From contig DUAN01000228.1 in assembly GCA_012960845.1 (NCBI GenBank), forward strand, positions 1 through 57,951: 57,951 bases of DNA, written 5' to 3'. Positions 1 through 57,951 of this stretch are shown here, in pieces. Within the stretch, counting starts at the first letter, position 1. Every line of letters starts with the position of its first letter. Source of the stretch: Planctomycetota bacterium. GTDB taxonomy: Bacteria > Planctomycetota > UBA8108 > UBA1146. The position numbers were made by a program, and so were the translations under genes. Below the pieces are notes generated by a model. That model did no database searches. It had not been told where the DNA came from and saw nothing but the letters and a program-made list of their open reading frames with translations.

Positions 1-261
1 ACGGGTGATATTGATCTCGGTCGGATCCCCATCGAGGGTCTCCGAGACATCGACGTGGGCGGTGCCCCGTTTTAGCGTCTGGAGTTTTAGCGTCTGGAGT
101 GTTGGATCGAGGCTCTCCTGCGACGTTGCGTCACAGGATGAGAGACCGACCACCAGTGCGAGCAGGAGAGCGCAGCATGGCGAAAATCTCTGAACACAGG
201 AGCGCAGGATTTCCGTGCACTGGATTTTCGAGCAGCGCAGCGAATCCGCTGGCTCGCTCAC
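1..261 (-). CDS. Partial (runs off window start) predicted lipoprotein
   Basis: Manual translation of the minus frame ending at position 1 gives ...PCCALLLALVVGLSSC-DATSQESLDPTLQTLKLQTLKRG..., a hydrophobic stretch plus lipobox-like LSSC. Start is uncertain (GTG at 261 is one option). Confidence 0.5.
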   Translation of the reverse strand, partial: MSEPADSLRCSKIQCTEILRSCVQRFSPCCALLLALVVGLSSCDATSQESLDPTLQTLKLQTLKRGTAHVDVSETLDGDPTEINITR

Positions 262-449
262 TGTACCGGGGATGTCGACCTGCAACTCGGTTCGAGACTG
301 GAGCCTGTTCATCGATGATCTTCCCTCTCCACTGGAATCTACGGCCAATTGGCGACAAACTAACCACTCGACCTCATCAGGATGACGCCGAGCAGGGCCG
401 CTTTCCCTCGCGACAACCTGCCGCCACAGGATACCCGGACAGGAGCCCG

Positions 450-1310
450 ATGACTCACGGAACCCTCAGCTTCCTCAAGGCACACGGTGCAGGAAACGAC
501 TTCTTGCTACTCGATGAGGCGCAGGGTCCGGTCCCGCTCGATTTCTCACGGCTCGCTCCGTCCCTCTGCTGTCGCAGGACCGGGGTCGGAGCCGATGGAA
601 TCCTGGTGCTCCGCCAGCAACAGATCCCCTTCATGGAGTGCTGGAATGCCGACGGCTCCCGGGCGGAGGCGTGCGGAAACGGAATCCGAATCGCGGCGCT
701 GTCACTGCAGGACCGTCAGCAAGATTCGATCCGTATCGGAACCGACGCCGGAATCGTCGAGGTCCAGCTGATGCGCGATGGGCAGGGAGAATTCAGTGCC
801 GAAGCGGCACTCGGTCAGGCCACCGTCGACATCCCCACCTCGAAGATGGTCGATGGCGCAGTTCTGATGCTGACACCGGTCCACATCGGAAATCCGCACC
901 TGGTGGTGGTCGTCGATCCAGAATCGATGCCGGATCCACTCCCTCGCTTTGGCCCAGAACTGGAGAACTCGGTCGCGGGTCGGACCAATGTCGGCTTCGT
1001 CAGGATCGATTCACCCCACCACCTCACCTTGCGCGTCTGGGAACGAGGGTGCGGTGAAACCCCCGCCTGCGGAACCGGCGCTGCTGCGGCCTTTGCCGCG
1101 CTGCTCCAGGCCGGAATCATCGCAGACCAGGTCGAGGTACAGATGCCTGGGGGAGTGCTGGGGGTTCGCATCGATGACAAGACTGGAATCTGCGTTCGCG
1201 GCGCGGCAAAGATCAGCTATCGAGGAGTTCTATCGCCAGAACAGTGGAACCTCGATGAGTTGGAACTGGACAGCGACCAGCAAGCACAGCCGCTGCCGGT
1301 CGAGGGCTGA
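450..1310 (+). CDS. dapF: Diaminopimelate epimerase
   Basis: Motifs KAHGAGNDF, GADG, ACGNG, GNPH and VWERGCGETPACGTG. ATG at 450 follows AGGAG. Confidence 0.95.
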   Translation: MTHGTLSFLKAHGAGNDFLLLDEAQGPVPLDFSRLAPSLCCRRTGVGADGILVLRQQQIPFMECWNADGSRAEACGNGIRIAALSLQDRQQDSIRIGTDAGIVEVQLMRDGQGEFSAEAALGQATVDIPTSKMVDGAVLMLTPVHIGNPHLVVVVDPESMPDPLPRFGPELENSVAGRTNVGFVRIDSPHHLTLRVWERGCGETPACGTGAAAAFAALLQAGIIADQVEVQMPGGVLGVRIDDKTGICVRGAAKISYRGVLSPEQWNLDELELDSDQQAQPLPVEG

Positions 1311-1313
1311 TCG

Positions 1314-2405
1314 CTACTCGATCTTCACACCATCTTGCGCAACGATTTCCCCGATCACCGAGGCCTGCTCCCCCGATCGAGTCAGACTCTCGATGATGGC
1401 GGTCTCCGACCCTGCAGCCGCAACGATCACCATGCCGATCCCCTGATTGAACACTCGATCCATCTCAGCAGTGGCGACTCCCCCTCGTTGTTCGATCAAC
1501 GAGAAGATCGGTGGCCGCTGCCAGCAGGAGCGATCGAGACGGCATCCCAGTCCCTGTGGCAACACTCTGGGAATGTTTTCCAGCAATCCTCCCCCGGTGA
1601 TGTGTGCGAGGGCGTGAAGATGCTGGCCCGTTCGCTCGATCAACTCGAGGATCGGTCGAACATAGATACGGGTCGGCTCGAGGAGTGCTTCGGCGAGGGA
1701 ACAGCCGAGCCCTCCGGGGTCGTGGTCGAGCGGCAGGGCACTGCCCTCGTCGAGCAGCGCCTTTCTCACCAGTGAGAAACCGTTCGAATGGACCCCGCTC
1801 GAGGCGATCCCGATGACTGCGTCCCCTGCCACCACTTGCTGGCCATCGATGATGGACTCTCGCTCCACCACACCCACGGCGAAGCCGGCCAGATCCAGTT
1901 CTCCATCTTTATAGAATCCTGGCATCTCTGCGGTTTCCCCACCCAGCAGAGCGCAACCGGAAAGCCGGCATCCGTGGGCGATCCCCTCCACCACCACTGC
2001 GATCGACTCGGGGGAGATCTTGCCGGTGGCGACATAGTCGAGAAAAAATAGCGGGCGTGCTCCGCCAACGATCAAATCGTTGACACACATCGCAACCAGA
2101 TCGATACCCACCGTATCGAGAACCCCGCACTCGAATGCGACCTTTAACTTGGTTCCGACTCCATCGGTGGCTCCGACGAGGATCGGATCCTTCAGAGGCT
2201 GGCCAAATAACGAGCCGGCTTCATCGAGCAGACGAAAATACCCACCGAAGGCTCCATGTGAACCCTTCAGCACCCGATCGTCCTGGGTCGAGACCACTGC
2301 ATCGCGAATCCGCCCGACCACTTCGTTACCCGCATCGATATCGACACCCGCATCACGATACGTGAGTCCCTTGGCGATCGGTTCTACCGGTGTCTCATCC
2401 GCCAC
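1314..2405 (-). CDS. purM: Phosphoribosylformylglycinamidine cyclo-ligase (AIR synthetase)
   Basis: Motifs LTYRDAGVDI, TDGVGTK, GGETAEMPG, SSGVHSNGFSL and HITGGG. GTG at 2405 follows GAGGAGG. Confidence 0.97.
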   Translation of the reverse strand: MADETPVEPIAKGLTYRDAGVDIDAGNEVVGRIRDAVVSTQDDRVLKGSHGAFGGYFRLLDEAGSLFGQPLKDPILVGATDGVGTKLKVAFECGVLDTVGIDLVAMCVNDLIVGGARPLFFLDYVATGKISPESIAVVVEGIAHGCRLSGCALLGGETAEMPGFYKDGELDLAGFAVGVVERESIIDGQQVVAGDAVIGIASSGVHSNGFSLVRKALLDEGSALPLDHDPGGLGCSLAEALLEPTRIYVRPILELIERTGQHLHALAHITGGGLLENIPRVLPQGLGCRLDRSCWQRPPIFSLIEQRGGVATAEMDRVFNQGIGMVIVAAAGSETAIIESLTRSGEQASVIGEIVAQDGVKIE

Positions 2406-2910
2406 GAGTAGCCTCCTCACGTTGCAACTCCCACAACCACTTTTCATCGAGATCATATCTCCTCAACAAGCGACGACTGCGACGAGCTCGTGAGGAGTCT
2501 CCCAGTTTTCTCGCCACCTGCCAGTCGAGGAAGAGCAGGTCGATATCTCTCTCATCCTGGGTCAATCCACTATCGAGAGCGATCCGAGCTCTTGCCATTC
2601 TTCCCCTGAGATAACAGCGCTGGGCATCGTCGAGAGCCCTCTCGACCCTCTTGCGGATGGCGCTGCGTCGCTCATCGGAGGTCAACCGGAGAGTCCAGCG
2701 AACACTGATCAGGGTGGCGATCAGTGCCACCACCGAACCACTCCACTGTGCCTGCCATCGATCGGGACCGGCCCATACCGTCGATCCTGCCGCCAGGAAC
2801 GCCCAGCCGCCGCCACCGAGGACCAGCAATAACAAGCCGCGATAGATCCGACCGAGCAGGATCGGTCCGAGCCCCGGGATCAAGGATGAGATCAGTAGAA
2901 TCGCCCTCAT
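2395..2910 (-). CDS. Membrane protein with a C-terminal TPR-like helical region
   Basis: Hydrophobic segments (SLIPGLG motif) followed by a charged helical tail. Overlaps the purM start, suggesting an operon. Confidence 0.6.
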   Translation of the reverse strand: MRAILLISSLIPGLGPILLGRIYRGLLLLVLGGGGWAFLAAGSTVWAGPDRWQAQWSGSVVALIATLISVRWTLRLTSDERRSAIRKRVERALDDAQRCYLRGRMARARIALDSGLTQDERDIDLLFLDWQVARKLGDSSRARRSRRLLRRYDLDEKWLWELQREEATRGG

Positions 2911-3019
2911 GGGAATCGGTGCTCCTTCCGCGGTGGCCTCCAGTGTATCTCCCCCGAGGGGGTGAGGGGAGCAGATGGGATGCCTTGTCTGGGAAGTGGG
3001 AACAGGGGATCCTGAGGCC

Positions 3020-4249
3020 ATGGAATCAGCCTCTCAACCCCCTGACCACCGATCGATCGAGCAGGTCCTCGATGCGGCTTTCAACCGACTGACGGAAGCG
3101 CTCCGGGTGACCGAGGATCAACTTCGCTTTGGCGATCTCTCGCAGATCGCCAAACCTCCTCTGGCACGACGCTGGCAGCAGTTGCGGCGGGTCGCCGGAG
3201 CGCTGCGTCAGCAGCTGGAAGTGGATTCCGGCCCGCTATCTCTGCACCGCAATGTCGAGGGAGACCTGTTGCGAGGGCTTCCCGGTAGCGGCCCACATGG
3301 CGATCGGAACCAGCTGATCCGCACCAATATCTGCCGCGCACGGGAAGCGGCTCGTTCGGTCGAGGAGGCGATTCGTTACTTCTGCCCGCCGCTCTGTGGC
3401 GAGGCGGAGGCGATTCGATACCAGATTTATCAACTGGAGTCTCTCACCGAGGGAATACTCCACCGCGGACCCAAGCTCGACGGTCGCCACCTGTACCTTC
3501 TGGTGACCGAAGAACTTTGCCTCGGTGACATCCTCGAGACCACCGCAGCCGCCATCGAAGGCGGTGCTTCGATGGTGCAGCTGCGAGAAAAGTCCCTGGG
3601 AAGCGCCCAGTTTCTGCAGCGAGCCCAGCAACTGAGAGAAATCACTGCAGAGCGTGGAGCCTTGCTGATCATCAACGATCGCATCGAGATCGCGCGCCTC
3701 TGCCGAGCCGATGGGGTGCACCTCGGACAGCAGGACATCGCCCCTCATCAAGCCCGCGAAATCCTTGGGCCGGATGCCATCATAGGACTCTCGACCCACA
3801 ATCCGCAGCAGGCCAGCGCTGCAGCGCTGGCCGGTGCGGATTACATCGGTATCGGCCCCATCTTCGAGACCCAGACCAAGAGACATCGTATGGCAGTCGG
3901 TACCGGATACATCGAAGAGGCTCGCCAGCAGTGTGAACTCCCGGGCTATGCCATCGGTCATGTCGATGAGGAAACCATCGACGAAGTTCTCACTGCAGGG
4001 GCCACCCGGATTGCCGTATGTAGCGGCATCATCGCCAGACCAGACCCCCGGGGTGCCGCTCAGTTGTTGCAGCAGAAACTGGTCGAATGCGCTTCTCGGG
4101 AGGTCTCCGATGGCCACCTCCGAGGATCTCGAAAAGAAGACCTCTGCCACTTCAGCCCCCTCTCTGCTGAGAAGACTCTATCTTCGAGTGCTCGCCGAAG
4201 CGGAGACTTCCAGGGGACCCGCAGTGCTGGCTGCGGTCGCCTTCACTGA
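3020..4249 (+). CDS. thiE: Thiamine-phosphate synthase with N-terminal ThiD2-like domain
   Basis: Motifs VQLREK, IINDR, ADGVHLGQQD, IGLSTH and GPIFETQTK. N-terminal DAAFNRLTEALRVTED and RAREAARSVEE resemble the long cyanobacterial-type ThiE. Confidence 0.92.
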   Translation: MESASQPPDHRSIEQVLDAAFNRLTEALRVTEDQLRFGDLSQIAKPPLARRWQQLRRVAGALRQQLEVDSGPLSLHRNVEGDLLRGLPGSGPHGDRNQLIRTNICRAREAARSVEEAIRYFCPPLCGEAEAIRYQIYQLESLTEGILHRGPKLDGRHLYLLVTEELCLGDILETTAAAIEGGASMVQLREKSLGSAQFLQRAQQLREITAERGALLIINDRIEIARLCRADGVHLGQQDIAPHQAREILGPDAIIGLSTHNPQQASAAALAGADYIGIGPIFETQTKRHRMAVGTGYIEEARQQCELPGYAIGHVDEETIDEVLTAGATRIAVCSGIIARPDPRGAAQLLQQKLVECASREVSDGHLRGSRKEDLCHFSPLSAEKTLSSSARRSGDFQGTRSAGCGRLH

Positions 4250-4739
4250 ATCGAGCTTTTTTCCGATTCCACCCGATCCTCTGCTGATCGCACTGGGGAT
4301 CGGTGCTCCAAGAAGGGCAATTCCGCTGGCCATCCTGACCACCGTGATGTCGGTGCTGGGCGGACTACTGGGATACGCCATCGGAGCCTGGATGATGGAC
4401 ACCGTAGGCGATTCGATCATCGCTTTATTTGGTGCACAAGCCACCTTCGAGGAGGTGAAGGGGGGATTCCTGGCGTACGGCTTCCTGTCGGTGGTCACCG
4501 CAGCGTTGACTCCGATCCCCTACAAGATCTTCACCATCGCTGCCGGTGCGGCGGGATTGCCGCTGGCCATCTTCATACCTGCCAGCATCATCGGTCGTGG
4601 CACACGCTTCATCGCCGAGGGAATACTGGTCTGGAGATACGGGGAACCGATCCGCGACTTCATCGATCGCTGGTTTGCTGCGCTGACGATCGCAGCGGTC
4701 ATCCTCGGCGTCCTCGGAGTGGCACTGCTTCAAATCTAG
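4110..4739 (+). CDS. YqaA/DedA-family (VTT domain) membrane protein
   Basis: Motifs FTESSFFPIPPDPLL, SVLGGLLGYAIG, TPIPYKIFTIAAG and IGRGTRF. Confidence 0.9.
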   Translation: MATSEDLEKKTSATSAPSLLRRLYLRVLAEAETSRGPAVLAAVAFTESSFFPIPPDPLLIALGIGAPRRAIPLAILTTVMSVLGGLLGYAIGAWMMDTVGDSIIALFGAQATFEEVKGGFLAYGFLSVVTAALTPIPYKIFTIAAGAAGLPLAIFIPASIIGRGTRFIAEGILVWRYGEPIRDFIDRWFAALTIAAVILGVLGVALLQI

Positions 4740-4749
4740 CGCCACTGAC

Positions 4750-4809
4750 CTGCGGTTCAGAGTTCTGCGGTTCAGAGTTCTGCGGTTCAGAGTTCTGCGG
4801 TTCAGAGCT
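4750..4809. repeat. 15-bp tandem repeat x4 (CTGCGGTTCAGAGTT) that includes the stop codon of the minus-strand gene
   Basis: Read directly from the sequence. Confidence 0.95.
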
Positions 4810-6391
4810 CCAGTGCGATCAAAATCCTCTGGTGAAGTTCATCTCGCGCATTTTCACCGGTCACCGCCTCGACGGTCATCGGAGATCCCACTGCCGCCCG
4901 CGCTGCAACTTCCACCTGCCACGCATCCTGATGTTCACTTGAGGTCAAGACTCGCAAGCCAGGTCCCGGATGCGCGTCATCCGCTGCTGCGGGATCGGGC
5001 AATCCTTCCATCGCAAACCACCCGGGAGAGTCCGTCGTCTCGATGATGGCTATCGGCCAGTCCGCATCACCGATGGCCACCGATGCGATCACATCCGCGG
5101 CCTCGCCATGCCCCGCCAGCACCACTCGACCGGGGTCGAGTCGCCGCTGAGCCAGCAGACTCTGACGCAATCTGTGCAAGCCAAAGGCAATCGTCGAGAT
5201 GTCTTCATCGCGGTGATCCTCGGCGAGCCAACTGCCCCCCGATCCGTTCGAATAGATCGGTTCCACCACAACCAGGCAGGGCACCTCTCCCATCCGGGTG
5301 CGCAACTCCTTCAATCGCTCACCTGGGTCGACCCCCTGCTCCGACAACCAGATCAATAGCGGTGCCCGACCGGCACTGCGTGCGGGAGCATCGATGAGGT
5401 AGCGCAGTGGTCTGGTCATGTAGACTGCCAGTGACCCATCACTGAGTCCTCGGGCCACCGGCTCGGTGGCGACGATCCAGTCTGCACGAGCATCGCCAGC
5501 CTCCACTTCAACCCGATCCGATTCGAAGGAGGGAACGATGTGAACCGTCTTCATCGATGATCCGCGGCTGCGAAGTTGGAACTGACGTGCGGTCCCATCT
5601 CGCTCGAGGGTGTGGAATCCTCCGTTGACATGAACCACCACCGAGCCGGGGTACGCCTTGACGGCTCTCGCCACCGATTCCCCCATCGTGTTATCCCACA
5701 GGCTCTGGACCTTCTCGAGACGCTGCTGTGGCTGCTGGTCGGTGTTCACATGTCCATGGCCCCGAACCGTTCGGTCGTAGCGATCCCAGTAACGTCGGGT
5801 ATTGGGCAGCAAGGTGTCTGCGATGGTCGCGCGTTGATCGGCATCGAGAGCCGAAAGCCCGCCGCCGAAGGCAGCCTTGCGCCAGACGGAGCGGGGTACA
5901 TTGGCAGCGACCACCGGAGATCCTGTCCTTCGAGCGAACTCGATGAGGGGTCGATAGCCCGTCTCATAATTGTTCCACGGCTCAGAATCGGCCAGAAATT
6001 GATCCTCACTGACCTTGCCCGCCAGGTAATCATCGAGCAACTGCTGACGATCCCGGCTGAACATCTCGAGCGAAACGACCACCGAACGGCCGGTGGCGTG
6101 GATTCCCTCCAGCACTGCAAGTTCCATCCGATGAGTGACATCATCCAGATGAGTCTCGCCCAGGAACACGACATCCTGATCGGCAACATCCGCGATCAAC
6201 GCCTCGACATCCTGCAGACTTCCATCGGAGGATCGATGAATCCGCACCCTGGAATCGAGTGGGTGCTCGCCCGAAGATCGGAGAGTGCTGTGCCCTCCCT
6301 GACAACCGACCAAGAAGATCAACATCCACAACAGCATCCGGAGGCCGGCTCCGGATCTCTCACTCATCCGTTCTCTCATCCATTCTCTCAT
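4802..6391 (-). CDS. ChaN/PhuW-family lipoprotein with a degenerate alpha/beta-hydrolase-like C-terminal domain
   Basis: Lipobox LVGC; motifs VVFLGETH, LEMF, YRPLIEFA, QSLWDNTMG and VHVNGGFH. Start is one of three repeated ATGs (6391/6379/6367). Confidence 0.8.
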   Translation of the reverse strand: MREWMRERMSERSGAGLRMLLWMLIFLVGCQGGHSTLRSSGEHPLDSRVRIHRSSDGSLQDVEALIADVADQDVVFLGETHLDDVTHRMELAVLEGIHATGRSVVVSLEMFSRDRQQLLDDYLAGKVSEDQFLADSEPWNNYETGYRPLIEFARRTGSPVVAANVPRSVWRKAAFGGGLSALDADQRATIADTLLPNTRRYWDRYDRTVRGHGHVNTDQQPQQRLEKVQSLWDNTMGESVARAVKAYPGSVVVHVNGGFHTLERDGTARQFQLRSRGSSMKTVHIVPSFESDRVEVEAGDARADWIVATEPVARGLSDGSLAVYMTRPLRYLIDAPARSAGRAPLLIWLSEQGVDPGERLKELRTRMGEVPCLVVVEPIYSNGSGGSWLAEDHRDEDISTIAFGLHRLRQSLLAQRRLDPGRVVLAGHGEAADVIASVAIGDADWPIAIIETTDSPGWFAMEGLPDPAAADDAHPGPGLRVLTSSEHQDAWQVEVAARAAVGSPMTVEAVTGENARDELHQRILIALEL

Positions 6392-6954
6392 CCGTTCTCT
6401 CCTCCACTCAACTTTCCATGTTGCTCGATCCACCTTGCAGCGGCCTCGAGATCCACCACTCGAGCATCGACCTCGAGACTGGCGGACTGGGGTGTCTCCC
6501 CACGACCCGTCTCGACCAGAATCCTGGTCATCCCCAGTCGCTTTGCCGCTTCCATATCGCAGGGGGAATCCCCCACCATCACCGATCTTGCGAGATCAAT
6601 CTCATGAGCGCGGGCTGCACGTTCAAACATCTGCGTGCCCGGCTTCCGACAATCACACCCCGCATCGGGAAGATGGGGGCAATACTCGACCGAGCGGATG
6701 GTCGCGCCCCAGGAGAGCGCATCCTGACACAGCCGATGATGGATTTCATCGACCTGGCTCGCCTCGGTCCAGCCCCTGCCGATGGCAGACTGGTTGGTGA
6801 CCACCACGATCGGGCAATCCAGTTGCCCGAGTAATCGCATCGCCTTCGCTGTTCCATCGAAGTAACGAAACTGGTCCGCTGAACGCACCGACTCGAAGAC
6901 GTACTGGTTGATGACACCGTCTCGATCGAGGAATAGTCCCGGTTGGCCACTCAA
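6388..6954 (-). CDS. gmhB: D,D-heptose 1,7-bisphosphate phosphatase (HAD IIIA)
   Basis: Motifs FLDRDGVIN, TNQS, CPH..CDCRKP and MVGD. Adjacent to gmhA. Confidence 0.88.
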   Translation of the reverse strand: MSGQPGLFLDRDGVINQYVFESVRSADQFRYFDGTAKAMRLLGQLDCPIVVVTNQSAIGRGWTEASQVDEIHHRLCQDALSWGATIRSVEYCPHLPDAGCDCRKPGTQMFERAARAHEIDLARSVMVGDSPCDMEAAKRLGMTRILVETGRGETPQSASLEVDARVVDLEAAARWIEQHGKLSGGENG

Positions 6955-7697
6955 GATCCGGAGGATCCCGTCGTGCGCTGGGCGAGTACATTTCGGACTG
7001 CGACCCTGAAAGCGTGGATGATCATGTGTGCCATCACCATGTGAGCATCCTGAGCGGGCTGCATCTGATGCACCTCGACATGTAGTGGATGGTCGACCAG
7101 ACCTCTCAACTCTCCGCCATCAAAACCGGTCATCGCTGCGGTCTCACAACCCAGCTGTTGGGCTCTTTGTATCGCAGCGATCAAGTTGGAGGAGTTTCCC
7201 GATCCACTCATCGTCAGGACCAGATCTCCAGGACGCGCCCATTGCTGCACCTGTTGCAGGAAGATCGCATCGAAATCGAGGTCATTTCCCAGCGCCGTGA
7301 GGATGGAAGGACTGTCATTGAGACACAGAACTCGCAGCCGCTTGGGCTCGGAGAAGGGGATCGCGTAGGTCGCCAGATCCTCCGCCAGGTGGGTCGCGGT
7401 CGCTGCACTCCCGCCATTTCCAAAGAGCAGAAGTTGTCGATCTTGCTGCCAGCAGCGAATCACGCTGGCGGTGAAGCGCCCGATGGCTTCGGCATCGATC
7501 TCATGCAGCGCCTGCTGACTCTCCCCGAGGTAACGGACCAGTTCCTGGTGGATCGACCGGGGATCCGGTGCCATTTCCGAGAAATCGTTGGGTTCCAATG
7601 GATCTCCTCCCGAGACCTGAGGATACATCTTCACGGCCGGGTCTCCAGTCCAACGGGAGTACCCTTCGCCTGAGCCCTCTCCGGGGCTAGGATCCAC
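6951..7697 (-). CDS. gmhA: Phosphoheptose isomerase (SIS domain)
   Basis: Motifs GNGGSAATATH, TALGND, SGSGNS and TGFDGG. The true start may be downstream (e.g. ATG 7574). Confidence 0.85.
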   Translation of the reverse strand: MDPSPGEGSGEGYSRWTGDPAVKMYPQVSGGDPLEPNDFSEMAPDPRSIHQELVRYLGESQQALHEIDAEAIGRFTASVIRCWQQDRQLLLFGNGGSAATATHLAEDLATYAIPFSEPKRLRVLCLNDSPSILTALGNDLDFDAIFLQQVQQWARPGDLVLTMSGSGNSSNLIAAIQRAQQLGCETAAMTGFDGGELRGLVDHPLHVEVHQMQPAQDAHMVMAHMIIHAFRVAVRNVLAQRTTGSSGS

Positions 7698-7715
7698 CGG
7701 TCAGAAAGGAACTCC

Positions 7716-8771
7716 TTGCTCAGCCTCTCCACCGCCCTGCTCCCTTCGTCACCACTCTCCCAGGCCCAACAGGTCCGCTGGCTCCTCGATGGCGAAATTC
7801 CCGGGATCGTGATCGGAGCCGAGATCGAGCGCGGACAGATCGCCGCCCTGGTGCAGGAGGTCGTTGGAGCGGGCCACCAGGTGACCGCTCTGGAGGCACC
7901 ATTGCCCCACTCCAGTGCTGCCTTCGGGGGGAGCCAACGGCGACCGCCACAGTCTTCGAGACACCCCCGCCGCTGTTGCCCGTCGCTGGCGGCTCTCGAG
8001 GAGTCGGAGCGGCTCGCAGCGCAAGTTTCTCTGCTCGACGCGCTGGAACTGGTCGATCGCCACCAGTTGGGACGGGTGATCCTCTCGCCCTCCAATCCAG
8101 CGGGGCACGACCCGACCGCCGGTTGCCAGCAGTTGATCGCCGAGACGCAGCAAAAGATCGACCGGTGCCGATCCCCCGAAGACCCGCAAACCGCAGCACA
8201 GGTGGTGCGTTGGATCGATCAGCAGCGACAGCAGTTGCAGGCACTGACCCGGCCGGATAGGGCCACACAGCAGCGCCAACAGAAGTCGCAAGATGCACTG
8301 CTGAGGAGTCTCGACCCGGCGCTCGAGCGTGCTTCCGAGCTGGGCACCTCCATCGCACTGCGTGAATCGGATCGCATCGGCACAGTGACCGATCGCAGCG
8401 GATTCCTCGAACTGTACCAGATCTTCCACGGAGCTCCGTTGCGCTGGATCGCCGATCCCGCAGCGGCGCAATCGCTGGCGATCTTGCAAGGCCTCGAGAC
8501 GGTCGATCCACTGCCCGAAGATCGGGCAAGGGTCGAGGGGTGTTACCTGCGCGATCTGCTCGATAACTCGCTGGTCAACCTCGGTGACGGAAAACTCGAC
8601 CTTCAGTCACAGTTCAGTGATTTCGCCGACGATGATCTGCGGGTCGTCGAGTTGTCGTCGGGCACCACCTCTCAGCAGGTGAGAGAGATGGCGAGCCTCT
8701 GCAGGTCCCTCGGAATCGACGGAGCCGCACCCCCTCAGCCAGGCGATCCCTTCCCCATCATCGGTGGATGA
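7716..8771 (+). CDS. Divergent sugar-phosphate isomerase/epimerase-like TIM-barrel protein
   Basis: Long ORF. Segments SLDPALERASELGTSIALRE, LGDGKLD and VVEL resemble the AP-endonuclease-2/xylose isomerase fold, but the metal ligands look degenerate. Confidence 0.5.
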   Translation: MLSLSTALLPSSPLSQAQQVRWLLDGEIPGIVIGAEIERGQIAALVQEVVGAGHQVTALEAPLPHSSAAFGGSQRRPPQSSRHPRRCCPSLAALEESERLAAQVSLLDALELVDRHQLGRVILSPSNPAGHDPTAGCQQLIAETQQKIDRCRSPEDPQTAAQVVRWIDQQRQQLQALTRPDRATQQRQQKSQDALLRSLDPALERASELGTSIALRESDRIGTVTDRSGFLELYQIFHGAPLRWIADPAAAQSLAILQGLETVDPLPEDRARVEGCYLRDLLDNSLVNLGDGKLDLQSQFSDFADDDLRVVELSSGTTSQQVREMASLCRSLGIDGAAPPQPGDPFPIIGG

Positions 8772-8822
8772 AGCCGAACTTCTCAGCCAGCCGAACTTCT
8801 CAGCGATACTGGGGGGGGGAGT

Positions 8823-8935
8823 TGAAGACCGGAGGGACTCTTCTTCGCTCTGACTCGTCGCACCAGGTCAGAGAGAGGAAAAAGAGACCCAACCCAGAAG
8901 GGGGAAATTGGGGAATGTTCCGGGCCGGGTCTTCA
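8823..8935 (-). ncRNA. Candidate structured intergenic RNA (unassigned)
   Basis: Nested stems: 8823-8830/8928-8935, 8838-8846/8878-8886 (uninterrupted only on the minus strand, via a G-U pair) and 8848-8854/8867-8873. Confidence 0.3.
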
Positions 8936-9265
8936 GGAACGAATCAGAACTCGTAACCGCGCAGCACTCGAAGTGGATTGGTGCCACCTTCACGATGACA
9001 TCCGGAATCACTTCTATGCTCTATCGGGGATCGACTCTGTTCGGTGCTGAACCAGTATCGGAATTCCCCAGATCTCGTGTCACGAGAGCAGAGTGGATTG
9101 TGGACAAGTTGTGGACGCTAGTCCAGAAAAAAGCGGCCGCCGGAAGAGTTTTTTACCCCCTGTTGCCGCCGCCCTGCCCCCACTCTATCCTGCACAAGTT
9201 GTCCCAAATCACCCATATACGGCGATTCCGCCCGCATCATTAGAATTCGCCGAGAGGAACGATCC

Positions 9266-10471
9266 TTGCCGATATCTCGAGCCGTGAGCAAATCGATCTC
9301 CCGATCCTCCTGGATCCGAAAAATGTTCGAAGAAGGCAGCCGCCTCAAGAAGATCCATGGAGCCGACGAAATCTACGATTTCACCCTCGGCAATCCGCAC
9401 CTGCCGCCGCCGGCTCTACTGATCGATCGCCTGCGCGAGCTGGTCAATGGGTCGCAAGAAGGAATCCATCGTTACATGCCCAATTCGGGCTGGCCCGAGG
9501 TCCGGGAGAAAATCGCTGCAGATCTGTCGCGGCGTACCGATCTGCCATGGACAGGATCTCATGTGGTGATGACGGTGGGTGCCGGGGGGGCTCTCAACAT
9601 CTCGCTCAAGACGCTGCTCAACCCCGGGGATGAAGTCATCATCCTCAGTCCATTCTTCGTCGAGTACCTGTTCTACATCGAGAATCATGGCGGTGTTGCG
9701 GTCGACTGTCCCACCACTGAGGACTTCTGTCCCGACCCGGAGATGCTGCTGTCGAAGGTGACCGAGCGAACGCGAGCGGTCATCATCAACAGTCCCAACA
9801 ATCCGACCGGCAGGGTTTACAGCGAGCAGGAACTGAAATCGTTCTGTGAAGCGCTGGCGACCGCTTCTGACCGGATTGGTCATCCGATCTACCTGATCAC
9901 CGATGAGCCGTACCGCAAGGTCACCTATGATGAAGTTCAGTGCCCCGAGATCGCGAACCTCTACCAGGACACCATCGTCATCACTTCGCATTCCAAAGAT
10001 CTCGGCCTGGCCGGCGATCGGATCGGCTACCTGGCGGTGCACCCAGCCGCCACCGATCAGAAAGCACTGGTCGAAGGTTGCACCTTCTGTAATCGAATCC
10101 TCGGTTTCGTCAACGCACCAAGCCTCCTGCAACTGGCGGTGGCCGATTGTCAGGAAGCGACGGTCGATCTCACCGAGTACCAGCTCAATCGAGAGACCCT
10201 CACCCAGCATCTGGGACAGCTGGGATTCCAATTCGTCCATCCTCAGGGCGCTTTCTTCCTCTTTCCCCGCACGCCAGAGCCGGATGATGTCCAGTTCATC
10301 GAGCAAGCGATGGAAGAGCGGATTCTGGTGGTACCCGGCCGCGGATTCGGTCGTTCCGGCCACTTCCGCCTCTCCTTCGCGGTGCCCCATTCAGTGGTGC
10401 AGCAGTCCCTCCCGGCGTGGGAACGGCTGGCGGAAAAGTGTCCTTCTCTAAAGGAGAGGACCGGCGATTGA
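9266..10471 (+). CDS. PLP-dependent aminotransferase class I/II (aspartate aminotransferase-like)
   Basis: Motifs LGNP, NSPNNPTG, DEPY and SHSKDLGLAGDRIG (PLP lysine). Confidence 0.93.
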   Translation: MPISRAVSKSISRSSWIRKMFEEGSRLKKIHGADEIYDFTLGNPHLPPPALLIDRLRELVNGSQEGIHRYMPNSGWPEVREKIAADLSRRTDLPWTGSHVVMTVGAGGALNISLKTLLNPGDEVIILSPFFVEYLFYIENHGGVAVDCPTTEDFCPDPEMLLSKVTERTRAVIINSPNNPTGRVYSEQELKSFCEALATASDRIGHPIYLITDEPYRKVTYDEVQCPEIANLYQDTIVITSHSKDLGLAGDRIGYLAVHPAATDQKALVEGCTFCNRILGFVNAPSLLQLAVADCQEATVDLTEYQLNRETLTQHLGQLGFQFVHPQGAFFLFPRTPEPDDVQFIEQAMEERILVVPGRGFGRSGHFRLSFAVPHSVVQQSLPAWERLAEKCPSLKERTGD

Positions 10472-11769
10472 GCATCTCATGGTCGCCGGTGACGGGAGCG
10501 GACTGCTCCTCTGCTGTCGAGATCTTGCGGCAAATCCTGGCCGATCCACCGGGGTTCATCGGGGCCATCGAGGACCAGGGAGCGATACCTCTGGCCGAGC
10601 GGGTCGCAGCGTCGATCCCACAGGAGGACTCGATCTTGCTGCTGGGAATCGGTGGGTCTGCCCTCGGTGCCAGAACACTGGTCGACGCTCTGGTCCCAGG
10701 CGATAGCCGCTTGACGGTGCTCGACAACATCGATCCTGAAGGTGTCGATCGGACTCTCGATCGACTCGACCTCGCTCACACCACGGTACTGATCATCTCG
10801 AAATCGGGCGGCACGGCAGAGACTGCTGCGCAACTTCTTCGGGTCTATCGTGCCCTCGAAGATGCCGGGGTCTCGGCGGATGACAAGATCATCGCCATCA
10901 CCGATCCCGATCGCGGGGCACTGCGCGAACTCGTCACCGCTCGTGGTTGGCGATCACTTCCGGTCCCCTCCGATGTGGGAGGTCGATTTTCGGTCATGAC
11001 CGCGGTCGGTTGGTTACCTGCGATCTGTTGCGGCATCGATGTCGAGGGGATACGGCGCGGCGCTCAAGCGGTGCTGGGCGATCTTCGACTGGCCGAGGAG
11101 GATCATGGATTGGTGCGCTGGATCAGCGGCTGGTCCGCCCATCAAGAATCACGCCAGACGGTGGTGATGTTCTGTTATCGAGATCGCCTGAGAACCTTCG
11201 GCGACTGGTTCGCACAACTCTGGGCGGAGAGTCTCGGCAAGCGTCACGACCTGTCGGGGGCCGAGGTGTGGACCGGTTCGACGCCGCTGGTCGCTCGTGG
11301 AGTCACCGATCAGCATTCGCTGGTGCAGTTGTTCGCCGAAGGCCCCGACGACAAGCAGTATCTGGTACTCGATAGCGACCTCGACACTGCGGATCCGATC
11401 CTCGACCAGACCACTGCGGCGCTTCATGAAGATCTTCAGTACCTCGCGGGAAAAAGCCTCGGGCAATTACATCGCGCCGAACGCGAAGGCACCGTCGCCG
11501 CTCTCGGATCCGCCGGACGACCGGTCTCGACGATGACCCTCGATGCTCTCGATGCAGAGCACCTCGGCGCACTGATGCTGACCTGGGAGATGGCCACGCT
11601 GATGGCGGCGGCGATCCTGCAGGTCAATCCCTTTGACCAGCCCGGTGTCGAGGGGGGGAAAGCGGTCGCTTTCTTCAAGATGGGTAGAAGTGGTTGGGAG
11701 GAGCAGGCGGCGTCCATCACCGCCGGGGCACCGAGCATCACACCCGCCGCGCCGATCCCCTGTCGCTAG
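10468..11769 (+). CDS. pgi: Glucose-6-phosphate isomerase
   Basis: Motifs GIGGSALG, SKSGGTAET, VGGRFSV, QLWAESLGK, DQHS and NPFDQPGVEGGK. TTG at 10468 follows GGAGAGG and overlaps the upstream stop. Confidence 0.95.
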   Translation: MSISWSPVTGADCSSAVEILRQILADPPGFIGAIEDQGAIPLAERVAASIPQEDSILLLGIGGSALGARTLVDALVPGDSRLTVLDNIDPEGVDRTLDRLDLAHTTVLIISKSGGTAETAAQLLRVYRALEDAGVSADDKIIAITDPDRGALRELVTARGWRSLPVPSDVGGRFSVMTAVGWLPAICCGIDVEGIRRGAQAVLGDLRLAEEDHGLVRWISGWSAHQESRQTVVMFCYRDRLRTFGDWFAQLWAESLGKRHDLSGAEVWTGSTPLVARGVTDQHSLVQLFAEGPDDKQYLVLDSDLDTADPILDQTTAALHEDLQYLAGKSLGQLHRAEREGTVAALGSAGRPVSTMTLDALDAEHLGALMLTWEMATLMAAAILQVNPFDQPGVEGGKAVAFFKMGRSGWEEQAASITAGAPSITPAAPIPCR

Positions 11770-11827
11770 CCAGCGCTCAGCATGAATCCGCACTAGCATG
11801 GATCCGCGCCAGCATGAATCAGAGGAG

Positions 11828-12382
11828 CTAGGTCGCGTTTCGCTTCGACACCAGACGGACCCTGGCATTCCACTCATCCGCGCTGATCAAGCCCTTCTGA
11901 ATCAACAGTTCGATCAGTGCCTGCTGTAGAACCGCCGTTCCAGGAACCACCGCACCAGCAGCCGCCACCTTGTCCTGGGCTCGAGCCACCGGCTTGGCAG
12001 TGGCTGGAACTTTTGCTGCGGCCGGGGTCGATGGGGCACCCTTGGGACGGCGTGAACGGGCGGATTTTTGTGGCGATTTGCGTGCGGCTCGTGGGCCCGA
12101 ACCCCTCCCTTTCGACTCGGAGGTGCTGCCGATCTCGGCGCTGAAAAACTCTACCGGCAGCGAGAAACGCTCGGCGATGCGACGTACCAGGGCACGGCTG
12201 GGAAAGGCCTGGCCATCGAGCACATCCTGGATGGTATTGGGCAGCACACCGATTCCTCGCGCCAGGCCGGGAACCGTTTCATGATGGGCGTCGATCAAAA
12301 AGCGTATCTTGCGGATCACCAGTTCCGGGGAGAGGGGGTTATCCACCCCAGAGGCCTGCCGATTCTGCTCTTGTTGGGTCAT
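11828..12382 (-). CDS. XRE-family helix-turn-helix protein with a basic disordered linker
   Basis: HTH-like LARGIGVLPNTIQDVLDG..PSRALVRRIAERFSLPVEFF; Lys/Ala/Pro-rich linker; C-terminal LIELLIQKGLIS helix. Confidence 0.75.
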   Translation of the reverse strand: MTQQEQNRQASGVDNPLSPELVIRKIRFLIDAHHETVPGLARGIGVLPNTIQDVLDGQAFPSRALVRRIAERFSLPVEFFSAEIGSTSESKGRGSGPRAARKSPQKSARSRRPKGAPSTPAAAKVPATAKPVARAQDKVAAAGAVVPGTAVLQQALIELLIQKGLISADEWNARVRLVSKRNAT

Positions 12383-12457
12383 CGATCCTCCGAAGGTCAG
12401 GGAAATCAGTTCTCATCTGCCCTATCGACCTTCGGAGCCTCGATCTGAAGTGAATTT

Positions 12458-15091
12458 TCAGGATTCTTCTGCCAGCAGCAGCAATCCATTCAGGAACAGG
12501 TCCGCTGTCCCGCGCCAGAAGGAACGAAACAGTGGATCTCCGGCAAATAGTACCACCCTGCCACGCCCCACTCCCTGCTCCACCAGCCACACTCCTCCGG
12601 CGAGGGCTTGCTGGTTCTCATCGGAGATGAATCCACTCACCACCGGATCCTCTTCTCGCAGCACCCCCACATCGCTAGCCTCTCCCGACAGTTCAAAGAT
12701 CTTCGCACTGCCGATGAAGCCGAAGATCCTCGGTGGCTGACCAAAGGAGAGCGGGTGCTCTGGATCCAGCTCGACCGAGACGATGTTGCCGGGCACTTGT
12801 TGCTGTCGACGTTCTTCACGAAGATCCGCTCGAGTGCGCCGTTTCTTCGGCTTCTCCTCCGGCTCCTCCACTTTTCGAACCTGCTGGGAGACCAGGTCGA
12901 TGCCGGACTCTCCCATCTGAAACGCGCTACTTCCCAGCGCCAGCACGACGCCTCCGCCTCGAACCCACTGCGCCAGTTCCTTCTTGGTGCGGTCCCCCAG
13001 TGACGATCCCCTCACACCCGAGGGAATCACCAGCACATCGATGAGATCGAGGGCTCGAGAGAGCCGAGCTGCGGAAACGGTCGTGAACTCGATGCCCATC
13101 TCCTGTTCGAGAAAACTCCACACCGCACCGTAGGAAAGACTCGAGACTGAATCGGGCCCCAGCACCGCGATCCGAGCGTGGGCCAGTTCGGGGAAGGTGC
13201 TGGAACCGAGGTCGGGGCCGAGGTCGGTCCAGCCACTCGCGGTACCGTGGAACACCGTTCCCGTGTCTCGCGCGACTTGCTCGACCAGAGCATGAGTGTC
13301 GGGTGAGGAAACTCTCACGACCAGGGTTCCCGCCGGATAATCCTGGCCCTGGATCTGGATCGCCTCGGTGATCAGGTCGACCCGCTCGCCACCCTTCTGA
13401 ATCGCTCGCAGTGCCCGAGCAGAGGGTACCCCCTCCCAGCGATGGAGGTAGGCGACCCCGGCTTTCTGCTCGACCCGTCCGACCGGGTCCTCGATCGGCC
13501 CCAGCGGAATCAGGATGCCGGAGATGGGCTGGCTTGCGATCAGCGTCTCGACGCCAAACGCCATCGGCAGTGACCAGGCGGCGACATCGTAAAAGTATGC
13601 TTCTCCGGCACTGGCATGTGGCTCCAGCAGCGTTCTGGCGAGACGCCCTTGCGGTTGATCGAGCGGAACCACCACCGTACCCGCAGCCAGTTTGAGGATC
13701 TCCTGAGCGGTCCCATCGTGATGGACCAGCCCTTCCACCACCACCTCATCGATGGTTTGTACCATCTCGATCCCCTGCGCCTTCAGCAACCGCAGTAACG
13801 ACAGTCGTCGATCTCCGGATGCAGGCGGGATGATGAACTGCGAGATATCGGAATCTCGTCCCGCATAGATGGTGCCCTGCCGAAATTGATGAAAATCAGT
13901 CAGCAGTTGGACTCGATTTTGTGCCGCACAATCCGCCGTCGCCAGGCCGGCAACATGGTGATGGTGGAGCCGTTCCTGGAGTGTCAGCAAGGTGCCATTT
14001 CGACGGCGATACACCAGGCCGGCACTTCCCCCTCCCGCTTGCTCGTAGGTCATCCCGATGGCTCCATTGAGAGTCGGCCAGGAATCACCGTAGGCGGGAT
14101 AGAACAGATCAAATTGCTCTGCGGTGTAATATCTCCAGGTGAATCGATCGAAAGCCCTGGCATTGGCGAGTCCAAATTTACGACTCCACTCGACTCGATC
14201 TTCCGGAATGTTGGAGTTGATCGGCTCCTCCGGAGGAAAAAAGAAGTACGTCGACTGCGGACTCATCTCATGAAAATCGACATGGACCTGTGGCTGCCAC
14301 CGCAGGTACTGGGGAATTCTGGCGCGCGTCTCCGGCTGACTCTGCCAGGCCCAGTCTCGATTGAGGTCGAACAGGTAGTGATTACTTCGACCCGAAGGTG
14401 AAGATGGGGAGTGCTCTCGAGCTGCGGGATCGGGATCGGGAGGAACTGCGCCATTTTGCTGGTACCAGTGCAGATATCTTTCCCGCCCATCGGGATTGAG
14501 CAGAGGATCGACGATCACCAGGCAGTTCTCGCGAATTCTGCGAATCGCCGGGTCCGATCCATCCGCCAACTGGTGGATCGTGGCGAGTGCGGCCTCGGTT
14601 CCGGAGGACTCATCTCCGTGCACGTTGTAGGAGAGCCACACCACTGCGGGCAGACGGGCCACCAACTCCTCCAGCGAAAGGTCCTCCCTCTCCGATAACT
14701 CTCGTGGATCCGCCAGCAATCCGAGATCGGACTCGATCTGATCGAGTCGAGAAATCGTTTTCTGATCGGAGATCATCAGAAGGACCAGTTCTCGCCCCTC
14801 CACGGAGTGCCCATATCTTTCGATCGAGACTCGAGGAGAGAGTCTCGCCACTTCACGGCAGTACGCCATCACATCGTGGTGAGGGGTGAAACGATCTCCC
14901 AACTTCACGCCATAGAATTGATCGGGAGAGGGTATCTTGCCCTCAAAGGTATCGCTCCCGGTGTAGGGGAATCTCGTGGTTTCCTGCGCCTTTGCTGAAT
15001 CATCCCCGGCGGAGAAGTCAGTCGCCCACAGGCGACCATCGGCAACCAGTAGCGCCAGCAATAAGAGCATGGAAGTGGTCAGTTTCATCAT
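12458..15091 (-). CDS. Secreted M14 zinc carboxypeptidase with a C-terminal GATase-like domain
   Basis: Signal peptide; motifs NVHGDESSG, NPDG, DLNRD and VDFHEM. ATG at 15091 follows GGAGG. Confidence 0.9.
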   Translation of the reverse strand: MMKLTTSMLLLLALLVADGRLWATDFSAGDDSAKAQETTRFPYTGSDTFEGKIPSPDQFYGVKLGDRFTPHHDVMAYCREVARLSPRVSIERYGHSVEGRELVLLMISDQKTISRLDQIESDLGLLADPRELSEREDLSLEELVARLPAVVWLSYNVHGDESSGTEAALATIHQLADGSDPAIRRIRENCLVIVDPLLNPDGRERYLHWYQQNGAVPPDPDPAAREHSPSSPSGRSNHYLFDLNRDWAWQSQPETRARIPQYLRWQPQVHVDFHEMSPQSTYFFFPPEEPINSNIPEDRVEWSRKFGLANARAFDRFTWRYYTAEQFDLFYPAYGDSWPTLNGAIGMTYEQAGGGSAGLVYRRRNGTLLTLQERLHHHHVAGLATADCAAQNRVQLLTDFHQFRQGTIYAGRDSDISQFIIPPASGDRRLSLLRLLKAQGIEMVQTIDEVVVEGLVHHDGTAQEILKLAAGTVVVPLDQPQGRLARTLLEPHASAGEAYFYDVAAWSLPMAFGVETLIASQPISGILIPLGPIEDPVGRVEQKAGVAYLHRWEGVPSARALRAIQKGGERVDLITEAIQIQGQDYPAGTLVVRVSSPDTHALVEQVARDTGTVFHGTASGWTDLGPDLGSSTFPELAHARIAVLGPDSVSSLSYGAVWSFLEQEMGIEFTTVSAARLSRALDLIDVLVIPSGVRGSSLGDRTKKELAQWVRGGGVVLALGSSAFQMGESGIDLVSQQVRKVEEPEEKPKKRRTRADLREERRQQQVPGNIVSVELDPEHPLSFGQPPRIFGFIGSAKIFELSGEASDVGVLREEDPVVSGFISDENQQALAGGVWLVEQGVGRGRVVLFAGDPLFRSFWRGTADLFLNGLLLLAEES

Positions 15092-15165
15092 CGATCCTCC
15101 TGGATCTTCGAGTGTATTTGCAGCAAGGTGTTCCCCGGTAGCGATGCCATTCTGCCCCCCTCCAG

Positions 15166-16569
15166 TTGCTGAGGCTAGGTAGACAATTCCTGACACCGAA
15201 ACTCGATTGGAATCGACCGTTGTCCCGATCAGAGATCTCCCCACTGATATCACTGGCGATGCCGATCGTCTTCACCCAGGTCGGGATGATGGTGATGGGA
15301 CTGGTGGACATGTGGATGGTCGGCAGGCTCGGGACCACCTCCCTGGCTTCTGTGGCGCTGGGAGACAGCTGGGTCTTCGGCACGCTGGTCATCGCTCAAG
15401 GGCTGATCCAGGGAATCGACCCACTGGTCACTCAGGCACAGGGTGCGAAGGATCCTGTCGCTCTGGGCCGCACCCTCCAGCGTGGTTTCTTGCTGGCCTT
15501 GGGGCTACTGCCACTGCTCGTACTGAGCTGGCAATTCTCCGAGGAGGTGTTGCTGATCCTCGGCCAGACTGAATCACTGAGTCGTAATGCCGCCCAGTAT
15601 TCTCACGCCCAGATCTTCAGTATCCCGGCATTTCTCGGTTTCTTTGTGCTGAAGCAATACCTCCAGGGCCGAGGCCACCTCGCTCCGATGGTCATCACGG
15701 TGATCGTCGCCAACTTCGCCAATATCGCATTCAACGAACTGTTCATCTTCGGCGGTTGGGGCATCCCAGCGATGGGAATTGAAGGTGCCGGATATGCCAC
15801 TGGCGCCAGTCGCTGCCTGATGCTGCTGATGCTGATTGTCCTCGCCGCTCGCGGGAAATACTTCTCGGCGGGCTGGGTCCGATGGAGTCGCCGCAGCTTC
15901 TCTCCCCGGGCGATGGGAGCGTTGCTAGCCCTGGGTATCCCGGTGGCGATTCACTTCGGCGTCGAGGTCTGGACCTTTCAGGCCGCCACCTTGATGGCCG
16001 GTTGGATCGGTGAAAGCCAGATCGCCGCCCACATCGTGGTACTGAAAATCATCTCCTTCACCTTCATGTTCCCCTGGGGCATCAGTGGTGCAGCGACCAC
16101 CCGAGTCGGAAACCTGCTGGGTGCCGCCGAACCGATCCAAGCACGACTCGCAGGGATCACCGCACTGGGGCTGGCGATCCTGGTGATGGCCATCCTGGGA
16201 TCGCTGATCGTGTGGCTCGACTCTTCATTGCCGGGAGTCTTTTCGACCGATCCACGGGTGCTCGCCAGTGCGGTGGCACTGCTTCCCATCGCGGCAGGAT
16301 TTCAGATCTTCGATGGAGTACAAGCGGTCGCTGCGGGAATCCTCCGTGGGGCAGGTCAGACGATTCCAGCCGCTGTGATCGGTGTGATCGGATTTCCATG
16401 TATCACTCTCCCCCTCTCCTACCACCTGACATTTACCAGGGAGATGGGACTACCTGGGATCTGGTGGGCCTTCTTCTTCGGGCTGCTGACTGCTTCAGTG
16501 TTACTGGTGGGCTGGTTCCTGATCACATCGCCGAACTGGAAACCGATCGAGAGGCGCATCGCCGACTGA
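15166..16569 (+). CDS. MATE-family efflux transporter
   Basis: About 12 hydrophobic segments; motifs VDMWMVGRLG, GIEGAGYAT, TRVGNLLGA and FQIFDGVQ..GILRGAG. Start uncertain. Confidence 0.92.
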   Translation: MLRLGRQFLTPKLDWNRPLSRSEISPLISLAMPIVFTQVGMMVMGLVDMWMVGRLGTTSLASVALGDSWVFGTLVIAQGLIQGIDPLVTQAQGAKDPVALGRTLQRGFLLALGLLPLLVLSWQFSEEVLLILGQTESLSRNAAQYSHAQIFSIPAFLGFFVLKQYLQGRGHLAPMVITVIVANFANIAFNELFIFGGWGIPAMGIEGAGYATGASRCLMLLMLIVLAARGKYFSAGWVRWSRRSFSPRAMGALLALGIPVAIHFGVEVWTFQAATLMAGWIGESQIAAHIVVLKIISFTFMFPWGISGAATTRVGNLLGAAEPIQARLAGITALGLAILVMAILGSLIVWLDSSLPGVFSTDPRVLASAVALLPIAAGFQIFDGVQAVAAGILRGAGQTIPAAVIGVIGFPCITLPLSYHLTFTREMGLPGIWWAFFFGLLTASVLLVGWFLITSPNWKPIERRIAD

Positions 16570-16633
16570 CCCGGCTGCTTGACTGCTTGGCTCTCCTTGG
16601 GGCTGCTTGACTGCTAGAGCCGACACCCGACGA

Positions 16634-17731
16634 TCAACGAGTAGGCCCGAGGAGAAAGTGAAACTCCCCCGAAATGCAGCGGACCTGCAGCACCACCCCC
16701 ACCTGTTGCATCTCGAGAGAAACCTGCAATTTCGCATGCCCCGGATCCGCAGCACCTGTCGGAGTCAGAATCTTGACTGCGCCTTCTTCATCCAGTTGTT
16801 GGATCTTGTTCTCGAGAGTTTCCCGCTGTTGCTGCGCCCTGCGGATCCGGCCTTGCCACAGGGCGATCTCCTGCAGATTCGACGGGTCCTCTGCTTCGAG
16901 ACGACGCAGTTCTCTCCGGGCACGACCCAACGCTCGAGTCATCTCTTCGCTGGTCGCAGCAATCCGCGCGCGAGAAGGATCTTCGAGTCGCAGTTGGGGG
17001 CCAACCCCGGTAGTCGAGACCATCACGGCTCGAACCAGCGGTAGATCTCCCTCTGGATCCTCGATGGTGCCGAGAACACAGTGGGCCGGCATCGACGACA
17101 TCTCTGGAAACTGAAAGGTCTGTAACTTCCAGCCGTGGACCTCCTGGGTGGTGGCGGCTGCCGGAACACCGTGACTGACCAGAGCCAGCACTCCCCACTC
17201 CAGTCGCAGGAACAGTTCCCTCGAGTTCTTCCGAGTGATCACGGCGACCGTCGCCAAGATCGTGCTTGCAGGGCGATCGAGCACACTTCGTTTCACCGGA
17301 ATCACGATCTCGGGTCCACCGCCGAGGGATCTTGCCAGCAATCGCACCTGCAAGGATGATCCGACCTGGATCGACAACTGGTGCTTTCCCGGTGGCAGGA
17401 GAACCCCCGACCAGAGGATCGGCAGGGGCGTATCGAGTAAACAGCCACCTGGAATCTGCAAGATGCCGGGTCGAGTCAGATCGGGCAGTGCAGGAACCAC
17501 TTCGGGGCAATCGGGAAGTTGAACCGACACCTCGACCGATCCCACTCTTGCTGTGGAGGTGAGTGAGTCGGGCGCCAGTTCAGGCTGCGCCATCAGCAAC
17601 CGGGGAAACAGGAGGCTGATCGCCACCAGACAGATCCCCAGCCGGCAGATCATCGGCCGACAGATCATCGGCCGACAGATCATCGACCGACAGATCATCG
17701 GCCACCAACCACTGCGAGTTGCATACTTCAT
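16634..17731 (-). CDS. Exported hypothetical protein (DUF2911-like N-terminus, coiled-coil C-terminus)
   Basis: Signal peptide after the MICR repeats. GVLLPPGKHQL and LRLEWG resemble DUF2911. Start uncertain. Confidence 0.55.
   Translation of the reverse strand: MKYATRSGWWPMICRSMICRPMICRPMICRLGICLVAISLLFPRLLMAQPELAPDSLTSTARVGSVEVSVQLPDCPEVVPALPDLTRPGILQIPGGCLLDTPLPILWSGVLLPPGKHQLSIQVGSSLQVRLLARSLGGGPEIVIPVKRSVLDRPASTILATVAVITRKNSRELFLRLEWGVLALVSHGVPAAATTQEVHGWKLQTFQFPEMSSMPAHCVLGTIEDPEGDLPLVRAVMVSTTGVGPQLRLEDPSRARIAATSEEMTRALGRARRELRRLEAEDPSNLQEIALWQGRIRRAQQQRETLENKIQQLDEEGAVKILTPTGAADPGHAKLQVSLEMQQVGVVLQVRCISGEFHFLLGPTR
17641..17703. repeat. 15-bp tandem repeat x4 (GCCGACAGATCATCG), encoding MICR(S/P) repeats
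   Basis: Read directly from the sequence. Confidence 0.9.
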
Positions 17732-17771
17732 GAATTCCATCCTGGATCGGAGTCCTCTGGAATGGATGAGA

Positions 17772-17812
17772 ACCCGGGTCCCCTCTTCCGCTGTGGAAGA
17801 GGAAACCCGGGT
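17772..17812 (-). terminator. Long hairpin downstream of the OMP gene (terminator or mRNA stabiliser)
   Basis: Minus-strand ACCCGGGUUUCCUCUUCC/GGAAGAGGGGACCCGGGU forms an 18-bp stem with G-U pairs. The U-tract is weak. Confidence 0.55.
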
Positions 17813-17840
17813 CCTGAACTCCACGGTCGTCAGACCGCTG

Positions 17841-18596
17841 CTAGAAACTGAAATCGATTCCGACGAATGCATTGAGTCCGCCGTAATCCAGATCTCCCGC
17901 GGAATCGCCATCGGTGTCGATATCAATCCTGACCTCACTGCTGGCAATGTCGTACTGAGCTTCAGCCAGCAAGGAGATCGCTCCGTCCCACATCTCCCAG
18001 CGCATCGAAGCGGAAGGCCTCACCAGCATGATAAACTGGTCCGAAACTGCGACCGTAGGAACACCACCCGTATTATCGAGAGCCACCTCGGCCAGAAAGG
18101 CATCGCTGGTGTGGGCCTGCGCCATCAGTCCACCGATTCCGATTCCATAGCGAAGGAGCGGCAAATTCCCTTCCTTGGAGAGAGGTACGTCCCAGTCGAA
18201 GCCGACCAGGAACTCCCGGCGATTCTGGCTCTCGATCGCACGCGCTCCCACTGAACGAATGTTGTCCAGGTTGGAGAAGTAATCGACAGTATTCTCACTG
18301 GCTGTCCTTGCAAAGGGTTGGCCTTCGACATTATCGATGGTGTCGAATTCGAAACCGAAGTGCATTCCGTACTCGTACTCGTAATTGACTTTCAAACCGA
18401 AGCCACTACCACCGCTGAAATGCTCGCTATTCGGGGTGAATCCACCGAATTTGAATTCGGTATGGATTTTGTCCTCGAACAGCATCGCTTCGCGTTCGTT
18501 GTAACCTGGAACAGCACAGCCGCTGGTGACCACTAGAACCAAAAGTACGACTGCCATCGCAAGATAGACCGGGTGAGTCTGTCGCCGTCTCTGCAT
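17841..18596 (-). CDS. Outer-membrane beta-barrel protein with lipoprotein-type signal
   Basis: Lipobox-like TSGC, alternating amphipathic strands and a C-terminal FVGIDFSF (terminal Phe). GAAGGAG RBS. Confidence 0.75.
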   Translation of the reverse strand: MQRRRQTHPVYLAMAVVLLVLVVTSGCAVPGYNEREAMLFEDKIHTEFKFGGFTPNSEHFSGGSGFGLKVNYEYEYGMHFGFEFDTIDNVEGQPFARTASENTVDYFSNLDNIRSVGARAIESQNRREFLVGFDWDVPLSKEGNLPLLRYGIGIGGLMAQAHTSDAFLAEVALDNTGGVPTVAVSDQFIMLVRPSASMRWEMWDGAISLLAEAQYDIASSEVRIDIDTDGDSAGDLDYGGLNAFVGIDFSF

Positions 18597-18910
18597 GCTT
18601 CATCTCCTTCTTTCACCATCGGGCAGTTCCTCGACGATCGTGAAGGAAATCGATTGATTCCTTCACAACGCTCCTGGGGGCCCGAAAAACCCCACAATCC
18701 CCACTCTTCTCCACGGGCTCATGTGGAGGGTGTTACCGACTGTGACCGGATGCTACCGATCAACCTCGCAGTCAGATCACACCGTGGAAGTTGGAAAGGT
18801 ACCCGCACTTCCCTCACCGATGCAAGGGGTGCCGTACGGCTTCATCCAAGGGAAACTCCAACCCGCAGAACCCGAGCCCGAACCGAGCAGATGTGCCGTT
18901 TCCAAGGAGT

Positions 18911-20683
18911 TCACCCCTCGGACGGGCCAGAGGATCTCCTTCGGGGGCGCCGACGGCGCCTTTTGGGTCGGTCGGAAGAAGGACCATCGGTGGTGGATGG
19001 GGTCGATGACGACCCTGGACCGTCCTGCCTTGCCCCCTGTGATCGACCCGGTCGGCGGCGCCGAACCCGTGGAGGAGGCAACTCCGCCTCGGGAAAACTG
19101 CGGGCCTGCTCCAGCAATTCTGCCCGTCCAGCCCCCGGTCCCAACAAGATGAAGAGTATTTCGATGGCATCTCGAGCCCAGGGGCTATTTTCGGCTTCTC
19201 CCGACCAGCGCCGCTGCTCGGTGCAGCGATGCGCCAAAGCGAGACTTCCCAGGCCTTTCCTGAGCCGCTCCTCGTCGCGCCGATACACCTTCAACTGGCG
19301 CAGCACGCTGGAGATCCCCTCTCGCACCGACTTGGGGAGATGAGTCGACGAGGACTTGCGGTGGATCAAGGTATCGAGGTGGGAGAGCAACTCCGGAGCG
19401 ATCAGAGCGGTGATTCCCATCGCCTGGTGCACTCGTTGCCCAGCAGCCACCAGACCATCGAGCCGATCCAGCGCAGCGAGCCACGGATCCAGGCCTTGCG
19501 AATCTTCCATCCAATCCGCGATGACCGGCATCAGCAGATCGAGGTATCCCAGTTGTTGCAGCGTCTGGAAGTAGTTACGAGCGTGGCCCGACCCCAGATC
19601 CTTGTAGAACTCTTCCAGCAATCGCGCTGGATTCGCCTTCAGGATCTGCCCCCGACAGCGCTCCATCGCCGCCACCGTTTCCCCGGAGAGTTGGAATCCA
19701 GTCCTTCCAGAGTGGCGAATCGCCCTCAGCATCCGCACCGGATCCTCGTGAAAGGATCGGTCCGGATCTCCGATCATCCGCACCACTCCATCGCGCAAAT
19801 CCTTCACCCCGCCGACATAATCGATGACGGTGAAGTTCGAGACATCATAGAACAGGCCGTTGATGGTCAGATCCCGGCGATGCGAATCCTCACCGGGCGT
19901 TCCGAAGACATTATCACGGTGAATCATTTCACCTTCGCGAACCACCTCATCCGCTTCCCCGGAGGAACGGAATGTAGCGACTTCGAGAATTTTGCCTCCC
20001 TGGTAATGGAGATGAGCGAGGCGGAATCTGCGACCGATCAGTCGGCAATTACGGAAGATCCGTTTGACCTTGCGAGGAGTGGCATCGGTGGCAATGTCGA
20101 AATCCTTGGGGGTCTTGCCGATCATCAGATCTCTGACAGCCCCACCGACCAGATAGGCGACATGCCCCTCTTCGATCAAGCGATAAAGTGCACGAAGTGC
20201 ATCTCGATCGATTTTGTTGCGGGAAATCCCATGATCTCCACGCTCGAGAATTCGCGGCTGAGGAATCACCCCAGAGTTGTCCTCGGACTCCGAATTCGTG
20301 CGCTTCTGCTCCATCGAAAGGGCCTCGAGAGCCGCTCGGTCGAGGGTGGCTTCAGCGGGAAGTTCCGGTGTATCGGCGCGTCGGCTCTTCGGAGATTTTG
20401 AAAATTGTGAAGATCCTGTTTTTGCGTTCGCTGCACCACTGGGTTGAGGAATCGGATCCAACCCGGCCAGAAAATCATTTGCCGGTTCCGGTGAGGGAGT
20501 TTCGTTTGAATCCTCGGGATGCGATTGCTGCAACTGGGATCCATTCCACTTCAGTAGGACGAGGACGCCGCTTCGAATGGTCGATTCATCGATCACCGAT
20601 GGCAGGTCTCTCAATAACAGGTCTCCGATGGCAGGTCTCAGACTTCCCATCGCAAAGCACCGTTCGCTGGCGATGGAGCGCAA
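18911..20683 (-). CDS. pcnB: Poly(A) polymerase I
   Basis: Motifs LVGGAVRDL..KDFDIAT, PAP signature LIGRRFRLAH, RRDLTIN and EDPVRMLRA; Arg-rich tail. The real start is probably downstream (about 20533). Confidence 0.9.
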   Translation of the reverse strand: MRSIASERCFAMGSLRPAIGDLLLRDLPSVIDESTIRSGVLVLLKWNGSQLQQSHPEDSNETPSPEPANDFLAGLDPIPQPSGAANAKTGSSQFSKSPKSRRADTPELPAEATLDRAALEALSMEQKRTNSESEDNSGVIPQPRILERGDHGISRNKIDRDALRALYRLIEEGHVAYLVGGAVRDLMIGKTPKDFDIATDATPRKVKRIFRNCRLIGRRFRLAHLHYQGGKILEVATFRSSGEADEVVREGEMIHRDNVFGTPGEDSHRRDLTINGLFYDVSNFTVIDYVGGVKDLRDGVVRMIGDPDRSFHEDPVRMLRAIRHSGRTGFQLSGETVAAMERCRGQILKANPARLLEEFYKDLGSGHARNYFQTLQQLGYLDLLMPVIADWMEDSQGLDPWLAALDRLDGLVAAGQRVHQAMGITALIAPELLSHLDTLIHRKSSSTHLPKSVREGISSVLRQLKVYRRDEERLRKGLGSLALAHRCTEQRRWSGEAENSPWARDAIEILFILLGPGAGRAELLEQARSFPEAELPPPRVRRRRPGRSQGARQDGPGSSSTPSTTDGPSSDRPKRRRRRPRRRSSGPSEG

Positions 20684-21018
20684 TCCGGGTCGCGTCCGCG
20701 AATCCCTGGCTCTCCTTCGCCGATCGTGAGCCTCGATTGAGGATACATCAAGCAGCCCGAGGGGTCATCCAAACCCGCAGACTGAGGCCCGGAAACCGCA
20801 GCAATCCGTGACTGGCACGGTAGTGAGACTCAGGAGCGCCGTCGATTCCAGTGGTTGACTGAATCCTGCTGTTGGCAGAATCCAGCTGTTAGCCGGAGGA
20901 TAGTATCGGAGGATCCACGGTCCCAGCGTGTGCCCGCAGAGGACACAGATGACGCAGAAGGCAGGACGCAGGGCGCAGCAGGTAGGACGCAGCAGGCAGA
21001 AGTGTAGGACGCGGGAGG

Positions 21019-21687
21019 CTATTCAGCCCAGCGAGGGTATCGACGCACCACCCCCACCACGACGCCGCGGATCTCCAGTTGGTCGACGATGATCGGCTCC
21101 AATTCCTGATTGGCGGGCTGGAGGCGAAATTGCTTCTTTCCTCCCTCTCCTGAGTGATGGAAGAACTTCTTCAGGGTCGCCCCCTCGATCCCCTCCTGCT
21201 CGAGGATCGCCACCACCAGTTCACCATCGTCCGCCACTTCTCGACGCTCGACCAGCACCATGTCTCCGTCGTGAATTCCATCATCGATCATCGAGGTCCC
21301 GCGCACCCGCAGGGCGTAGTGGTCGCGCCCCATCGGTAACAAATCGGCCAGGTCGACTCGCTCCGGTGCTTCGACCGCCTCGATCGGTTCCCCGGCAGCA
21401 ATCCGTCCCAAAATCTCGACCGGAACTCGCTGTAGATCGCTTTGCTGCTCCTTGCTGCGAACCGGTTCATCGGCGAATTGAGGGTCAAGAATCTCGATCG
21501 ATCGGGCCTTGTACGGAACACTTTGGAGTGCTCCCTTACGCGCCAACTCCTTGATGTGTTCATGAATCGTCACCCGCGAAACATGAAAGTTCTCGGCCAT
21601 CTCCTCCAGCGTCGGAGAGAGTTGCCGATGGCGCCGAAACTGTTGCAAGAACTCCATGATTTCCAGTTGCTTGTTGGTGTAGTACAC
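21019..21687 (-). CDS. lexA: SOS repressor LexA
   Basis: wHTH (SPTLEEMA..VSRVTIHEHI..L.RKG), Ala-Gly cleavage site IAAGEP, catalytic Ser in GTSM and Lys in ATLK. Confidence 0.95.
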   Translation of the reverse strand: MYYTNKQLEIMEFLQQFRRHRQLSPTLEEMAENFHVSRVTIHEHIKELARKGALQSVPYKARSIEILDPQFADEPVRSKEQQSDLQRVPVEILGRIAAGEPIEAVEAPERVDLADLLPMGRDHYALRVRGTSMIDDGIHDGDMVLVERREVADDGELVVAILEQEGIEGATLKKFFHHSGEGGKKQFRLQPANQELEPIIVDQLEIRGVVVGVVRRYPRWAE

Positions 21688-21790
21688 GGCTTACGCTTCC
21701 CTTCCGGTCTCCGTCGGACTGATTCCACCTCTGACTCTTCTCGCCAATGACATCTCTTGCAAAAGACCGCTGCTGCTCCAGATCAGCCCG

Positions 21791-22462
21791 CTAGAGCACA
21801 CAGAAGAACAGAAGTGCTGCCGCCGGAACTCCCATCGCCGCCAGAACCAGTTCGAATCGGGTCAGTCGATCGCCATCGATCTGCGTCTCATCATCTTTGA
21901 CCTGACGCTCCCCGATGAGAGAGACGATCGGCGACCAGATGTGCCGTCCTTCCCGGGGGTTCAGGGCGTCGGGCTGGAGCACGCTGGCACTACCCTGTTG
22001 CCTGGCACACTGCTGTGAACTGTCGGTAGCGGCAATCCCCCGGCGACGAGCACGCCTCCGGTCAACTGCGGCCCAGGCCTGGTGTGCGACGGACCAGAGA
22101 GACGGAAAGGTGGGAAGTTCCGGAGTGTTCGATACCCGTGTGTCGACCCGTGAATCGACCCGTGTATCGACCGATGAACCGTCTCCACGCGACAAGCGCG
22201 AGCCTGACCGCGCGCTTGAATGCCGATCAGAAGAGCCCGGACGCCGGGGGCCTCCCTCCGATTGCGCCGGATTGGATCCGGGCTGGAGAGGGAAGATCTC
22301 CAGCTGGCAATCGATTCGAGGGGCCCCACCCGGCGTTCCGGACATCAGGGTCTGCATCGTGTTCGATCTTGCGGTGGCGGTCGAGATGGTCACTTGTGAC
22401 GGCTGCTGCTGTAACGGCTGCTGCTGCTGTGACGACCGTGGCTGAGTCTTGTTCATCTGCAT
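21791..22462 (-). CDS. Disordered hypothetical protein with a C-terminal membrane anchor
   Basis: ATG at 22462 lies 6 nt after GGAG. Gln/Ser/Pro/Arg-rich, ending in ELVLAAMGVPAAALLFFCVL. Same strand as and directly upstream of lexA. Confidence 0.6.
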   Translation of the reverse strand: MQMNKTQPRSSQQQQPLQQQPSQVTISTATARSNTMQTLMSGTPGGAPRIDCQLEIFPLQPGSNPAQSEGGPRRPGSSDRHSSARSGSRLSRGDGSSVDTRVDSRVDTRVSNTPELPTFPSLWSVAHQAWAAVDRRRARRRGIAATDSSQQCARQQGSASVLQPDALNPREGRHIWSPIVSLIGERQVKDDETQIDGDRLTRFELVLAAMGVPAAALLFFCVL

Positions 22463-22641
22463 TGTTGGCTCCAAATTTCGAGGATCGCAAGTCTCCAGCT
22501 TTGTCGGGGTCTCCAGTTCTCGTGCTGATCTACCCGAGTTGCCTGCTGGCGGTTTCACACTGTCGAAGTATCATGGGGTCGTTCCGATCTTCCGACTGTC
22601 GTACTACTCGCTGAAGCACCACTCGAAGCACGATTTCTGAC

Positions 22642-22702
22642 GGTTCGAGTCTGCCGTGGTTCGAGTCTGCCGTGGTTCGAGTCTGCCGTGGTTCGAGTCT
22701 GC
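22642..22702. repeat. 16-bp tandem repeat x~4 (GGTTCGAGTCTGCCGT)
   Basis: Read directly from the sequence; no spacers. Confidence 0.95.
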
Positions 22703-22782
22703 GACGTGCGGAAGCCTGTTTCTGCTGCTGGGGTTCTGCTGCTGGGGTTCTGGTCCTTCCACTGCGGTCGGCAACCCAGCAT

Positions 22783-22817
22783 TGTTAGGGAGATCTTCGC
22801 CGAACAAAACCCTAACA
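22783..22817. promoter_or_regulatory. 35-bp imperfect palindrome, candidate operator (possibly LexA)
   Basis: TGTTAGGGAGATCTTCG-C-CGAACAAAACCCTAACA; the arms match at 13/17 positions. Lies in the divergent promoter region of the lexA unit. Confidence 0.4.
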
Positions 22818-22879
22818 TCAAGGGATTCCGGTGTGCCCCCGTTTTCAGCATAAACATTCGCTACTGAAGGAGTTAAGTC

Positions 22880-23854
22880 TTGCCAACTCGATCCTACGTG
22901 AAAAAAAGTTTGGGTGATGTTCGGGTTTCCTGGCTGTCGTGGCTGTTGCTCGGATTCACTTCTCTGGGTCCAACACCTCTCTTCGCAGCGGATCCGGTCG
23001 AGGACTTCCTCCGGTTCTTTCGTTCCGGTAGTAGCAGCGCCCAATTGCAGACCTCGGTGACCCGATATCGAAATCCTCAAACGGGACAGCTGGTGAGTCT
23101 GGTCGGTGCGGTGCACATCGGAGAAGCGAACTACTTCCAGCGGATTCAGCGCGAGCTGGACCAGCACGACCTGGTGCTCTACGAGATGGTCGGTGGCCCG
23201 GCACCCGGCTCGCCAGAATTCATCTCTGCAGAAGGTGACGATGAGTCGCCTCCTTCCAGTTCTCGCAAAAATAGCAGTCTCGGCTTCATCTCCACCTTGC
23301 AACAGGGGATGCAGGACCTCCTCCAGCTGGAGCACCAGATGAGCCAGATCGATTACACCCGTGGCAATCTGCGCCACGCAGATCTGACCTCACGTGCGTT
23401 CGACACGGCATTGAAGATCAATGGCCTGTTCCACATCAATCCCGAGGCGCTGTTCACCGGACTCGCTCCTGCGATGCTCGATGGCTTGGGCTTGCAGGCG
23501 GCCCTCTCTTCTCAGGATGATCAGACGGTCAATCGGGTGCGCTGGGTGATGGCCAAGACACTCGCCCATTCGGTGGGTCAGATGGCGCTGCTCGGGGTCA
23601 AAGATATCGAAAAACCGCAAGACCTGATCCTCGGCATCCGTAATGATCACCTGTGGCAGGTGTTTCGCGATTCGCTGCCGGAAGGGTGGCGAAGAATCGC
23701 CATCTTTTACGGAGCCGCACACCTGCCAGACATTCGCAGGAGATTACTGGAGCAAGGCTGGGTCGAGGAAGAATCGCTGTGGATTCCCGCCTGGATGATT
23801 CCAGTCGCAGATCCGCAACCCGTCGTCGAACTCGAACGACGAGCCCGTCTCTGA
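22880..23854 (+). CDS. Exported TraB/GumN-like protein
   Basis: Signal peptide; motifs LVGAVHIG, VLYEMV, RND and IFYGAAHLPD. Confidence 0.6.
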   Translation: MPTRSYVKKSLGDVRVSWLSWLLLGFTSLGPTPLFAADPVEDFLRFFRSGSSSAQLQTSVTRYRNPQTGQLVSLVGAVHIGEANYFQRIQRELDQHDLVLYEMVGGPAPGSPEFISAEGDDESPPSSSRKNSSLGFISTLQQGMQDLLQLEHQMSQIDYTRGNLRHADLTSRAFDTALKINGLFHINPEALFTGLAPAMLDGLGLQAALSSQDDQTVNRVRWVMAKTLAHSVGQMALLGVKDIEKPQDLILGIRNDHLWQVFRDSLPEGWRRIAIFYGAAHLPDIRRRLLEQGWVEEESLWIPAWMIPVADPQPVVELERRARL

Positions 23855-23865
23855 CAGGAGGCCAC

Positions 23866-25125
23866 TTGAAACCAGCACGCAGGGTCACCATCGCAGGGGG
23901 ATCCATCACCCCTTTCATCGGCAAGTTTCATCCGGATTTCATCTGGAAGAAGCACCCCGATTTTGGTCGCAAGGAAAATCCGACGCTGGAACAGCTACTC
24001 CACCGCGTCGCCCTTGGAGCGTGTGCCGATGTCGACATCGAACCGGCACTCATCGACCGTGGATACGTCGGCAACTTCGTCGGTGAGTTGTTCTCGAATC
24101 AGGGCCATCTCGGTGCGATGACTGCCGCCGCTTCTGACGGCTTTCTCCACACACCCTTTACCCGGGTCGAAGGAGCGTGTGCGTCGGGAGGGCTGGGCAT
24201 CGCCGCTGGCGTCGACGCGATCCAGGCTGGAGCGGATCTGGTGCTGGTGGTGGGAGCCGAGGTACAGACCACCCACAATGCCAAGGTCGGTGCGGATTTC
24301 CTCGCCCGTGCCTCGCACTATGAGAAGGAACGAGGCATCGACGAGTTCACCTTTCCGGCGATGTTTGCCCGAAGAACCATGGCCTACTGCCAGCGCCATG
24401 GGGTCACTCCCGATCAACTGGCACCGATCGTCGTCAAGGCCTACGCCAATGCCAACCGCAATCCCAATGCCCACATGAGGGCGGTCACCATGACCGAATC
24501 CCAGGCCGCGGGCTCCTCCGATAGTAATCCGTGCTTCCTCGCCAACCAGGAGTTGAATCCGTGGCTGCGGCTCAGCGACTGTTCGCAAGTCTCTGACGGA
24601 GCTTGCGCAGTGATCCTGTGCTCCGATGACGGTCTCGAAAAGCTCGGCCAGGGTGCCGACCGCGCAGTACAGATCAGCGCCTGTTCGGTCGCCTGTGGTC
24701 CACTCGGTGCCGTCGCCGACTACACCCAGATGGATGTGACGGCAGCCGCTGCCAGTCGCTGTTATTCCGCGACCGGTTGGGATGCCACGGACATCCAGAT
24801 CGCCGAGGTCCACGACTGCTTCAGTATCACCGAAGCGTTGATCTGTGAAGCGCTGGGATTTTGTCAGGAGGGAGAAGGGATGAAGATCGCCGCCGACGGA
24901 GTCACTTCTCTCGAGGGATCCCTTCCCATCAACAGCGGAGGCGGGCTGATGGCGTTTGGCCACCCCGTGGGTGCTACCGGAGTGAAGCAGATCTTCGAGA
25001 TCTACCGCCAGATGAACGGCCTTTGCGGCGACTACCAGGTCGCCACGGCTCCCGAGCGAGGACTCTGTGCCAACATGGGTGGAGACGACCGAACTTCCGT
25101 GGTCACGTTGCTCGAGAGGAAGTAG
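23866..25125 (+). CDS. SCP2-type thiolase (acetyl-CoA acyltransferase)
   Basis: Motifs EGACASGG, EVHDCF, GHPVGATG and NMGGDD. TTG at 23866 follows AGGAGG. Confidence 0.9.
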   Translation: MKPARRVTIAGGSITPFIGKFHPDFIWKKHPDFGRKENPTLEQLLHRVALGACADVDIEPALIDRGYVGNFVGELFSNQGHLGAMTAAASDGFLHTPFTRVEGACASGGLGIAAGVDAIQAGADLVLVVGAEVQTTHNAKVGADFLARASHYEKERGIDEFTFPAMFARRTMAYCQRHGVTPDQLAPIVVKAYANANRNPNAHMRAVTMTESQAAGSSDSNPCFLANQELNPWLRLSDCSQVSDGACAVILCSDDGLEKLGQGADRAVQISACSVACGPLGAVADYTQMDVTAAAASRCYSATGWDATDIQIAEVHDCFSITEALICEALGFCQEGEGMKIAADGVTSLEGSLPINSGGGLMAFGHPVGATGVKQIFEIYRQMNGLCGDYQVATAPERGLCANMGGDDRTSVVTLLERK

Positions 25126-25132
25126 GAACCCG

Positions 25133-25795
25133 GTGCCAGACACCCACAGTCATCTGCCGCTCGATGTGGCCGCGGCCATCTCGGCGAGACGCTCGACCAA
25201 GGATTTCCGCTCGGATCCGATCGACCCCGAGATTCTCGACCAGATCCTCCACCTCAGCACCGAAGCTCCATCGTCGTGGAATCTTCAGCCGTGGCGCATC
25301 GTGGTGATCGATGAAGCGGATTCGCGAGCCCGCTTGCATCAGGCATGCTTCGGCCAGCGGCAGGTACTGGAAGCACCCGTCACCATCGTCTTCGCCATCG
25401 ACCAGGGCGCATGGGAAAAGGACATGGAGCCGATCATCGAGCAGGCGCAAGAGCGTGGAGCGTGGCCTCCGCAGTACTGCGATATCGCACGTCAGGCGAT
25501 TCCCGGCGGACAGAATGCACTGTCGGCGATGGGACGCCTGCGCGAGTACGCCATCAAGGATGCGATGATCGCCGCCACTCATTGCGTGCTGGCAGCGACC
25601 TCTCTGGGTCTCCAGACCACCTTCATGAACGGCTGGCGAGAAGACGCCGTCAAGGAAGTGATCGGCGCCAGCGACCGGGATGAGATCGGGATTGCCGTGC
25701 TGGTGGTGCTCGGTCATGCCGACGAAACACTGCCCCACCCGGGACGGGTCGATCGATCGGAGACGGTCCATCGCCAGAGGTTACCTCGGCCCTGA
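25133..25795 (+). CDS. Nitroreductase family protein
   Basis: Motifs RRSTKDF, APSSWNLQPW and LAATSLGL. Confidence 0.9.
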   Translation: MPDTHSHLPLDVAAAISARRSTKDFRSDPIDPEILDQILHLSTEAPSSWNLQPWRIVVIDEADSRARLHQACFGQRQVLEAPVTIVFAIDQGAWEKDMEPIIEQAQERGAWPPQYCDIARQAIPGGQNALSAMGRLREYAIKDAMIAATHCVLAATSLGLQTTFMNGWREDAVKEVIGASDRDEIGIAVLVVLGHADETLPHPGRVDRSETVHRQRLPRP

Positions 25796-25839
25796 CTCTC
25801 GACCGAAAACTAGACCGAAAGCTCAATGAGACCGCTGAG

Positions 25840-26940
25840 TTAGACCTGGCCCTCGGAACCGAGCGCGGCCTGGGAAACATCTCCTTCTCGATCGAAGTAA
25901 AATCCCACATCCGAGGACTCGATCCGGGTGGCGAAGACCAGCGATGCGATTCGATCCCGATCGGTAGCGCAGAGTCCAACAAATTTGACTCCGACCCCAC
26001 CTTCCGGATCATCTCCGATGGGAACTTCTTCCACCACCCGTCCGGTGATGTCCTTCGCTTCGAGGGAGGGAACCCCGCGAATCACCAGCAGATCACCCTT
26101 CTCCAGCTCGGCATCGGTATCGATCGCCAGACCACCGGTCCCCAGATCGACCAGTTGAGCCTGATGAAGCAACTCACGATCTGGATCGTGGTATCCATCC
26201 TTCCCCAGCGGAAGATGGAGAAATCGGATCGGAGCCTCGATGGGGATGCGCGCGAAACGACGCCGTTGCTCGACCCTGATTCGCTCAGGAGTCTCGAAGA
26301 AGAGGAACCATTCGCCCAGTTCTCTTTTCTCCTGCAAACGGGTCTCGAAGTGGAGCCCCCCCAGATCCTGGCGGAAGAAGACGACCGCGAGGTCATCTCC
26401 CGGCTGCCATGAAAGATCGGTCTGCGTCGGGTCGGAATGCTCGACGACGCGAACCGCGATGCTATGAGCATCGCAATGGATGGTGATGGTTCGTAACAGA
26501 ATTCCGTCAGGCCCCTGAACCAGCAACTCTTCTTCATCGAAGGGCAAGGACACCCCCTGAGAACTGGAACTGGGTACTTCCCAGCCGCGGCGAACCCGGA
26601 TCCGATCGAGCGCTCTTCTCATCTCGAGATCCCTCATCAAAGCTGGATTCTGCCCGAGAGCGAGACGAAGAGCATGCTCGAAGGCAACGCGTGAGTTGAG
26701 CAAGCGATCGGGCTCTTTCTCCGCCGAGAGTTCCAGCAATTTGACCAGGAGCCTGGTTTCGGGCCCCTCGATCCCGCGAGCGAGTAATCCATCGACGACC
26801 TTGGCGCTATCGAAGCGGGGAACCGTCCCCGTCTTCGATTCCCCAGGCACCGCCCGCTGAAGGCGACGCTTTTGCCACAGCAAGATCAGCAGCGAGAAGA
26901 CTGGAATCAGCCAAAGCCAGTCGAAATCGAGTGTCATCAA
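25840..26940 (-). CDS. Membrane-anchored YcgR-like/PilZ-domain c-di-GMP receptor
   Basis: N-terminal TM helix; QRRRFAR (RxxxR), DLGTGG (D/NxSxxG variant) and GVKF. Confidence 0.8.
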   Translation of the reverse strand: MMTLDFDWLWLIPVFSLLILLWQKRRLQRAVPGESKTGTVPRFDSAKVVDGLLARGIEGPETRLLVKLLELSAEKEPDRLLNSRVAFEHALRLALGQNPALMRDLEMRRALDRIRVRRGWEVPSSSSQGVSLPFDEEELLVQGPDGILLRTITIHCDAHSIAVRVVEHSDPTQTDLSWQPGDDLAVVFFRQDLGGLHFETRLQEKRELGEWFLFFETPERIRVEQRRRFARIPIEAPIRFLHLPLGKDGYHDPDRELLHQAQLVDLGTGGLAIDTDAELEKGDLLVIRGVPSLEAKDITGRVVEEVPIGDDPEGGVGVKFVGLCATDRDRIASLVFATRIESSDVGFYFDREGDVSQAALGSEGQV

Positions 26941-27039
26941 AGATCCTCATCCAGTTCAGCGGCACGGAACATTCCCATGCAACCACCATCGGCTCGATGA
27001 GGGCAAATCTTGAGGGGTAATACAGATCTTTGCGGTCCT

Positions 27040-29604
27040 TCAGCGTCCGGCGACGATGTAACTGCCGCGGTTCTGCTCGGCCAGTTGCTCCATGAAGGTC
27101 GAGGTGAACCCGACCGAGATGGTGTGAATCGTCACCTGGCTCTCCTCATTGAGGCGTAGGATCTCCTCGAGGATTCGCTCGGTGTCGATGAAGGTACCCA
27201 TGCTGGGAGCCCCATCGGAGAGGAAGAAGATGGTGTCCACCTCACCCGCCTTCAGCACCTCGGCGAGGGAATCATAGATGTTGGTACCCCCTCCTGGCTG
27301 CAGCCCGAGTACGAATTGCTTGGCACTCTTCACCGATTTCTTCGACAACCTGACCGGATTGGGATGGAGATTGACCGGATTGTTGCTGAATTTAACCAGG
27401 TTGAAGAAGGTACCGGGTCGCAACTTCTCCAGTGCGGTGAGCAACTCATCCTTGGCCAGAGCGATTCTCTCCATCGTGTCCGATCCCCCACCCTCCCGCG
27501 GAACCGTTACCGAGGCACTCATGCTACCGGAGCAATCGATCACGAAGGCGATGCGGCGGCTGACGATCTCGACTCCGAAGTAAGAGGGAGTACGAGCCGC
27601 GTCAGGATCCGCCTTCCGCACATAGGTTTGACCGCCTTCTTGCTCCGCCTCACGACGTGCGATATCGACCGGGTCATAGCGATCTCGTTCTCGCTGCCAG
27701 TACTTGCGCCAATCGGCCACCTCTGGACCGAGGTCGGCACCGGTCGCCGCGATCAAACACGCCACTACTTGCGGTAACAGTGCACCCTTCTCGCGTTCCA
27801 TCGCATCGAGCAGGGCATCGATCAGCCGCGCATCGCGCTCCTTGCCGAGAGAGCGCAACGCTGCGGATCGAACCTGCCAGGCGGGATCGACCAGCGCCTC
27901 GATGCGACGGACCAGGCTGACCTCGCTGGAGATCTTGCCAAATGCGCTGATGACGAGGGTGCGAAGCGAGACATCCTTGCTGTTTCCGAGGGCCAGCAGC
28001 ATCTCCTGCGCCTCGGTCGGATCGAGCCGGATCAGTGCCCTCACCGCTTCCCGCTGGAAATCGATGTCGCGCCTCAACTTCCTCGAAGCCAGGATGATCT
28101 CCTCCACCGATGAGGCGGAGCCCAGTTGCGCCAGCGCTCTCACTGCAGCTCTCCTCAAGACTGCAGATGGATGCATCAGCAGTCCTGCAAGAATCGGCTC
28201 TGCCGGCTGGTAGTGGGCTCTACCGAGCACATCGGCCGCTGTATATCGAGCCAGCAAAGGAGCCCGATCCGCATCCAGGTTCTTGTCACTCAACCACTTC
28301 AACGCCTTGGGATCACGCACCGAACGAAGCGAGCGGAGAAGTTGATCAAACTTCCTTCGCTGCTTCTGCGGCATCTTCTCGGGATCGGTCCCTTCAGGGA
28401 TGAATCCCACCATCATCCTGGTCGCCTCACGACTCCCGATTCTGCCGAGCAGATCGATCGCTGCGGAAGCCACGGCCACTTCCGATCCCTTGGCCCAGCG
28501 CTCCAGCGGTTTCAGTGAGACCCTTTTCAGATGTCGTGGTCGCAACGCGTCGAGCACCTGGCGGCGCCCGAGCGAGGTCAAGGAGGGCAAGTGGGTCAGC
28601 ACCAGACGTGCGGCCTCATGATCTCCCACCGCCAGCAGCGGTACCGCCGCGATCGCCTGGATGTTCTTGTCTGGATGACCGAGCAGTTGGCGCAGGAATC
28701 GCTCTGATTCGCGGCAACGACAATCCCCCGCCTCATCGAGCACTTTCTTGAGTTCCTTGGTGCCGGCGCTCTTCTCGGCATAAGGAAGTGCGCTCCAGCG
28801 AGACAGTTGCCGATCCCAGTCTCTCACCACCTCGATCATCCGCTCCCGCGGTGGACGAAGGGTCGCCAGCCGGTTCTGCGCCTTGCGCGCCGCTCCCTTC
28901 CTTGGAAAGCGAAAGATCAGTCGATTCCACACCGAGCGAGCCTGGTCATACTTGCCCTGCTCGCGCAGACAGAATCCGCCATCATAGAGGCACTCTGGCA
29001 CCAGCTCGTGCTCGGGAAACTTCACCGCAACCTGGTCAAAGTGAGCCTGCGCGCCGGCCCAGTCGAACGATTCCTCGAGGCAATGCCCCAGCCCGTGGAG
29101 TGCCACCGCCATCGTGTCTGCACCGTCACCGAGGGCCAGGTACTGCTGATACCCTTCGGTGGCGGGGCGAGTTCGTCCGAGCCGCCGCTGGCACTCGGAG
29201 CGGTACGCCAGCGCCTGAAGCGCCGCAGCGGTCTCGGGCCATTGCTGCCGGATCTGCTCGAACTGCTCCTCCAGTTCGAGCAATCGCTCGCTGCGGGCCT
29301 TGGCCGACCGCGGCAGCGAACCGAGTCGCTCGACCGACCGATTCAATTGATCGAGCGCGTCCTGTTCTGGTCCCTGGATCGGCTCTTCGGGGGAGTCGGT
29401 CGCGTCGTCCGCCTCGTCGTCGTCCGCCTCGTCGTCGGTCGCATCATCCGGCGCCGCAGGCTGCTGCGCCAGCGGCACTCGCAGCGTGGCCACCGGAGTG
29501 GATGCCGACACGGAGTCTGTCAGCAGCACCGTGCCAGACAGCAGCACCGTGCCAGACAGCAGCACCGAAACCAGGAACGATGCCAGCCAGAAGATTCGAG
29601 TCAT
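27040..29604 (-). CDS. Exported TPR + HEAT-repeat + vWA domain protein
   Basis: Signal peptide, TPR-like helices, HEAT repeats (DPAWQVRSAA) and MIDAS motifs DCSGSM, GGGTN, LSDG. Confidence 0.85.
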   Translation of the reverse strand: MTRIFWLASFLVSVLLSGTVLLSGTVLLTDSVSASTPVATLRVPLAQQPAAPDDATDDEADDDEADDATDSPEEPIQGPEQDALDQLNRSVERLGSLPRSAKARSERLLELEEQFEQIRQQWPETAAALQALAYRSECQRRLGRTRPATEGYQQYLALGDGADTMAVALHGLGHCLEESFDWAGAQAHFDQVAVKFPEHELVPECLYDGGFCLREQGKYDQARSVWNRLIFRFPRKGAARKAQNRLATLRPPRERMIEVVRDWDRQLSRWSALPYAEKSAGTKELKKVLDEAGDCRCRESERFLRQLLGHPDKNIQAIAAVPLLAVGDHEAARLVLTHLPSLTSLGRRQVLDALRPRHLKRVSLKPLERWAKGSEVAVASAAIDLLGRIGSREATRMMVGFIPEGTDPEKMPQKQRRKFDQLLRSLRSVRDPKALKWLSDKNLDADRAPLLARYTAADVLGRAHYQPAEPILAGLLMHPSAVLRRAAVRALAQLGSASSVEEIILASRKLRRDIDFQREAVRALIRLDPTEAQEMLLALGNSKDVSLRTLVISAFGKISSEVSLVRRIEALVDPAWQVRSAALRSLGKERDARLIDALLDAMEREKGALLPQVVACLIAATGADLGPEVADWRKYWQRERDRYDPVDIARREAEQEGGQTYVRKADPDAARTPSYFGVEIVSRRIAFVIDCSGSMSASVTVPREGGGSDTMERIALAKDELLTALEKLRPGTFFNLVKFSNNPVNLHPNPVRLSKKSVKSAKQFVLGLQPGGGTNIYDSLAEVLKAGEVDTIFFLSDGAPSMGTFIDTERILEEILRLNEESQVTIHTISVGFTSTFMEQLAEQNRGSYIVAGR
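29521..29567. repeat. 18-bp in-frame tandem repeat (VLLSGT) in the signal peptide
   Basis: CAGCAGCACCGTGCCAGA x~2.6. Confidence 0.9.
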
Positions 29605-29651
29605 GTCAGTACCCCTCGAGCGCTCATACCTTGCTCCTCGATTCGCACATC

Positions 29652-30086
29652 CTACACTCCGGCGGGCATCTGGGCGAGGTGGCGAGAGATCACGATGACA
29701 GCGATCACCATGGCACAGGCCAGAGCCAACCACATCGGAGCCTTCTCACGAATCCACGCCAGAGCCGCGGATTTCCCGACCATCGCATTGCCGATGAACA
29801 GGATCGCCAGCGCCAGGATGAGCTTGATTCCAAACAGCATGTGATAGGAAGGATCAACACCTTCTTCGATGGACTTCCAGAGCTGGTAGAAGCCGGTACC
29901 GATCAACAGCACCATTCCGATGTGCATCATCGGAGCCCAACGACTGCGAATCGCCTCACGGATCTGATCGGAATCGGCCGCTGCCGAGACCGCCGGATGA
30001 ATCGCACGCCACTGAAAAAACAGCGTCCCTGCGATGAAAAAAGCGACGATCACATGCACCAGGGTGCTGACTTCAGCTCCAGACAA
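29652..30086 (-). CDS. Four-TM membrane protein (CopD-like)
   Basis: Hydrophobic helices with His residues (LVHVI, YHMLFGIK). TTG at 30086 follows AGGAGG. Confidence 0.6.
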   Translation of the reverse strand: MSGAEVSTLVHVIVAFFIAGTLFFQWRAIHPAVSAAADSDQIREAIRSRWAPMMHIGMVLLIGTGFYQLWKSIEEGVDPSYHMLFGIKLILALAILFIGNAMVGKSAALAWIREKAPMWLALACAMVIAVIVISRHLAQMPAGV

Positions 30087-30182
30087 TGTAGTCCTCCTGA
30101 CGAGCAATGGTTGTCCTGATAGGATTTGCCCCACATCATGCCCGCAGAGAGTAGAAATGCCACCCGAGATTCAGGAGGCCGC

Positions 30183-30836
30183 TTGTCCAGTGCACCACTC
30201 CAGCCCGATGGATTTGTCGATAAACTGGGTGAATCTCGCGCCAGTGCCATCCTGAGAACTCCCCACGGGGACCTTGCTGTGGATGCGATGAAATGTGCCA
30301 TCTCCGCTGGATTCCGTATCTGCGAGTTCACCCTGACGATTCCCGGGGCACTTCAGCACATCGAGACCATCGCCTGTCAATATCCGGATGTGACGGTGGG
30401 TGCGGGCACGGTCCTGACTCCGAACCAGGCACAGGATGCGGTCTCGGCCGGTGCTCGTTTTCTCGTTTCTCCAGTACTCGATCGCCAGGTGGTCGAGACC
30501 GCCGCCGAACTGGGGGTCGCCATCATTCCGGGGTGCAGTACCCCGACCGAGATGCTGGCCGCTCACCAGGCGGGCGCGCCGCTGGTCAAGTTGTTCCCGG
30601 GCCCGGCCGGTGGACCCAGCTGGGTGCAGGCGGTTCTGGGTCCACTTCCGTTCCTCAAGATCATTCCCACCAGCGGAGTGGACTTGCATAATGCCGCTGA
30701 ATTTCTGTCCGCCGGTGCACATGCCATCGGATTTGTCGCACCGCTCTTCGATCCGGTCGCCATCGAGAATCAGGATTGGCCACAGATCGAAGACCGAGGG
30801 CGTGAACTTCTCGCAGCCTGTCGACAGGCGCGCTAG
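30183..30836 (+). CDS. eda: KDPG/KHG aldolase
   Basis: Motifs EFTLT, VGAGTVL, FLVSP, TPTE, VKLFP and PTSGV. Confidence 0.92.
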   Translation: MSSAPLQPDGFVDKLGESRASAILRTPHGDLAVDAMKCAISAGFRICEFTLTIPGALQHIETIACQYPDVTVGAGTVLTPNQAQDAVSAGARFLVSPVLDRQVVETAAELGVAIIPGCSTPTEMLAAHQAGAPLVKLFPGPAGGPSWVQAVLGPLPFLKIIPTSGVDLHNAAEFLSAGAHAIGFVAPLFDPVAIENQDWPQIEDRGRELLAACRQAR

Positions 30837-30872
30837 CCTGTCGCGGACAGCCTTCAACAGAAAGGATCGGAT

Positions 30873-31589
30873 GTGACCTATCTCGGCAAGGAAACGACCT
30901 TTCGCTGGCTCGGCCATGCATCGTTTTTGGTTGGAACACCTTCCGGCCGCAACATTCTCATCGATCCATGGCTGGAAAACCCCAGTTGCCCTGACGATTG
31001 CAAGGAGTTCGAGCAGGTCGACCTGATCTTGCTGACTCATGGACACTGGGATCACTTCACCAGTGTCGTTCCACAGGCCAAGAAGCATGGTGCTCGAGTC
31101 GTGTGTAATGTCGAACTGGCACACTGGCTGAGAAAGCTCGGCCTCGAAGAAGACCAGCTGGTCGAGATGAACAAGGGTGGCACTGTCGAGGTGTGCGGAC
31201 TTCAGGTCACCATGACCGATGCCCGACACTCCTCGGGGGTGGTCATCGATGACGAGTATCGTTATGCCGGTGAAGCGTGTGGATTTGTCGTGGAAACGGA
31301 AAACGAATTTCGCTTCTTCTACGCCGGAGACACCTCGGTATTTGGTGACATGGCGTTGATCGCCGAATTGTACTCGCCGTCGATGGCGATCTTGCCGATC
31401 GGAGATGTTTATACCATGGGCCCCAGAGAAGCGGCCAAGGCGGCGCATCTACTCGGAGTCCAGATGGTCATACCGATGCATTTCGGCAGTTTCCCACGAC
31501 TCCATGGGACTCCCGAGCAATTGCGAGAAGCGATCGGCAACTTACCCATCGAGGTGATCGACATCGAACCGGGCCAGATCATCGAGTGA
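30873..31589 (+). CDS. Metallo-beta-lactamase-fold hydrolase (UPF0173-like)
   Basis: Motifs WLGHAS, THGHWDH, YAGDT, LPIGD.YTMGP and IPMH. Confidence 0.9.
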   Translation: MTYLGKETTFRWLGHASFLVGTPSGRNILIDPWLENPSCPDDCKEFEQVDLILLTHGHWDHFTSVVPQAKKHGARVVCNVELAHWLRKLGLEEDQLVEMNKGGTVEVCGLQVTMTDARHSSGVVIDDEYRYAGEACGFVVETENEFRFFYAGDTSVFGDMALIAELYSPSMAILPIGDVYTMGPREAAKAAHLLGVQMVIPMHFGSFPRLHGTPEQLREAIGNLPIEVIDIEPGQIIE

Positions 31590-32539
31590 CGATGCCAAAA
31601 CGATCATCCGGTCGCATCGGTTCTCTGCTGGTGTTGACCAATCCAGGGTCGAGACGAGCCGCCGAAGTTCGAAAGGAACTCGAGGATACCGTTTCGTCTC
31701 TCGATCCTGCTCCCCGGATGATCTGGTGTGAAGTGACCTCTACACCCGAGGACCCTGGTCCCGTCGATCGTATCTTCATCGTCGGTGGCGATGGCACCGT
31801 CAATCTGGCGCTGAGGTGGCTCGAACAAGCAGCGGTCGAGGCTCCGGCGGCGATCATTCCGGCAGGAACTGGAAACAATCTGGCGCGAGGTCTGGGGATC
31901 CCCACCACTCCTGCCCGGTCGATTGCGCTGGCACTCGATGCCACGGCCACTCGCAAGATCGACGCGGTGCGCTACACCCTCGATGATGTATCGACAGGAT
32001 TGATGTTGCAGGTCGCAGCACTGGGATTCCCGGCAGTGGTGGCGAGGAAATTTGATCGGTTACGACGGCAACCCGTGATCCGCCATCCGATCCGCTGGTT
32101 GGGAGATTTCTGCTACCGGATTCTCGCCATCATCACCCTCTTCAGCCGTCACACCGCTCCCATCCGCTGGAAATTCAAGACCCAGGACCACTCCTGGGAA
32201 GCCGCTGGAATGGCACTGTTTCTGGGCAATGAGGGAACCATCGGAGGTGGATTTCGGCCCTGCCCCGCGGCGCTGCTCGACGATGGGTTACTGGACCAGT
32301 GCCTGATCCCCTCGCTCACTCCCTGGTCCGCGATGAAGTTATTCCCGAAGATCTCCAGAGGCACCCATCTCGAAGCGTGTCCCGACATCACCTACAGGCA
32401 AGACCAGAAGATACGCATCGAGCAGCCGGCCGGACCTTTTCTGGTCGACGGGGATATCGTTGGAAATCCTCAGGTCATCGAGCTGGAGGTGCTGGCGCAC
32501 CACTTCGAGGTTTTCCTGCCGCAGCCATTCGAAGTATAG
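31586..32539 (+). CDS. Diacylglycerol/lipid kinase family protein
   Basis: Motifs NPGS, GGDGT, PAGTGNNLAR, DDGLLD and VDGD. Confidence 0.9.
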   Translation: MTMPKRSSGRIGSLLVLTNPGSRRAAEVRKELEDTVSSLDPAPRMIWCEVTSTPEDPGPVDRIFIVGGDGTVNLALRWLEQAAVEAPAAIIPAGTGNNLARGLGIPTTPARSIALALDATATRKIDAVRYTLDDVSTGLMLQVAALGFPAVVARKFDRLRRQPVIRHPIRWLGDFCYRILAIITLFSRHTAPIRWKFKTQDHSWEAAGMALFLGNEGTIGGGFRPCPAALLDDGLLDQCLIPSLTPWSAMKLFPKISRGTHLEACPDITYRQDQKIRIEQPAGPFLVDGDIVGNPQVIELEVLAHHFEVFLPQPFEV

Positions 32540-32572
32540 TCATTGGAAGAGAAGTGATTCGAGGGAGAGAGG

Positions 32573-33751
32573 ATGAATCGGATGCCAGAAGCCAGGTTCC
32601 AGAGACGGATCAGCACTCGTTGTTGGTCGATCATCGCAGGGGTGATCTCATCCCTGGTGATGCTGGTGGGAGGCTGCAGCCAGCCTCCGGAAGTGCCGAT
32701 CCAGCAGGCCATCTGGGTCACCCGCTGGGATTACAAGACGCAAGATGATGTGGAACAGTGCATCCAGAACGTAGCGGATGGAGGGTTCGATACGGTGATC
32801 TTCCAGGTACGCGGCAACGGGACCGTCTTCTATCGTTCCCAACTGGAGCCGTGGGCTGAGGAATTTGATCACACCGATCCTGGTTTCGATCCGCTGGCCA
32901 TCGCTTGCCAGGAAGCCGCTCGACACGGCCTGGCCATCCATGCATGGATCAATGCGGTCCCGGGATGGCGCGGGGATACGCCGCCGCCAGTAACGACCCC
33001 TCCCCAGCACTGGAATGCCCACCCCGACTGGTTTCTTCACGACTCACAACAAAAACGCCAACCGTTACAACCAAATTACTACGTGGCGCTGAATCCATGC
33101 TTACCCACGGTGCGAAAGCACGTGGCAGATATCTGCTCGGAAATCGTTGAAAAGTATCCGGTCGCCGGGATTCACCTCGACTACATCCGGTTCCTCGAAT
33201 CTGGAGTGGAGATCGACTACCCGCGCGATCCGCAGAGCCTCGCACGATTTACTCGACAGACAGGAGTGGTCGACCCGGAACAGGACTCGGAAGCCTGGGA
33301 TCGCTGGCGACGCGATCAGGTCACCGAGATGGTGCGGGAAATCAGGGTCGCGGTGAAGTTGGCGGATCGTCGAGCCCTGCTCACTGCAGCGGTGTACCGC
33401 ACCCCGGAGATCGCCTATCAACGGGTGCGACAGGACTGGCCCCGCTGGCTCCGCCTCGGATTGATCGATGCGGTGTTCCCGATGCAGTACGACCGGGAAG
33501 TCCCCCGCTTCGAGGAGCGGGTACAGGAGTGCTTGCATCAGGCTCGTGGCTATCCGGTACTGATGGGTCTGGGCACTTACCTGCATCCGGACCCCGAGGT
33601 GACCCTCCAGCAGCAGAAACTGGCGCTTCGCCTCGGCTGCCAGGGCATCTGCCACTTCGCCTACTCATCCTTCTACTCGACTCACTCCACTTCGGTCGCA
33701 GAAGAGTCGCTACGAAAGGTCCGGCGGAGCCGAATTCTGGGCACCAGTTAA
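32573..33751 (+). CDS. GHL10/DUF187-family glycoside hydrolase lipoprotein
   Basis: Lipobox VGGC; motifs AIWVTR, FQVRG, FDPL, IHAWIN, GIHLDYIR and QDW. Confidence 0.88.
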   Translation: MNRMPEARFQRRISTRCWSIIAGVISSLVMLVGGCSQPPEVPIQQAIWVTRWDYKTQDDVEQCIQNVADGGFDTVIFQVRGNGTVFYRSQLEPWAEEFDHTDPGFDPLAIACQEAARHGLAIHAWINAVPGWRGDTPPPVTTPPQHWNAHPDWFLHDSQQKRQPLQPNYYVALNPCLPTVRKHVADICSEIVEKYPVAGIHLDYIRFLESGVEIDYPRDPQSLARFTRQTGVVDPEQDSEAWDRWRRDQVTEMVREIRVAVKLADRRALLTAAVYRTPEIAYQRVRQDWPRWLRLGLIDAVFPMQYDREVPRFEERVQECLHQARGYPVLMGLGTYLHPDPEVTLQQQKLALRLGCQGICHFAYSSFYSTHSTSVAEESLRKVRRSRILGTS

Positions 33752-34007
33752 CGCCATAACCTCTTTAAAATAACAGATTTAAGATTCTACCCGGCAATTC
33801 CATGAAAACGGGAACTTCCCACGAAAAGGGATCGTCTCCAAGTTGACGATTTCTCGTTAAAGTTGGGTACACTATAGATTCGGATCGAAGCCTGTGGTCA
33901 CCATCGACCGTCGATCCATAGACCGCCCAAATGAGTTGCACTGTGGGACTCTGAGGATAGATTCGTGTAGAGAACAAGATCAATGGTCACTCTGAAAGGA
34001 CCTCATC

Positions 34008-34238
34008 ATGCGTAAGTTCGCACTCGCCTTCGTCGTATTTGGAAGCTTGGCTCTGGCCGGCTGTAGTAACTTTGCCCCGGTCAAAGCCACTGCTGACGCC
34101 GGTTGCAGCGCTGCCACCACTTGCTCCAAGGCCGCCCCCTCCGACTGTGGAGGTTGCCCCATTGCTGCCGCCGCTGCCGCCGCTGCCAAGGTAGCCTGTG
34201 GAGACGACTGCTCCAAGCCGTGCTGCGCCGACAAGTAG
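34008..34238 (+). CDS. Small Cys-rich lipoprotein (metallothionein-like)
   Basis: AAGGA RBS, lipobox LAGC, 8 further Cys (CGGC, CGDDC, CSKPCC). AT-rich upstream region and its own terminator. Confidence 0.8.
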   Translation: MRKFALAFVVFGSLALAGCSNFAPVKATADAGCSAATTCSKAAPSDCGGCPIAAAAAAAAKVACGDDCSKPCCADK

Positions 34239-34265
34239 TCGACCGTAGTTCGTGATTAGAATATT

Positions 34266-34302
34266 AAAGGGTGCCGGGTCCTCGACCTGGCACCCTTTTT
34301 TT
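34266..34302 (+). terminator. Rho-independent terminator
   Basis: GGGTGCCGGGTC-CTC-GACCTGGCACCC followed by T7. Confidence 0.9.
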
Positions 34303-34330
34303 CATCCGGATTTTCCATCTCAAATTCCGT

Positions 34331-34375
34331 GGATCCAACTCAACTTCTTTGGATCCAACTCAACTTCTTTGGATC
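34331..34375. repeat. 20-bp tandem repeat x2 (GGATCCAACTCAACTTCTTT)
   Basis: Read directly from the sequence. Confidence 0.9.
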
Positions 34376-34483
34376 GATGGGTTGGAGAGACGAGGCGGAT
34401 GGGAGCAATTTCACCTGCGAGCGATCGGGCACTCTTCTGCGACCTCGATCTGCCAGGCTCGCTGATCTACCGGAATCGCTGAT

Positions 34484-35757
34484 CTACCTGACTCGCTGTG
34501 GTTTTCTCGGCTGCTTCTCGATGTTCTCGATGCGTTTCTGCGGAGGCGAATCCTTCAAAGCCTTCGCCATCACCGATGCGCTCCAGGCAGTTCCATAGAT
34601 CCGATGATACGAGAACATCGAATAGTCCCACATCGAGCCGTCCGACTCCTGGGTCGCAAGGATCTTCTCGATCAGTTTCGGCCACCATTGCAGGCGCAAC
34701 TCCTGCGGCAGAAGTCGAATCAGATCGCCGGCATAATAGTGGCCGTAGAAGAAGAAGTAGCCGCTGTTGTCGTAGTAAGCCTCGTGAGGATGGGGACGAC
34801 CCCGTGCAAGCGATACGAACTTGTGATGGCGCACCAGCAACTGGTCGAGCCCGCTGACGATGTTCTGGTAACTCACCTCGCCAGCGTCACCACAGACCCT
34901 CAGCGCCAGATTTCCAACCTGGATCCGACACAAGGACCCCTTGATCTGATTGATCTCTGTCAGTCCTTCTGAACTGGGGATCACCGAGACATTGTAGTCG
35001 TATGCCCCGTTGGGAAGTCTACAGCGACGCAATGCGCGCAACCCTCGCTGCTGCATCTTGTCGGGAACCGCCAGCCCCACCCCCTCACATTGCTCGAAGA
35101 TCAACAATAGCGATGCGGTGACAAAAGAAGTTCCCCAGGTGGGACGGCGAGTGATGGGTGGATCATCGTAGTAGGCCCAGCCACCGTCGGGGCTCTGATA
35201 CAGTTCCAGTGTCACGATCAGATCTTCACCCAGTTTTCTGAGCCGCCCCCTGCGCTCGCTGCCGATTGCGAGCGGATCCTCGGCGAGCGCCCGAGCCACT
35301 GCCTCCAGCGCATAGACATAAGCCCAGACATTGTCGGTGTCCCAGTTGAGAATCCTCTTGCGGCGGCCATTCTCACAGATGTGATCGAGACCACGATGCA
35401 GCGCCTTGCGGATCTTCTCGGCGGAACCTTTCGGCGCCACTTCCGCCAGATCCATCAGGGTCACGCAGGTGATGGCGGTGGTCGCCACCTGCCAGGCGTA
35501 GTGCTGGCCAGGAACCGACCAACCCCAATCATCGGAACCGATGGGTCCACGCCAGTGACCAAAGGCTCCGTCCGGTTCCTGATGGTCGAGCAAGTAATGC
35601 AGAGCCTGGTGTAATCCAGTGGTGGCTGCTGCCCTCCAGTCCGACTCGGCCCCAGCAACCGGATCGACTACGGCAGCAGGATCGGCTACGGCGACAGGAT
35701 CAGTGGATCCGGTCAGTGAGAGCCCACTCAGAATCGTCGCGATGACGATCGGATGCA

Positions 35758-35758
<1 letters not shown>
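34484..35758 (-). CDS. Exported prenyltransferase/squalene-oxidase-repeat (alpha/alpha toroid) protein
   Basis: Signal peptide; QW-like motifs HQEPDGAF, YQSPDGGW and TQESDGSMW. Confidence 0.75.
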
Positions 35759-36663
<905 letters not shown>

Positions 36664-36778
36664 GGGGCTCCTTGCCTTTCGCTTGATTGCCGCTCGTTCG
36701 GTTACAGAGGCCAGTGTCCAGCATCCATGGCATGAGGCAAGAAGCGGAAGTGACAGAAAATTGTCAAACCAGGCACCT

Positions 36779-37156
36779 TCAGGGCGTTCGGTCCGGTCGA
36801 GACAACCCCACCTCCACCTGTGCCGAATCGGAGACTCGCATCGGGTGACAGACCAGATCCTGTGTTGTGGGGCCATCGAGCACCGAGCCGCTACTGGCAT
36901 CGAAGCAGGCTCCATGGAGCGGACACTCCACCTGACCGTCCTCCACGGTGGCCCCGACCATCGATGCTCCCAGGTGCGGACAACGATCATCGAAGACGGC
37001 AATTCGTGCGCCCTGGCGCACCGCCATCAGACTCCGACCTCCGACCGTATCGAAGAACGGTTCCTCATCCTCGATCTCTCCCACCGAGCAGACACGATAC
37101 CACTCCAGATCCTCAGCAGCAGGGTCCAGAGGAAGGTCACCGGTGGCGTCACTCAT
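36779..37156 (-). CDS. Rieske [2Fe-2S] ferredoxin
   Basis: CPHLG...CPLHG ligand motifs. Confidence 0.92.
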   Translation of the reverse strand: MSDATGDLPLDPAAEDLEWYRVCSVGEIEDEEPFFDTVGGRSLMAVRQGARIAVFDDRCPHLGASMVGATVEDGQVECPLHGACFDASSGSVLDGPTTQDLVCHPMRVSDSAQVEVGLSRPDRTP

Positions 37157-37739
37157 AGAAGGGATTGTCTCCAGCGGCGTGATCGGTGGAGTCGTGGATA
37201 TTTTTCACTCTGGGGACCTTCTGGCGAATCAAAGTTTCCACTCCTTGGCGCAAGGTCATCGCTGCCATTCCGCAACCCTGACAACCTCCACCCATGTGAA
37301 CGAAGATGTCAGTCTCCTTCACATCGACCACTTCGATGAATCCACCATGCGCCGCCACCATCGGGTTCATCTCATCATTGAGCAAATTCTGGATCTCGAC
37401 GAACAGTTCCTTCTCTTCCTCGTTCATCTGGCGCGACCGATTCTGTTGGATTCGTTCGAGTCCCTCGAAATGGGTCTGGATGAGTTCGCTGGCCCGCTCA
37501 GCAATCGGTCCCCATGGGGGCCCCTCGATCGGCTTCAACAAGGTGACGATTCGATCCTGAAGCAACACCGCTTCGAGTCCTTCGATCTGCACCAGCAACT
37601 GCCCCAGAGGACTGGCGCTGGCTTCCTCCACGGTAGAGAAGTACTCGGGCGTTTTTGCCACGACTCGATTGGTTTTGATCACGCAGGTATCGGATTTCGT
37701 TTCGTATGGTTCGATCTGGATCTCAAGTTTTTGATTCAT
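37149..37739 (-). CDS. NifU/NfuA-family Fe-S scaffold (Nfu N-terminal domain + CxxC domain)
   Basis: Motifs NPMVAAHGG, GGCQGC, TLRQGVE and DSTDH..G.NPFY. Confidence 0.9.
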   Translation of the reverse strand: MNQKLEIQIEPYETKSDTCVIKTNRVVAKTPEYFSTVEEASASPLGQLLVQIEGLEAVLLQDRIVTLLKPIEGPPWGPIAERASELIQTHFEGLERIQQNRSRQMNEEEKELFVEIQNLLNDEMNPMVAAHGGFIEVVDVKETDIFVHMGGGCQGCGMAAMTLRQGVETLIRQKVPRVKNIHDSTDHAAGDNPFYE

Positions 37740-37829
37740 AGAATTTCCTCTCGGGTCCGATGATGACCGGGAATTCTCTGAAGATCTAGACTTCCAGTGA
37801 TAATCCGGAGCGAGTCTTCACCAACAGGT

Positions 37830-38981
37830 CTAAGGGGTCACGGCATCGTCGCAGCGGCCCAGGGTCGAGGCACGCAGGTGCAACCAGTCCCAGAATCCCG
37901 CCCTGAGGGCCAGAGCCTTTCGCATCCCCTTGACCAGATCCACCCGCCCCGATGGGGTTGCAGCATAGTGCCGTGAGATCTCGAGCAAGGTTTCTTGATG
38001 GTGATCATCGACGGCAGCGTGGAGGGGGAAGAAAACCGTCTCTTTCGGATCAACTCCGAGCACCGTGATCGCCGGCAAGAAGTGCTGGTACATGGTGCTC
38101 ACCACATTTTCGGTTCCCAGACCCAGAGCCCCGATCGCTTCCGCAGGGGATCCTCCCGAAAGAACCGAAAGGAACATCTCACGCCAGCAGACCACCTCCA
38201 CCGAGTCCGACTCCGGATTCAAGTTTTTGACTCCTGTTGCTTCACAGAATCTACGAAAGAGGATCGGATGCGGAATCCCATCCACCCACTCCTGCTCCAC
38301 ACCGATGCCTGCCAGTTCCTCCAGTTCATCGGACTCGTAAATGCCTGCCTCTTCGGTGAGATTTTCCATCAGAGCCGTTCGATGCTCGGGTCTCTCCAGG
38401 CGCCCGATGACAGTGGTCAAAAACCGCGGAAAATGTGACGAGTAACCGTGATAATGGCAGGCGAAATCCGCCAGTGCCCAGTTCATGTCTGGAAGAGAAT
38501 GATTCCTCAATGCCAGCAGGTAGGGATGGTTCACCGCACGATGCGCGATGGCCTCTTCTGTCACCCTTTGAAGAAAGAACTCGATATCTTGATCCTCTGA
38601 ACTCGCTGCGGAGCTCAGATGCGCCTGACGTCGAGCATCGAGGATCCGGACAAAATACAGCAGCTCCTCTGGGTCTTTGGCCAGATCTCTCAACAGGTCT
38701 TCTCGTTCCATCTTCCGCAACACGCTGGAGATCCCTGCGCGGACAGTGGCGCTCCTCGGGCGGCGATCGATGAATGCCATCTCGCCGACCAGATCTCCCG
38801 CCTCGATGGTGTCGATCACCGCGCCGCCACGCAGCACCTCGACTTGGCCACTCTCGATCAGGTAGATACTCTCCTCGAAATCGCCCTCGCGGATGATTTC
38901 GGTTCCTTCTTCAATTTCGATCCGATCTCCTGAATCGCTCAATCGATCGAGCAGATCCTGGGGTAGAACAGGCTGATTCAC
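37830..38981 (-). CDS. cNMP-binding domain fused to a heme-oxygenase-like diiron oxidase (TenA/PqqC/CADD superfamily)
   Basis: N-terminal GEMAFIDRRPRSATV; C-terminal NLTEE..H, GTE and FFPLHAAVDDHH ligand pattern. Alternative start TTG 38996. Confidence 0.8.
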   Translation of the reverse strand: MNQPVLPQDLLDRLSDSGDRIEIEEGTEIIREGDFEESIYLIESGQVEVLRGGAVIDTIEAGDLVGEMAFIDRRPRSATVRAGISSVLRKMEREDLLRDLAKDPEELLYFVRILDARRQAHLSSAASSEDQDIEFFLQRVTEEAIAHRAVNHPYLLALRNHSLPDMNWALADFACHYHGYSSHFPRFLTTVIGRLERPEHRTALMENLTEEAGIYESDELEELAGIGVEQEWVDGIPHPILFRRFCEATGVKNLNPESDSVEVVCWREMFLSVLSGGSPAEAIGALGLGTENVVSTMYQHFLPAITVLGVDPKETVFFPLHAAVDDHHQETLLEISRHYAATPSGRVDLVKGMRKALALRAGFWDWLHLRASTLGRCDDAVTP

Positions 38982-39181
38982 GATGTCTCCATTCAAAGTG
39001 CTCCGCTCAGCGGGTCACCAAAGGTGTCTATTCTTGAAGTGGATCATTTCTGAAGAAGTTCCACAAGCCATCCGGGGGTCGAGAGCACACAACTCCATCG
39101 CACGCCTGTATCCGGAATCGCAACGCACTCGGACAGATTTTCACAGGAGACTGCATTGGATCAATGATCCCCTACTGGCCT

Positions 39182-39862
39182 TCATTTATTACTCTTCTGT
39201 TTCTTCCGTCGATAGGGGTGAACCCAACTGGCAAAGGCATGGGGGCAGCGCGACTGCACCCACACCTTTCCTCTGCCGGAGAAGCGCAGCAGCAATTGAT
39301 CTCCGAAGAGGAATGAACGGATCTTGCGTGCGCGGGTCAGCCGGTAGTCGAGGCTCGGTTCCCACGCCACCGCATAGCCGTTGTCGACGAGGTACTCCCC
39401 GTCTACTTCCACTTCCTGAATATCTCCATAAGCATTGAAGAACAGGGTGCCAGTCCCCGAACAACGAAGGATGAAGAGGCCCTCGTTGAAGAAACCACGA
39501 AGACCATCGAACTTGGTATCGATCTGGATGTCTCCGATGGAAGCGAGGTAGGCTCCCTTCTGCAGGAAAATCTCTTCGCCATTCATCTCCCTGGCCACGA
39601 TTGCCCCTGCGGGTCCCGGAGCCAGACTCACCCGAGCTCCCGAAGATTGTGTGGTGTAGGTATTCTGAAAGAAGGATTCTCCCGAGAGGAGGACTCTCTT
39701 CAATCCCTGAAAGACACCCCCACGAGTGGAGGTTTCCATCTCGATCTCTGGATCCATCCAGGCCATGGCACCGGACTCGCTCGAGATGGACTCGGAAACA
39801 TCCAACTCCACTTCCAGATAGGAATAGCCCGGCTGACAATCAATCTTGTACTTCATCTTCAC
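39182..39862 (-). CDS. AIM24/TIGR00266-family protein
   Basis: Motifs ESGAMAWM, GESFF, EGLF and VDNGY.VAW. Confidence 0.9.
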   Translation of the reverse strand: MKMKYKIDCQPGYSYLEVELDVSESISSESGAMAWMDPEIEMETSTRGGVFQGLKRVLLSGESFFQNTYTTQSSGARVSLAPGPAGAIVAREMNGEEIFLQKGAYLASIGDIQIDTKFDGLRGFFNEGLFILRCSGTGTLFFNAYGDIQEVEVDGEYLVDNGYAVAWEPSLDYRLTRARKIRSFLFGDQLLLRFSGRGKVWVQSRCPHAFASWVHPYRRKKQKSNK

Positions 39863-40545
39863 CCCCTCGGAGGTAGCAAGGGCCCCAGTCGCTTACCAAA
39901 GCCGCTGGCATCGTGGGTCTGGACGATCACTCTTCCCTGCCCACTGAACTTCATCACGAATCCTTCACCAGCAAGGAAGGACTGCATCCATGAGCCCCCC
40001 GCCTTGGTCACGGAGTAATCCAGAGATGCCTCGTAGGCGACCAGGTGACCGGTGTCGATGGTCAGTTCACCATTCACTTCCAGTTCCCGTAGCGCCCCGA
40101 AGGCACCGACCAGGATGGTTCCACTACCCGATGCCTCGAGGAAAAACAAACTCTCGCCGGAGATGAATCCCCCCAGTCCCTGGAACTGCATATCGAGTTC
40201 GATGTCTCCACCGGCAGCCAGAAAGGAACCGCCCGTGGTCTTCCAGTGATTCGCCCCGGCCACTTCCAGTGTCATCACCTCTCCCGGCAGAATCGGTGCG
40301 ATCCCCACCTCACCCGACCCCCCGTCGGTGGTGCTGTAGGTGGAGAGGAAGAAGGAGTCGCCACCGAGCAGGCGCTTGACCCCCGACAACATGCCGCCAC
40401 CCTTCTTCGCACGAGTCGTGACGTCGATATCGACATTTCCGGAAGCTCGCACCATCGCCCCCGATTCGCTGATCAGACGCTCTCCATGATCGAAGTGGAC
40501 CAGCGCCGACTGGAAGGCTCCCTGTTCGAGGATTTCGAATCTCAT
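39859..40545 (-). CDS. AIM24/TIGR00266-family protein
   Basis: Motifs ESGAMV, GESLF, IDTGHLVA and GEGFVMKFSG. Confidence 0.9.
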   Translation of the reverse strand: MRFEILEQGAFQSALVHFDHGERLISESGAMVRASGNVDIDVTTRAKKGGGMLSGVKRLLGGDSFFLSTYSTTDGGSGEVGIAPILPGEVMTLEVAGANHWKTTGGSFLAAGGDIELDMQFQGLGGFISGESLFFLEASGSGTILVGAFGALRELEVNGELTIDTGHLVAYEASLDYSVTKAGGSWMQSFLAGEGFVMKFSGQGRVIVQTHDASGFGKRLGPLLPPRG

Positions 40546-40549
40546 CGCC

Positions 40550-41209
40550 TTATCCTCTCAGGAACGGGGAGATCCACCCCGCCGTTCCAGCCAGATGACG
40601 AGTCTGAAGCCAGAGCTTGCCGCGACCTGAAAAACGCATCACCAACCCCTCACCGGAGAAGAAGGTGTTCTTGAAACCACCTGTGGTTCCCAGTTTCCAG
40701 TCGAGGGTATGTTCCCAGGCGAGGACATGTCCGTTGTCGACCACCAGTTCGCCATCGAGTTCCTTCTCGACCAGTGCTCCGTAGGCACCGAAAATCACTT
40801 CGCCGGCGCCTGCGGCCTCGATGAAGAAGGCTCCCTTGCCGCTAAAAAACGCCTTGAAGCCACCGAATCTTGTCTTGAGTTGAACTCCATCGGTACAGCC
40901 GGTGAATGCTCCTCCGGCGATCAGCAAGCCCTCACGAGTCACTGGAGTTCGCACCAGGGTCCCGGCCATCGCATGACTGAGCGCGAGACGGCTGTCCCCC
41001 CCGGAGGTGTATTCGGTGATGAAAAGAGATGTTCCACCGAGTACCCGTCGTGCCAGTGAGGTCGCCACACCACCGAGCAATCGAGCTTTCAACTCGATGT
41101 CTCCCTCCATCCAGTTCATCGCACCAGAGGCCGCACGGAATCGTTCTCCAGAGTCCATCTGGACCCGCGCCTCGCCGAAGTCTGGATTTCCTTCCAAGTC
41201 GATCTGCAT
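40550..41209 (-). CDS. AIM24/TIGR00266-family protein
   Basis: Motifs SGAMNWM, VDNGHVLAW and SGEGLVMRFSGRG. Confidence 0.9.
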   Translation of the reverse strand: MQIDLEGNPDFGEARVQMDSGERFRAASGAMNWMEGDIELKARLLGGVATSLARRVLGGTSLFITEYTSGGDSRLALSHAMAGTLVRTPVTREGLLIAGGAFTGCTDGVQLKTRFGGFKAFFSGKGAFFIEAAGAGEVIFGAYGALVEKELDGELVVDNGHVLAWEHTLDWKLGTTGGFKNTFFSGEGLVMRFSGRGKLWLQTRHLAGTAGWISPFLRG

Positions 41210-41321
41210 CGGTGTCCTTTCGCGCCCTCCAGGAGCCATCGTGAACCGAGATCGTGCCCCCAGATGGAGCGGGTCGCAATCCCCGATCGACGAGGATAAC
41301 CTACCTACCTGGAGGATAGCG

Positions 41322-41882
41322 ATGTCCTTACCGGACTCCATCGAGACCGATCGCCTGCTCCTGAGGAAATGGCGCGCCGCAGATCGCGATCCACTGGCAG
41401 CGTTGCTCGCCGATCCTCTCTACCATCGCTTCATGCCAGGTCCGAGCCCTCGATCCGCTGCTGACGCCCAATTTGAACGGATCCAACAAAAGATCGAGAT
41501 CCACGGATTCGGGCCATGGGTCGTGGAGTTGCCCGACGAAGCACAGTTCATCGGATTCCTCGGCCTCGGAATCCCTCGACACACCCTACCTGCGAGCCCC
41601 TGCATCGAGATCGGCTGGCATCTCATCCCCTCCTTCTGGGGCCAGGGGTATGCCACCGAGGGAGCCAGAGCATCGCTCCAGTTTGGATTCGAACATCTGG
41701 GGCTCGATGAAATCGTCAGTTTCACGGTTCCCGCCAACATCGCCTCTCGTCGCGTCATGGAAAAGATCGGCATGAGCCGTGATCTCGATGGCGATTTTGA
41801 TCACCCGGCACTGGAACCGGGGCACCCGCTTCGCCCCCACGTTCTCTACCGGATCCAGCCTGCTGAACTCGATCAAGCGTGA
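41322..41882 (+). CDS. GNAT acetyltransferase, RimJ/RimL-like
   Basis: Motifs ETDRLLLR, EIGW, WGQGYATE and N.ASRRVMEKIGM. GGAGG RBS. Confidence 0.9.
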   Translation: MSLPDSIETDRLLLRKWRAADRDPLAALLADPLYHRFMPGPSPRSAADAQFERIQQKIEIHGFGPWVVELPDEAQFIGFLGLGIPRHTLPASPCIEIGWHLIPSFWGQGYATEGARASLQFGFEHLGLDEIVSFTVPANIASRRVMEKIGMSRDLDGDFDHPALEPGHPLRPHVLYRIQPAELDQA

Positions 41883-41888
41883 ACTCGA

Positions 41889-43730
41889 TCAGGCCTGAAC
41901 CGTCGACAGCGCCTCGGCGATGGCGGTCACGATCTGCGAGTTCTGCTGCGGTGATTTGACCGCAGTCCTCAGCGCATGGGTTCCCAGTGCACTTCCCATG
42001 TTGCTGGCATCCCTCAGATGAACTCCCGATCGGCGACAATGTTGGATGACCTGAGCGGCGGTCGGGCCATCGGCGGGAAGAAAAGTCAAAAGAAAGTTGG
42101 CCACCGATGGAATCACCTCGAGCCCCAGTTGTTGAAGGTCTCTGGCCAGCGACTCGCGAGCCAACGCAGTCGCCTGATATTGGGTCTGGTAGTACTCGGG
42201 ATCCTCGAGTGCCTTCACCGCTGCCACCTGACCCGGCAGACTGACCGCCCACGGTGGAGTCAACGCTCGCAACGGTTCGAGGATCTCTGGAGACGCACAA
42301 AGATATGCCGAACGCACCCCCGACAGTGCATAGCCCTTCGACATCGACTTGCAAACCACGACATTTTTTCGCTGACAGCCAAACTGTTCCAGTGAATGGG
42401 CGCTACCGACGTACTCGATGTAGGTTTCATCGATCCAGAAGCGAGTGGATGATGGGGTAGCCTCGATGATCGACTGCAACTCGCTCATCGGAAGGTGACA
42501 GCCGGTGGGACTGTTGGGATTGACCACCACTACCAGGTCGTAGTCGCCCGTTGCAAGTTGCCCTTGCAACCGTTCGCCAGCGACTTTGAAGCCATCTTCG
42601 CGGCGCAGTTGAAAACGATCGACCTGACAACGCAGAACCTGTTCGCAGACATGAAAGTACTCGCCATAGGATGGATCGAGTAGCAGCACCCGGCTCGATG
42701 ACGAGAGCCACCGATTGAATGCGAGGAAGATCAGATCGGATGATCCGGCCCCCGGCAAGATAGACGATCCCGGCACACCCCTCGCCGCAGCGATCGCTGC
42801 GATCAGGCCCTCGCAACCGGTCGGAGGCGATGTTCGCACCAGCCAGTCGAGGTGCTCGGAGAGGGTCGAAATCACCCCGGGAGCGGCGGGGAACCATGCG
42901 TCCAGAACATCGGCATTGATGATCTCCTGCCGTCGCGAAAGGGTCTGAAAGCCATCGCCCACATCAACGAAGAAACCTCCGCCATGAAAGCAAGCCGATG
43001 GTTTTCTCAGCGGAAAGGGCAGTTGCCACTCCACCCTCTGTTCAATCCGAGCGACCAGTTGAGGTCGCTTCTCGACCTGCTCGCGAATTTGATCGACGGA
43101 GGCGCTCATCAACCGAAAGGTCACGGCACCCCTGACCAGTTCGATTCCATGATCCTGATATCCGCTGCTGCGGTAGATGGAGGCCACCTCGGTGCGACCG
43201 ATGACGACCAATCGAGTTCCTCCGCTCGCCTCCACGGCTCGAAACGAGGCATACATCAGCGCTGGCGCCAGAAGCGATCCCCGCCGTCCAGAGTTGACCG
43301 TCAACAGCCGAACCTCGAATAACCGATCGCGATCCTCGAAGGGCCACTGTTTTCGATCGAGGTAACTATCGAGGGAGTACTCGCCTCCCTCCGGAGGGGT
43401 GATGCTGATGAAGCCAGCCATCTGCCCATCGATGATCGCGACGAAGTAGCGATTGAACTGATCCAGATGATTTTTCAGTATTCCATCGGGGTTCTGCGGG
43501 TGCTGACCCAGTTCGACCGCATAGACATCATGCCTGGTGCGATAGATCTCCTGACGATCCTGCTCTGTCGCCTCTCGGATCACCATCGCGGCGGCAGATG
43601 GCTCGCCTCCTCCAGCCAGTCCACCGTGCTGGATCACCTTCTCGGTGCTGATTGATTCGATCAAGGTCGCCACTCTTTCACCGTGCTGAGTTGAAGCCAG
43701 ATTTTCCTGTAGGCTGTTCGCCACGCACAC
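41889..43730 (-). CDS. Fusion of an N-acyltransferase (GNAT/FeeM-like) and a HisC/CobD-like PLP enzyme
   Basis: N-terminal IYRTRHDVYAVELG and FEVRLLTV; C-terminal FHGG, VNPNSPTG, IDETY and KSMSKGYALSGVR. The true start may be 43673 or 43586. Confidence 0.8.
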   Translation of the reverse strand: MCVANSLQENLASTQHGERVATLIESISTEKVIQHGGLAGGGEPSAAAMVIREATEQDRQEIYRTRHDVYAVELGQHPQNPDGILKNHLDQFNRYFVAIIDGQMAGFISITPPEGGEYSLDSYLDRKQWPFEDRDRLFEVRLLTVNSGRRGSLLAPALMYASFRAVEASGGTRLVVIGRTEVASIYRSSGYQDHGIELVRGAVTFRLMSASVDQIREQVEKRPQLVARIEQRVEWQLPFPLRKPSACFHGGGFFVDVGDGFQTLSRRQEIINADVLDAWFPAAPGVISTLSEHLDWLVRTSPPTGCEGLIAAIAAARGVPGSSILPGAGSSDLIFLAFNRWLSSSSRVLLLDPSYGEYFHVCEQVLRCQVDRFQLRREDGFKVAGERLQGQLATGDYDLVVVVNPNSPTGCHLPMSELQSIIEATPSSTRFWIDETYIEYVGSAHSLEQFGCQRKNVVVCKSMSKGYALSGVRSAYLCASPEILEPLRALTPPWAVSLPGQVAAVKALEDPEYYQTQYQATALARESLARDLQQLGLEVIPSVANFLLTFLPADGPTAAQVIQHCRRSGVHLRDASNMGSALGTHALRTAVKSPQQNSQIVTAIAEALSTVQA

Positions 43731-43784
43731 TCCTGCTCATCGTACAGGAAAGTTCGATGGACCAGTATCTATCCTGAGGAACGG

Positions 43785-44660
43785 TTAGCGATCGATCAGT
43801 TCCTGGTGAATCACTCGAATATGCTCAGGAGTTGTGCCACAGCATCCGCCGACGATGCTGGCTCCTGCGTCGATCCAAGAAGCGGCCAATTGGCCATAGA
43901 GTTCAGGTCCAATGGCGTCGGAGGAGATCCAGTTTCCCGCTTCATCTGCGTGGCCAATATTTCCATAAGCAAGAATCGGAGTTTGATCCAGATCCTGACG
44001 AAGCAGTTTGACCTGATCCACGATGGAGTGCGGAGAAACGCAGTTCACACCGACTCCCTGCGCGTCCTTGATATCCTCCAGCAAGGGTTGCCACTTCTCA
44101 CCGCTCAAGAGAACCCCTGGGGGCCCGGCACTGCGAGTACAGAAACTGATCATCCATTTTCCTTCTGCCACTCGACGTGCCGCTCGAATCGCAGCTCTGG
44201 CTTCGCTCAGATGATTGATCGTCTCGATCAAGATCAGATCTACACCGGCTTCGATGAGATGTTCCATCCACTCGAGATGTTCCTGAAAACACACCTCTTC
44301 ATCCGGCACGAGGTCAGGTCGATAGCAATCTTCAAGAGGAGCGACTGATCCGAGAACCAACGCATCTCGACAGATCTCGTCACGTGCATCCCTTGCGATT
44401 TGAACCGCCTGTCGTGTCAGTTCCGCGGCTCGGTCTCCCAGTCCCGCTTTTTCCAGAACTCGGCGGTGAGTTCGGAAGGTGGCGGTGGTGATGGCCTGGG
44501 CTCCTGCAGTGAGGTAATCGCGATGCACTTGGGCCAGAACCTCTGGCGCATCGAGCAGCGCTCCGGCCGACCACAGGGGCAGGGAGAGATCGACCCCTCT
44601 TTGCTCCAGTTCTGAACCGGTGGCACCATCGATGAGTTGAAGGGCAGACGGATGGACCAT
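43785..44660 (-). CDS. Homocysteine S-methyltransferase family protein
   Basis: Motifs LIDGATGSEL, LWSA, GSVAP, GVNC and GGCCGTTP (Zn cysteines). ATG at 44660 follows GGAGGG. Confidence 0.9.
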   Translation of the reverse strand: MVHPSALQLIDGATGSELEQRGVDLSLPLWSAGALLDAPEVLAQVHRDYLTAGAQAITTATFRTHRRVLEKAGLGDRAAELTRQAVQIARDARDEICRDALVLGSVAPLEDCYRPDLVPDEEVCFQEHLEWMEHLIEAGVDLILIETINHLSEARAAIRAARRVAEGKWMISFCTRSAGPPGVLLSGEKWQPLLEDIKDAQGVGVNCVSPHSIVDQVKLLRQDLDQTPILAYGNIGHADEAGNWISSDAIGPELYGQLAASWIDAGASIVGGCCGTTPEHIRVIHQELIDR

Positions 44661-44790
44661 GAGTTTCCCTCCAGAGATGGCGGCAGTTTCACTGGATTCC
44701 GATGACCAGAAAATTCTGCCGCCAGTAAATACCAATCGTTCGCCGATCCGCCTCGAATCATCGACCGTGGAGCACCACCAGAACTCCATT

Positions 44791-44843
44791 GCGGATGCAC
44801 TCTGTGGCGGATGCACCCTGTGGCGGATGCACCCGGTGGCGGA
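44791..44843. repeat. 16-bp tandem repeat x3 (GCGGATGCACYCKGTG)
   Basis: Read directly from the sequence. Confidence 0.9.
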
Positions 44844-45011
44844 GGCCAGGAGTTCCCAAAGCCACCGATGTGATTACCGACGGAGGAATCGGCATCGCTG
44901 ACCCGAACTCGCTGCGGAACCGAGCTCTCTGCTGAATCATGAATTTCTCGATGTTTCCGAACTTGCGGTCCCGAGGTTGCGGCACCGAGATGGTGACGAC
45001 CCCGGTTGCCG

Positions 45012-47912
45012 CTATGTGGTCTGCCGTGCGACCAGCCCGGCAAAAGTGCCTTCTGCTGCGACCAGCTCGCTGTAAGTCCCCTGCTCGACTACACGGCCTC
45101 GATCGAGCACGTAGATGCAATCGGCAGCACGAATCGAACTGAGTCGATGGGCGATCACGATGCGCGTGACACGCCTTCGATTGAGGCTGTCGTTGACAAT
45201 CTTCTGGGCCTTGTTATCGAGGGCACTGGTAGCCTCGTCGAGGAACAGGATCTTGGGCCTTCGGATCAGCGCGCGGCAGATGAGGATGCGCTGTCGCTGG
45301 CCACCTGAAAGATTACTACCCCCCTCGCTGATCACCGTATGCATCTGCATCGGCATCTCGCGGATGTCATCTGAGATTCCCGCCTCTTCAGCCGCCTCCC
45401 ACGCCTGCTCCATCGAATAGACCGAGCCCACCGTGATGTTCTCGAAGATCGAGCCAGCACCGAGATGCCCCGATTGGAGCACCACTCCCAGTTGCCTGCG
45501 GACGGCGGTGGCATCGATCGAATCGACATCCTGACCATCGAAGCGAACCTCACCGCTTTCGGGACTCTCGAATCCGAGCATCAGCCGCAACAAAGTCGAC
45601 TTTCCGCACCCCGAGGTTCCGGTCAAGGCGATCATCTCACCTGGCCTGGCATGAATCGTCACATCTTCCAGCACCTTGGGACCCTCTGGTGAATAGCGGA
45701 AGTGGATCCGTGAGAGTTCGACCTCTCCCTTCAACTTCCCTGGATCGACGCTGGCGGTAACCGTTTCCATCTCTGCGGTCATCAGAGGCTTCATCCGTTC
45801 AGCGAGTACCGTGGTATCGAGGAAACCCACGACGGTTGCACTCAAGGTCAGTGCACCGGCGAGGAAGATCCCGAGGGCGGTATTGAACGCGAGGAACACA
45901 CCGATGGTCATCGGTGACTGACCCGGATCTTGCCCGGTGACCAGCGGAATCGCCAACATGAACAGGATCAATGTACTCAGTGTCGGGATCGCCATGTTGA
46001 AGAGTCCAAGGCCATCGACGATCCTCTGGACGCTGTTGGAGAGGCTCAACTGCTTCGCGACCCGCTCCATCCACAGGGCAAATGCCCGCCGTTCTGCACC
46101 GGCAACACGCAGTTTGCTCACGGCACTGATGAGTTGGACTTCGAAACCGAGCAGTTCACCTTCCTGCTCCATCAACTTCTTCGCATATCTGCGAATCAGT
46201 ACCCCCCCGATCATGGTGACGACTGCCACCAGAGTGGCGATGACGATGGCCACGAATGCCAGGGTCGAGTTGTAGTAGAAGAGCAGTACCACGTTGAGCA
46301 GTGCCATGAACGATGTCATCAGGGTCAACAAGGTCGAACCGCTGAACTCCTGGCTGATGGCGTGAGCGGCGGAGACACGTTGCAACAGGTCCCCGGTGGA
46401 GTACTTGGAGAAGAAGGACACCTTGAGTCGCAACAATCGATCCCAGATGGCGGATTGAGCATCGAAGTCGGTGATCACCGACAATCGGATGCTGACGAAG
46501 GCCTGGAACACCCTCAGCAGGGTCATCCCGATCGTAACGCCAATCAGCGCTGCGCCCAGTTCCATCAACAGTCTCGGGTTCGAGTCGGGGATCGCGGTAT
46601 CGAGCATGATGGCCATCGCCTGCGGAATCAGCATCCCCATCACCGTGAGAAGCATCGCAGCGAAGAAGAACGAGGTCACATCGGCGAACTTGTTATGAAG
46701 ACAGAACTTCACCAGGCCGAAGGGACTCTTCTCATTTTCGTCGAGGGATCGGATCAACACCAGGGCATCCTTCTCGAGTAACCGAGAGGTGGATTCGGTC
46801 ACGATCGTTCGCGAGTCATCCCGTGGATCGTAGATCAGGTAGTGCCCCCTGCGATCCTGCAAGATCGCTACCGGCCTGCCATCCTGCTCGAGATATGCGA
46901 CCAGTGGGCCGACGTCACGAGTCCACCACTTTCCGCGGAAGACGACGCGCCTCTGCTGAATCCTCGAAGCTCTGGTGATCGCCTCGGCTGGATCGCTCAG
47001 CGACTCCATATCGGTGGAATCGGCGATGGGCAAGATCTCGATCCCCTTCTCGGCTCCGACCAGTTTCATGACGGAAAAGAGATCTTCTCCACGGATCGAC
47101 TGGGTCTCCTGCGGGTTCAACACCGAAGCCAGTTGCGAGAGAGCTTGTTCTGATCTCTTCCCCTCGATGATCTTTCTTCGTTTCACACGCTCGAGGTTAT
47201 GATCCCCTTCACGAGACCTGGATACGGACCTGACCTCCTGGATGCAACGGTGCAGTCGTAGCAACGCAGACGATGCGGTTGAAACGGCAACTTCAGTTCG
47301 ATCGAGTACCTCGAATTCCATCTCCTCGCTCGCTTCGATCCAGCACCCTGCAGGAGCCAGTACCACATCATCTTCGAAGGAGATGTGATGTTTTCCCGCC
47401 AGCAGACCCTTCCCACGAACGACGCGAATCCATCCTTCTCGATCGGCCGGCGGAGCGACCCTGTGCCCGATAGAGATCACACGACTCTCTCCCTCGACCC
47501 ATCTCTCGCAGGAGGAGGGCACCGGCTCGGGATCGAGCAGAGGATAGACCTGCGTTGCCCAGGCCTGGATCACCTCGACCGCAGAGGAACCGAGCGATTG
47601 CGCTGCGAACTCGAGCCGTTCTCTCGGCAACTCGAGAACTCGTAGTGATTCGGTCGAAAGCACCATGGCAGAGTGAGTATCCTCACTCCGTTCTGCAGGA
47701 ATCGAGAAGAGAAAATCACCAGCACTGATGTCCCGGATGAGTCGACGACGTCCGGTGGCATGAGAACCCACCACGTCGGTGGCCACCAGTTCTCCCTGCC
47801 CATCGATGACGACCCAGACCAGATCGGGATCGTTGAGCAGCAGCGATAGATGCCCCGAGACGAGGCGAACCGTTCCATTCTGCTCGAGGAGTTGCGGTTC
47901 AATATTCATCAT
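45012..47912 (-). CDS. NHLM-type bacteriocin-system ABC transporter, ATP-binding/permease subunit without active peptidase
   Basis: N-terminal cNMP-like barrel, WW..D.GP, KLRVAGAERRAFALW, Walker A GTSGCGKST, LSGGQRQR and DEATSALD. ATGA overlap with the upstream ABC gene. Confidence 0.92.
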   Translation of the reverse strand: MMNIEPQLLEQNGTVRLVSGHLSLLLNDPDLVWVVIDGQGELVATDVVGSHATGRRRLIRDISAGDFLFSIPAERSEDTHSAMVLSTESLRVLELPRERLEFAAQSLGSSAVEVIQAWATQVYPLLDPEPVPSSCERWVEGESRVISIGHRVAPPADREGWIRVVRGKGLLAGKHHISFEDDVVLAPAGCWIEASEEMEFEVLDRTEVAVSTASSALLRLHRCIQEVRSVSRSREGDHNLERVKRRKIIEGKRSEQALSQLASVLNPQETQSIRGEDLFSVMKLVGAEKGIEILPIADSTDMESLSDPAEAITRASRIQQRRVVFRGKWWTRDVGPLVAYLEQDGRPVAILQDRRGHYLIYDPRDDSRTIVTESTSRLLEKDALVLIRSLDENEKSPFGLVKFCLHNKFADVTSFFFAAMLLTVMGMLIPQAMAIMLDTAIPDSNPRLLMELGAALIGVTIGMTLLRVFQAFVSIRLSVITDFDAQSAIWDRLLRLKVSFFSKYSTGDLLQRVSAAHAISQEFSGSTLLTLMTSFMALLNVVLLFYYNSTLAFVAIVIATLVAVVTMIGGVLIRRYAKKLMEQEGELLGFEVQLISAVSKLRVAGAERRAFALWMERVAKQLSLSNSVQRIVDGLGLFNMAIPTLSTLILFMLAIPLVTGQDPGQSPMTIGVFLAFNTALGIFLAGALTLSATVVGFLDTTVLAERMKPLMTAEMETVTASVDPGKLKGEVELSRIHFRYSPEGPKVLEDVTIHARPGEMIALTGTSGCGKSTLLRLMLGFESPESGEVRFDGQDVDSIDATAVRRQLGVVLQSGHLGAGSIFENITVGSVYSMEQAWEAAEEAGISDDIREMPMQMHTVISEGGSNLSGGQRQRILICRALIRRPKILFLDEATSALDNKAQKIVNDSLNRRRVTRIVIAHRLSSIRAADCIYVLDRGRVVEQGTYSELVAAEGTFAGLVARQTT

Positions 47913-50098
47913 GCGCTGGTCTCCTTGAACTCATCGTCCAGTTTCAGGAGATTTGCGTAAGCACCTGCTGCGCTCCACAGTTGATCGTGGTTTCCACGCT
48001 CAACGACTTTTCCGTGTTCCAGAACGATGATCTCGGTGCAATCCCGGATGGTGCTCAATCGATGAGAGACGAAGATGGAGGAGCAGCCTCGCATCCTCAT
48101 CCGATCGAGTACCACTCTTTCCGTCTCGGTATCGAGAGCACTCGTCGCCTCGTCGAGGATCAGGATGGTCGGGTTGGGCACCAGGGTCCTGGCGATTTCC
48201 AGTCGCTGTCGTTGCCCTCCGCTGAGGTTATTGCCGCCTTCGATCAACTCCGCATCGAAGCCGCCGGGGAGGGCGGTGATGGTCTCGAGGATCGCAGCAT
48301 CTTCACATGCCTGGTGCAGGTCTGAGTCAGGCACCGTGGAATCCCACAGGGTGAGGTTGTCTCGAACGGTACCGCTGAAGAGGAGGATCTCCTGGCTGAT
48401 GAAGGAGAAGGAATTGACGAACTGATTCCTCGGTAACTCGGAGAGTGGAACCCCATCGAAATAGATCTCGCCGCTCCACGGAACCAGTTCTCCAGAGATC
48501 AACTTGGCCAGCGTCGATTTGCCGGAGCCACTTCCACCGACCAGCGCCACTCGGTCCCCCGGTTTGATGTGCATGTTCATATCCTCCAGCATCGGAGGCT
48601 CCAGCGGATTGTAACCAAAGGAAACATTCTCCAGCCGGATGTCTCCCGACAGGAACACCTTCTCGCCCTCCTGCTCATCCGAGTCGGCCATCTCGAGGGC
48701 CGCTCTCTCGAAGGGGTACTTCAGCACATCGTCGATGCGGTCGAGATCGCCCCTCATCTCCTGGGATACCGTGCCGAGGTCGAGCAGGTTTTCGACCGGC
48801 CCGAGAAAACTACCCATCAAGGACTGGAAGGCGACCAGCATACCGATGGTCATGAAGCCATCGATGACACGGAATCCCCCGACGATGATCACCAGTACCG
48901 TTGCCAGTGCGCTGAGCAAGGTGGGCATCGTCGACAACAGCACATTGGAGACCTGCAGATTTTGCTGGGCGTTGATCGCCTTGGAGTAGTAGCCGGACCA
49001 CTTCTCGTAGAAGCCAGATTCCAGACCACTCGCCTTGATCGTCTCCATCCCCTTGAGCCCGGCCATCGCCGTTCCCTCGGCCTTTCCGAACTCCTGGAGC
49101 ACACGCATCGAAGCCTCGATGCGGCTGGCAGAGATCCAGCGCAACAAGGTGAAGTTCAGAAGTGCCACGCACAGCCCCACGCAGGTCAGTAACACGTCGT
49201 AGTAAAGCATCACCGTCAGATAGAGACCGGCCATCACCACATCGATGGCAGTCTGTGCCAATCGCCCCGAGATGTCGCTGGCGAGTTCTTCATTCAATCG
49301 GCTTCGACTGGCGACCTCTCCGGCAAATCTCTGGACATAGAACTCGTTAGGGAGTTGCAAGAGATGCCAGAGGAACTGACTCGACAACTTGATCGTCAGG
49401 TTCAATCGAAGTCGGCGAAGTGAATTCATCTGCAAGTACCTGAGTGCCAGTCCCAGAAGGATGGCGGAGAACATCCCCAGCATGACGGGGCGAGCCCAGT
49501 CCACTCTCCCCTGCAGGATGATCTCATCGAGGAAAACCTGCAGCAGTACCGGGAACAGGATCCCCGGAATCACCATCAAGAAGCCCACGAAGATGCAGAA
49601 CACAACGGGAAGAGCGGACCCGGCGAGCCGTTCCGCCACAGCCCCGATCAAACTCGGCCTCTTGCCGCCCTTCTCGAACTGCTCCCCTGGCTGCATCGCC
49701 AGCGCGACTCCGGTGAAACTACGTTCGAAGTCGCTGATCGAGATGATCCTGTGTCCCATCGCAGGGTCGTTGATGTACACCCTGTCCTTCTTGAAACCTT
49801 CCAGCACGACAAAATGGTTGAACTCCCAGAAGAGAATGCAGGGCATCTGCAGATTTCGCAGGGCATCGACGCTGGCCTTGATCCCGTTGGCTTCGAGTCC
49901 ATATCGTCGTGCGGCACGCAGGATATTGGCAGCCTTGCTGCCATCACGAGAGACTCCGCAATTCTGACGCAACTTGGCGAGCGGTTCGATCCTGCCGTGA
50001 TATCCGAGGATCATCGCAAGAGATGCAGCACCACATTCCACGGCCTCCAGTTGGAGGACGGTCGGCGTCTTCACCCTTTTTCCTGGACCGATGGCCAT
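47909..50098 (-). CDS. NHLM-type C39 peptidase-containing ABC transporter (PCAT)
   Basis: TPTVLQLEAVECGAASL (catalytic Cys), WEFNHFVV (His), INDPA (Asp), GGSGSGKST and LSGGQRQR. Confidence 0.95.
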   Translation of the reverse strand: MAIGPGKRVKTPTVLQLEAVECGAASLAMILGYHGRIEPLAKLRQNCGVSRDGSKAANILRAARRYGLEANGIKASVDALRNLQMPCILFWEFNHFVVLEGFKKDRVYINDPAMGHRIISISDFERSFTGVALAMQPGEQFEKGGKRPSLIGAVAERLAGSALPVVFCIFVGFLMVIPGILFPVLLQVFLDEIILQGRVDWARPVMLGMFSAILLGLALRYLQMNSLRRLRLNLTIKLSSQFLWHLLQLPNEFYVQRFAGEVASRSRLNEELASDISGRLAQTAIDVVMAGLYLTVMLYYDVLLTCVGLCVALLNFTLLRWISASRIEASMRVLQEFGKAEGTAMAGLKGMETIKASGLESGFYEKWSGYYSKAINAQQNLQVSNVLLSTMPTLLSALATVLVIIVGGFRVIDGFMTIGMLVAFQSLMGSFLGPVENLLDLGTVSQEMRGDLDRIDDVLKYPFERAALEMADSDEQEGEKVFLSGDIRLENVSFGYNPLEPPMLEDMNMHIKPGDRVALVGGSGSGKSTLAKLISGELVPWSGEIYFDGVPLSELPRNQFVNSFSFISQEILLFSGTVRDNLTLWDSTVPDSDLHQACEDAAILETITALPGGFDAELIEGGNNLSGGQRQRLEIARTLVPNPTILILDEATSALDTETERVVLDRMRMRGCSSIFVSHRLSTIRDCTEIIVLEHGKVVERGNHDQLWSAAGAYANLLKLDDEFKETSA

Positions 50099-50103
50099 GT
50101 TTT

Positions 50104-51546
50104 CTAGTTACCGCCCATTTCCCTGAGAAATGGCAACAAGAAGGTGATCGGTTGCCGGTTCTCGATGGTCGCATCTACTGTCACCGTCATGCCCGAGGTG
50201 ATTGCGATGTCCGGACCCTTTCCCGAAGACCACTGGTACCCACTGTGCGCCTCATCATCCGTACGCAACCGGCTACGAACCTCGATCATCGATCCTCCGG
50301 TCCCCAGGCTCATCGCCAGTTCCCGATTGCCCACGATGGCGGCGATCGAATCGGTCGAACGAGGTACCGACGATACGCTGGTGATATCACCAAGGATGCT
50401 ACCGAAGCGTTCGCGTTTGATGGTGGTCGGGGTGATGCGAATCTTCATTCCAGAATGGATCTTCTTGCCATCCTTGACCGGGAAGTACGCCACGGCGATG
50501 AGCCCATCCGCATCTCCGGAACTCTCGATCACTCCGATTCTCAATCCCGGCGTCAGCATCTGTCCGGCAGATACGGTCAACTCGAGGATTTTACCGCTCC
50601 TCGGCGAGGTGATGATCGACTGGTGGTTGAGATTCCTCGTCAACCTCTGCACACGACCTTTCGCTTCGGTCAACTCGAGACGGTTCTTGGTTTCGGCAGT
50701 CAACTCCGCCTGATCCAGCCTGGCCAGCTGGACTGCCAGTTCTTCCAGATTTCTCTGCAGCTCCTCGACGGCGTCGAGGCGCACCTGATGTTCTGTCAGG
50801 AACTTCAACCTCTGGAACTCGACTTCCTGCTGTTTCAGCTGGAGTTCAGAGATGGCCACCTTGTTATTGAGGAGTTCCTGTCGAGTGTCGGTGAGTTCCT
50901 GATCGTAGGCAGCGAAGATCTTTTCCTCGGTCAGTCCCTCGAAATCGGTCAACTTCTTGCTGAGAAACTGACCGAGAATTTCGAGGTCCGCCTGGACCAC
51001 CGTCAGTTGCTGCGACTGGCCCGCCAGGTATCGATCACTCTCAGCGTGGCGAGCGTTGGCCAGCGAGGTACTCGACTCGATTTGTTTCTGATACCAGTTC
51101 CGCTTCGCCTCGATGAACTGCTTCTCGGTGGCGAGAGTGAACTTACGAAGCGGCTCGATGATGGCGATCTTGGTTTCCAGCTCCTCGAGGAGTTGCTGCT
51201 CCACGGCGAGTTGCTCGACCAGTTCCGGCTGGTATACCTCGCCGAGAAGTTGCCCCTTGGTGACCTCGTCGCCCACCTCGACATCGAGTTGCAGCAGTTG
51301 TCCCTGGGAGTGACTCTGGAGCGGCACGATCCGTCCGGGAAAGACCATGATCCCGTTGGCGTTGAGATTGACCGGAATCTGGCCGAAGACACACCAGAAT
51401 CCGAAGCCAAGGAACCCGAGCCCCAGTACCAGCAAAGGCAGCCAGTTCCTCCGGGGAAGAACCTGCAACATCGTATCCAGCTGCTCCGGCGTCGAGATGT
51501 GTTCGAGTGCCTTTTTTCGAAACAGTGACGGCTTTTCAGCGGACAA
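50104..51546 (-). CDS. NHLM-type HlyD membrane-fusion secretion protein
   Basis: LFRKKALE..STPEQLD, one TM helix, long coiled coil, YQWSSGKGP and PITFLLP. Confidence 0.93.
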   Translation of the reverse strand: MSAEKPSLFRKKALEHISTPEQLDTMLQVLPRRNWLPLLVLGLGFLGFGFWCVFGQIPVNLNANGIMVFPGRIVPLQSHSQGQLLQLDVEVGDEVTKGQLLGEVYQPELVEQLAVEQQLLEELETKIAIIEPLRKFTLATEKQFIEAKRNWYQKQIESSTSLANARHAESDRYLAGQSQQLTVVQADLEILGQFLSKKLTDFEGLTEEKIFAAYDQELTDTRQELLNNKVAISELQLKQQEVEFQRLKFLTEHQVRLDAVEELQRNLEELAVQLARLDQAELTAETKNRLELTEAKGRVQRLTRNLNHQSIITSPRSGKILELTVSAGQMLTPGLRIGVIESSGDADGLIAVAYFPVKDGKKIHSGMKIRITPTTIKRERFGSILGDITSVSSVPRSTDSIAAIVGNRELAMSLGTGGSMIEVRSRLRTDDEAHSGYQWSSGKGPDIAITSGMTVTVDATIENRQPITFLLPFLREMGGN

Positions 51547-51582
51547 GACGACCTCCTCGTCAAATTTCCTGGAAACGGTTGC

Positions 51583-52146
51583 TCAGTTCCGGGTCGCTCG
51601 CTCGAGCAAGTATTCGAAACGTCGGCTCGCCAGCGAAAGCGCCTCGAGAATCTCCGGATCCACCACCGAACTGCCCTCCACCTCACCCGGGTTGGCCGAA
51701 CCGACCTTGCCAACGGTGCTGACGGTCAGGGTAGTGTGAGTGAGATGGATCAATCGTTGCGCCAGGACGACTCCGAGGGCCCGGTAAAAGCGACTGGCGA
51801 AGCCGGTATCATTGCTGAGTTTTGTCTTCAGGTCCGATCGTGAAATCTGCAGTACCGTGGTCGATTCCGCAGCGATGAGGGTGACTGCTGGAGGCCTCGA
51901 ATCGAGCAGTGAGACTTCACCGACGATTTCGCCAGGGTAGACGGTAGCCAGAACCTTGCTGGTATCGTGGACGGTGGTCACCGTCAGTGCGCCATCGAGT
52001 ACAAACCCGATGAACTCGATATGGACACCCTCTTCGATGAGGATGTCGCCTTCCTGAAGCACGGTCGTCTGCCCGACCCGCACGAACCACTCGATATCTT
52101 GATCCTCGAGGACTCCAAGGATGATGAGGGAATTTCTCAACCACAC
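51583..52146 (-). CDS. Cyclic-nucleotide-binding-domain protein associated with bacteriocin-type transport
   Basis: Motifs ILGVLEDQDIEW, GEIVGEVSLLDSRPP and FASRFYRAL. Start may be TTG 52140. Confidence 0.85.
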   Translation of the reverse strand: MWLRNSLIILGVLEDQDIEWFVRVGQTTVLQEGDILIEEGVHIEFIGFVLDGALTVTTVHDTSKVLATVYPGEIVGEVSLLDSRPPAVTLIAAESTTVLQISRSDLKTKLSNDTGFASRFYRALGVVLAQRLIHLTHTTLTVSTVGKVGSANPGEVEGSSVVDPEILEALSLASRRFEYLLERATRN

Positions 52147-52224
52147 ACCTCACTACTGCAGCGAGTTTGCACCGTGACCAATTGACCAGAAATCAGCAAA
52201 GAATGCTCCCGATATAATAAAACC

Positions 52225-52257
52225 GACCGTTTCCGCTCCGAGGGAGCAGAAACGGTC
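52225..52257 (-). terminator. Hairpin terminator/attenuator between the precursor and transporter genes
   Basis: GACCGTTTC/GAAACGGTC plus GCTCC/GGAGC stems, followed on the minus strand by GGTTTTATTAT. Confidence 0.65.
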
Positions 52258-52333
52258 AGTCGATCCGCACCAAGGTCCACACAGCAGAACTGAAGAACCC
52301 ATCATGCTCGATCCGGGCAAGTCACAGGAACTA

Positions 52334-52543
52334 CTATTTACCGCCGGTGAATTTGCCCTTTTGCCCCTTGTTTGCGTCCATGCCCTTAATTTCTGTGTCA
52401 GTCGGGCCCTTGGCATCACCACCGGACATACCATCGGCCTTACCCACTGGTTTTTTCCCTGGAGTTTTCTTCGAATCTCCGGCTCCTCCGGCGATACCTT
52501 CCAGGTCCGCGTCTGCGACTTCTTCGGGTTCCCAGTTGCTCAT
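52334..52543 (-). CDS. Double-glycine leader precursor peptide (69 aa)
   Basis: MSNWEPEEVADADLEGIAGG matches the ELxxxxLxxIxGG leader pattern. Purine-rich RBS, tandem TAG TAG stops, first gene of the PCAT cluster. Confidence 0.85.
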   Translation of the reverse strand: MSNWEPEEVADADLEGIAGGAGDSKKTPGKKPVGKADGMSGGDAKGPTDTEIKGMDANKGQKGKFTGGK

Positions 52544-52718
52544 GATTACTTCTCTCTTGGAAATCGATGTTTTGAATCGTGACCCCAAAAGTGGGTCTAA
52601 TGTTCTTTGGGTGAGTGATTTCCGGCGGCTCACCCTTGAACCGTCAACGTCGTCGAGAACGATCCTTCCAATTTCTTCGAAATGATATGGCGGGCACTTC
52701 GTAAAAATCCACCTGGGA

Positions 52719-52752
52719 CACGAACCACGGCACGAACCACGGTACGAACCAC
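52719..52752. repeat. 12-bp tandem repeat x3 (YACGAACCACGG) upstream of the precursor gene
   Basis: Read directly from the sequence. Confidence 0.85.
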
Positions 52753-53213
52753 ACGCAAAAAGAAATCGATCAAACCAGTCGACATTCGCAGTTTAAATCA
52801 GATCGATAGCACCCGCCATGACCGACTCACCAACCTCATCCGCCCGCTATAACTCCTTATGATACAATATATTATGATTACTCTCGACTGACGCCGCGGC
52901 GTCACCTTCCGATATTAAGACAGCCAAGTCGAGAATTGTCCAGGTGCGTCGAGGATCCAGACGATCGTTGCATCTGAACACCCAAAGAAATGAACCGCAC
53001 CAGGGCTACGGAAGAGGATGGCTACCGAGGAGGAGGATCGATCCAGCGGGAGCCGAGCCACTCGGTCGTACCTCCGCTGCAACTCGTTCGGTTCCAGCGA
53101 ACTCCTTCGATCATCGCAGCCAGCAAGGGCACGCCCTTCCACCATCGATCCCCATCGAAGTTCAGCAGATGACCGTGATCATGATCGGAAGAATCCCATG
53201 GTATCGTACCCCC

Positions 53214-56200
53214 ATGAATTCCTCCGCCTCTCCTGCCACTTCCTCTCCTGCCACTTCGTTACAGCGTCCTCCGCGGTGGCCGCTGGCAGTGGTGCTCCTG
53301 CTCCTCGGCGGCTCGGTGGCACACCCTGTCGCCGCAGCAGACATCGATTTCAACGACACGATCCGGCCGATCCTCTCCGACCGCTGCTTCCCCTGCCACG
53401 GTCCCGATGCCGCGGCAAGAAAGGGCCGATTGCGACTCGATCGAAGGGAAGATGCGCTGGCACCACGGCCCGACGGTGCCGCCATCGTGCCGGGTGATCC
53501 AGCCGCCAGTCTGATCCTCGAGAGGTTGCACCTCGATGATCCGCAGGAGCGCATGCCTCCCCCCTCCTCGAAACTGGAAATCAACAGCGAGGAGATCGCC
53601 TCGATCGAACGCTGGATCGCCGAAGGAGCCCACTACCAGCAACACTGGTCCTTCCTCCCCCCGGTCGCAGCGGCGATCCCCGAGGTGCAGGACCCGCAGT
53701 GGCCCGCCGGAACCATCGACCATTTCATCCTGGCGAAGCTCGAATCCAAGGGGCTCCGGCCGGCGGCTACGGCACAACGAGAGACGCTGGCACGACGTGC
53801 GGCCTTCATCCTCACAGGAATGGCAGCGGATCTCGATGCTCTCGACCGCCACCTCGCCGACCGATCGACCGACGCCTGGTCCCACTGGATAGATTTCCTG
53901 CTGGCGTCCCCCGCCTTTGGCGAACAGATGGCGAGTCATTGGCTCGATGTGGCCCGCTATGCCGACAGTCACGGTTATCAATCCGATGTTCACCGCTCGA
54001 CCTGGCCGTGGCGAGACTGGGTCATCGATGCCTTCAACGACAACCTGCCCCATGATCAGTTCATCACCTGGCAGGTCGCCGGGGATCTGCTGGAAGATGC
54101 AACCCAGGAACAGATCCTGGCGACCACCTTCCAGCGGCTTCACCGCCAGACCAACGAGGGAGGCAGCGTCGAGGAGGAGTTTCGCGCCGAGTATGTTGCC
54201 GATCGCACCCAGACCTTTGCCAGCGCATTTCTCGGTCTGACCCTCGAGTGCGCAAGGTGTCACGACCACAAGTTCGACCCCTTGAAGCAGCAGGAGTTCT
54301 ACTCCCTCTCGGCGTTCTTCGACAACATCGATGAGAGTGGCCTGTACTCCCACTTCACCTCGGCAGTCCCGACCCCGGCGCTGGCGCTGGTCGATGAGGA
54401 GGCACGCAGCCAGATCGAACAACTCACCGGAGAAGTCGAGGCTGCAGAAACTCATCTGAAGCAGCTCGAACGCTCGAGACGCGAAGAGTTCGCCCGCTGG
54501 CAACAGGGCCAGCAGGGCTCCCACCCTTCCCCCATCATCACCGATGTGGTCGCTGCCTATTGCTTCGACGAGATCGTCGAAGGCAAGTGTGAGAACCAGA
54601 TCAATCCAGAACTACCCGCCACTGCTCACGCCGCCCTCTCCCTGATGGATGGGATTCAGGGGAAAGCGATTCGACTGACCGGAGATGATGCACTCGGTTT
54701 GGGAGCGATCGGCGCCTACAGCCGTAGTGATCCCTTCAGCATCTCGCTGTGGATAAGACCGGAGGAGACGACCGATCGTGCGGTGATCCTCCATCGCTCG
54801 CGAGCGTGGACCGATGCTGCCAGCCAGGGGTATCAGTTGCTGCTGGAGCAAGGACGCCTGTCTGCTGCACTGATTCACTTCTGGCCCGGAGATGCCATCG
54901 CGGTCGCCAGTCGCCAACAGATCGAAGCGGGGCGCTGGAGCCATATCGTCTTCTCCTACGACGGGTCGAGCCGAGCCGCCGGAATCGACCTCTACATCGA
55001 TGGCCAACTCGCCCCGAAGGAGATCGTACGGGATCATCTGCGCTCTCCCATCACCGGAGGCGGACCCTACTTCGCCATCGGAGAACGATTTCGCGACCGA
55101 GGTTTCAAGGATGGTGGCGTCGACCAGATGCAACTGGTGGGACGCTCCATCAGCGCCGCCGAGGTGCGCAAATTGTATCTCGCCGGGAAAGACCCCGACG
55201 CAGTGCCTCAATTCGAAGAAGAGGAGTTGTATCGCTGGTGGTTGCTGGCGATGGACGAGGTGACCCGCACCGCTCGGGACCAGCTGGCTAGCGCACGGAA
55301 AGCCCACAACAACTTCACCGATCGACACCCGAAGATCATGGTGATGGAGGAGATGGCCACCGCCCGCCCCACCTACCTGCTCAAGCGTGGCCGTTACGAT
55401 TCACCGGGAATCGAGGTGTCACCAGATGTGCCGGCGATCCTGCCTCCGCTCCCCGATGGAGCCGCCCGAAACCGACTGACGCTGGCTCGCTGGCTCGTCT
55501 CGGAGGGTCATCCGTTGACGGCAAGGGTCGCGGTCAATCGCCTGTGGCAGATCGCCTTCGGGCAGGGGATCGTTCCCACCTCTGGTGACTTCGGTAGCCA
55601 GGGTACGAGGCCCTCGCACCGACAACTTCTCGATCACCTCGCGACAGATTTCATCGGTGGGGGCTGGAACCTCAAGGCGACTCTCAAGAAGATGCTGCTC
55701 TCTGCCACCTGGCGACAATCTTCTGCCGTCGAGCCCCGATCGAAGTCCATCGATCCCGACAACCGCCTGCTGGCACGGGGACCATCGCTTCGCATGTCCG
55801 CCGAGATGATCCGCGATCAGATGTTGCAGTCGAGTGGATTGCTGGTGACCACCATCGGCGGACCACCGGTACTTCCCTACCAGCCACCCGGACTGTGGCA
55901 GGAGAAGAGTGGTCATACCTACACCCCATCGAAGGGGGATGGATTGTACCGCAGGAGCCTGTACACCTTCTGGAAGCGTACCTCTCCTCCACCCACGATG
56001 ATGATCTTCGATGCTTCCAAGCGTGATGTGTGCGTGACCTTTCGACATCGCACCAGTACTCCGATGCAGTCGCTGGTGTTGATGAACGATCCCCAGTTCG
56101 TCGAGGCCGCAAGGATGCTCGCACGACGGGTGATGCTGGATGATCGGAAGGAACCGACCGGAACCATCGGCCTCGCTTTCCGGCGGCTCACGGGGCGGCG

Positions 56201-56405
56201 CCCCTCTACACCCGAGTTAGAGATCCTGCAGCAACTCCACCAGCAACTGTTACTCGAGTTCCAGGAGGATCCGCAAGTCGCGACACTTTGGCTGCAGGTG
56301 GGTGACAGTCCGCTCGATCCCTCCATCGATCCGATCGAATGGGCCGCCCTGACAGCGGTCTGCTCTTCTCTGATGAACCTGGATGAAACCACGAGGTTGA
56401 GATGA
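53214..56405 (+). CDS. Planctomycete cytochrome c / DUF1549 / LamG / DUF1553 protein
   Basis: Signal peptide; CFPCH and CARCH heme motifs; HWSF, WLDVARYADS, HPLTARVAVNRLWQ and RRSLYTFWKR. Confidence 0.93.
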   Translation: MNSSASPATSSPATSLQRPPRWPLAVVLLLLGGSVAHPVAAADIDFNDTIRPILSDRCFPCHGPDAAARKGRLRLDRREDALAPRPDGAAIVPGDPAASLILERLHLDDPQERMPPPSSKLEINSEEIASIERWIAEGAHYQQHWSFLPPVAAAIPEVQDPQWPAGTIDHFILAKLESKGLRPAATAQRETLARRAAFILTGMAADLDALDRHLADRSTDAWSHWIDFLLASPAFGEQMASHWLDVARYADSHGYQSDVHRSTWPWRDWVIDAFNDNLPHDQFITWQVAGDLLEDATQEQILATTFQRLHRQTNEGGSVEEEFRAEYVADRTQTFASAFLGLTLECARCHDHKFDPLKQQEFYSLSAFFDNIDESGLYSHFTSAVPTPALALVDEEARSQIEQLTGEVEAAETHLKQLERSRREEFARWQQGQQGSHPSPIITDVVAAYCFDEIVEGKCENQINPELPATAHAALSLMDGIQGKAIRLTGDDALGLGAIGAYSRSDPFSISLWIRPEETTDRAVILHRSRAWTDAASQGYQLLLEQGRLSAALIHFWPGDAIAVASRQQIEAGRWSHIVFSYDGSSRAAGIDLYIDGQLAPKEIVRDHLRSPITGGGPYFAIGERFRDRGFKDGGVDQMQLVGRSISAAEVRKLYLAGKDPDAVPQFEEEELYRWWLLAMDEVTRTARDQLASARKAHNNFTDRHPKIMVMEEMATARPTYLLKRGRYDSPGIEVSPDVPAILPPLPDGAARNRLTLARWLVSEGHPLTARVAVNRLWQIAFGQGIVPTSGDFGSQGTRPSHRQLLDHLATDFIGGGWNLKATLKKMLLSATWRQSSAVEPRSKSIDPDNRLLARGPSLRMSAEMIRDQMLQSSGLLVTTIGGPPVLPYQPPGLWQEKSGHTYTPSKGDGLYRRSLYTFWKRTSPPPTMMIFDASKRDVCVTFRHRTSTPMQSLVLMNDPQFVEAARMLARRVMLDDRKEPTGTIGLAFRRLTGRRPSTPELEILQQLHQQLLLEFQEDPQVATLWLQVGDSPLDPSIDPIEWAALTAVCSSLMNLDETTRLR

Positions 56406-57817
56406 ACCGCCCGCGAGAGCCACTTCCGAACCGTAGAGATTTCCTCTCCGCTGCTGCGGGTCTCGCAGCAGGGGGAACCCTGTGGGGTTGGCTCCCCTCC
56501 AGTGGCCATTCGATGGATGTCCCGCTTCAGAACACTGCAGCGAGAGCCCGCCGCGTCATCTGGTTATTCCAGAGTGGCGGACCATCCCAGATCGACCTGT
56601 TCGATCCAAAACCTCTGCTCCAACAACGTCACGGCGAGCAACTTCCCCCATCGATCCGCATGGGACAGCGACTCACTGCCATGTCAGGCAATCAATCCTC
56701 CTTACCGCTGGTGGCGAGCCCCTTCCAGTTCGCTGCTCATGGTGAATGCGGATCGCAGTTCAGCGAGTTACTGCCGCACACCGCAGCGATCGCCGACAAG
56801 TTGTGCATCGTCCGCTCGCTGCACACCCAGGCGATCAATCACGACCCGGCCATCACCTTCGTCCAAACCGGGTCCGAGATCGCTGGAAGACCTTCGATCG
56901 GAGCCTGGCTCTCCTATGGTCTGGGAGCAGGGAATCCAAACCTTCCGGCGAGCATCGCCATGGTGACCCAGAACAAGAGTGGACAGCCGCTCTATTCACG
57001 ACTGTGGGGAGCGGGCTTCCTGCCTTCAGAACATCAAGGGATCCAGTTCCGTTCCGGCAAGGACCCGGTGCTCTTCCTCCAGGATCCCGACGGATTGTCG
57101 AGATCGATGCGGCGAAAGATGCTCGATGCATTGCTTCGACTGCACGATCTCCAGGATCCACAATCGCGCCCGCACAGCACTACAGCCAATGACCGCAACG
57201 AACTCGCCTGGCGGATGCAAACCTCGGTGCCAGAGGTCGCCGACCTCTCCGATGAGCCCGACGAGATTTTCGAGATGTACGGTAAGGACTCCAGGACTCC
57301 AGGAACCTACGCTGCCAACTGCATCCTCGCCAGACGCCTCGCCGAGCGTGGTGTTCGATTCACCCAGTTGTTCCATCAGGGCTGGGATCAGCATGGCAAT
57401 CTTCCAGGGGCGATTCGAACCCAGTGCCGGGAGACGGATCAGGCCTCCGCTGCGCTGGTTCTCGACCTGGAACGGCGCGGACTGCTCGATGACACCCTGG
57501 TCATCTGGGGCGGCGAATTCGGGCGCACCAGTTATTGCCAGGGCAAGTTGACTCCACAGGGATTTGGCCGCGATCACCATCCTCGCTGCTTTTCGATGTG
57601 GATGGCCGGTGGCGGCGTGAAGGCGGGACTCACCTACGGCTCGACAGACGACATCGGGTACAACATCAGCGAGAACCCGATGGATGTTCATGACCTGCAG
57701 GCCACCATCCTCCACCTGCTGGGGCTCGACCACGAGAAGCTGACCTACAAGCATCTGGGGAGGCGATTCCGACTCACCGATGTCCATGGCAAGGTGATCG
57801 AACCGCTGCTGGCGTGA
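56402..57817 (+). CDS. DUF1501 family protein with Tat signal
   Basis: NRRDFL twin-arginine motif; GGPSQIDLFDPKP, ARRLAERGVRF, GGEFGRT and GRDHH. Confidence 0.93.
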   Translation: MNRPREPLPNRRDFLSAAAGLAAGGTLWGWLPSSGHSMDVPLQNTAARARRVIWLFQSGGPSQIDLFDPKPLLQQRHGEQLPPSIRMGQRLTAMSGNQSSLPLVASPFQFAAHGECGSQFSELLPHTAAIADKLCIVRSLHTQAINHDPAITFVQTGSEIAGRPSIGAWLSYGLGAGNPNLPASIAMVTQNKSGQPLYSRLWGAGFLPSEHQGIQFRSGKDPVLFLQDPDGLSRSMRRKMLDALLRLHDLQDPQSRPHSTTANDRNELAWRMQTSVPEVADLSDEPDEIFEMYGKDSRTPGTYAANCILARRLAERGVRFTQLFHQGWDQHGNLPGAIRTQCRETDQASAALVLDLERRGLLDDTLVIWGGEFGRTSYCQGKLTPQGFGRDHHPRCFSMWMAGGGVKAGLTYGSTDDIGYNISENPMDVHDLQATILHLLGLDHEKLTYKHLGRRFRLTDVHGKVIEPLLA

Positions 57818-57951
57818 GAATCCCGTTCACCGTCAGGTGACTCTCCTGCACCCCTGGTGCGGGTCTAACAAATTGCCCTTCAACTTGGCTTGTAATCCCT
57901 ACCCCAACAAGGCCCAATAGACCCAGGCCCAATAGAATGAGAGCCCCATGA

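Follow-up and report, generated by a model that had tools for sequence, protein, structure and literature searches.

The described systems closest to the locus reported here are the NHLM/NHLP clusters (TIGR03794, TIGR03796 and TIGR03797; Haft et al. 2010, PMC2887384), a transporter family defined by its co-occurrence (phylogenetic profile) with RiPP precursors of the NHLP and Nif11 types. In cyanobacterial groups IV and V, 15 of 61 and 16 of 37 precursors, respectively, are 'other' types that are neither NHLP nor N11P (Table 2 of PMC3140520), and according to the same source Gly, Cys, Ser and Thr abound in cyanobacterial cores and most NHLP/N11P precursors carry a negative charge. Given these counts, an earlier reading of this DNA (hereafter, the sequence-only reading) overstated matters in holding that the transporter trio normally accompanies long NHLP or Nif11 leaders. 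Prochlorosins represent another arrangement, with one machinery and many scattered precursors, as outlined in PMC3140520 and PMC6363468. For C39 peptidases, PMC6363468 gives the leader rules Leu(-12)-X3-Glu(-8)-Leu(-7) and Val-4/Leu-7/Leu-12, and indicates that for the C39 domain LahT150 roughly the final 13 residues of a leader suffice. Among peptidase-containing ABC transporters (PCATs), a leader of 20 aa is thus nothing unusual, and the weight previously given to a short leader was too great. PCATs of diderm bacteria are mostly orphans whose natural cargo is rarely known. HetC is a current example (PMC10986499); its N-terminal cNMP domain, which is needed in vivo and can bind ppGpp in vitro, sets a precedent for nucleotide gating (PMC10986499).

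Here we describe a marine planctomycete locus in a window of 57,951 nucleotides (the whole stretch of DNA analysed). The secretion system itself is of a known kind; what is new is its cargo, a previously unannotated peptide family, and the earlier proposal of a new system was in that respect overstated. We consider it fairly probable that the locus encodes a three-gene 'NHLM'-type PCAT, a nucleotide-gated type-I-like exporter that cleaves and releases cationic peptides, probably unmodified, from genes at several loci.

Precursor gene and its surroundings

All six elements (precursor gene, hairpin and the genes for a cNMP-domain protein, an HlyD-family protein, a C39-bearing ABC protein (ABC1) and a second ABC protein (ABC2)) lie in one direction on the minus strand, and their coordinates, domain matches and alignment with PCAT1 agree with the sequence-only reading, including its intact C39 Cys/His/Asp. 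The precursor gene P0001 (69 aa) runs from an ATG at 52543 to a stop codon at 52334 (minus strand), and an AG-rich stretch, AGAGAGAAG, ends 6 nt 5′ of the ATG. Its product has an acidic 20-aa double-glycine leader (Gly-Gly at residues 19–20; predicted cut after Gly20) and a hydrophilic, Lys/Gly-rich core of 49 aa that carries 11 K, 5 D and 1 E, and is cationic (net charge +5), as had been proposed. P0001 is neither NHLP nor Nif11, also in line with that proposal, because no NCBIfam or Pfam model matched the precursor at E ≤ 0.01. The family to which it belongs (family 1) comprises 48 database clusters from Planctomycetota, all annotated as 'hypothetical' and unnamed. Ten relatives were fetched for synteny, three of which have contigs that stop short of the precursor position; in the seven whose contigs extend far enough (7/7), P0001 orthologues with the conserved leader are found 5′ of the same operon, with one to four such peptide genes directly upstream of cNMP–HlyD–ABC1–ABC2. 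Since the same gene with a conserved leader precedes the same operon in these relatives, the P0001 ORF is more than a chance reading frame.

Upstream of P0001, a promoter-like site (TCGAGA, 17-nt spacer, TATCAT; 52859–52887, minus strand) matches the consensus only weakly, and the finding of one such site versus 2.7 expected from shuffles is not significant alone. The precursor mRNA has a transcribed 5′ leader region (52544–52768, minus strand), as indicated by RNA-library contigs; this region is conserved in the genus (mean column identity of 82% over three genus members) and matched no Rfam family above the gathering score. Two RNA-library contigs from two studies (X2 record 11 and X7 record 24) reach 52740 and 52768, where they stop in adapter letters, which hints weakly that a 5′ end lies downstream of the promoter-like site.

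An intrinsic-terminator-like hairpin with a U-rich tail (52261–52211, minus strand) separates the precursor and transporter genes, and consists of a 19-bp stem and a 3-nt loop (52261–52221) followed by the tail. The precursor–cNMP intergenic RNA folds with −79.8 kcal/mol (z = −4.58; equalled by 0 of 200 shuffles), and all eight intergenic regions compared (window and seven relatives) contain a comparable hairpin (−27 to −37 kcal/mol) and U-rich tail with differing sequences. RNA-library contigs from four studies cover the precursor gene, three contigs bridge the hairpin into the cNMP gene and assembly X6 breaks at the hairpin; these libraries may contain DNA, and contig depths cannot rank genes. 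The hairpin is probably a leaky terminator or attenuator. The precursor occurs in marine metatranscriptome assemblies of several studies, and the peptides are therefore probably made in the sea.

Transporter operon and flanking genes

The operon begins with a stand-alone protein of 187 aa that has a single cNMP-binding domain (52146–51583, minus strand; PF00027, 56.2 bits) and is kept in all eight operons aligned. This protein matched positions 139–316 of the 317 in TIGR03896 (E = 5.5e-31) with 108.1 bits, below the cut-off of 161.05, and is thus not a member by the curated threshold. An HlyD-family membrane-fusion (periplasmic adaptor) protein follows (480 aa; 51546–50104, minus strand; TIGR03794, 301.9 bits versus a cut-off of 156.2). 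ABC1, a peptidase-C39/permease/ATPase of 729 aa (50098–47909, minus strand), spans positions 1–710 of 710 in TIGR03796 (1028.6 bits versus a cut-off of 853.3) and has the Pfam domains Peptidase_C39 (129.6 bits), ABC_membrane and ABC_tran. The catalytic set of C39 peptidases comprises Cys and His, plus Asp and an oxyanion Gln. ABC1 could be aligned over its full length with PCAT1 (4ry2; E = 9.5e-101) and with ComA (E = 3e-81), and its Gln16, Cys22, His95 and Asp111 align with the PCAT1 residues and are invariant in 10/10 orthologues. On these sequence features, ABC1 is predicted to be the leader-cleaving exporter; the genome has one C39-ABC copy versus nine ORFs with Gly-Gly (GG) leaders.

ABC2 is a second permease/ATPase without C39 (966 aa; 47912–45012, minus strand), the start of which overlaps the ABC1 stop by 4 nt. 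Its residues 276–964 match TIGR03797 (826.1 bits versus a cut-off of 709.4); with all three models above their cut-offs, no inner-membrane part of the export system is missing, and in this sense it is complete, as the sequence-only reading had claimed. Residues 1–275 have no Pfam match. In an AlphaFold model of residues 1–400 (pLDDT 83.2), the N-terminal ~205 aa are predicted to form two cNMP-binding-like β-barrels, and a long helix, a small α/β domain, the membrane domain and the ATPase domain come after them. With Foldseek, the top PDB matches of the model (E = 4e-8, probability 1.00) are regulatory subunits of PKA/PKG with their tandem CNB domains, but TM values are only 0.15–0.31 and bicupins match too; comparison of ABC2 with the stand-alone cNMP protein (hhalign) gave a probability of 43% (E = 2.4e-4). 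Genes for four OEP/TolC-like proteins lie at other places in the genome, and the operon contains no recognizable candidate for a dedicated immunity gene.

The genes examined beside the operon encode a homocysteine S-methyltransferase, a FeeM-like/aminotransferase fusion, AIM24, PSCyt/PSD1, DUF1501 and a cNMP_binding + Haem_oxygenas_2 fusion (37830–38996). None is a known RiPP maturase, which bears out the earlier statement that no maturase is adjacent, and no histidine kinase or other receptor gene was seen beside the operon. The sequence-only reading had named canonical precursors and maturases elsewhere in the genome as what would overturn it. A search of the 90.81%-complete genome did not overturn it: TIGR03793 (NHLP) and TIGR03798 (Nif11) leaders gave 0 matches at E ≤ 1, and YcaO, LanC-like and SPASM genes were likewise not detected. 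The co-occurrence with NHLP/Nif11 precursors that defines the NHLM family was accordingly not seen, nor, among the enzyme classes searched, was a precursor-modifying enzyme linked to the precursor, by which RiPP gene clusters are recognized. Four maturase families were searched, the MvdD ATP-grasp search matching no control genome and being uninformative for that reason. The genome is a MAG of 243 contigs, and its unrecovered portion could contain maturase or NHLP genes.

Peptide families and their co-occurrence with the transporter

The P0001 leader, with Val-12, Asp-8, Leu-7 and Ile-4 before the Gly-Gly, fits the C39 recognition rule. Position -12 is hydrophobic in 58/59 family-1 and 137/137 family-2 sequences, and position -8 is acidic in 55/59 and 130/137, respectively; positions -7 and -4 are not independent evidence because they were fixed by the pattern used for locating the cleavage site. 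The leaders of both families agree with the rules in PMC6363468. The genome contains eight further GG-leader ORFs (six distinct) on four other contigs, in which the leader cassette is common and the cores are unrelated. The adjacent peptide is not the sole candidate substrate, a point that the sequence-only reading had missed. When stop-to-stop frames of every length were scanned for the motif, the conserved leader turned up on these short ORFs only.

Family-1 cores are hydrophilic and rich in Lys, Gly, Asp and Pro (K+G+D+P = 60%; median GRAVY, −1.45; net charge, about +5). Of 59 cores, one contains Cys, and the longest hydrophobic stretch has a median of three residues. Their lengths (32–80 aa; median, 44 aa) and sequences vary freely, and composition alone is kept. 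The amphipathic or hydrophobic membrane-active core that marks class II bacteriocins is absent from them. No Pfam or NCBIfam bacteriocin model was matched by the cores, sub-threshold matches coming from the leaders only. Such hydrophilic cores are unlike known unmodified GG-leader bacteriocins, and 'unmodified and active as such' is without a citable functional precedent.

Across genomes, the two peptide families go together with the transporter. Of 41 genomes, 17 carry the transporter (15 above cut-off, plus G003 and G008, in which it is split at contig ends). Family-1 profile matches occur in 15 of these 17 versus 0 of the 24 without it, and family-2 matches in 15 of 17 versus 1 of 24 (G014; a single match, E = 6.8e-4), at three to fifteen profile matches per genome. 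Presence and absence split even within two genera (g5, with three genomes that have both and three that have neither; g7 likewise), although the count overstates the number of events because related genomes are not independent.

Proposed export route and alternatives

We infer a route in which the leader is cleaved, an ABC1/ABC2 heteromer is gated by nucleotides, and an unmodified product acts outside the cell. Strong transcription of a small gene with a leaky terminator at its end would first supply an excess of precursors with acidic double-glycine leaders. The C39 domain (Cys22/His95/Asp111) of ABC1 would bind the last ~13 leader residues, recognizing a hydrophobic -12, an acidic -8, Leu/Met at -7, Ile/Val at -4 and the Gly-Gly, after which it would cut. 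The core would then be pushed out through ABC1, probably paired with ABC2, given the 4-nt overlap of their genes, and would go on through the HlyD adaptor and then a TolC-like channel, the gene for which lies outside this locus. The stand-alone cNMP protein and the cNMP-like barrels of ABC2 may couple export to a nucleotide signal. The cargo would comprise the adjacent Lys/Gly/Asp/Pro-rich peptide and the eight scattered GG-leader ORFs (six distinct), which probably use the same pump, and would most likely leave as linear, unmodified, cationic, disordered peptides.

It is possible, but somewhat unlikely, that the peptides are instead RiPP precursors, the Lys/Asp/Thr/Pro-rich cores of which are modified by non-canonical or distant enzymes before PCAT cleavage and export. 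Candidate enzymes would be SAM methyltransferases beside some family-2 genes or, 6 kb downstream of the operon, the cNMP/haem-oxygenase-like oxidase (the Haem_oxygenas_2 fusion). An Mtf2-like O-methyltransferase (160.7 bits against NF045825, below the cut-off of 400) follows the peptide pair of one family-2 subfamily at three loci (L005, L049 and L062) and a second, unrelated methyltransferase adjoins the C152 pair, but the methyltransferase is absent from the equivalent locus L051 of G007. The sequence-only reading had offered unmodified export and distant tailoring as alternatives; these neighbours of some GG-leader ORFs keep the second in play. Beyond the genus, however, no enzyme gene is conserved beside the transporter-adjacent peptide, the downstream genes being syntenic in genus g1 only and the upstream genes differing among genera. 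One family-2 subfamily shares a core motif (Y/F-N-S/T-S-K-S-N-T-S and variants) in several genomes, which would suit a recognition or modification site, and 24/59 family-1 cores contain [FLMY]PG and 42/59 end in Lys; yet family-1 cores vary freely in length and sequence, as substrates that an enzyme modifies at fixed sites seldom do. The definition of the NHLM transporters through RiPP precursors (PMC2887384) speaks for modification, and the lack of YcaO, LanC-like and SPASM genes in the genome against it.

Less probable still is that the exported peptides are pheromone-like or developmental signals, and not weapons or materials, with release tied to cell state through the nucleotide-sensing modules. 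Such coupling has been proposed for the PCAT HetC in Nostoc, the cNMP domain of which is needed for differentiation and binds ppGpp in vitro (PMC10986499), and GG peptides include competence and quorum signals (PMC6363468). cNMP-type modules occur twice in the operon (that of ABC2 being predicted), and the cores lack the character of pore-forming bacteriocins. A signal–receptor pair would sit poorly with the receptor-free neighbourhood of the operon and with cores that are long and fast-evolving in both sequence and length, the number of profile matches per genome looking more like a diversifying effector set. Finally, that the small ORFs are by-standers and the pump exports something else, such as a larger protein or an NHLP/Nif11 peptide encoded in the 9% of this genome that is missing from the assembly, is very improbable, considering the peptide gene 5′ of the operon in 7/7 relatives, the 15/17 versus 0/24 distribution of family 1, a leader that fits the C39 rule and is confined to these short ORFs, and the lack of NHLP/Nif11 leaders in the same genome.

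Wider implications

Our preferred reading, export of unmodified peptides, admits a broader and rather unlikely extension, a 'leader-cassette secretome', in which a small-genome marine Planctomycetota clade uses a single nucleotide-gated PCAT to export fast-turning-over unmodified, polycationic, disordered peptides. New cargo would arise by recombination of a ~80-nt module (ribosome site plus leader) onto unrelated coding sequence, and the peptides would act extracellularly in ways unlike classical bacteriocins, for example by binding polyanionic polymers or surfaces. Examples of such acquired sequence would be a complete Flp pilin (in one relative), truncated Flp N termini and MopE-type Cys motifs.

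The locus offers a clear transporter–cargo pairing in an uncultured marine planctomycete lineage, with cargo unlike known bacteriocin or RiPP cores (Lys/Gly/Asp/Pro-rich, nearly Cys-free and disordered), two separate cNMP-type sensor modules and a multi-locus repertoire that tracks the transporter. It is suited to questions of how nucleotides gate a two-subunit PCAT, of the minimum leader length for an 'NHLM' pump and of the role of hydrophilic polycationic peptides in planktonic bacteria.

Comparison with known systems

As in the NHLM/NHLP clusters, three proteins exceed the equivalog cut-offs in the same gene order and a Gly-Gly-leader precursor adjoins the transporter; in contrast to those clusters, no NHLP/Nif11 precursor and no thiazole/oxazole or lanthionine machinery were found in the genome, and the 20-aa leader has no similarity to nitrile hydratase or Nif11. 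Cyanobacterial groups IV and V (Wang et al. 2011, PMC3140520) likewise combine HlyD, a C39-ABC and an extra peptidase-less ABC with several precursors per transporter; the planctomycete cores (Lys/Gly/Asp/Pro-rich, ~+5) differ from those descriptions, although the cyanobacterial 'other' set may hold similar peptides. ABC1 resembles PCAT1 of Clostridium thermocellum, ComA and LahT in full-length alignment (PCAT1 and ComA), catalytic residues and the -12/-8/-7/-4/GG leader rule. Those transporters are single-gene homodimers of Gram-positive bacteria, whereas the planctomycete system has a second, peptidase-less ABC with predicted cNMP-like barrels and an HlyD adaptor for a diderm envelope. At 187 aa, the stand-alone cNMP protein corresponds to the second half of the TIGR03896 'bacteriocin-type transport-associated protein' and shares its genomic context, but is half as long and has one PF00027 domain instead of two cNMP domains over 317 positions. 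Prochlorosins share the conserved leader, hypervariable cores and precursor loci scattered away from a single exporter, and differ in that here no LanM-type enzyme was found, Cys is all but absent from the cores, and short leaders of a non-Nif11 type are used. HetC of Nostoc PCC 7120 also joins a cNMP-type sensor module to an exporter of double-glycine peptides. There the C39-bearing subunit itself carries the cNMP domain, with no substrate or adaptor gene nearby (PMC10986499); in the planctomycete locus, by contrast, one module is a protein of its own (187 aa), the other, predicted, belongs to the peptidase-less ABC2, and candidate substrates can be identified.

Export operon

A PCAT/type-I export operon, both real and complete, occupies the minus-strand interval 45012–52543 and has six elements: a precursor gene, a hairpin and genes for a cNMP protein, an HlyD-type adaptor and two ABC proteins. 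The sequence-only reading had proposed these same elements and coordinates, all of which were borne out by the ORF, the hairpin and matches to domain and TIGR models. The precursor ORF (ATG at 52543, stop at 52334) encodes 69 aa (MSNWEPEEVADADLEGIAGGAGDSKKTPGKKPVGKADGMSGGDAKGPTDTEIKGMDANKGQKGKFTGGK) with Gly-Gly at residues 19–20. Between it and the HlyD gene lies the gene for a stand-alone 187-aa protein with one cNMP-binding domain (PF00027, 56 bits), and the adaptor that follows (480 aa) scored 301.9 with TIGR03794 (equivalog cut-off, 156.2). Next are ABC1, a 729-aa C39/permease/ATPase protein (TIGR03796, 1028.6; equivalog cut-off, 853.3), and, last in the operon, ABC2, a 966-aa permease/ATPase without C39 (TIGR03797, 826.1; equivalog cut-off, 709.4), with a 4-nt overlap between its start and the stop of ABC1. 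ABC1 aligned end to end with PCAT1, for which a structure has been solved (E = 9.5e-101), and also aligned with ComA; its residues Gln16, Cys22, His95 and Asp111 are in register with PCAT1 and invariant in 10/10 orthologues. Canonical Walker A, signature, Walker B-Glu and H-loop motifs can be read in the ATPase domains of both ABC1 and ABC2. ABC1 is the sole C39-ABC of the genome. The only other C39 domain (Peptidase_C39, 36.9 bits) is at the C terminus of a 364-aa predicted membrane protein without an ABC part, encoded on contig C221 (L009 1495–2589, minus strand). Cleavage by C39 and export are, as a predicted mechanism, well grounded by homology, and four OEP/TolC-like proteins encoded elsewhere in the genome could complete the export conduit. 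A complex prediction for the C39 domain (alignment A3) and the precursor scored 0.15 against a mark of 0.32 and counts neither way.

The cNMP protein aligned to positions 139–316 of the 317 in TIGR03896 ('bacteriocin-type transport-associated protein') at 108 bits (cut-off, 161); as it matches only the second half of the model, below cut-off, it is a half-size relative and not a member by curated score. Residues 1–275 of ABC2 gave no Pfam match. An AlphaFold model of the ABC2 N terminus, built from 11 orthologues (pLDDT 83.2), contains beta-barrels at approximately 14–96 and 143–203, a long helix (210–265) and a small alpha/beta domain (276–390), followed by the membrane domain. In the PDB, Foldseek matched it best to tandem cNMP-binding domains of PKA/PKG regulatory subunits (E ~4e-8, probability 1.00), with low TM-scores (0.15–0.31) and bicupins also among the matches. 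An hhalign-type profile comparison of the barrel core with the cNMP protein yielded a modest match (probability 43%, E = 2.4e-4); a BLASTP comparison between the cNMP protein and the N terminus of ABC2 was uninformative, and the signal comes from profile and fold comparison only. With moderate confidence, we regard the ABC2 N terminus as a degenerate cNMP-like sensor module. A published precedent for such a module is HetC, a PCAT with an N-terminal cNMP domain that binds ppGpp in vitro and is needed in vivo (PMC10986499). By analogy, nucleotides may gate the exporter. Residues 276–390 of ABC2 were also considered as a degenerate C39-like domain, an assignment that was dropped (BLASTP, nothing; hhalign of protein alignments A3 and A1, probability 0.5%).

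Precursor family adjacent to the transporter

The precursor gene is genuine and conserved, and it represents a previously unannotated cargo family (family 1). We surveyed 41 genomes—the source genome (3.33 Mb in 243 contigs, 90.81% complete, with the window as contig C228) and 40 relatives—and found TIGR03796 above cut-off in 15; G003 and G008 also have it, as fragments at contig ends. Upstream DNA was compared for ten transporter-bearing genomes, in three of which the contig stops before the precursor position; all seven relatives with sufficiently long contigs carry one to four small genes directly upstream of cNMP–HlyD–ABC1–ABC2 (four in G024, three in G018, two in G011 and one each in G017, G023, G005 and G007). 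These genes encode a short acidic leader that ends ...D-A/S-D-L/M-E-G/D-I/V-A-G-G. A profile of 14 family-1 peptides retrieved 48 clusters from 5.8 billion proteins, all unnamed or 'hypothetical' and devoid of Pfam domains, and every cluster bearing a taxon label belonged to Planctomycetota. Among 59 distinct sequences, the cores were 32–80 aa long (median, 44), were composed of 21.8% Lys, 18.4% Gly, 10.0% Asp and 9.6% Pro, and contained Cys in a single case (1/59). Core net charge was positive in 57/59 (median, +5), the median GRAVY was −1.45 and the median longest hydrophobic run was 3 residues; 42/59 cores end in Lys and 24/59 contain an [FLMY]PG motif. The leaders have a median length of 20 aa and a net charge of −5. 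Composition alone is kept in the cores; length and sequence vary freely. An ESM Atlas look-up of the precursor returned a best score of 0.85, under the usable level. A full-text search of the main texts of open-access papers found nothing on planctomycete double-glycine peptides or family 1.

The sequence-only reading treated the 20-aa leader as unusual. According to PMC6363468, C39 determinants sit in approximately the last 13 leader residues, ComA follows the rule Leu(−12)-X3-Glu(−8)-Leu(−7), the LahT150 groove takes Val−4/Leu−7/Leu−12, and a C39 domain of the NHLP/Nif11 type can process short leaders. The window leader has Val−12, Asp−8, Leu−7 and Ile−4 followed by Gly-Gly; given that it fits the published rule and that short leaders suffice (PMC6363468, same text), a leader of this length beside an NHLM pump is not anomalous. 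Position −12 is hydrophobic in 58/59 family-1 leaders and in 137/137 of a second family (family 2); an acidic residue occupies position −8 in 55/59 leaders of family 1 and 130/137 of family 2; positions −7 and −4 were preset by the site-finding pattern and hence are not independent.

Leader-cassette peptides at other loci

Family 2 emerged from a six-frame motif scan of the source genome, which identified eight more short GG-leader ORFs on four contigs: two on C37 (L004 448–615 and 731–907, plus strand), three on C50 (L005 6188–6027, 5939–5763 and 5653–5471, minus strand), two on C152 (L006 541–401 and 328–122, minus strand) and one on C230 (L007 7181–7038, minus strand). A ribosome-site-like GAAAGG motif lies 6–8 nt 5' of the ATG in all seven readable starts, the eighth (on C50) being N-masked. 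The ORFs on the 1.3-kb contig C37 closely resemble two of those on C50 (one pair shares 92% DNA identity, the other 75% core identity) and may be strain variants, which would leave six distinct family-2 peptides. The leader is longer than that of family 1 and ends ...K-L/V/I-S-D-E-E-L-K/E-D-V-A-G-G. Family 2 also outnumbers family 1, with at least 239 clusters, all hypothetical and all from Planctomycetota; matches to double-glycine bacteriocin models were many, sub-threshold and via the leaders only. Counted from the ATG, DNA similarity between paralogues covers only positions approximately −13 to +80 and ends at the Gly-Gly codons, which indicates a leader cassette joined to unrelated cores. 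The C230 peptide (L007 7038–7181) repeats part of its leader within the ORF, and the 70-aa protein P0049 carries two full leaders, each closing with Gly-Gly.

Several core subfamilies recur in multiple genomes. One bears a Y/F-N-S/T-S-K-S-N-T-S motif, another a MopE-type Cys motif (26.7 bits; cut-off, 27), and a third has a Lys-rich tail after a copy of the ~12 N-terminal residues of mature Flp pilin (for example, L004 731–904, L049 6875–7048 and L057 4951–5115). P0068, a protein from a metagenomic database, has a complete Flp pilin after a family-2 leader (Flp_Fap, 57.4 bits against 32.2); the source genome has no Flp_Fap match above cut-off. In the Flp-like peptides, the predicted C39 cut site falls where prepilins are normally cut. 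Donor genes for the family-2 cores were not found by tblastn against the source genome. Copying of the Hcp N terminus had no support in domain search, and copying of the HU N terminus had one sub-threshold Bac_DNA_binding match (E = 0.05; 14.3 bits against 22.4).

Both families track the pump. Family-1 profile matches were present in 15/17 transporter genomes and 0/24 genomes without the transporter, and family-2 matches in 15/17 and 1/24 (G014, a single match at E = 6.8e-4), counts that reflect a handful of gain/loss events and not 41 trials, because the genomes share ancestry and do not count independently. In G009 and G021, which have the transporter but no matches, a contig end cuts the locus directly upstream. 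Presence and absence also divide single genera: in g5, three genomes have peptides and transporter together and three have neither; in g7, three genomes have the transporter and two of these have family 2, besides the one marginal match of G014. The cargo set probably spans multiple loci.

Hairpin and RNA libraries

The hairpin between the precursor and cNMP genes (52261..52221, minus strand) has a perfect 19-bp stem and a U-rich tail. RNA of this intergenic region folds with z = −4.58 (0/200 shuffles fold as well), and in 8/8 operons examined a stable hairpin and U-rich tail separate the cNMP gene from the last of the precursor genes, with a sequence that differs by genus. These features fit a leaky terminator that would set the precursor-to-pump ratio. 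Part of 51500–52800 was present in 17 RNA libraries, each of which carries a marine, seawater or hydrothermal-vent metagenome label. Contigs cover the precursor in 4/4 libraries examined (four studies), and three bridge the precursor, hairpin and cNMP gene (X1, 51917–52528; X2, 51899–52740; X7, 51426–52768). In X6 the assembly is interrupted at the hairpin. Its contig depths—994 for a 287-nt precursor contig and 16 for a 7.5-kb contig of transporter genes—would hint at surplus precursor mRNA but do not count as evidence, because depths of contigs cannot rank genes. The precursor family is expressed, in the sense of presence in RNA libraries and read-through only, because the data are contigs rather than reads, with unrankable depth and possible DNA; uncovered stretches in single runs carry no meaning.

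Upstream of the precursor, 52544–52800 (minus strand) has 82% mean column identity in three genomes of the genus and contains GGTTCGT(G/A)CCGT-like units repeated in tandem. A promoter-like site farther upstream (52859–52887, minus strand) matched no better than chance, and an Rfam scan of 52100–53000 gave nothing above gathering scores.

Maturases and tailoring candidates

The sequence-only reading had noted the lack of an adjacent canonical maturase and had named NHLP precursors or maturases elsewhere in the genome as the case against it. The 90.81%-complete genome yielded no TIGR03793 or TIGR03798 leaders and no YcaO, LanC-like or SPASM genes, searches for the last three being positive in control genomes, and the neighbouring genes checked are not known RiPP maturases; on both points the sequence-only reading was supported. 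A search for MvdD-type ATP-grasp (PF21068) matched neither the source genome nor the control genomes and is uninformative. We infer that the exported peptides are probably unmodified and would act outside the cell.

A lead in another direction is that family-2 peptides may be tailored by an adjoining SAM O-methyltransferase: an Mtf2/phthiotriol-methyltransferase-like gene lies directly 3' of a peptide pair at three loci in three genomes (L005 4556–5374, minus strand; L049 7148–7966, plus strand; L062 6541–7407, plus strand), where the first peptide bears the Y/F-N-S/T-S-K-S-N-T-S motif, although the equivalent locus of G007 (L051) lacks the methyltransferase. The genes on the downstream side of the operon (homocysteine S-methyltransferase, FeeM-like/aminotransferase fusion, AIM24 and cNMP/haem-oxygenase-like fusion) were rejected as tailoring enzymes and not counted in the system because they are syntenic only inside the genus; PSCyt/PSD1 and DUF1501 genes flank the other side.

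Two of these neighbours are fusions. The 388-aa product of 37830–38996 (minus strand), 6 kb downstream of the operon, joins cNMP-binding and haem-oxygenase-like iron-containing redox (PF14518) domains. That of 41889–43730 (minus strand; 613 aa) joins a region weakly matching FeeM-like N-acyl amino acid synthase (20.2 bits; cut-off, 27) to a class I/II aminotransferase domain, and in G023 an aminotransferase part with 50% identity (L031 984–2054) precedes the precursor gene on its upstream side.

Comparison with known systems

The transporter belongs to the three-gene NHLM family (Haft et al., PMC2887384) and has the architecture of cyanobacterial bacteriocin clusters of groups IV and V (PMC3140520), in which 31/98 neighbouring precursors are neither NHLP nor N11P (Table 2 of the latter). 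The locus differs from both in its cargo composition, in its leader-cassette repertoire, in having its cNMP modules split over a stand-alone protein and ABC2, and in that NHLP/Nif11 precursors and canonical maturases were not found in this 90.81%-complete genome. The 'new system' of the sequence-only reading must accordingly be narrowed: the transporter is already known in kind (NHLM/PCAT), and what is new is the unannotated cargo family.

Follow-up and report, generated by a model that had tools for sequence, protein, structure and literature searches.

We analyzed a 57,951-nt stretch of planctomycete DNA (hereafter, the window), in which a short gene for a putative secreted peptide lies directly upstream of a set of export genes. 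The features of the locus, in the order in which they are read, are as follows.

52544..52790, minus strand: upstream region conserved in six genomes of the genus, a probable 5' leader with promoter.
52717..52752, minus strand: three tandem 12-nt direct repeats (GTGGTTCGTRYC) in the upstream region, from the sequence and the alignment.
52549..52558, minus strand: Shine-Dalgarno-like purine-rich tract, 6-15 nt 5' of the precursor ATG, from the sequence.
52334..52543, minus strand: precursor gene, 69 codons plus stop, from the ORF list, the sequence and homologues with an invariant leader.
52484..52543, minus strand: leader, residues 1-20, from the ORF translation.
52337..52483, minus strand: core, residues 21-69, from the ORF translation.
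52211..52261, minus strand: intrinsic-terminator-like hairpin with a U-rich run, 19 pairs of which 10 are G-C, from a consensus scan.
51583..52146, minus strand: cNMP-binding-domain protein of 187 aa (PF00027, E 3.5e-15).
50104..51546, minus strand: HlyD-type periplasmic adaptor of NHLP export (TIGR03794, 301.9 bits, cut-off 156.2).
47909..50098, minus strand: peptidase-C39/permease/ATPase exporter (PCAT; TIGR03796, 1028.6 bits, cut-off 853.3).
45012..47912, minus strand: second ABC permease/ATPase, without a peptidase domain (TIGR03797, 826.1 bits, cut-off 709.4).

The precursor ORF begins with an ATG at 52543. A word-indexed search retrieved 14 homologues of 58-72 residues; the 20-residue leader is identical in 14/14 of these close homologues, and core identity among them falls to 56%. 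Between the genome of the window (G000) and that of a relative (G005), the leader codons differ by seven synonymous and two nonsynonymous changes, and the protein sequence of the leader is evidently kept by purifying selection. Of the loci in the genus with the conserved upstream blocks, 6/6 have GAGAG at -13; other family genes are preceded by different purine tracts. Because of the identical leader in 14 homologues, the mostly synonymous changes within it and the Shine-Dalgarno-like tract, we conclude on comparative grounds that the precursor gene is real.

The 49-residue core contains 11 Lys, 12 Gly, 5 Asp, 1 Glu and one aromatic residue (Phe) and lacks Cys; it has a net charge of +5, with six acidic residues, and a GRAVY of -1.27. 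The length and the Lys, Gly, Cys and aromatic counts given in the initial annotation were exact on recount, and its view of the core as hydrophilic, Cys-free and unlike pore-forming bacteriocins or lanthipeptides agrees with these values. The DGMSGG motif (residues 37-42) and the FTGGK terminus to which it had drawn attention are both found in the translation. The Lys and Gly content of the core is extreme for the host genome, in which ORFs of at least 200 aa have 2.6% Lys and 8.8% Gly: at least 23 Lys plus Gly were reached by only 32 of 200,000 random 49-residue windows of the genome. Once this composition is fixed, the counts of GG, KG and GK are not unusual. GG occurs twice, whereas 20,000 core shuffles gave 2.68 on average (P for at least the observed count, 0.82), and KG and GK occur four times each, compared with 2.7 in shuffles (P 0.25).

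A profile built from 23 diverse members extended the family to 52 clusters, and exhaustive phmmer searching added two, giving 54 clusters, all of which are either unnamed or labelled as hypothetical proteins of Planctomycetota MAGs; phmmer against 1.8 billion cluster representatives returned three matches only. In Pfam and NCBIfam scans with E up to 10, the window peptide had no match, and nine relatives had only sub-threshold matches to the leader parts of bacteriocin models. Look-alikes in the ESM Atlas reached best scores of 0.84-0.85, which are chance-level leads. Among the 61 genomes searched (G000 and 60 relatives), the family is confined to one planctomycete family, to which all 14 genomes that carry it belong, and it is present in 7/8 other genomes of the window's own genus. 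Two relatives, G024 and G018, each have four tandem precursor genes with different cores, and each of these paralogues has its own leader and ribosome-binding tract. Among the titles and abstracts listed in literature searches, we found none on planctomycete double-glycine peptides; similar Lys-rich cores might be present in the supplementary tables of cyanobacterial precursors of PMC3140520. Altogether, an unannotated peptide family is combined with a known export system and a known leader logic.

The cores of the 54 clusters are 32-80 residues long (median, 43), have a median Lys content of 23%, a median GRAVY of -1.39 and a net charge of at least +1 in all cases, and are Cys-free in 52/54. 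A 15-residue window above zero hydropathy occurs in 4/54 cores, and the core studied here is not among these four. Within the genus, the cores of other species are unalignable with that of the window (18-37% identity), while leader identity is 60-90% and the cNMP protein is 80-87% identical where found. The same pattern is seen at the DNA level between G000 and G001: identity is 74% in the 5' region, 81% in the leader, 61% in the 3' spacer and 82% in the cNMP gene, whereas the 56% identity in the core equals the shuffled baseline (56 +/- 1.8). The core is a hypervariable island, the composition of which is nonetheless preserved (Lys-rich, hydrophilic and Cys-free). Beyond general Lys richness, no position of the core is conserved across the family. 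AlphaFold2, run on a 14-row alignment, returned a mean pLDDT of 60 and nearly all coil, and the core is predicted to be disordered, with no fold.

Reading 3' from the precursor gene, the same strand carries the hairpin and then the genes for the cNMP protein, the HlyD-type adaptor, the C39-ABC exporter and the second ABC protein. The last three proteins are encoded contiguously on the minus strand and all score above the curated NCBIfam cut-offs, as expected for NHLP-type export; the exporter also matches PF03412 (E 8.5e-38). Haft et al. reportedly described this NHLP transport cassette of three genes in 2010 (PMC2887384). The cNMP protein has a single PF00027 domain and scores 108.1 bits with TIGR03896, a model with two cNMP domains, which is below the 161-bit cut-off; only profile positions 139-316 of 317, i.e. 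the second half, are matched. A TTG at 52140 is a possible alternative start of this protein. The N-terminal 275 aa of the second ABC protein match PF00027 at E 0.012 only, below the cut-off. An outer-membrane channel gene is not present within the operon.

The initial annotation had looked to homologues encoded beside similar transporters, and precursors do lie next to the same operon in relatives. They are directly 5' of the full operon in four cases (the window and loci L015, L016 and L018); the relatives with this order of precursors and operon are G024, G018 and G023. Among the 11 other loci searched, the cNMP gene adjoins the peptide gene in nine; one of the remaining two ends at a contig edge, and in the other (G004) peptide and exporter are on different contigs. 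The exporter was found in 14/14 peptide-bearing genomes of the 61 (above the cut-off in 12 and as contig-end fragments in two), while six genomes have the exporter without a detected peptide. These genome counts are not independent, because the genomes are kin.

The leader of the window precursor has Gly-Gly at -2/-1 (Gly19-Gly20), as in C39 exporter substrates, together with Ile-4 (Ile17), Leu-7 (Leu14), Val-12 (Val9), Asp-8 and Glu-6, and conforms to the rule for double-glycine leaders, by which the last 13 leader residues include hydrophobic side chains at -4, -7 and -12 together with an acidic one near -8 or -6 (PMC6363468). Gly-1, Gly-2, Ile/Val-4, Leu/Met-7, Asp-10 and Val/Leu-12 are conserved in 54/54 clusters, and Glu-6 is conserved in 53/54. 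An exporter with intact catalytic Cys, His and Asp is encoded three genes downstream of the precursor, as expected for a cognate exporter: its N-terminal 150 aa match 6mpz, the LahT protease domain, with E 8.9e-45, the motifs of Cys22, His95 and Asp111 align to 6mpz and 4ry2, and by sequence its C39 peptidase domain is intact. As described for LahT150 (PMC6363468), positions -4, -7 and -12 contact the peptidase, hydrophobic residues are needed at -7 and -12, and cleavage is impaired by replacement of Leu-7 with Lys or Asp and of Leu-12 with Lys, Asp, Phe or Trp. Because -4, -7, -12 and the Gly-Gly are kept in 54/54 clusters, we consider the predicted single cut after Gly20 well grounded, and the earlier assignment of a double-glycine-leader precursor with a predicted cut after residue 20 is upheld by the leader rules.

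We suggest that the acidic 20-residue leader would form a short helix, from which Ile17, Leu14 and Val9 (-4, -7 and -12) would dock in a hydrophobic groove of the C39 domain of the adjacent exporter, and that the C39 peptidase would make one cut, after Gly19-Gly20. The 49-residue core would then leave the cell via the NHLP-type machinery formed by the C39-ABC exporter, the second ABC protein and the HlyD adaptor, with the cNMP-binding accessory protein probably gating export. The hairpin terminator between precursor and export genes would keep precursor mRNA in excess over transporter mRNA. The mature product would most likely be an unmodified, intrinsically disordered, Lys/Gly-rich polycation with a net charge of about +5, the sequence of which would be replaced fast from one species to the next, with retention of its composition and of a single short hydrophobic-Pro/Ser-Gly motif. 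Overall, we infer a single cleavage after Gly20, export and the absence of modification, and we hold this export of an unmodified, disordered polycation to be rather probable. The locus reveals no new processing mechanism. It can serve as a simple test of the extent to which processing is predicted by the leader rules derived from LahT150.

The same set of genes, i.e. a short C39-ABC, a peptidase-less ABC, an HlyD protein and a separate CAP_ED protein, preceded by a single short precursor or by several, is found in the cyanobacterial 'group V' clusters described by Wang et al. 2011 (PMC3140520). In contrast to group V, the host here belongs to a planctomycete family, and the accessory protein has one cNMP domain instead of two. 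Moreover, in contrast to both group V and NHLP systems, the leader is 20 residues long and resembles neither the long nitrile hydratase alpha-like (NHLP) nor the Nif11-like leaders, and the cores lack Cys and are rich in Lys and disordered. Among solved structures, the homologue closest to the C39 domain is LahT, and the leader ends of LahT substrates share the hydrophobic -4, -7 and -12 and the Gly-Gly (PMC6363468). However, the lanthipeptide precursors LahA and ProcA have long Nif11-type leaders and Cys/Ser/Thr-rich cores processed by LanM, whereas the precursor described here has a short leader and no Cys, and no LanM is encoded nearby.

Peptides with double-glycine leaders that are exported by C39 transporters are commonly taken for bacteriocins. 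In Gram-negative phototrophs, the few that have been studied act instead in biofilm formation and possibly cell differentiation, and the present locus, which adds an unnamed family of 54 clusters from uncultured marine and vent-associated planctomycetes, is a candidate for a non-antibiotic role of C39 exporters. The nearest likeness is with EbfG1-4 and PteB of Synechococcus elongatus, where tandem small secreted double-glycine proteins are matured by a C39 transporter and have an extracellular, non-antibiotic action (PMC4997328). Tandem precursors are likewise found here (four copies in G018 and G024), and an immunity gene or sensor kinase adjoins neither this locus nor the ebfG genes (PMC4997328). 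The likeness has its limits: no similarity in sequence between EbfG and the present family is apparent; the EbfG peptides quoted in PMC4997328 are rich in Tyr, Pro and Ser, in contrast to the Lys/Gly-rich core here; and the biofilm function of EbfG has been shown genetically, whereas the role of the present peptide is putative. Because a disordered polycation that has tandem paralogues and lacks accessory genes most resembles factors of the EbfG1-4 type, our leading guess, a tentative one from composition and analogy only, is that the core may bind by charge to cell surfaces or a polyanionic matrix, like EbfG of Synechococcus. Membrane pore formation by the core seems unlikely.

A broader form of this idea, which we regard as rather doubtful, is that such peptides could make up a distinct class of PCAT cargo, namely, exported disordered polycations acting as extracellular polyelectrolytes in marine planctomycetes. 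If so, the peptides would be neither antibiotics nor lock-and-key signals; the targets of selection would be charge, flexibility and a single short hydrophobic-Pro-Gly motif, not sequence; and the core segment would form a hypervariable island, bordered by a leader and regulatory flanks that are conserved. Possible roles would include surface conditioning, binding of acidic polysaccharide or extracellular DNA, and gluing of cells to particles.

Alternatively, the peptide could be a pheromone, i.e. a species-specific signal for a receptor, in which case the hypervariable cores would represent pherotypes, with ComC/CSP of streptococci as a precedent. A conserved leader combined with a hypervariable core within one genus resembles pherotype diversification, and cNMP-binding domains on transport proteins suggest regulated export. 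For the latter, HetC of Nostoc PCC 7120 can be cited: this C39 ABC exporter works with a cNMP-type ligand-binding domain that binds ppGpp and is required for HetC function, and the presumed cargo of HetC is a regulatory peptide (PMC10986499). However, the cNMP domain of HetC is fused to the peptidase transporter, and HetC has no adjacent HlyD (PMC10986499), whereas in the window a stand-alone protein carries the cNMP domain and a candidate substrate is encoded next door. In the ESM Atlas, 19% of the members of one weak neighbour cluster carry ComC; because of its score of 0.84, this is a lead only. Against the pheromone reading, neither a histidine kinase nor a response regulator is encoded among the neighbours scanned, and cores of 33-51 residues that have no fixed sequence are rather long, and too loosely constrained, for a lock-and-key ligand. 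Rather, the conservation of composition instead of sequence is a better fit to a bulk physicochemical function, and we consider a pheromone unlikely.

A class II microcin-like bacteriocin that kills competitors, perhaps via receptor uptake and not via pores, strikes us as improbable. The double-glycine leader and the C39 exporter are the classic route of microcins and class II bacteriocins (PMC6363468 and PMC4997328); in systems of the colicin V type, a C39 ABC exporter that works with an HlyD-type adaptor removes the leader, as predicted here. The hypervariable cores are compatible with an arms race, and the sole sub-threshold family matches of the relatives are to bacteriocin leader regions. 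However, bacteriocins of the colicin V type combine hydrophobic or amphipathic cores with an adjacent immunity gene. The core of the window peptide has no hydrophobic or amphipathic segment and no 15-residue window above zero hydropathy, its net charge of +5 is modest in view of its acidic residues, and its GRAVY is strongly negative. Neither is there an immunity candidate: no immunity-like small hydrophobic ORF is present, only a 187-nt spacer filled by the terminator precedes the cNMP gene, and the small upstream ORFs overlap the repeat of variable copy number.

We regard it as quite improbable that the peptide is a modified RiPP, in which the Lys-rich core would be a scaffold for acylation, carbamoylation or methylation by enzymes encoded off-operon, the leader serving modifying enzyme and exporter alike. 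Ribosomal peptides acylated at Lys and associated with this type of exporter reportedly exist in cyanobacteria (PMC8784127 and PMC13060382). In G024 (L015), a 1065-aa carbamoyltransferase-methyltransferase fusion is encoded immediately 5' of the four precursors and in the same orientation, and in the window an aminotransferase-domain protein with a FeeM-like N-acyl synthase match is encoded two genes 3' of the operon. However, the window, L016 and L018 lack the fusion; the FeeM match reaches 20.2 bits and the cut-off is 27 bits; and in G024, the genes past the second ABC gene are on the opposite strand. We rejected the two downstream candidates for a modifier, a homocysteine S-methyltransferase and the aminotransferase with the weak FeeM match, because G024 does not preserve their synteny. 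Among the neighbours scanned, in a genome that is 91% complete in 243 contigs, no modifying enzyme is conserved beside the locus, and a synthetase family for lanthipeptides or other Cys-dependent RiPPs is likewise missing, as is Cys from the core. Furthermore, the 20-residue leader has the size of a minimal exporter tag, not of the long NHLP or Nif11 leaders that recruit maturases, and, apart from general Lys richness, no core position is kept family-wide. The proposal that the repeated KG units are acylation or oxidation sites therefore finds no support, since KG is not enriched and no conserved modifying enzyme adjoins the locus.

The initial annotation had also raised the possibility of a multi-core precursor that is cut into pieces of ~22 and ~27 residues. 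In such a scheme, the same C39 peptidase or another protease would cut again after Gly41-Gly42, and maybe near the C-terminal Gly-Gly, once the leader is removed. DGMSGG matches EGIAGG, the leader end, in residue class at each position, and the best-conserved half of the core starts at this motif. M-[SP]-G-G is kept in 13/14 close homologues and D-[GS]-M-S-G-G in 12/14, and an echo of the form [DE][GS][LIVMF][AS]GG arose in 23 of 20,000 composition-preserving shuffles, a pattern that was defined after it had been seen. The internal site, however, lacks the contacts that the peptidase is expected to make: in 13/13 sequences with M-[SP]-G-G, position -7 is Ala, Gly or Thr and position -12 is Lys, Asp or Gly, and [LIVMF]xx[LIVMF]xGG, an internal GG with one hydrophobic residue at -4 and another at -7, occurs in 0/54 family cores. 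Because the stretch ahead of the internal site is rich in Pro and Gly, the two-turn helix needed for cleavage is unlikely to form there. The number of GG pairs is what composition leads one to expect, the C-terminal GGK of FTGGK is present in 3/14 close homologues while the final Lys alone is kept in 14/14, and the two proposed pieces have no mutual similarity. With dissimilar pieces and an internal site that lacks the -7 and -12 contacts, the precursor does not consist of repeated cores that each carry a complete protease recognition sequence. A complex prediction with C39 residues 1-150 and core residues 21-69 (score 0.02, mark 0.32) speaks neither way on docking. The conservation of the internal GG holds for the close homologues, i.e. 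the closest subfamily, and does not extend to the family, in which 24/54 cores have no internal GG at all and the wide alignment places F-P-G-T, F-P-S-P and M-P-G-F, motifs without GG, opposite the internal site. Because this aligned hydrophobic-Pro/Ser-Gly-x element often lacks GG, we suggest that it is a short conserved motif and not a cleavage site, and a multi-core precursor is very unlikely.

That the ORF is not secreted, being either a chance ORF or a regulatory uORF that controls the transporter genes through the hairpin, is scarcely credible: a conserved 5' region and a strong hairpin do flank it, but the leader is selected at the protein level and fits the protease recognition rules in 54/54 clusters, relatives have four tandem paralogues that each carry a leader and a ribosome-binding tract, and the family is restricted to exporter-bearing genomes.

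Returning to the main reading of a secreted, singly cleaved peptide, the flanks of the gene are themselves conserved. A terminator between precursor and transporter genes is the usual route to an excess of precursor mRNA, and the hairpin of the window occupies exactly this position. In 9/9 loci folded, a long G+C-rich hairpin with a U-rich run lies between the last precursor and the cNMP gene, while the stem sequences differ. A scan of 52100..52950 against Rfam found nothing above the gathering score; the sub-gathering matches over the terminator hairpin were to Atu_L6 (26.8 bits, gathering score 100) and Hrs13 (20.3 bits, gathering score 52). Alignments of the upstream region have 74-77% mean column identity and many invariant blocks. 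The consensus fold of this region has 47 pairs, almost all of which are invariant, and shows no covariation (covariation term 0.01), so no RNA structure can be claimed for it. The 12-nt repeat varies in copy number across the six genomes (3, 3, 2, 0, 0 and 0).

Four studies contributed four RNA libraries with contigs that cover the precursor ORF; the labels of these libraries are hydrothermal vent, marine and seawater. For one library, the word depth is 160-994 in those listed contigs within about 52284-52646 that hold most of the depth and 6-14 in others there, and a 7.5-kb contig that reaches into the operon has a depth of 16; as assembled contigs, these data cannot rank expression and may contain DNA, and neither uncovered parts nor contig depth are informative. 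They give a weak hint of strong, separate transcription of the precursor. A sigma-70-like promoter match at 52887..52859 was rejected, as it does not fit the ends of two RNA contigs, which lie at 52740 and 52768 and carry adapter letters.

Across six genomes of the genus, the ~240 nt upstream of the precursor gene are more strongly conserved than the DNA encoding the core. In the alignment of these genomes, this region has a mean column identity of 74-77% and many invariant blocks, including the pair GGAAATC (at -80) and GATTTCC (at -22), which is invariant and lies immediately 5' of the ribosome-binding tract. No Rfam family reached its gathering score in a search with 52100..52950, and the six-genome alignment of the upstream region showed no covariation; this region may therefore contain a promoter or an operator, or alternatively form a 5' leader with secondary structure. 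The region also contains tandem repeats:

52544..52790, minus strand: conserved upstream region, ~240 nt 5' of the precursor ATG
52717..52752, minus strand: tandem array of three 12-nt direct repeats (GTGGTTCGTRYC), within the upstream region

The 12-nt repeat is present in three, three, two, zero, zero, and zero copies in the six aligned genomes; two ends of RNA-library contigs, at 52740 and 52768, are close to the repeats. Separately, in the related genome G023, a ~22-nt unit is repeated in tandem approximately three times 3' of the terminator hairpin, in the spacer that separates the precursor gene from the gene for the cNMP-binding protein (L014:1678-1962).

The following genes lie on either side of the precursor gene and export operon:

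52944..57817, plus strand: divergently transcribed pair flanking the locus
41889..43730 and 43785..44816, minus strand: genes for a 613-aa protein and a homocysteine S-methyltransferase, respectively, directly 3' of the export operon
37830..38996, minus strand: gene for a protein with a cNMP-binding domain and a haem-oxygenase-like iron redox domain
39182..41341: three tandem AIM24-family genes

One gene of the divergent pair encodes a PSCyt1/PSCyt2/PSD1 protein that has a Laminin_G_3 domain, and the other encodes a DUF1501 protein carrying a Tat signal; G018 has the same pair beside its locus, and in G003 the locus is likewise flanked by the large member of the pair. The 613-aa protein has a class I/II aminotransferase domain together with a sub-threshold match to a FeeM-like N-acyl amino acid synthase. 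These genes may belong to lipid or amino-acid metabolism. Synteny between the export operon and this gene pair is not conserved in G024. The gene for the cNMP-binding/haem-oxygenase-like protein adjoins the three AIM24-family genes.

In G024, four tandem precursor genes are immediately preceded on the same strand by a gene for a fusion protein that is absent from the window locus and from those in G018 and G023:

L015:12707-15904: carbamoyltransferase (N and C domains) fused to a small-domain methyltransferase, 1065 aa

The genome from which the window derives also contains a second, distinct set of small ORFs with double-glycine leaders. These number at least six or seven and are located on short contigs, several of them in tandem:

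C37:448-907: second-set ORFs
C50 (L019:5763-6188 and ~5470-5650): second-set ORFs
C152:122-328: second-set ORF(s)
C183:1904-2086: second-set ORF

In most of these ORFs (those on C37, C50, and C152), the leader is longer (~26 residues), is rich in Lys and Asp, and ends in D-V-A-G-G, while the ORF on C183 has a distinct leader of 32 residues with the same end. The cores are hydrophilic, some with a Cys-containing Asp-rich motif and some with a His run. On C50, the sequence of which is partly masked, the ORFs are followed by a gene for a SAM-dependent methyltransferase (L019:4553-5374). Finally, a second Peptidase_C39 domain is encoded in this genome at C221:1828-2220 (40 bits, above the cut-off) within an open frame of 390 aa; it may represent a second system, for processing or export, that serves the other leader family.
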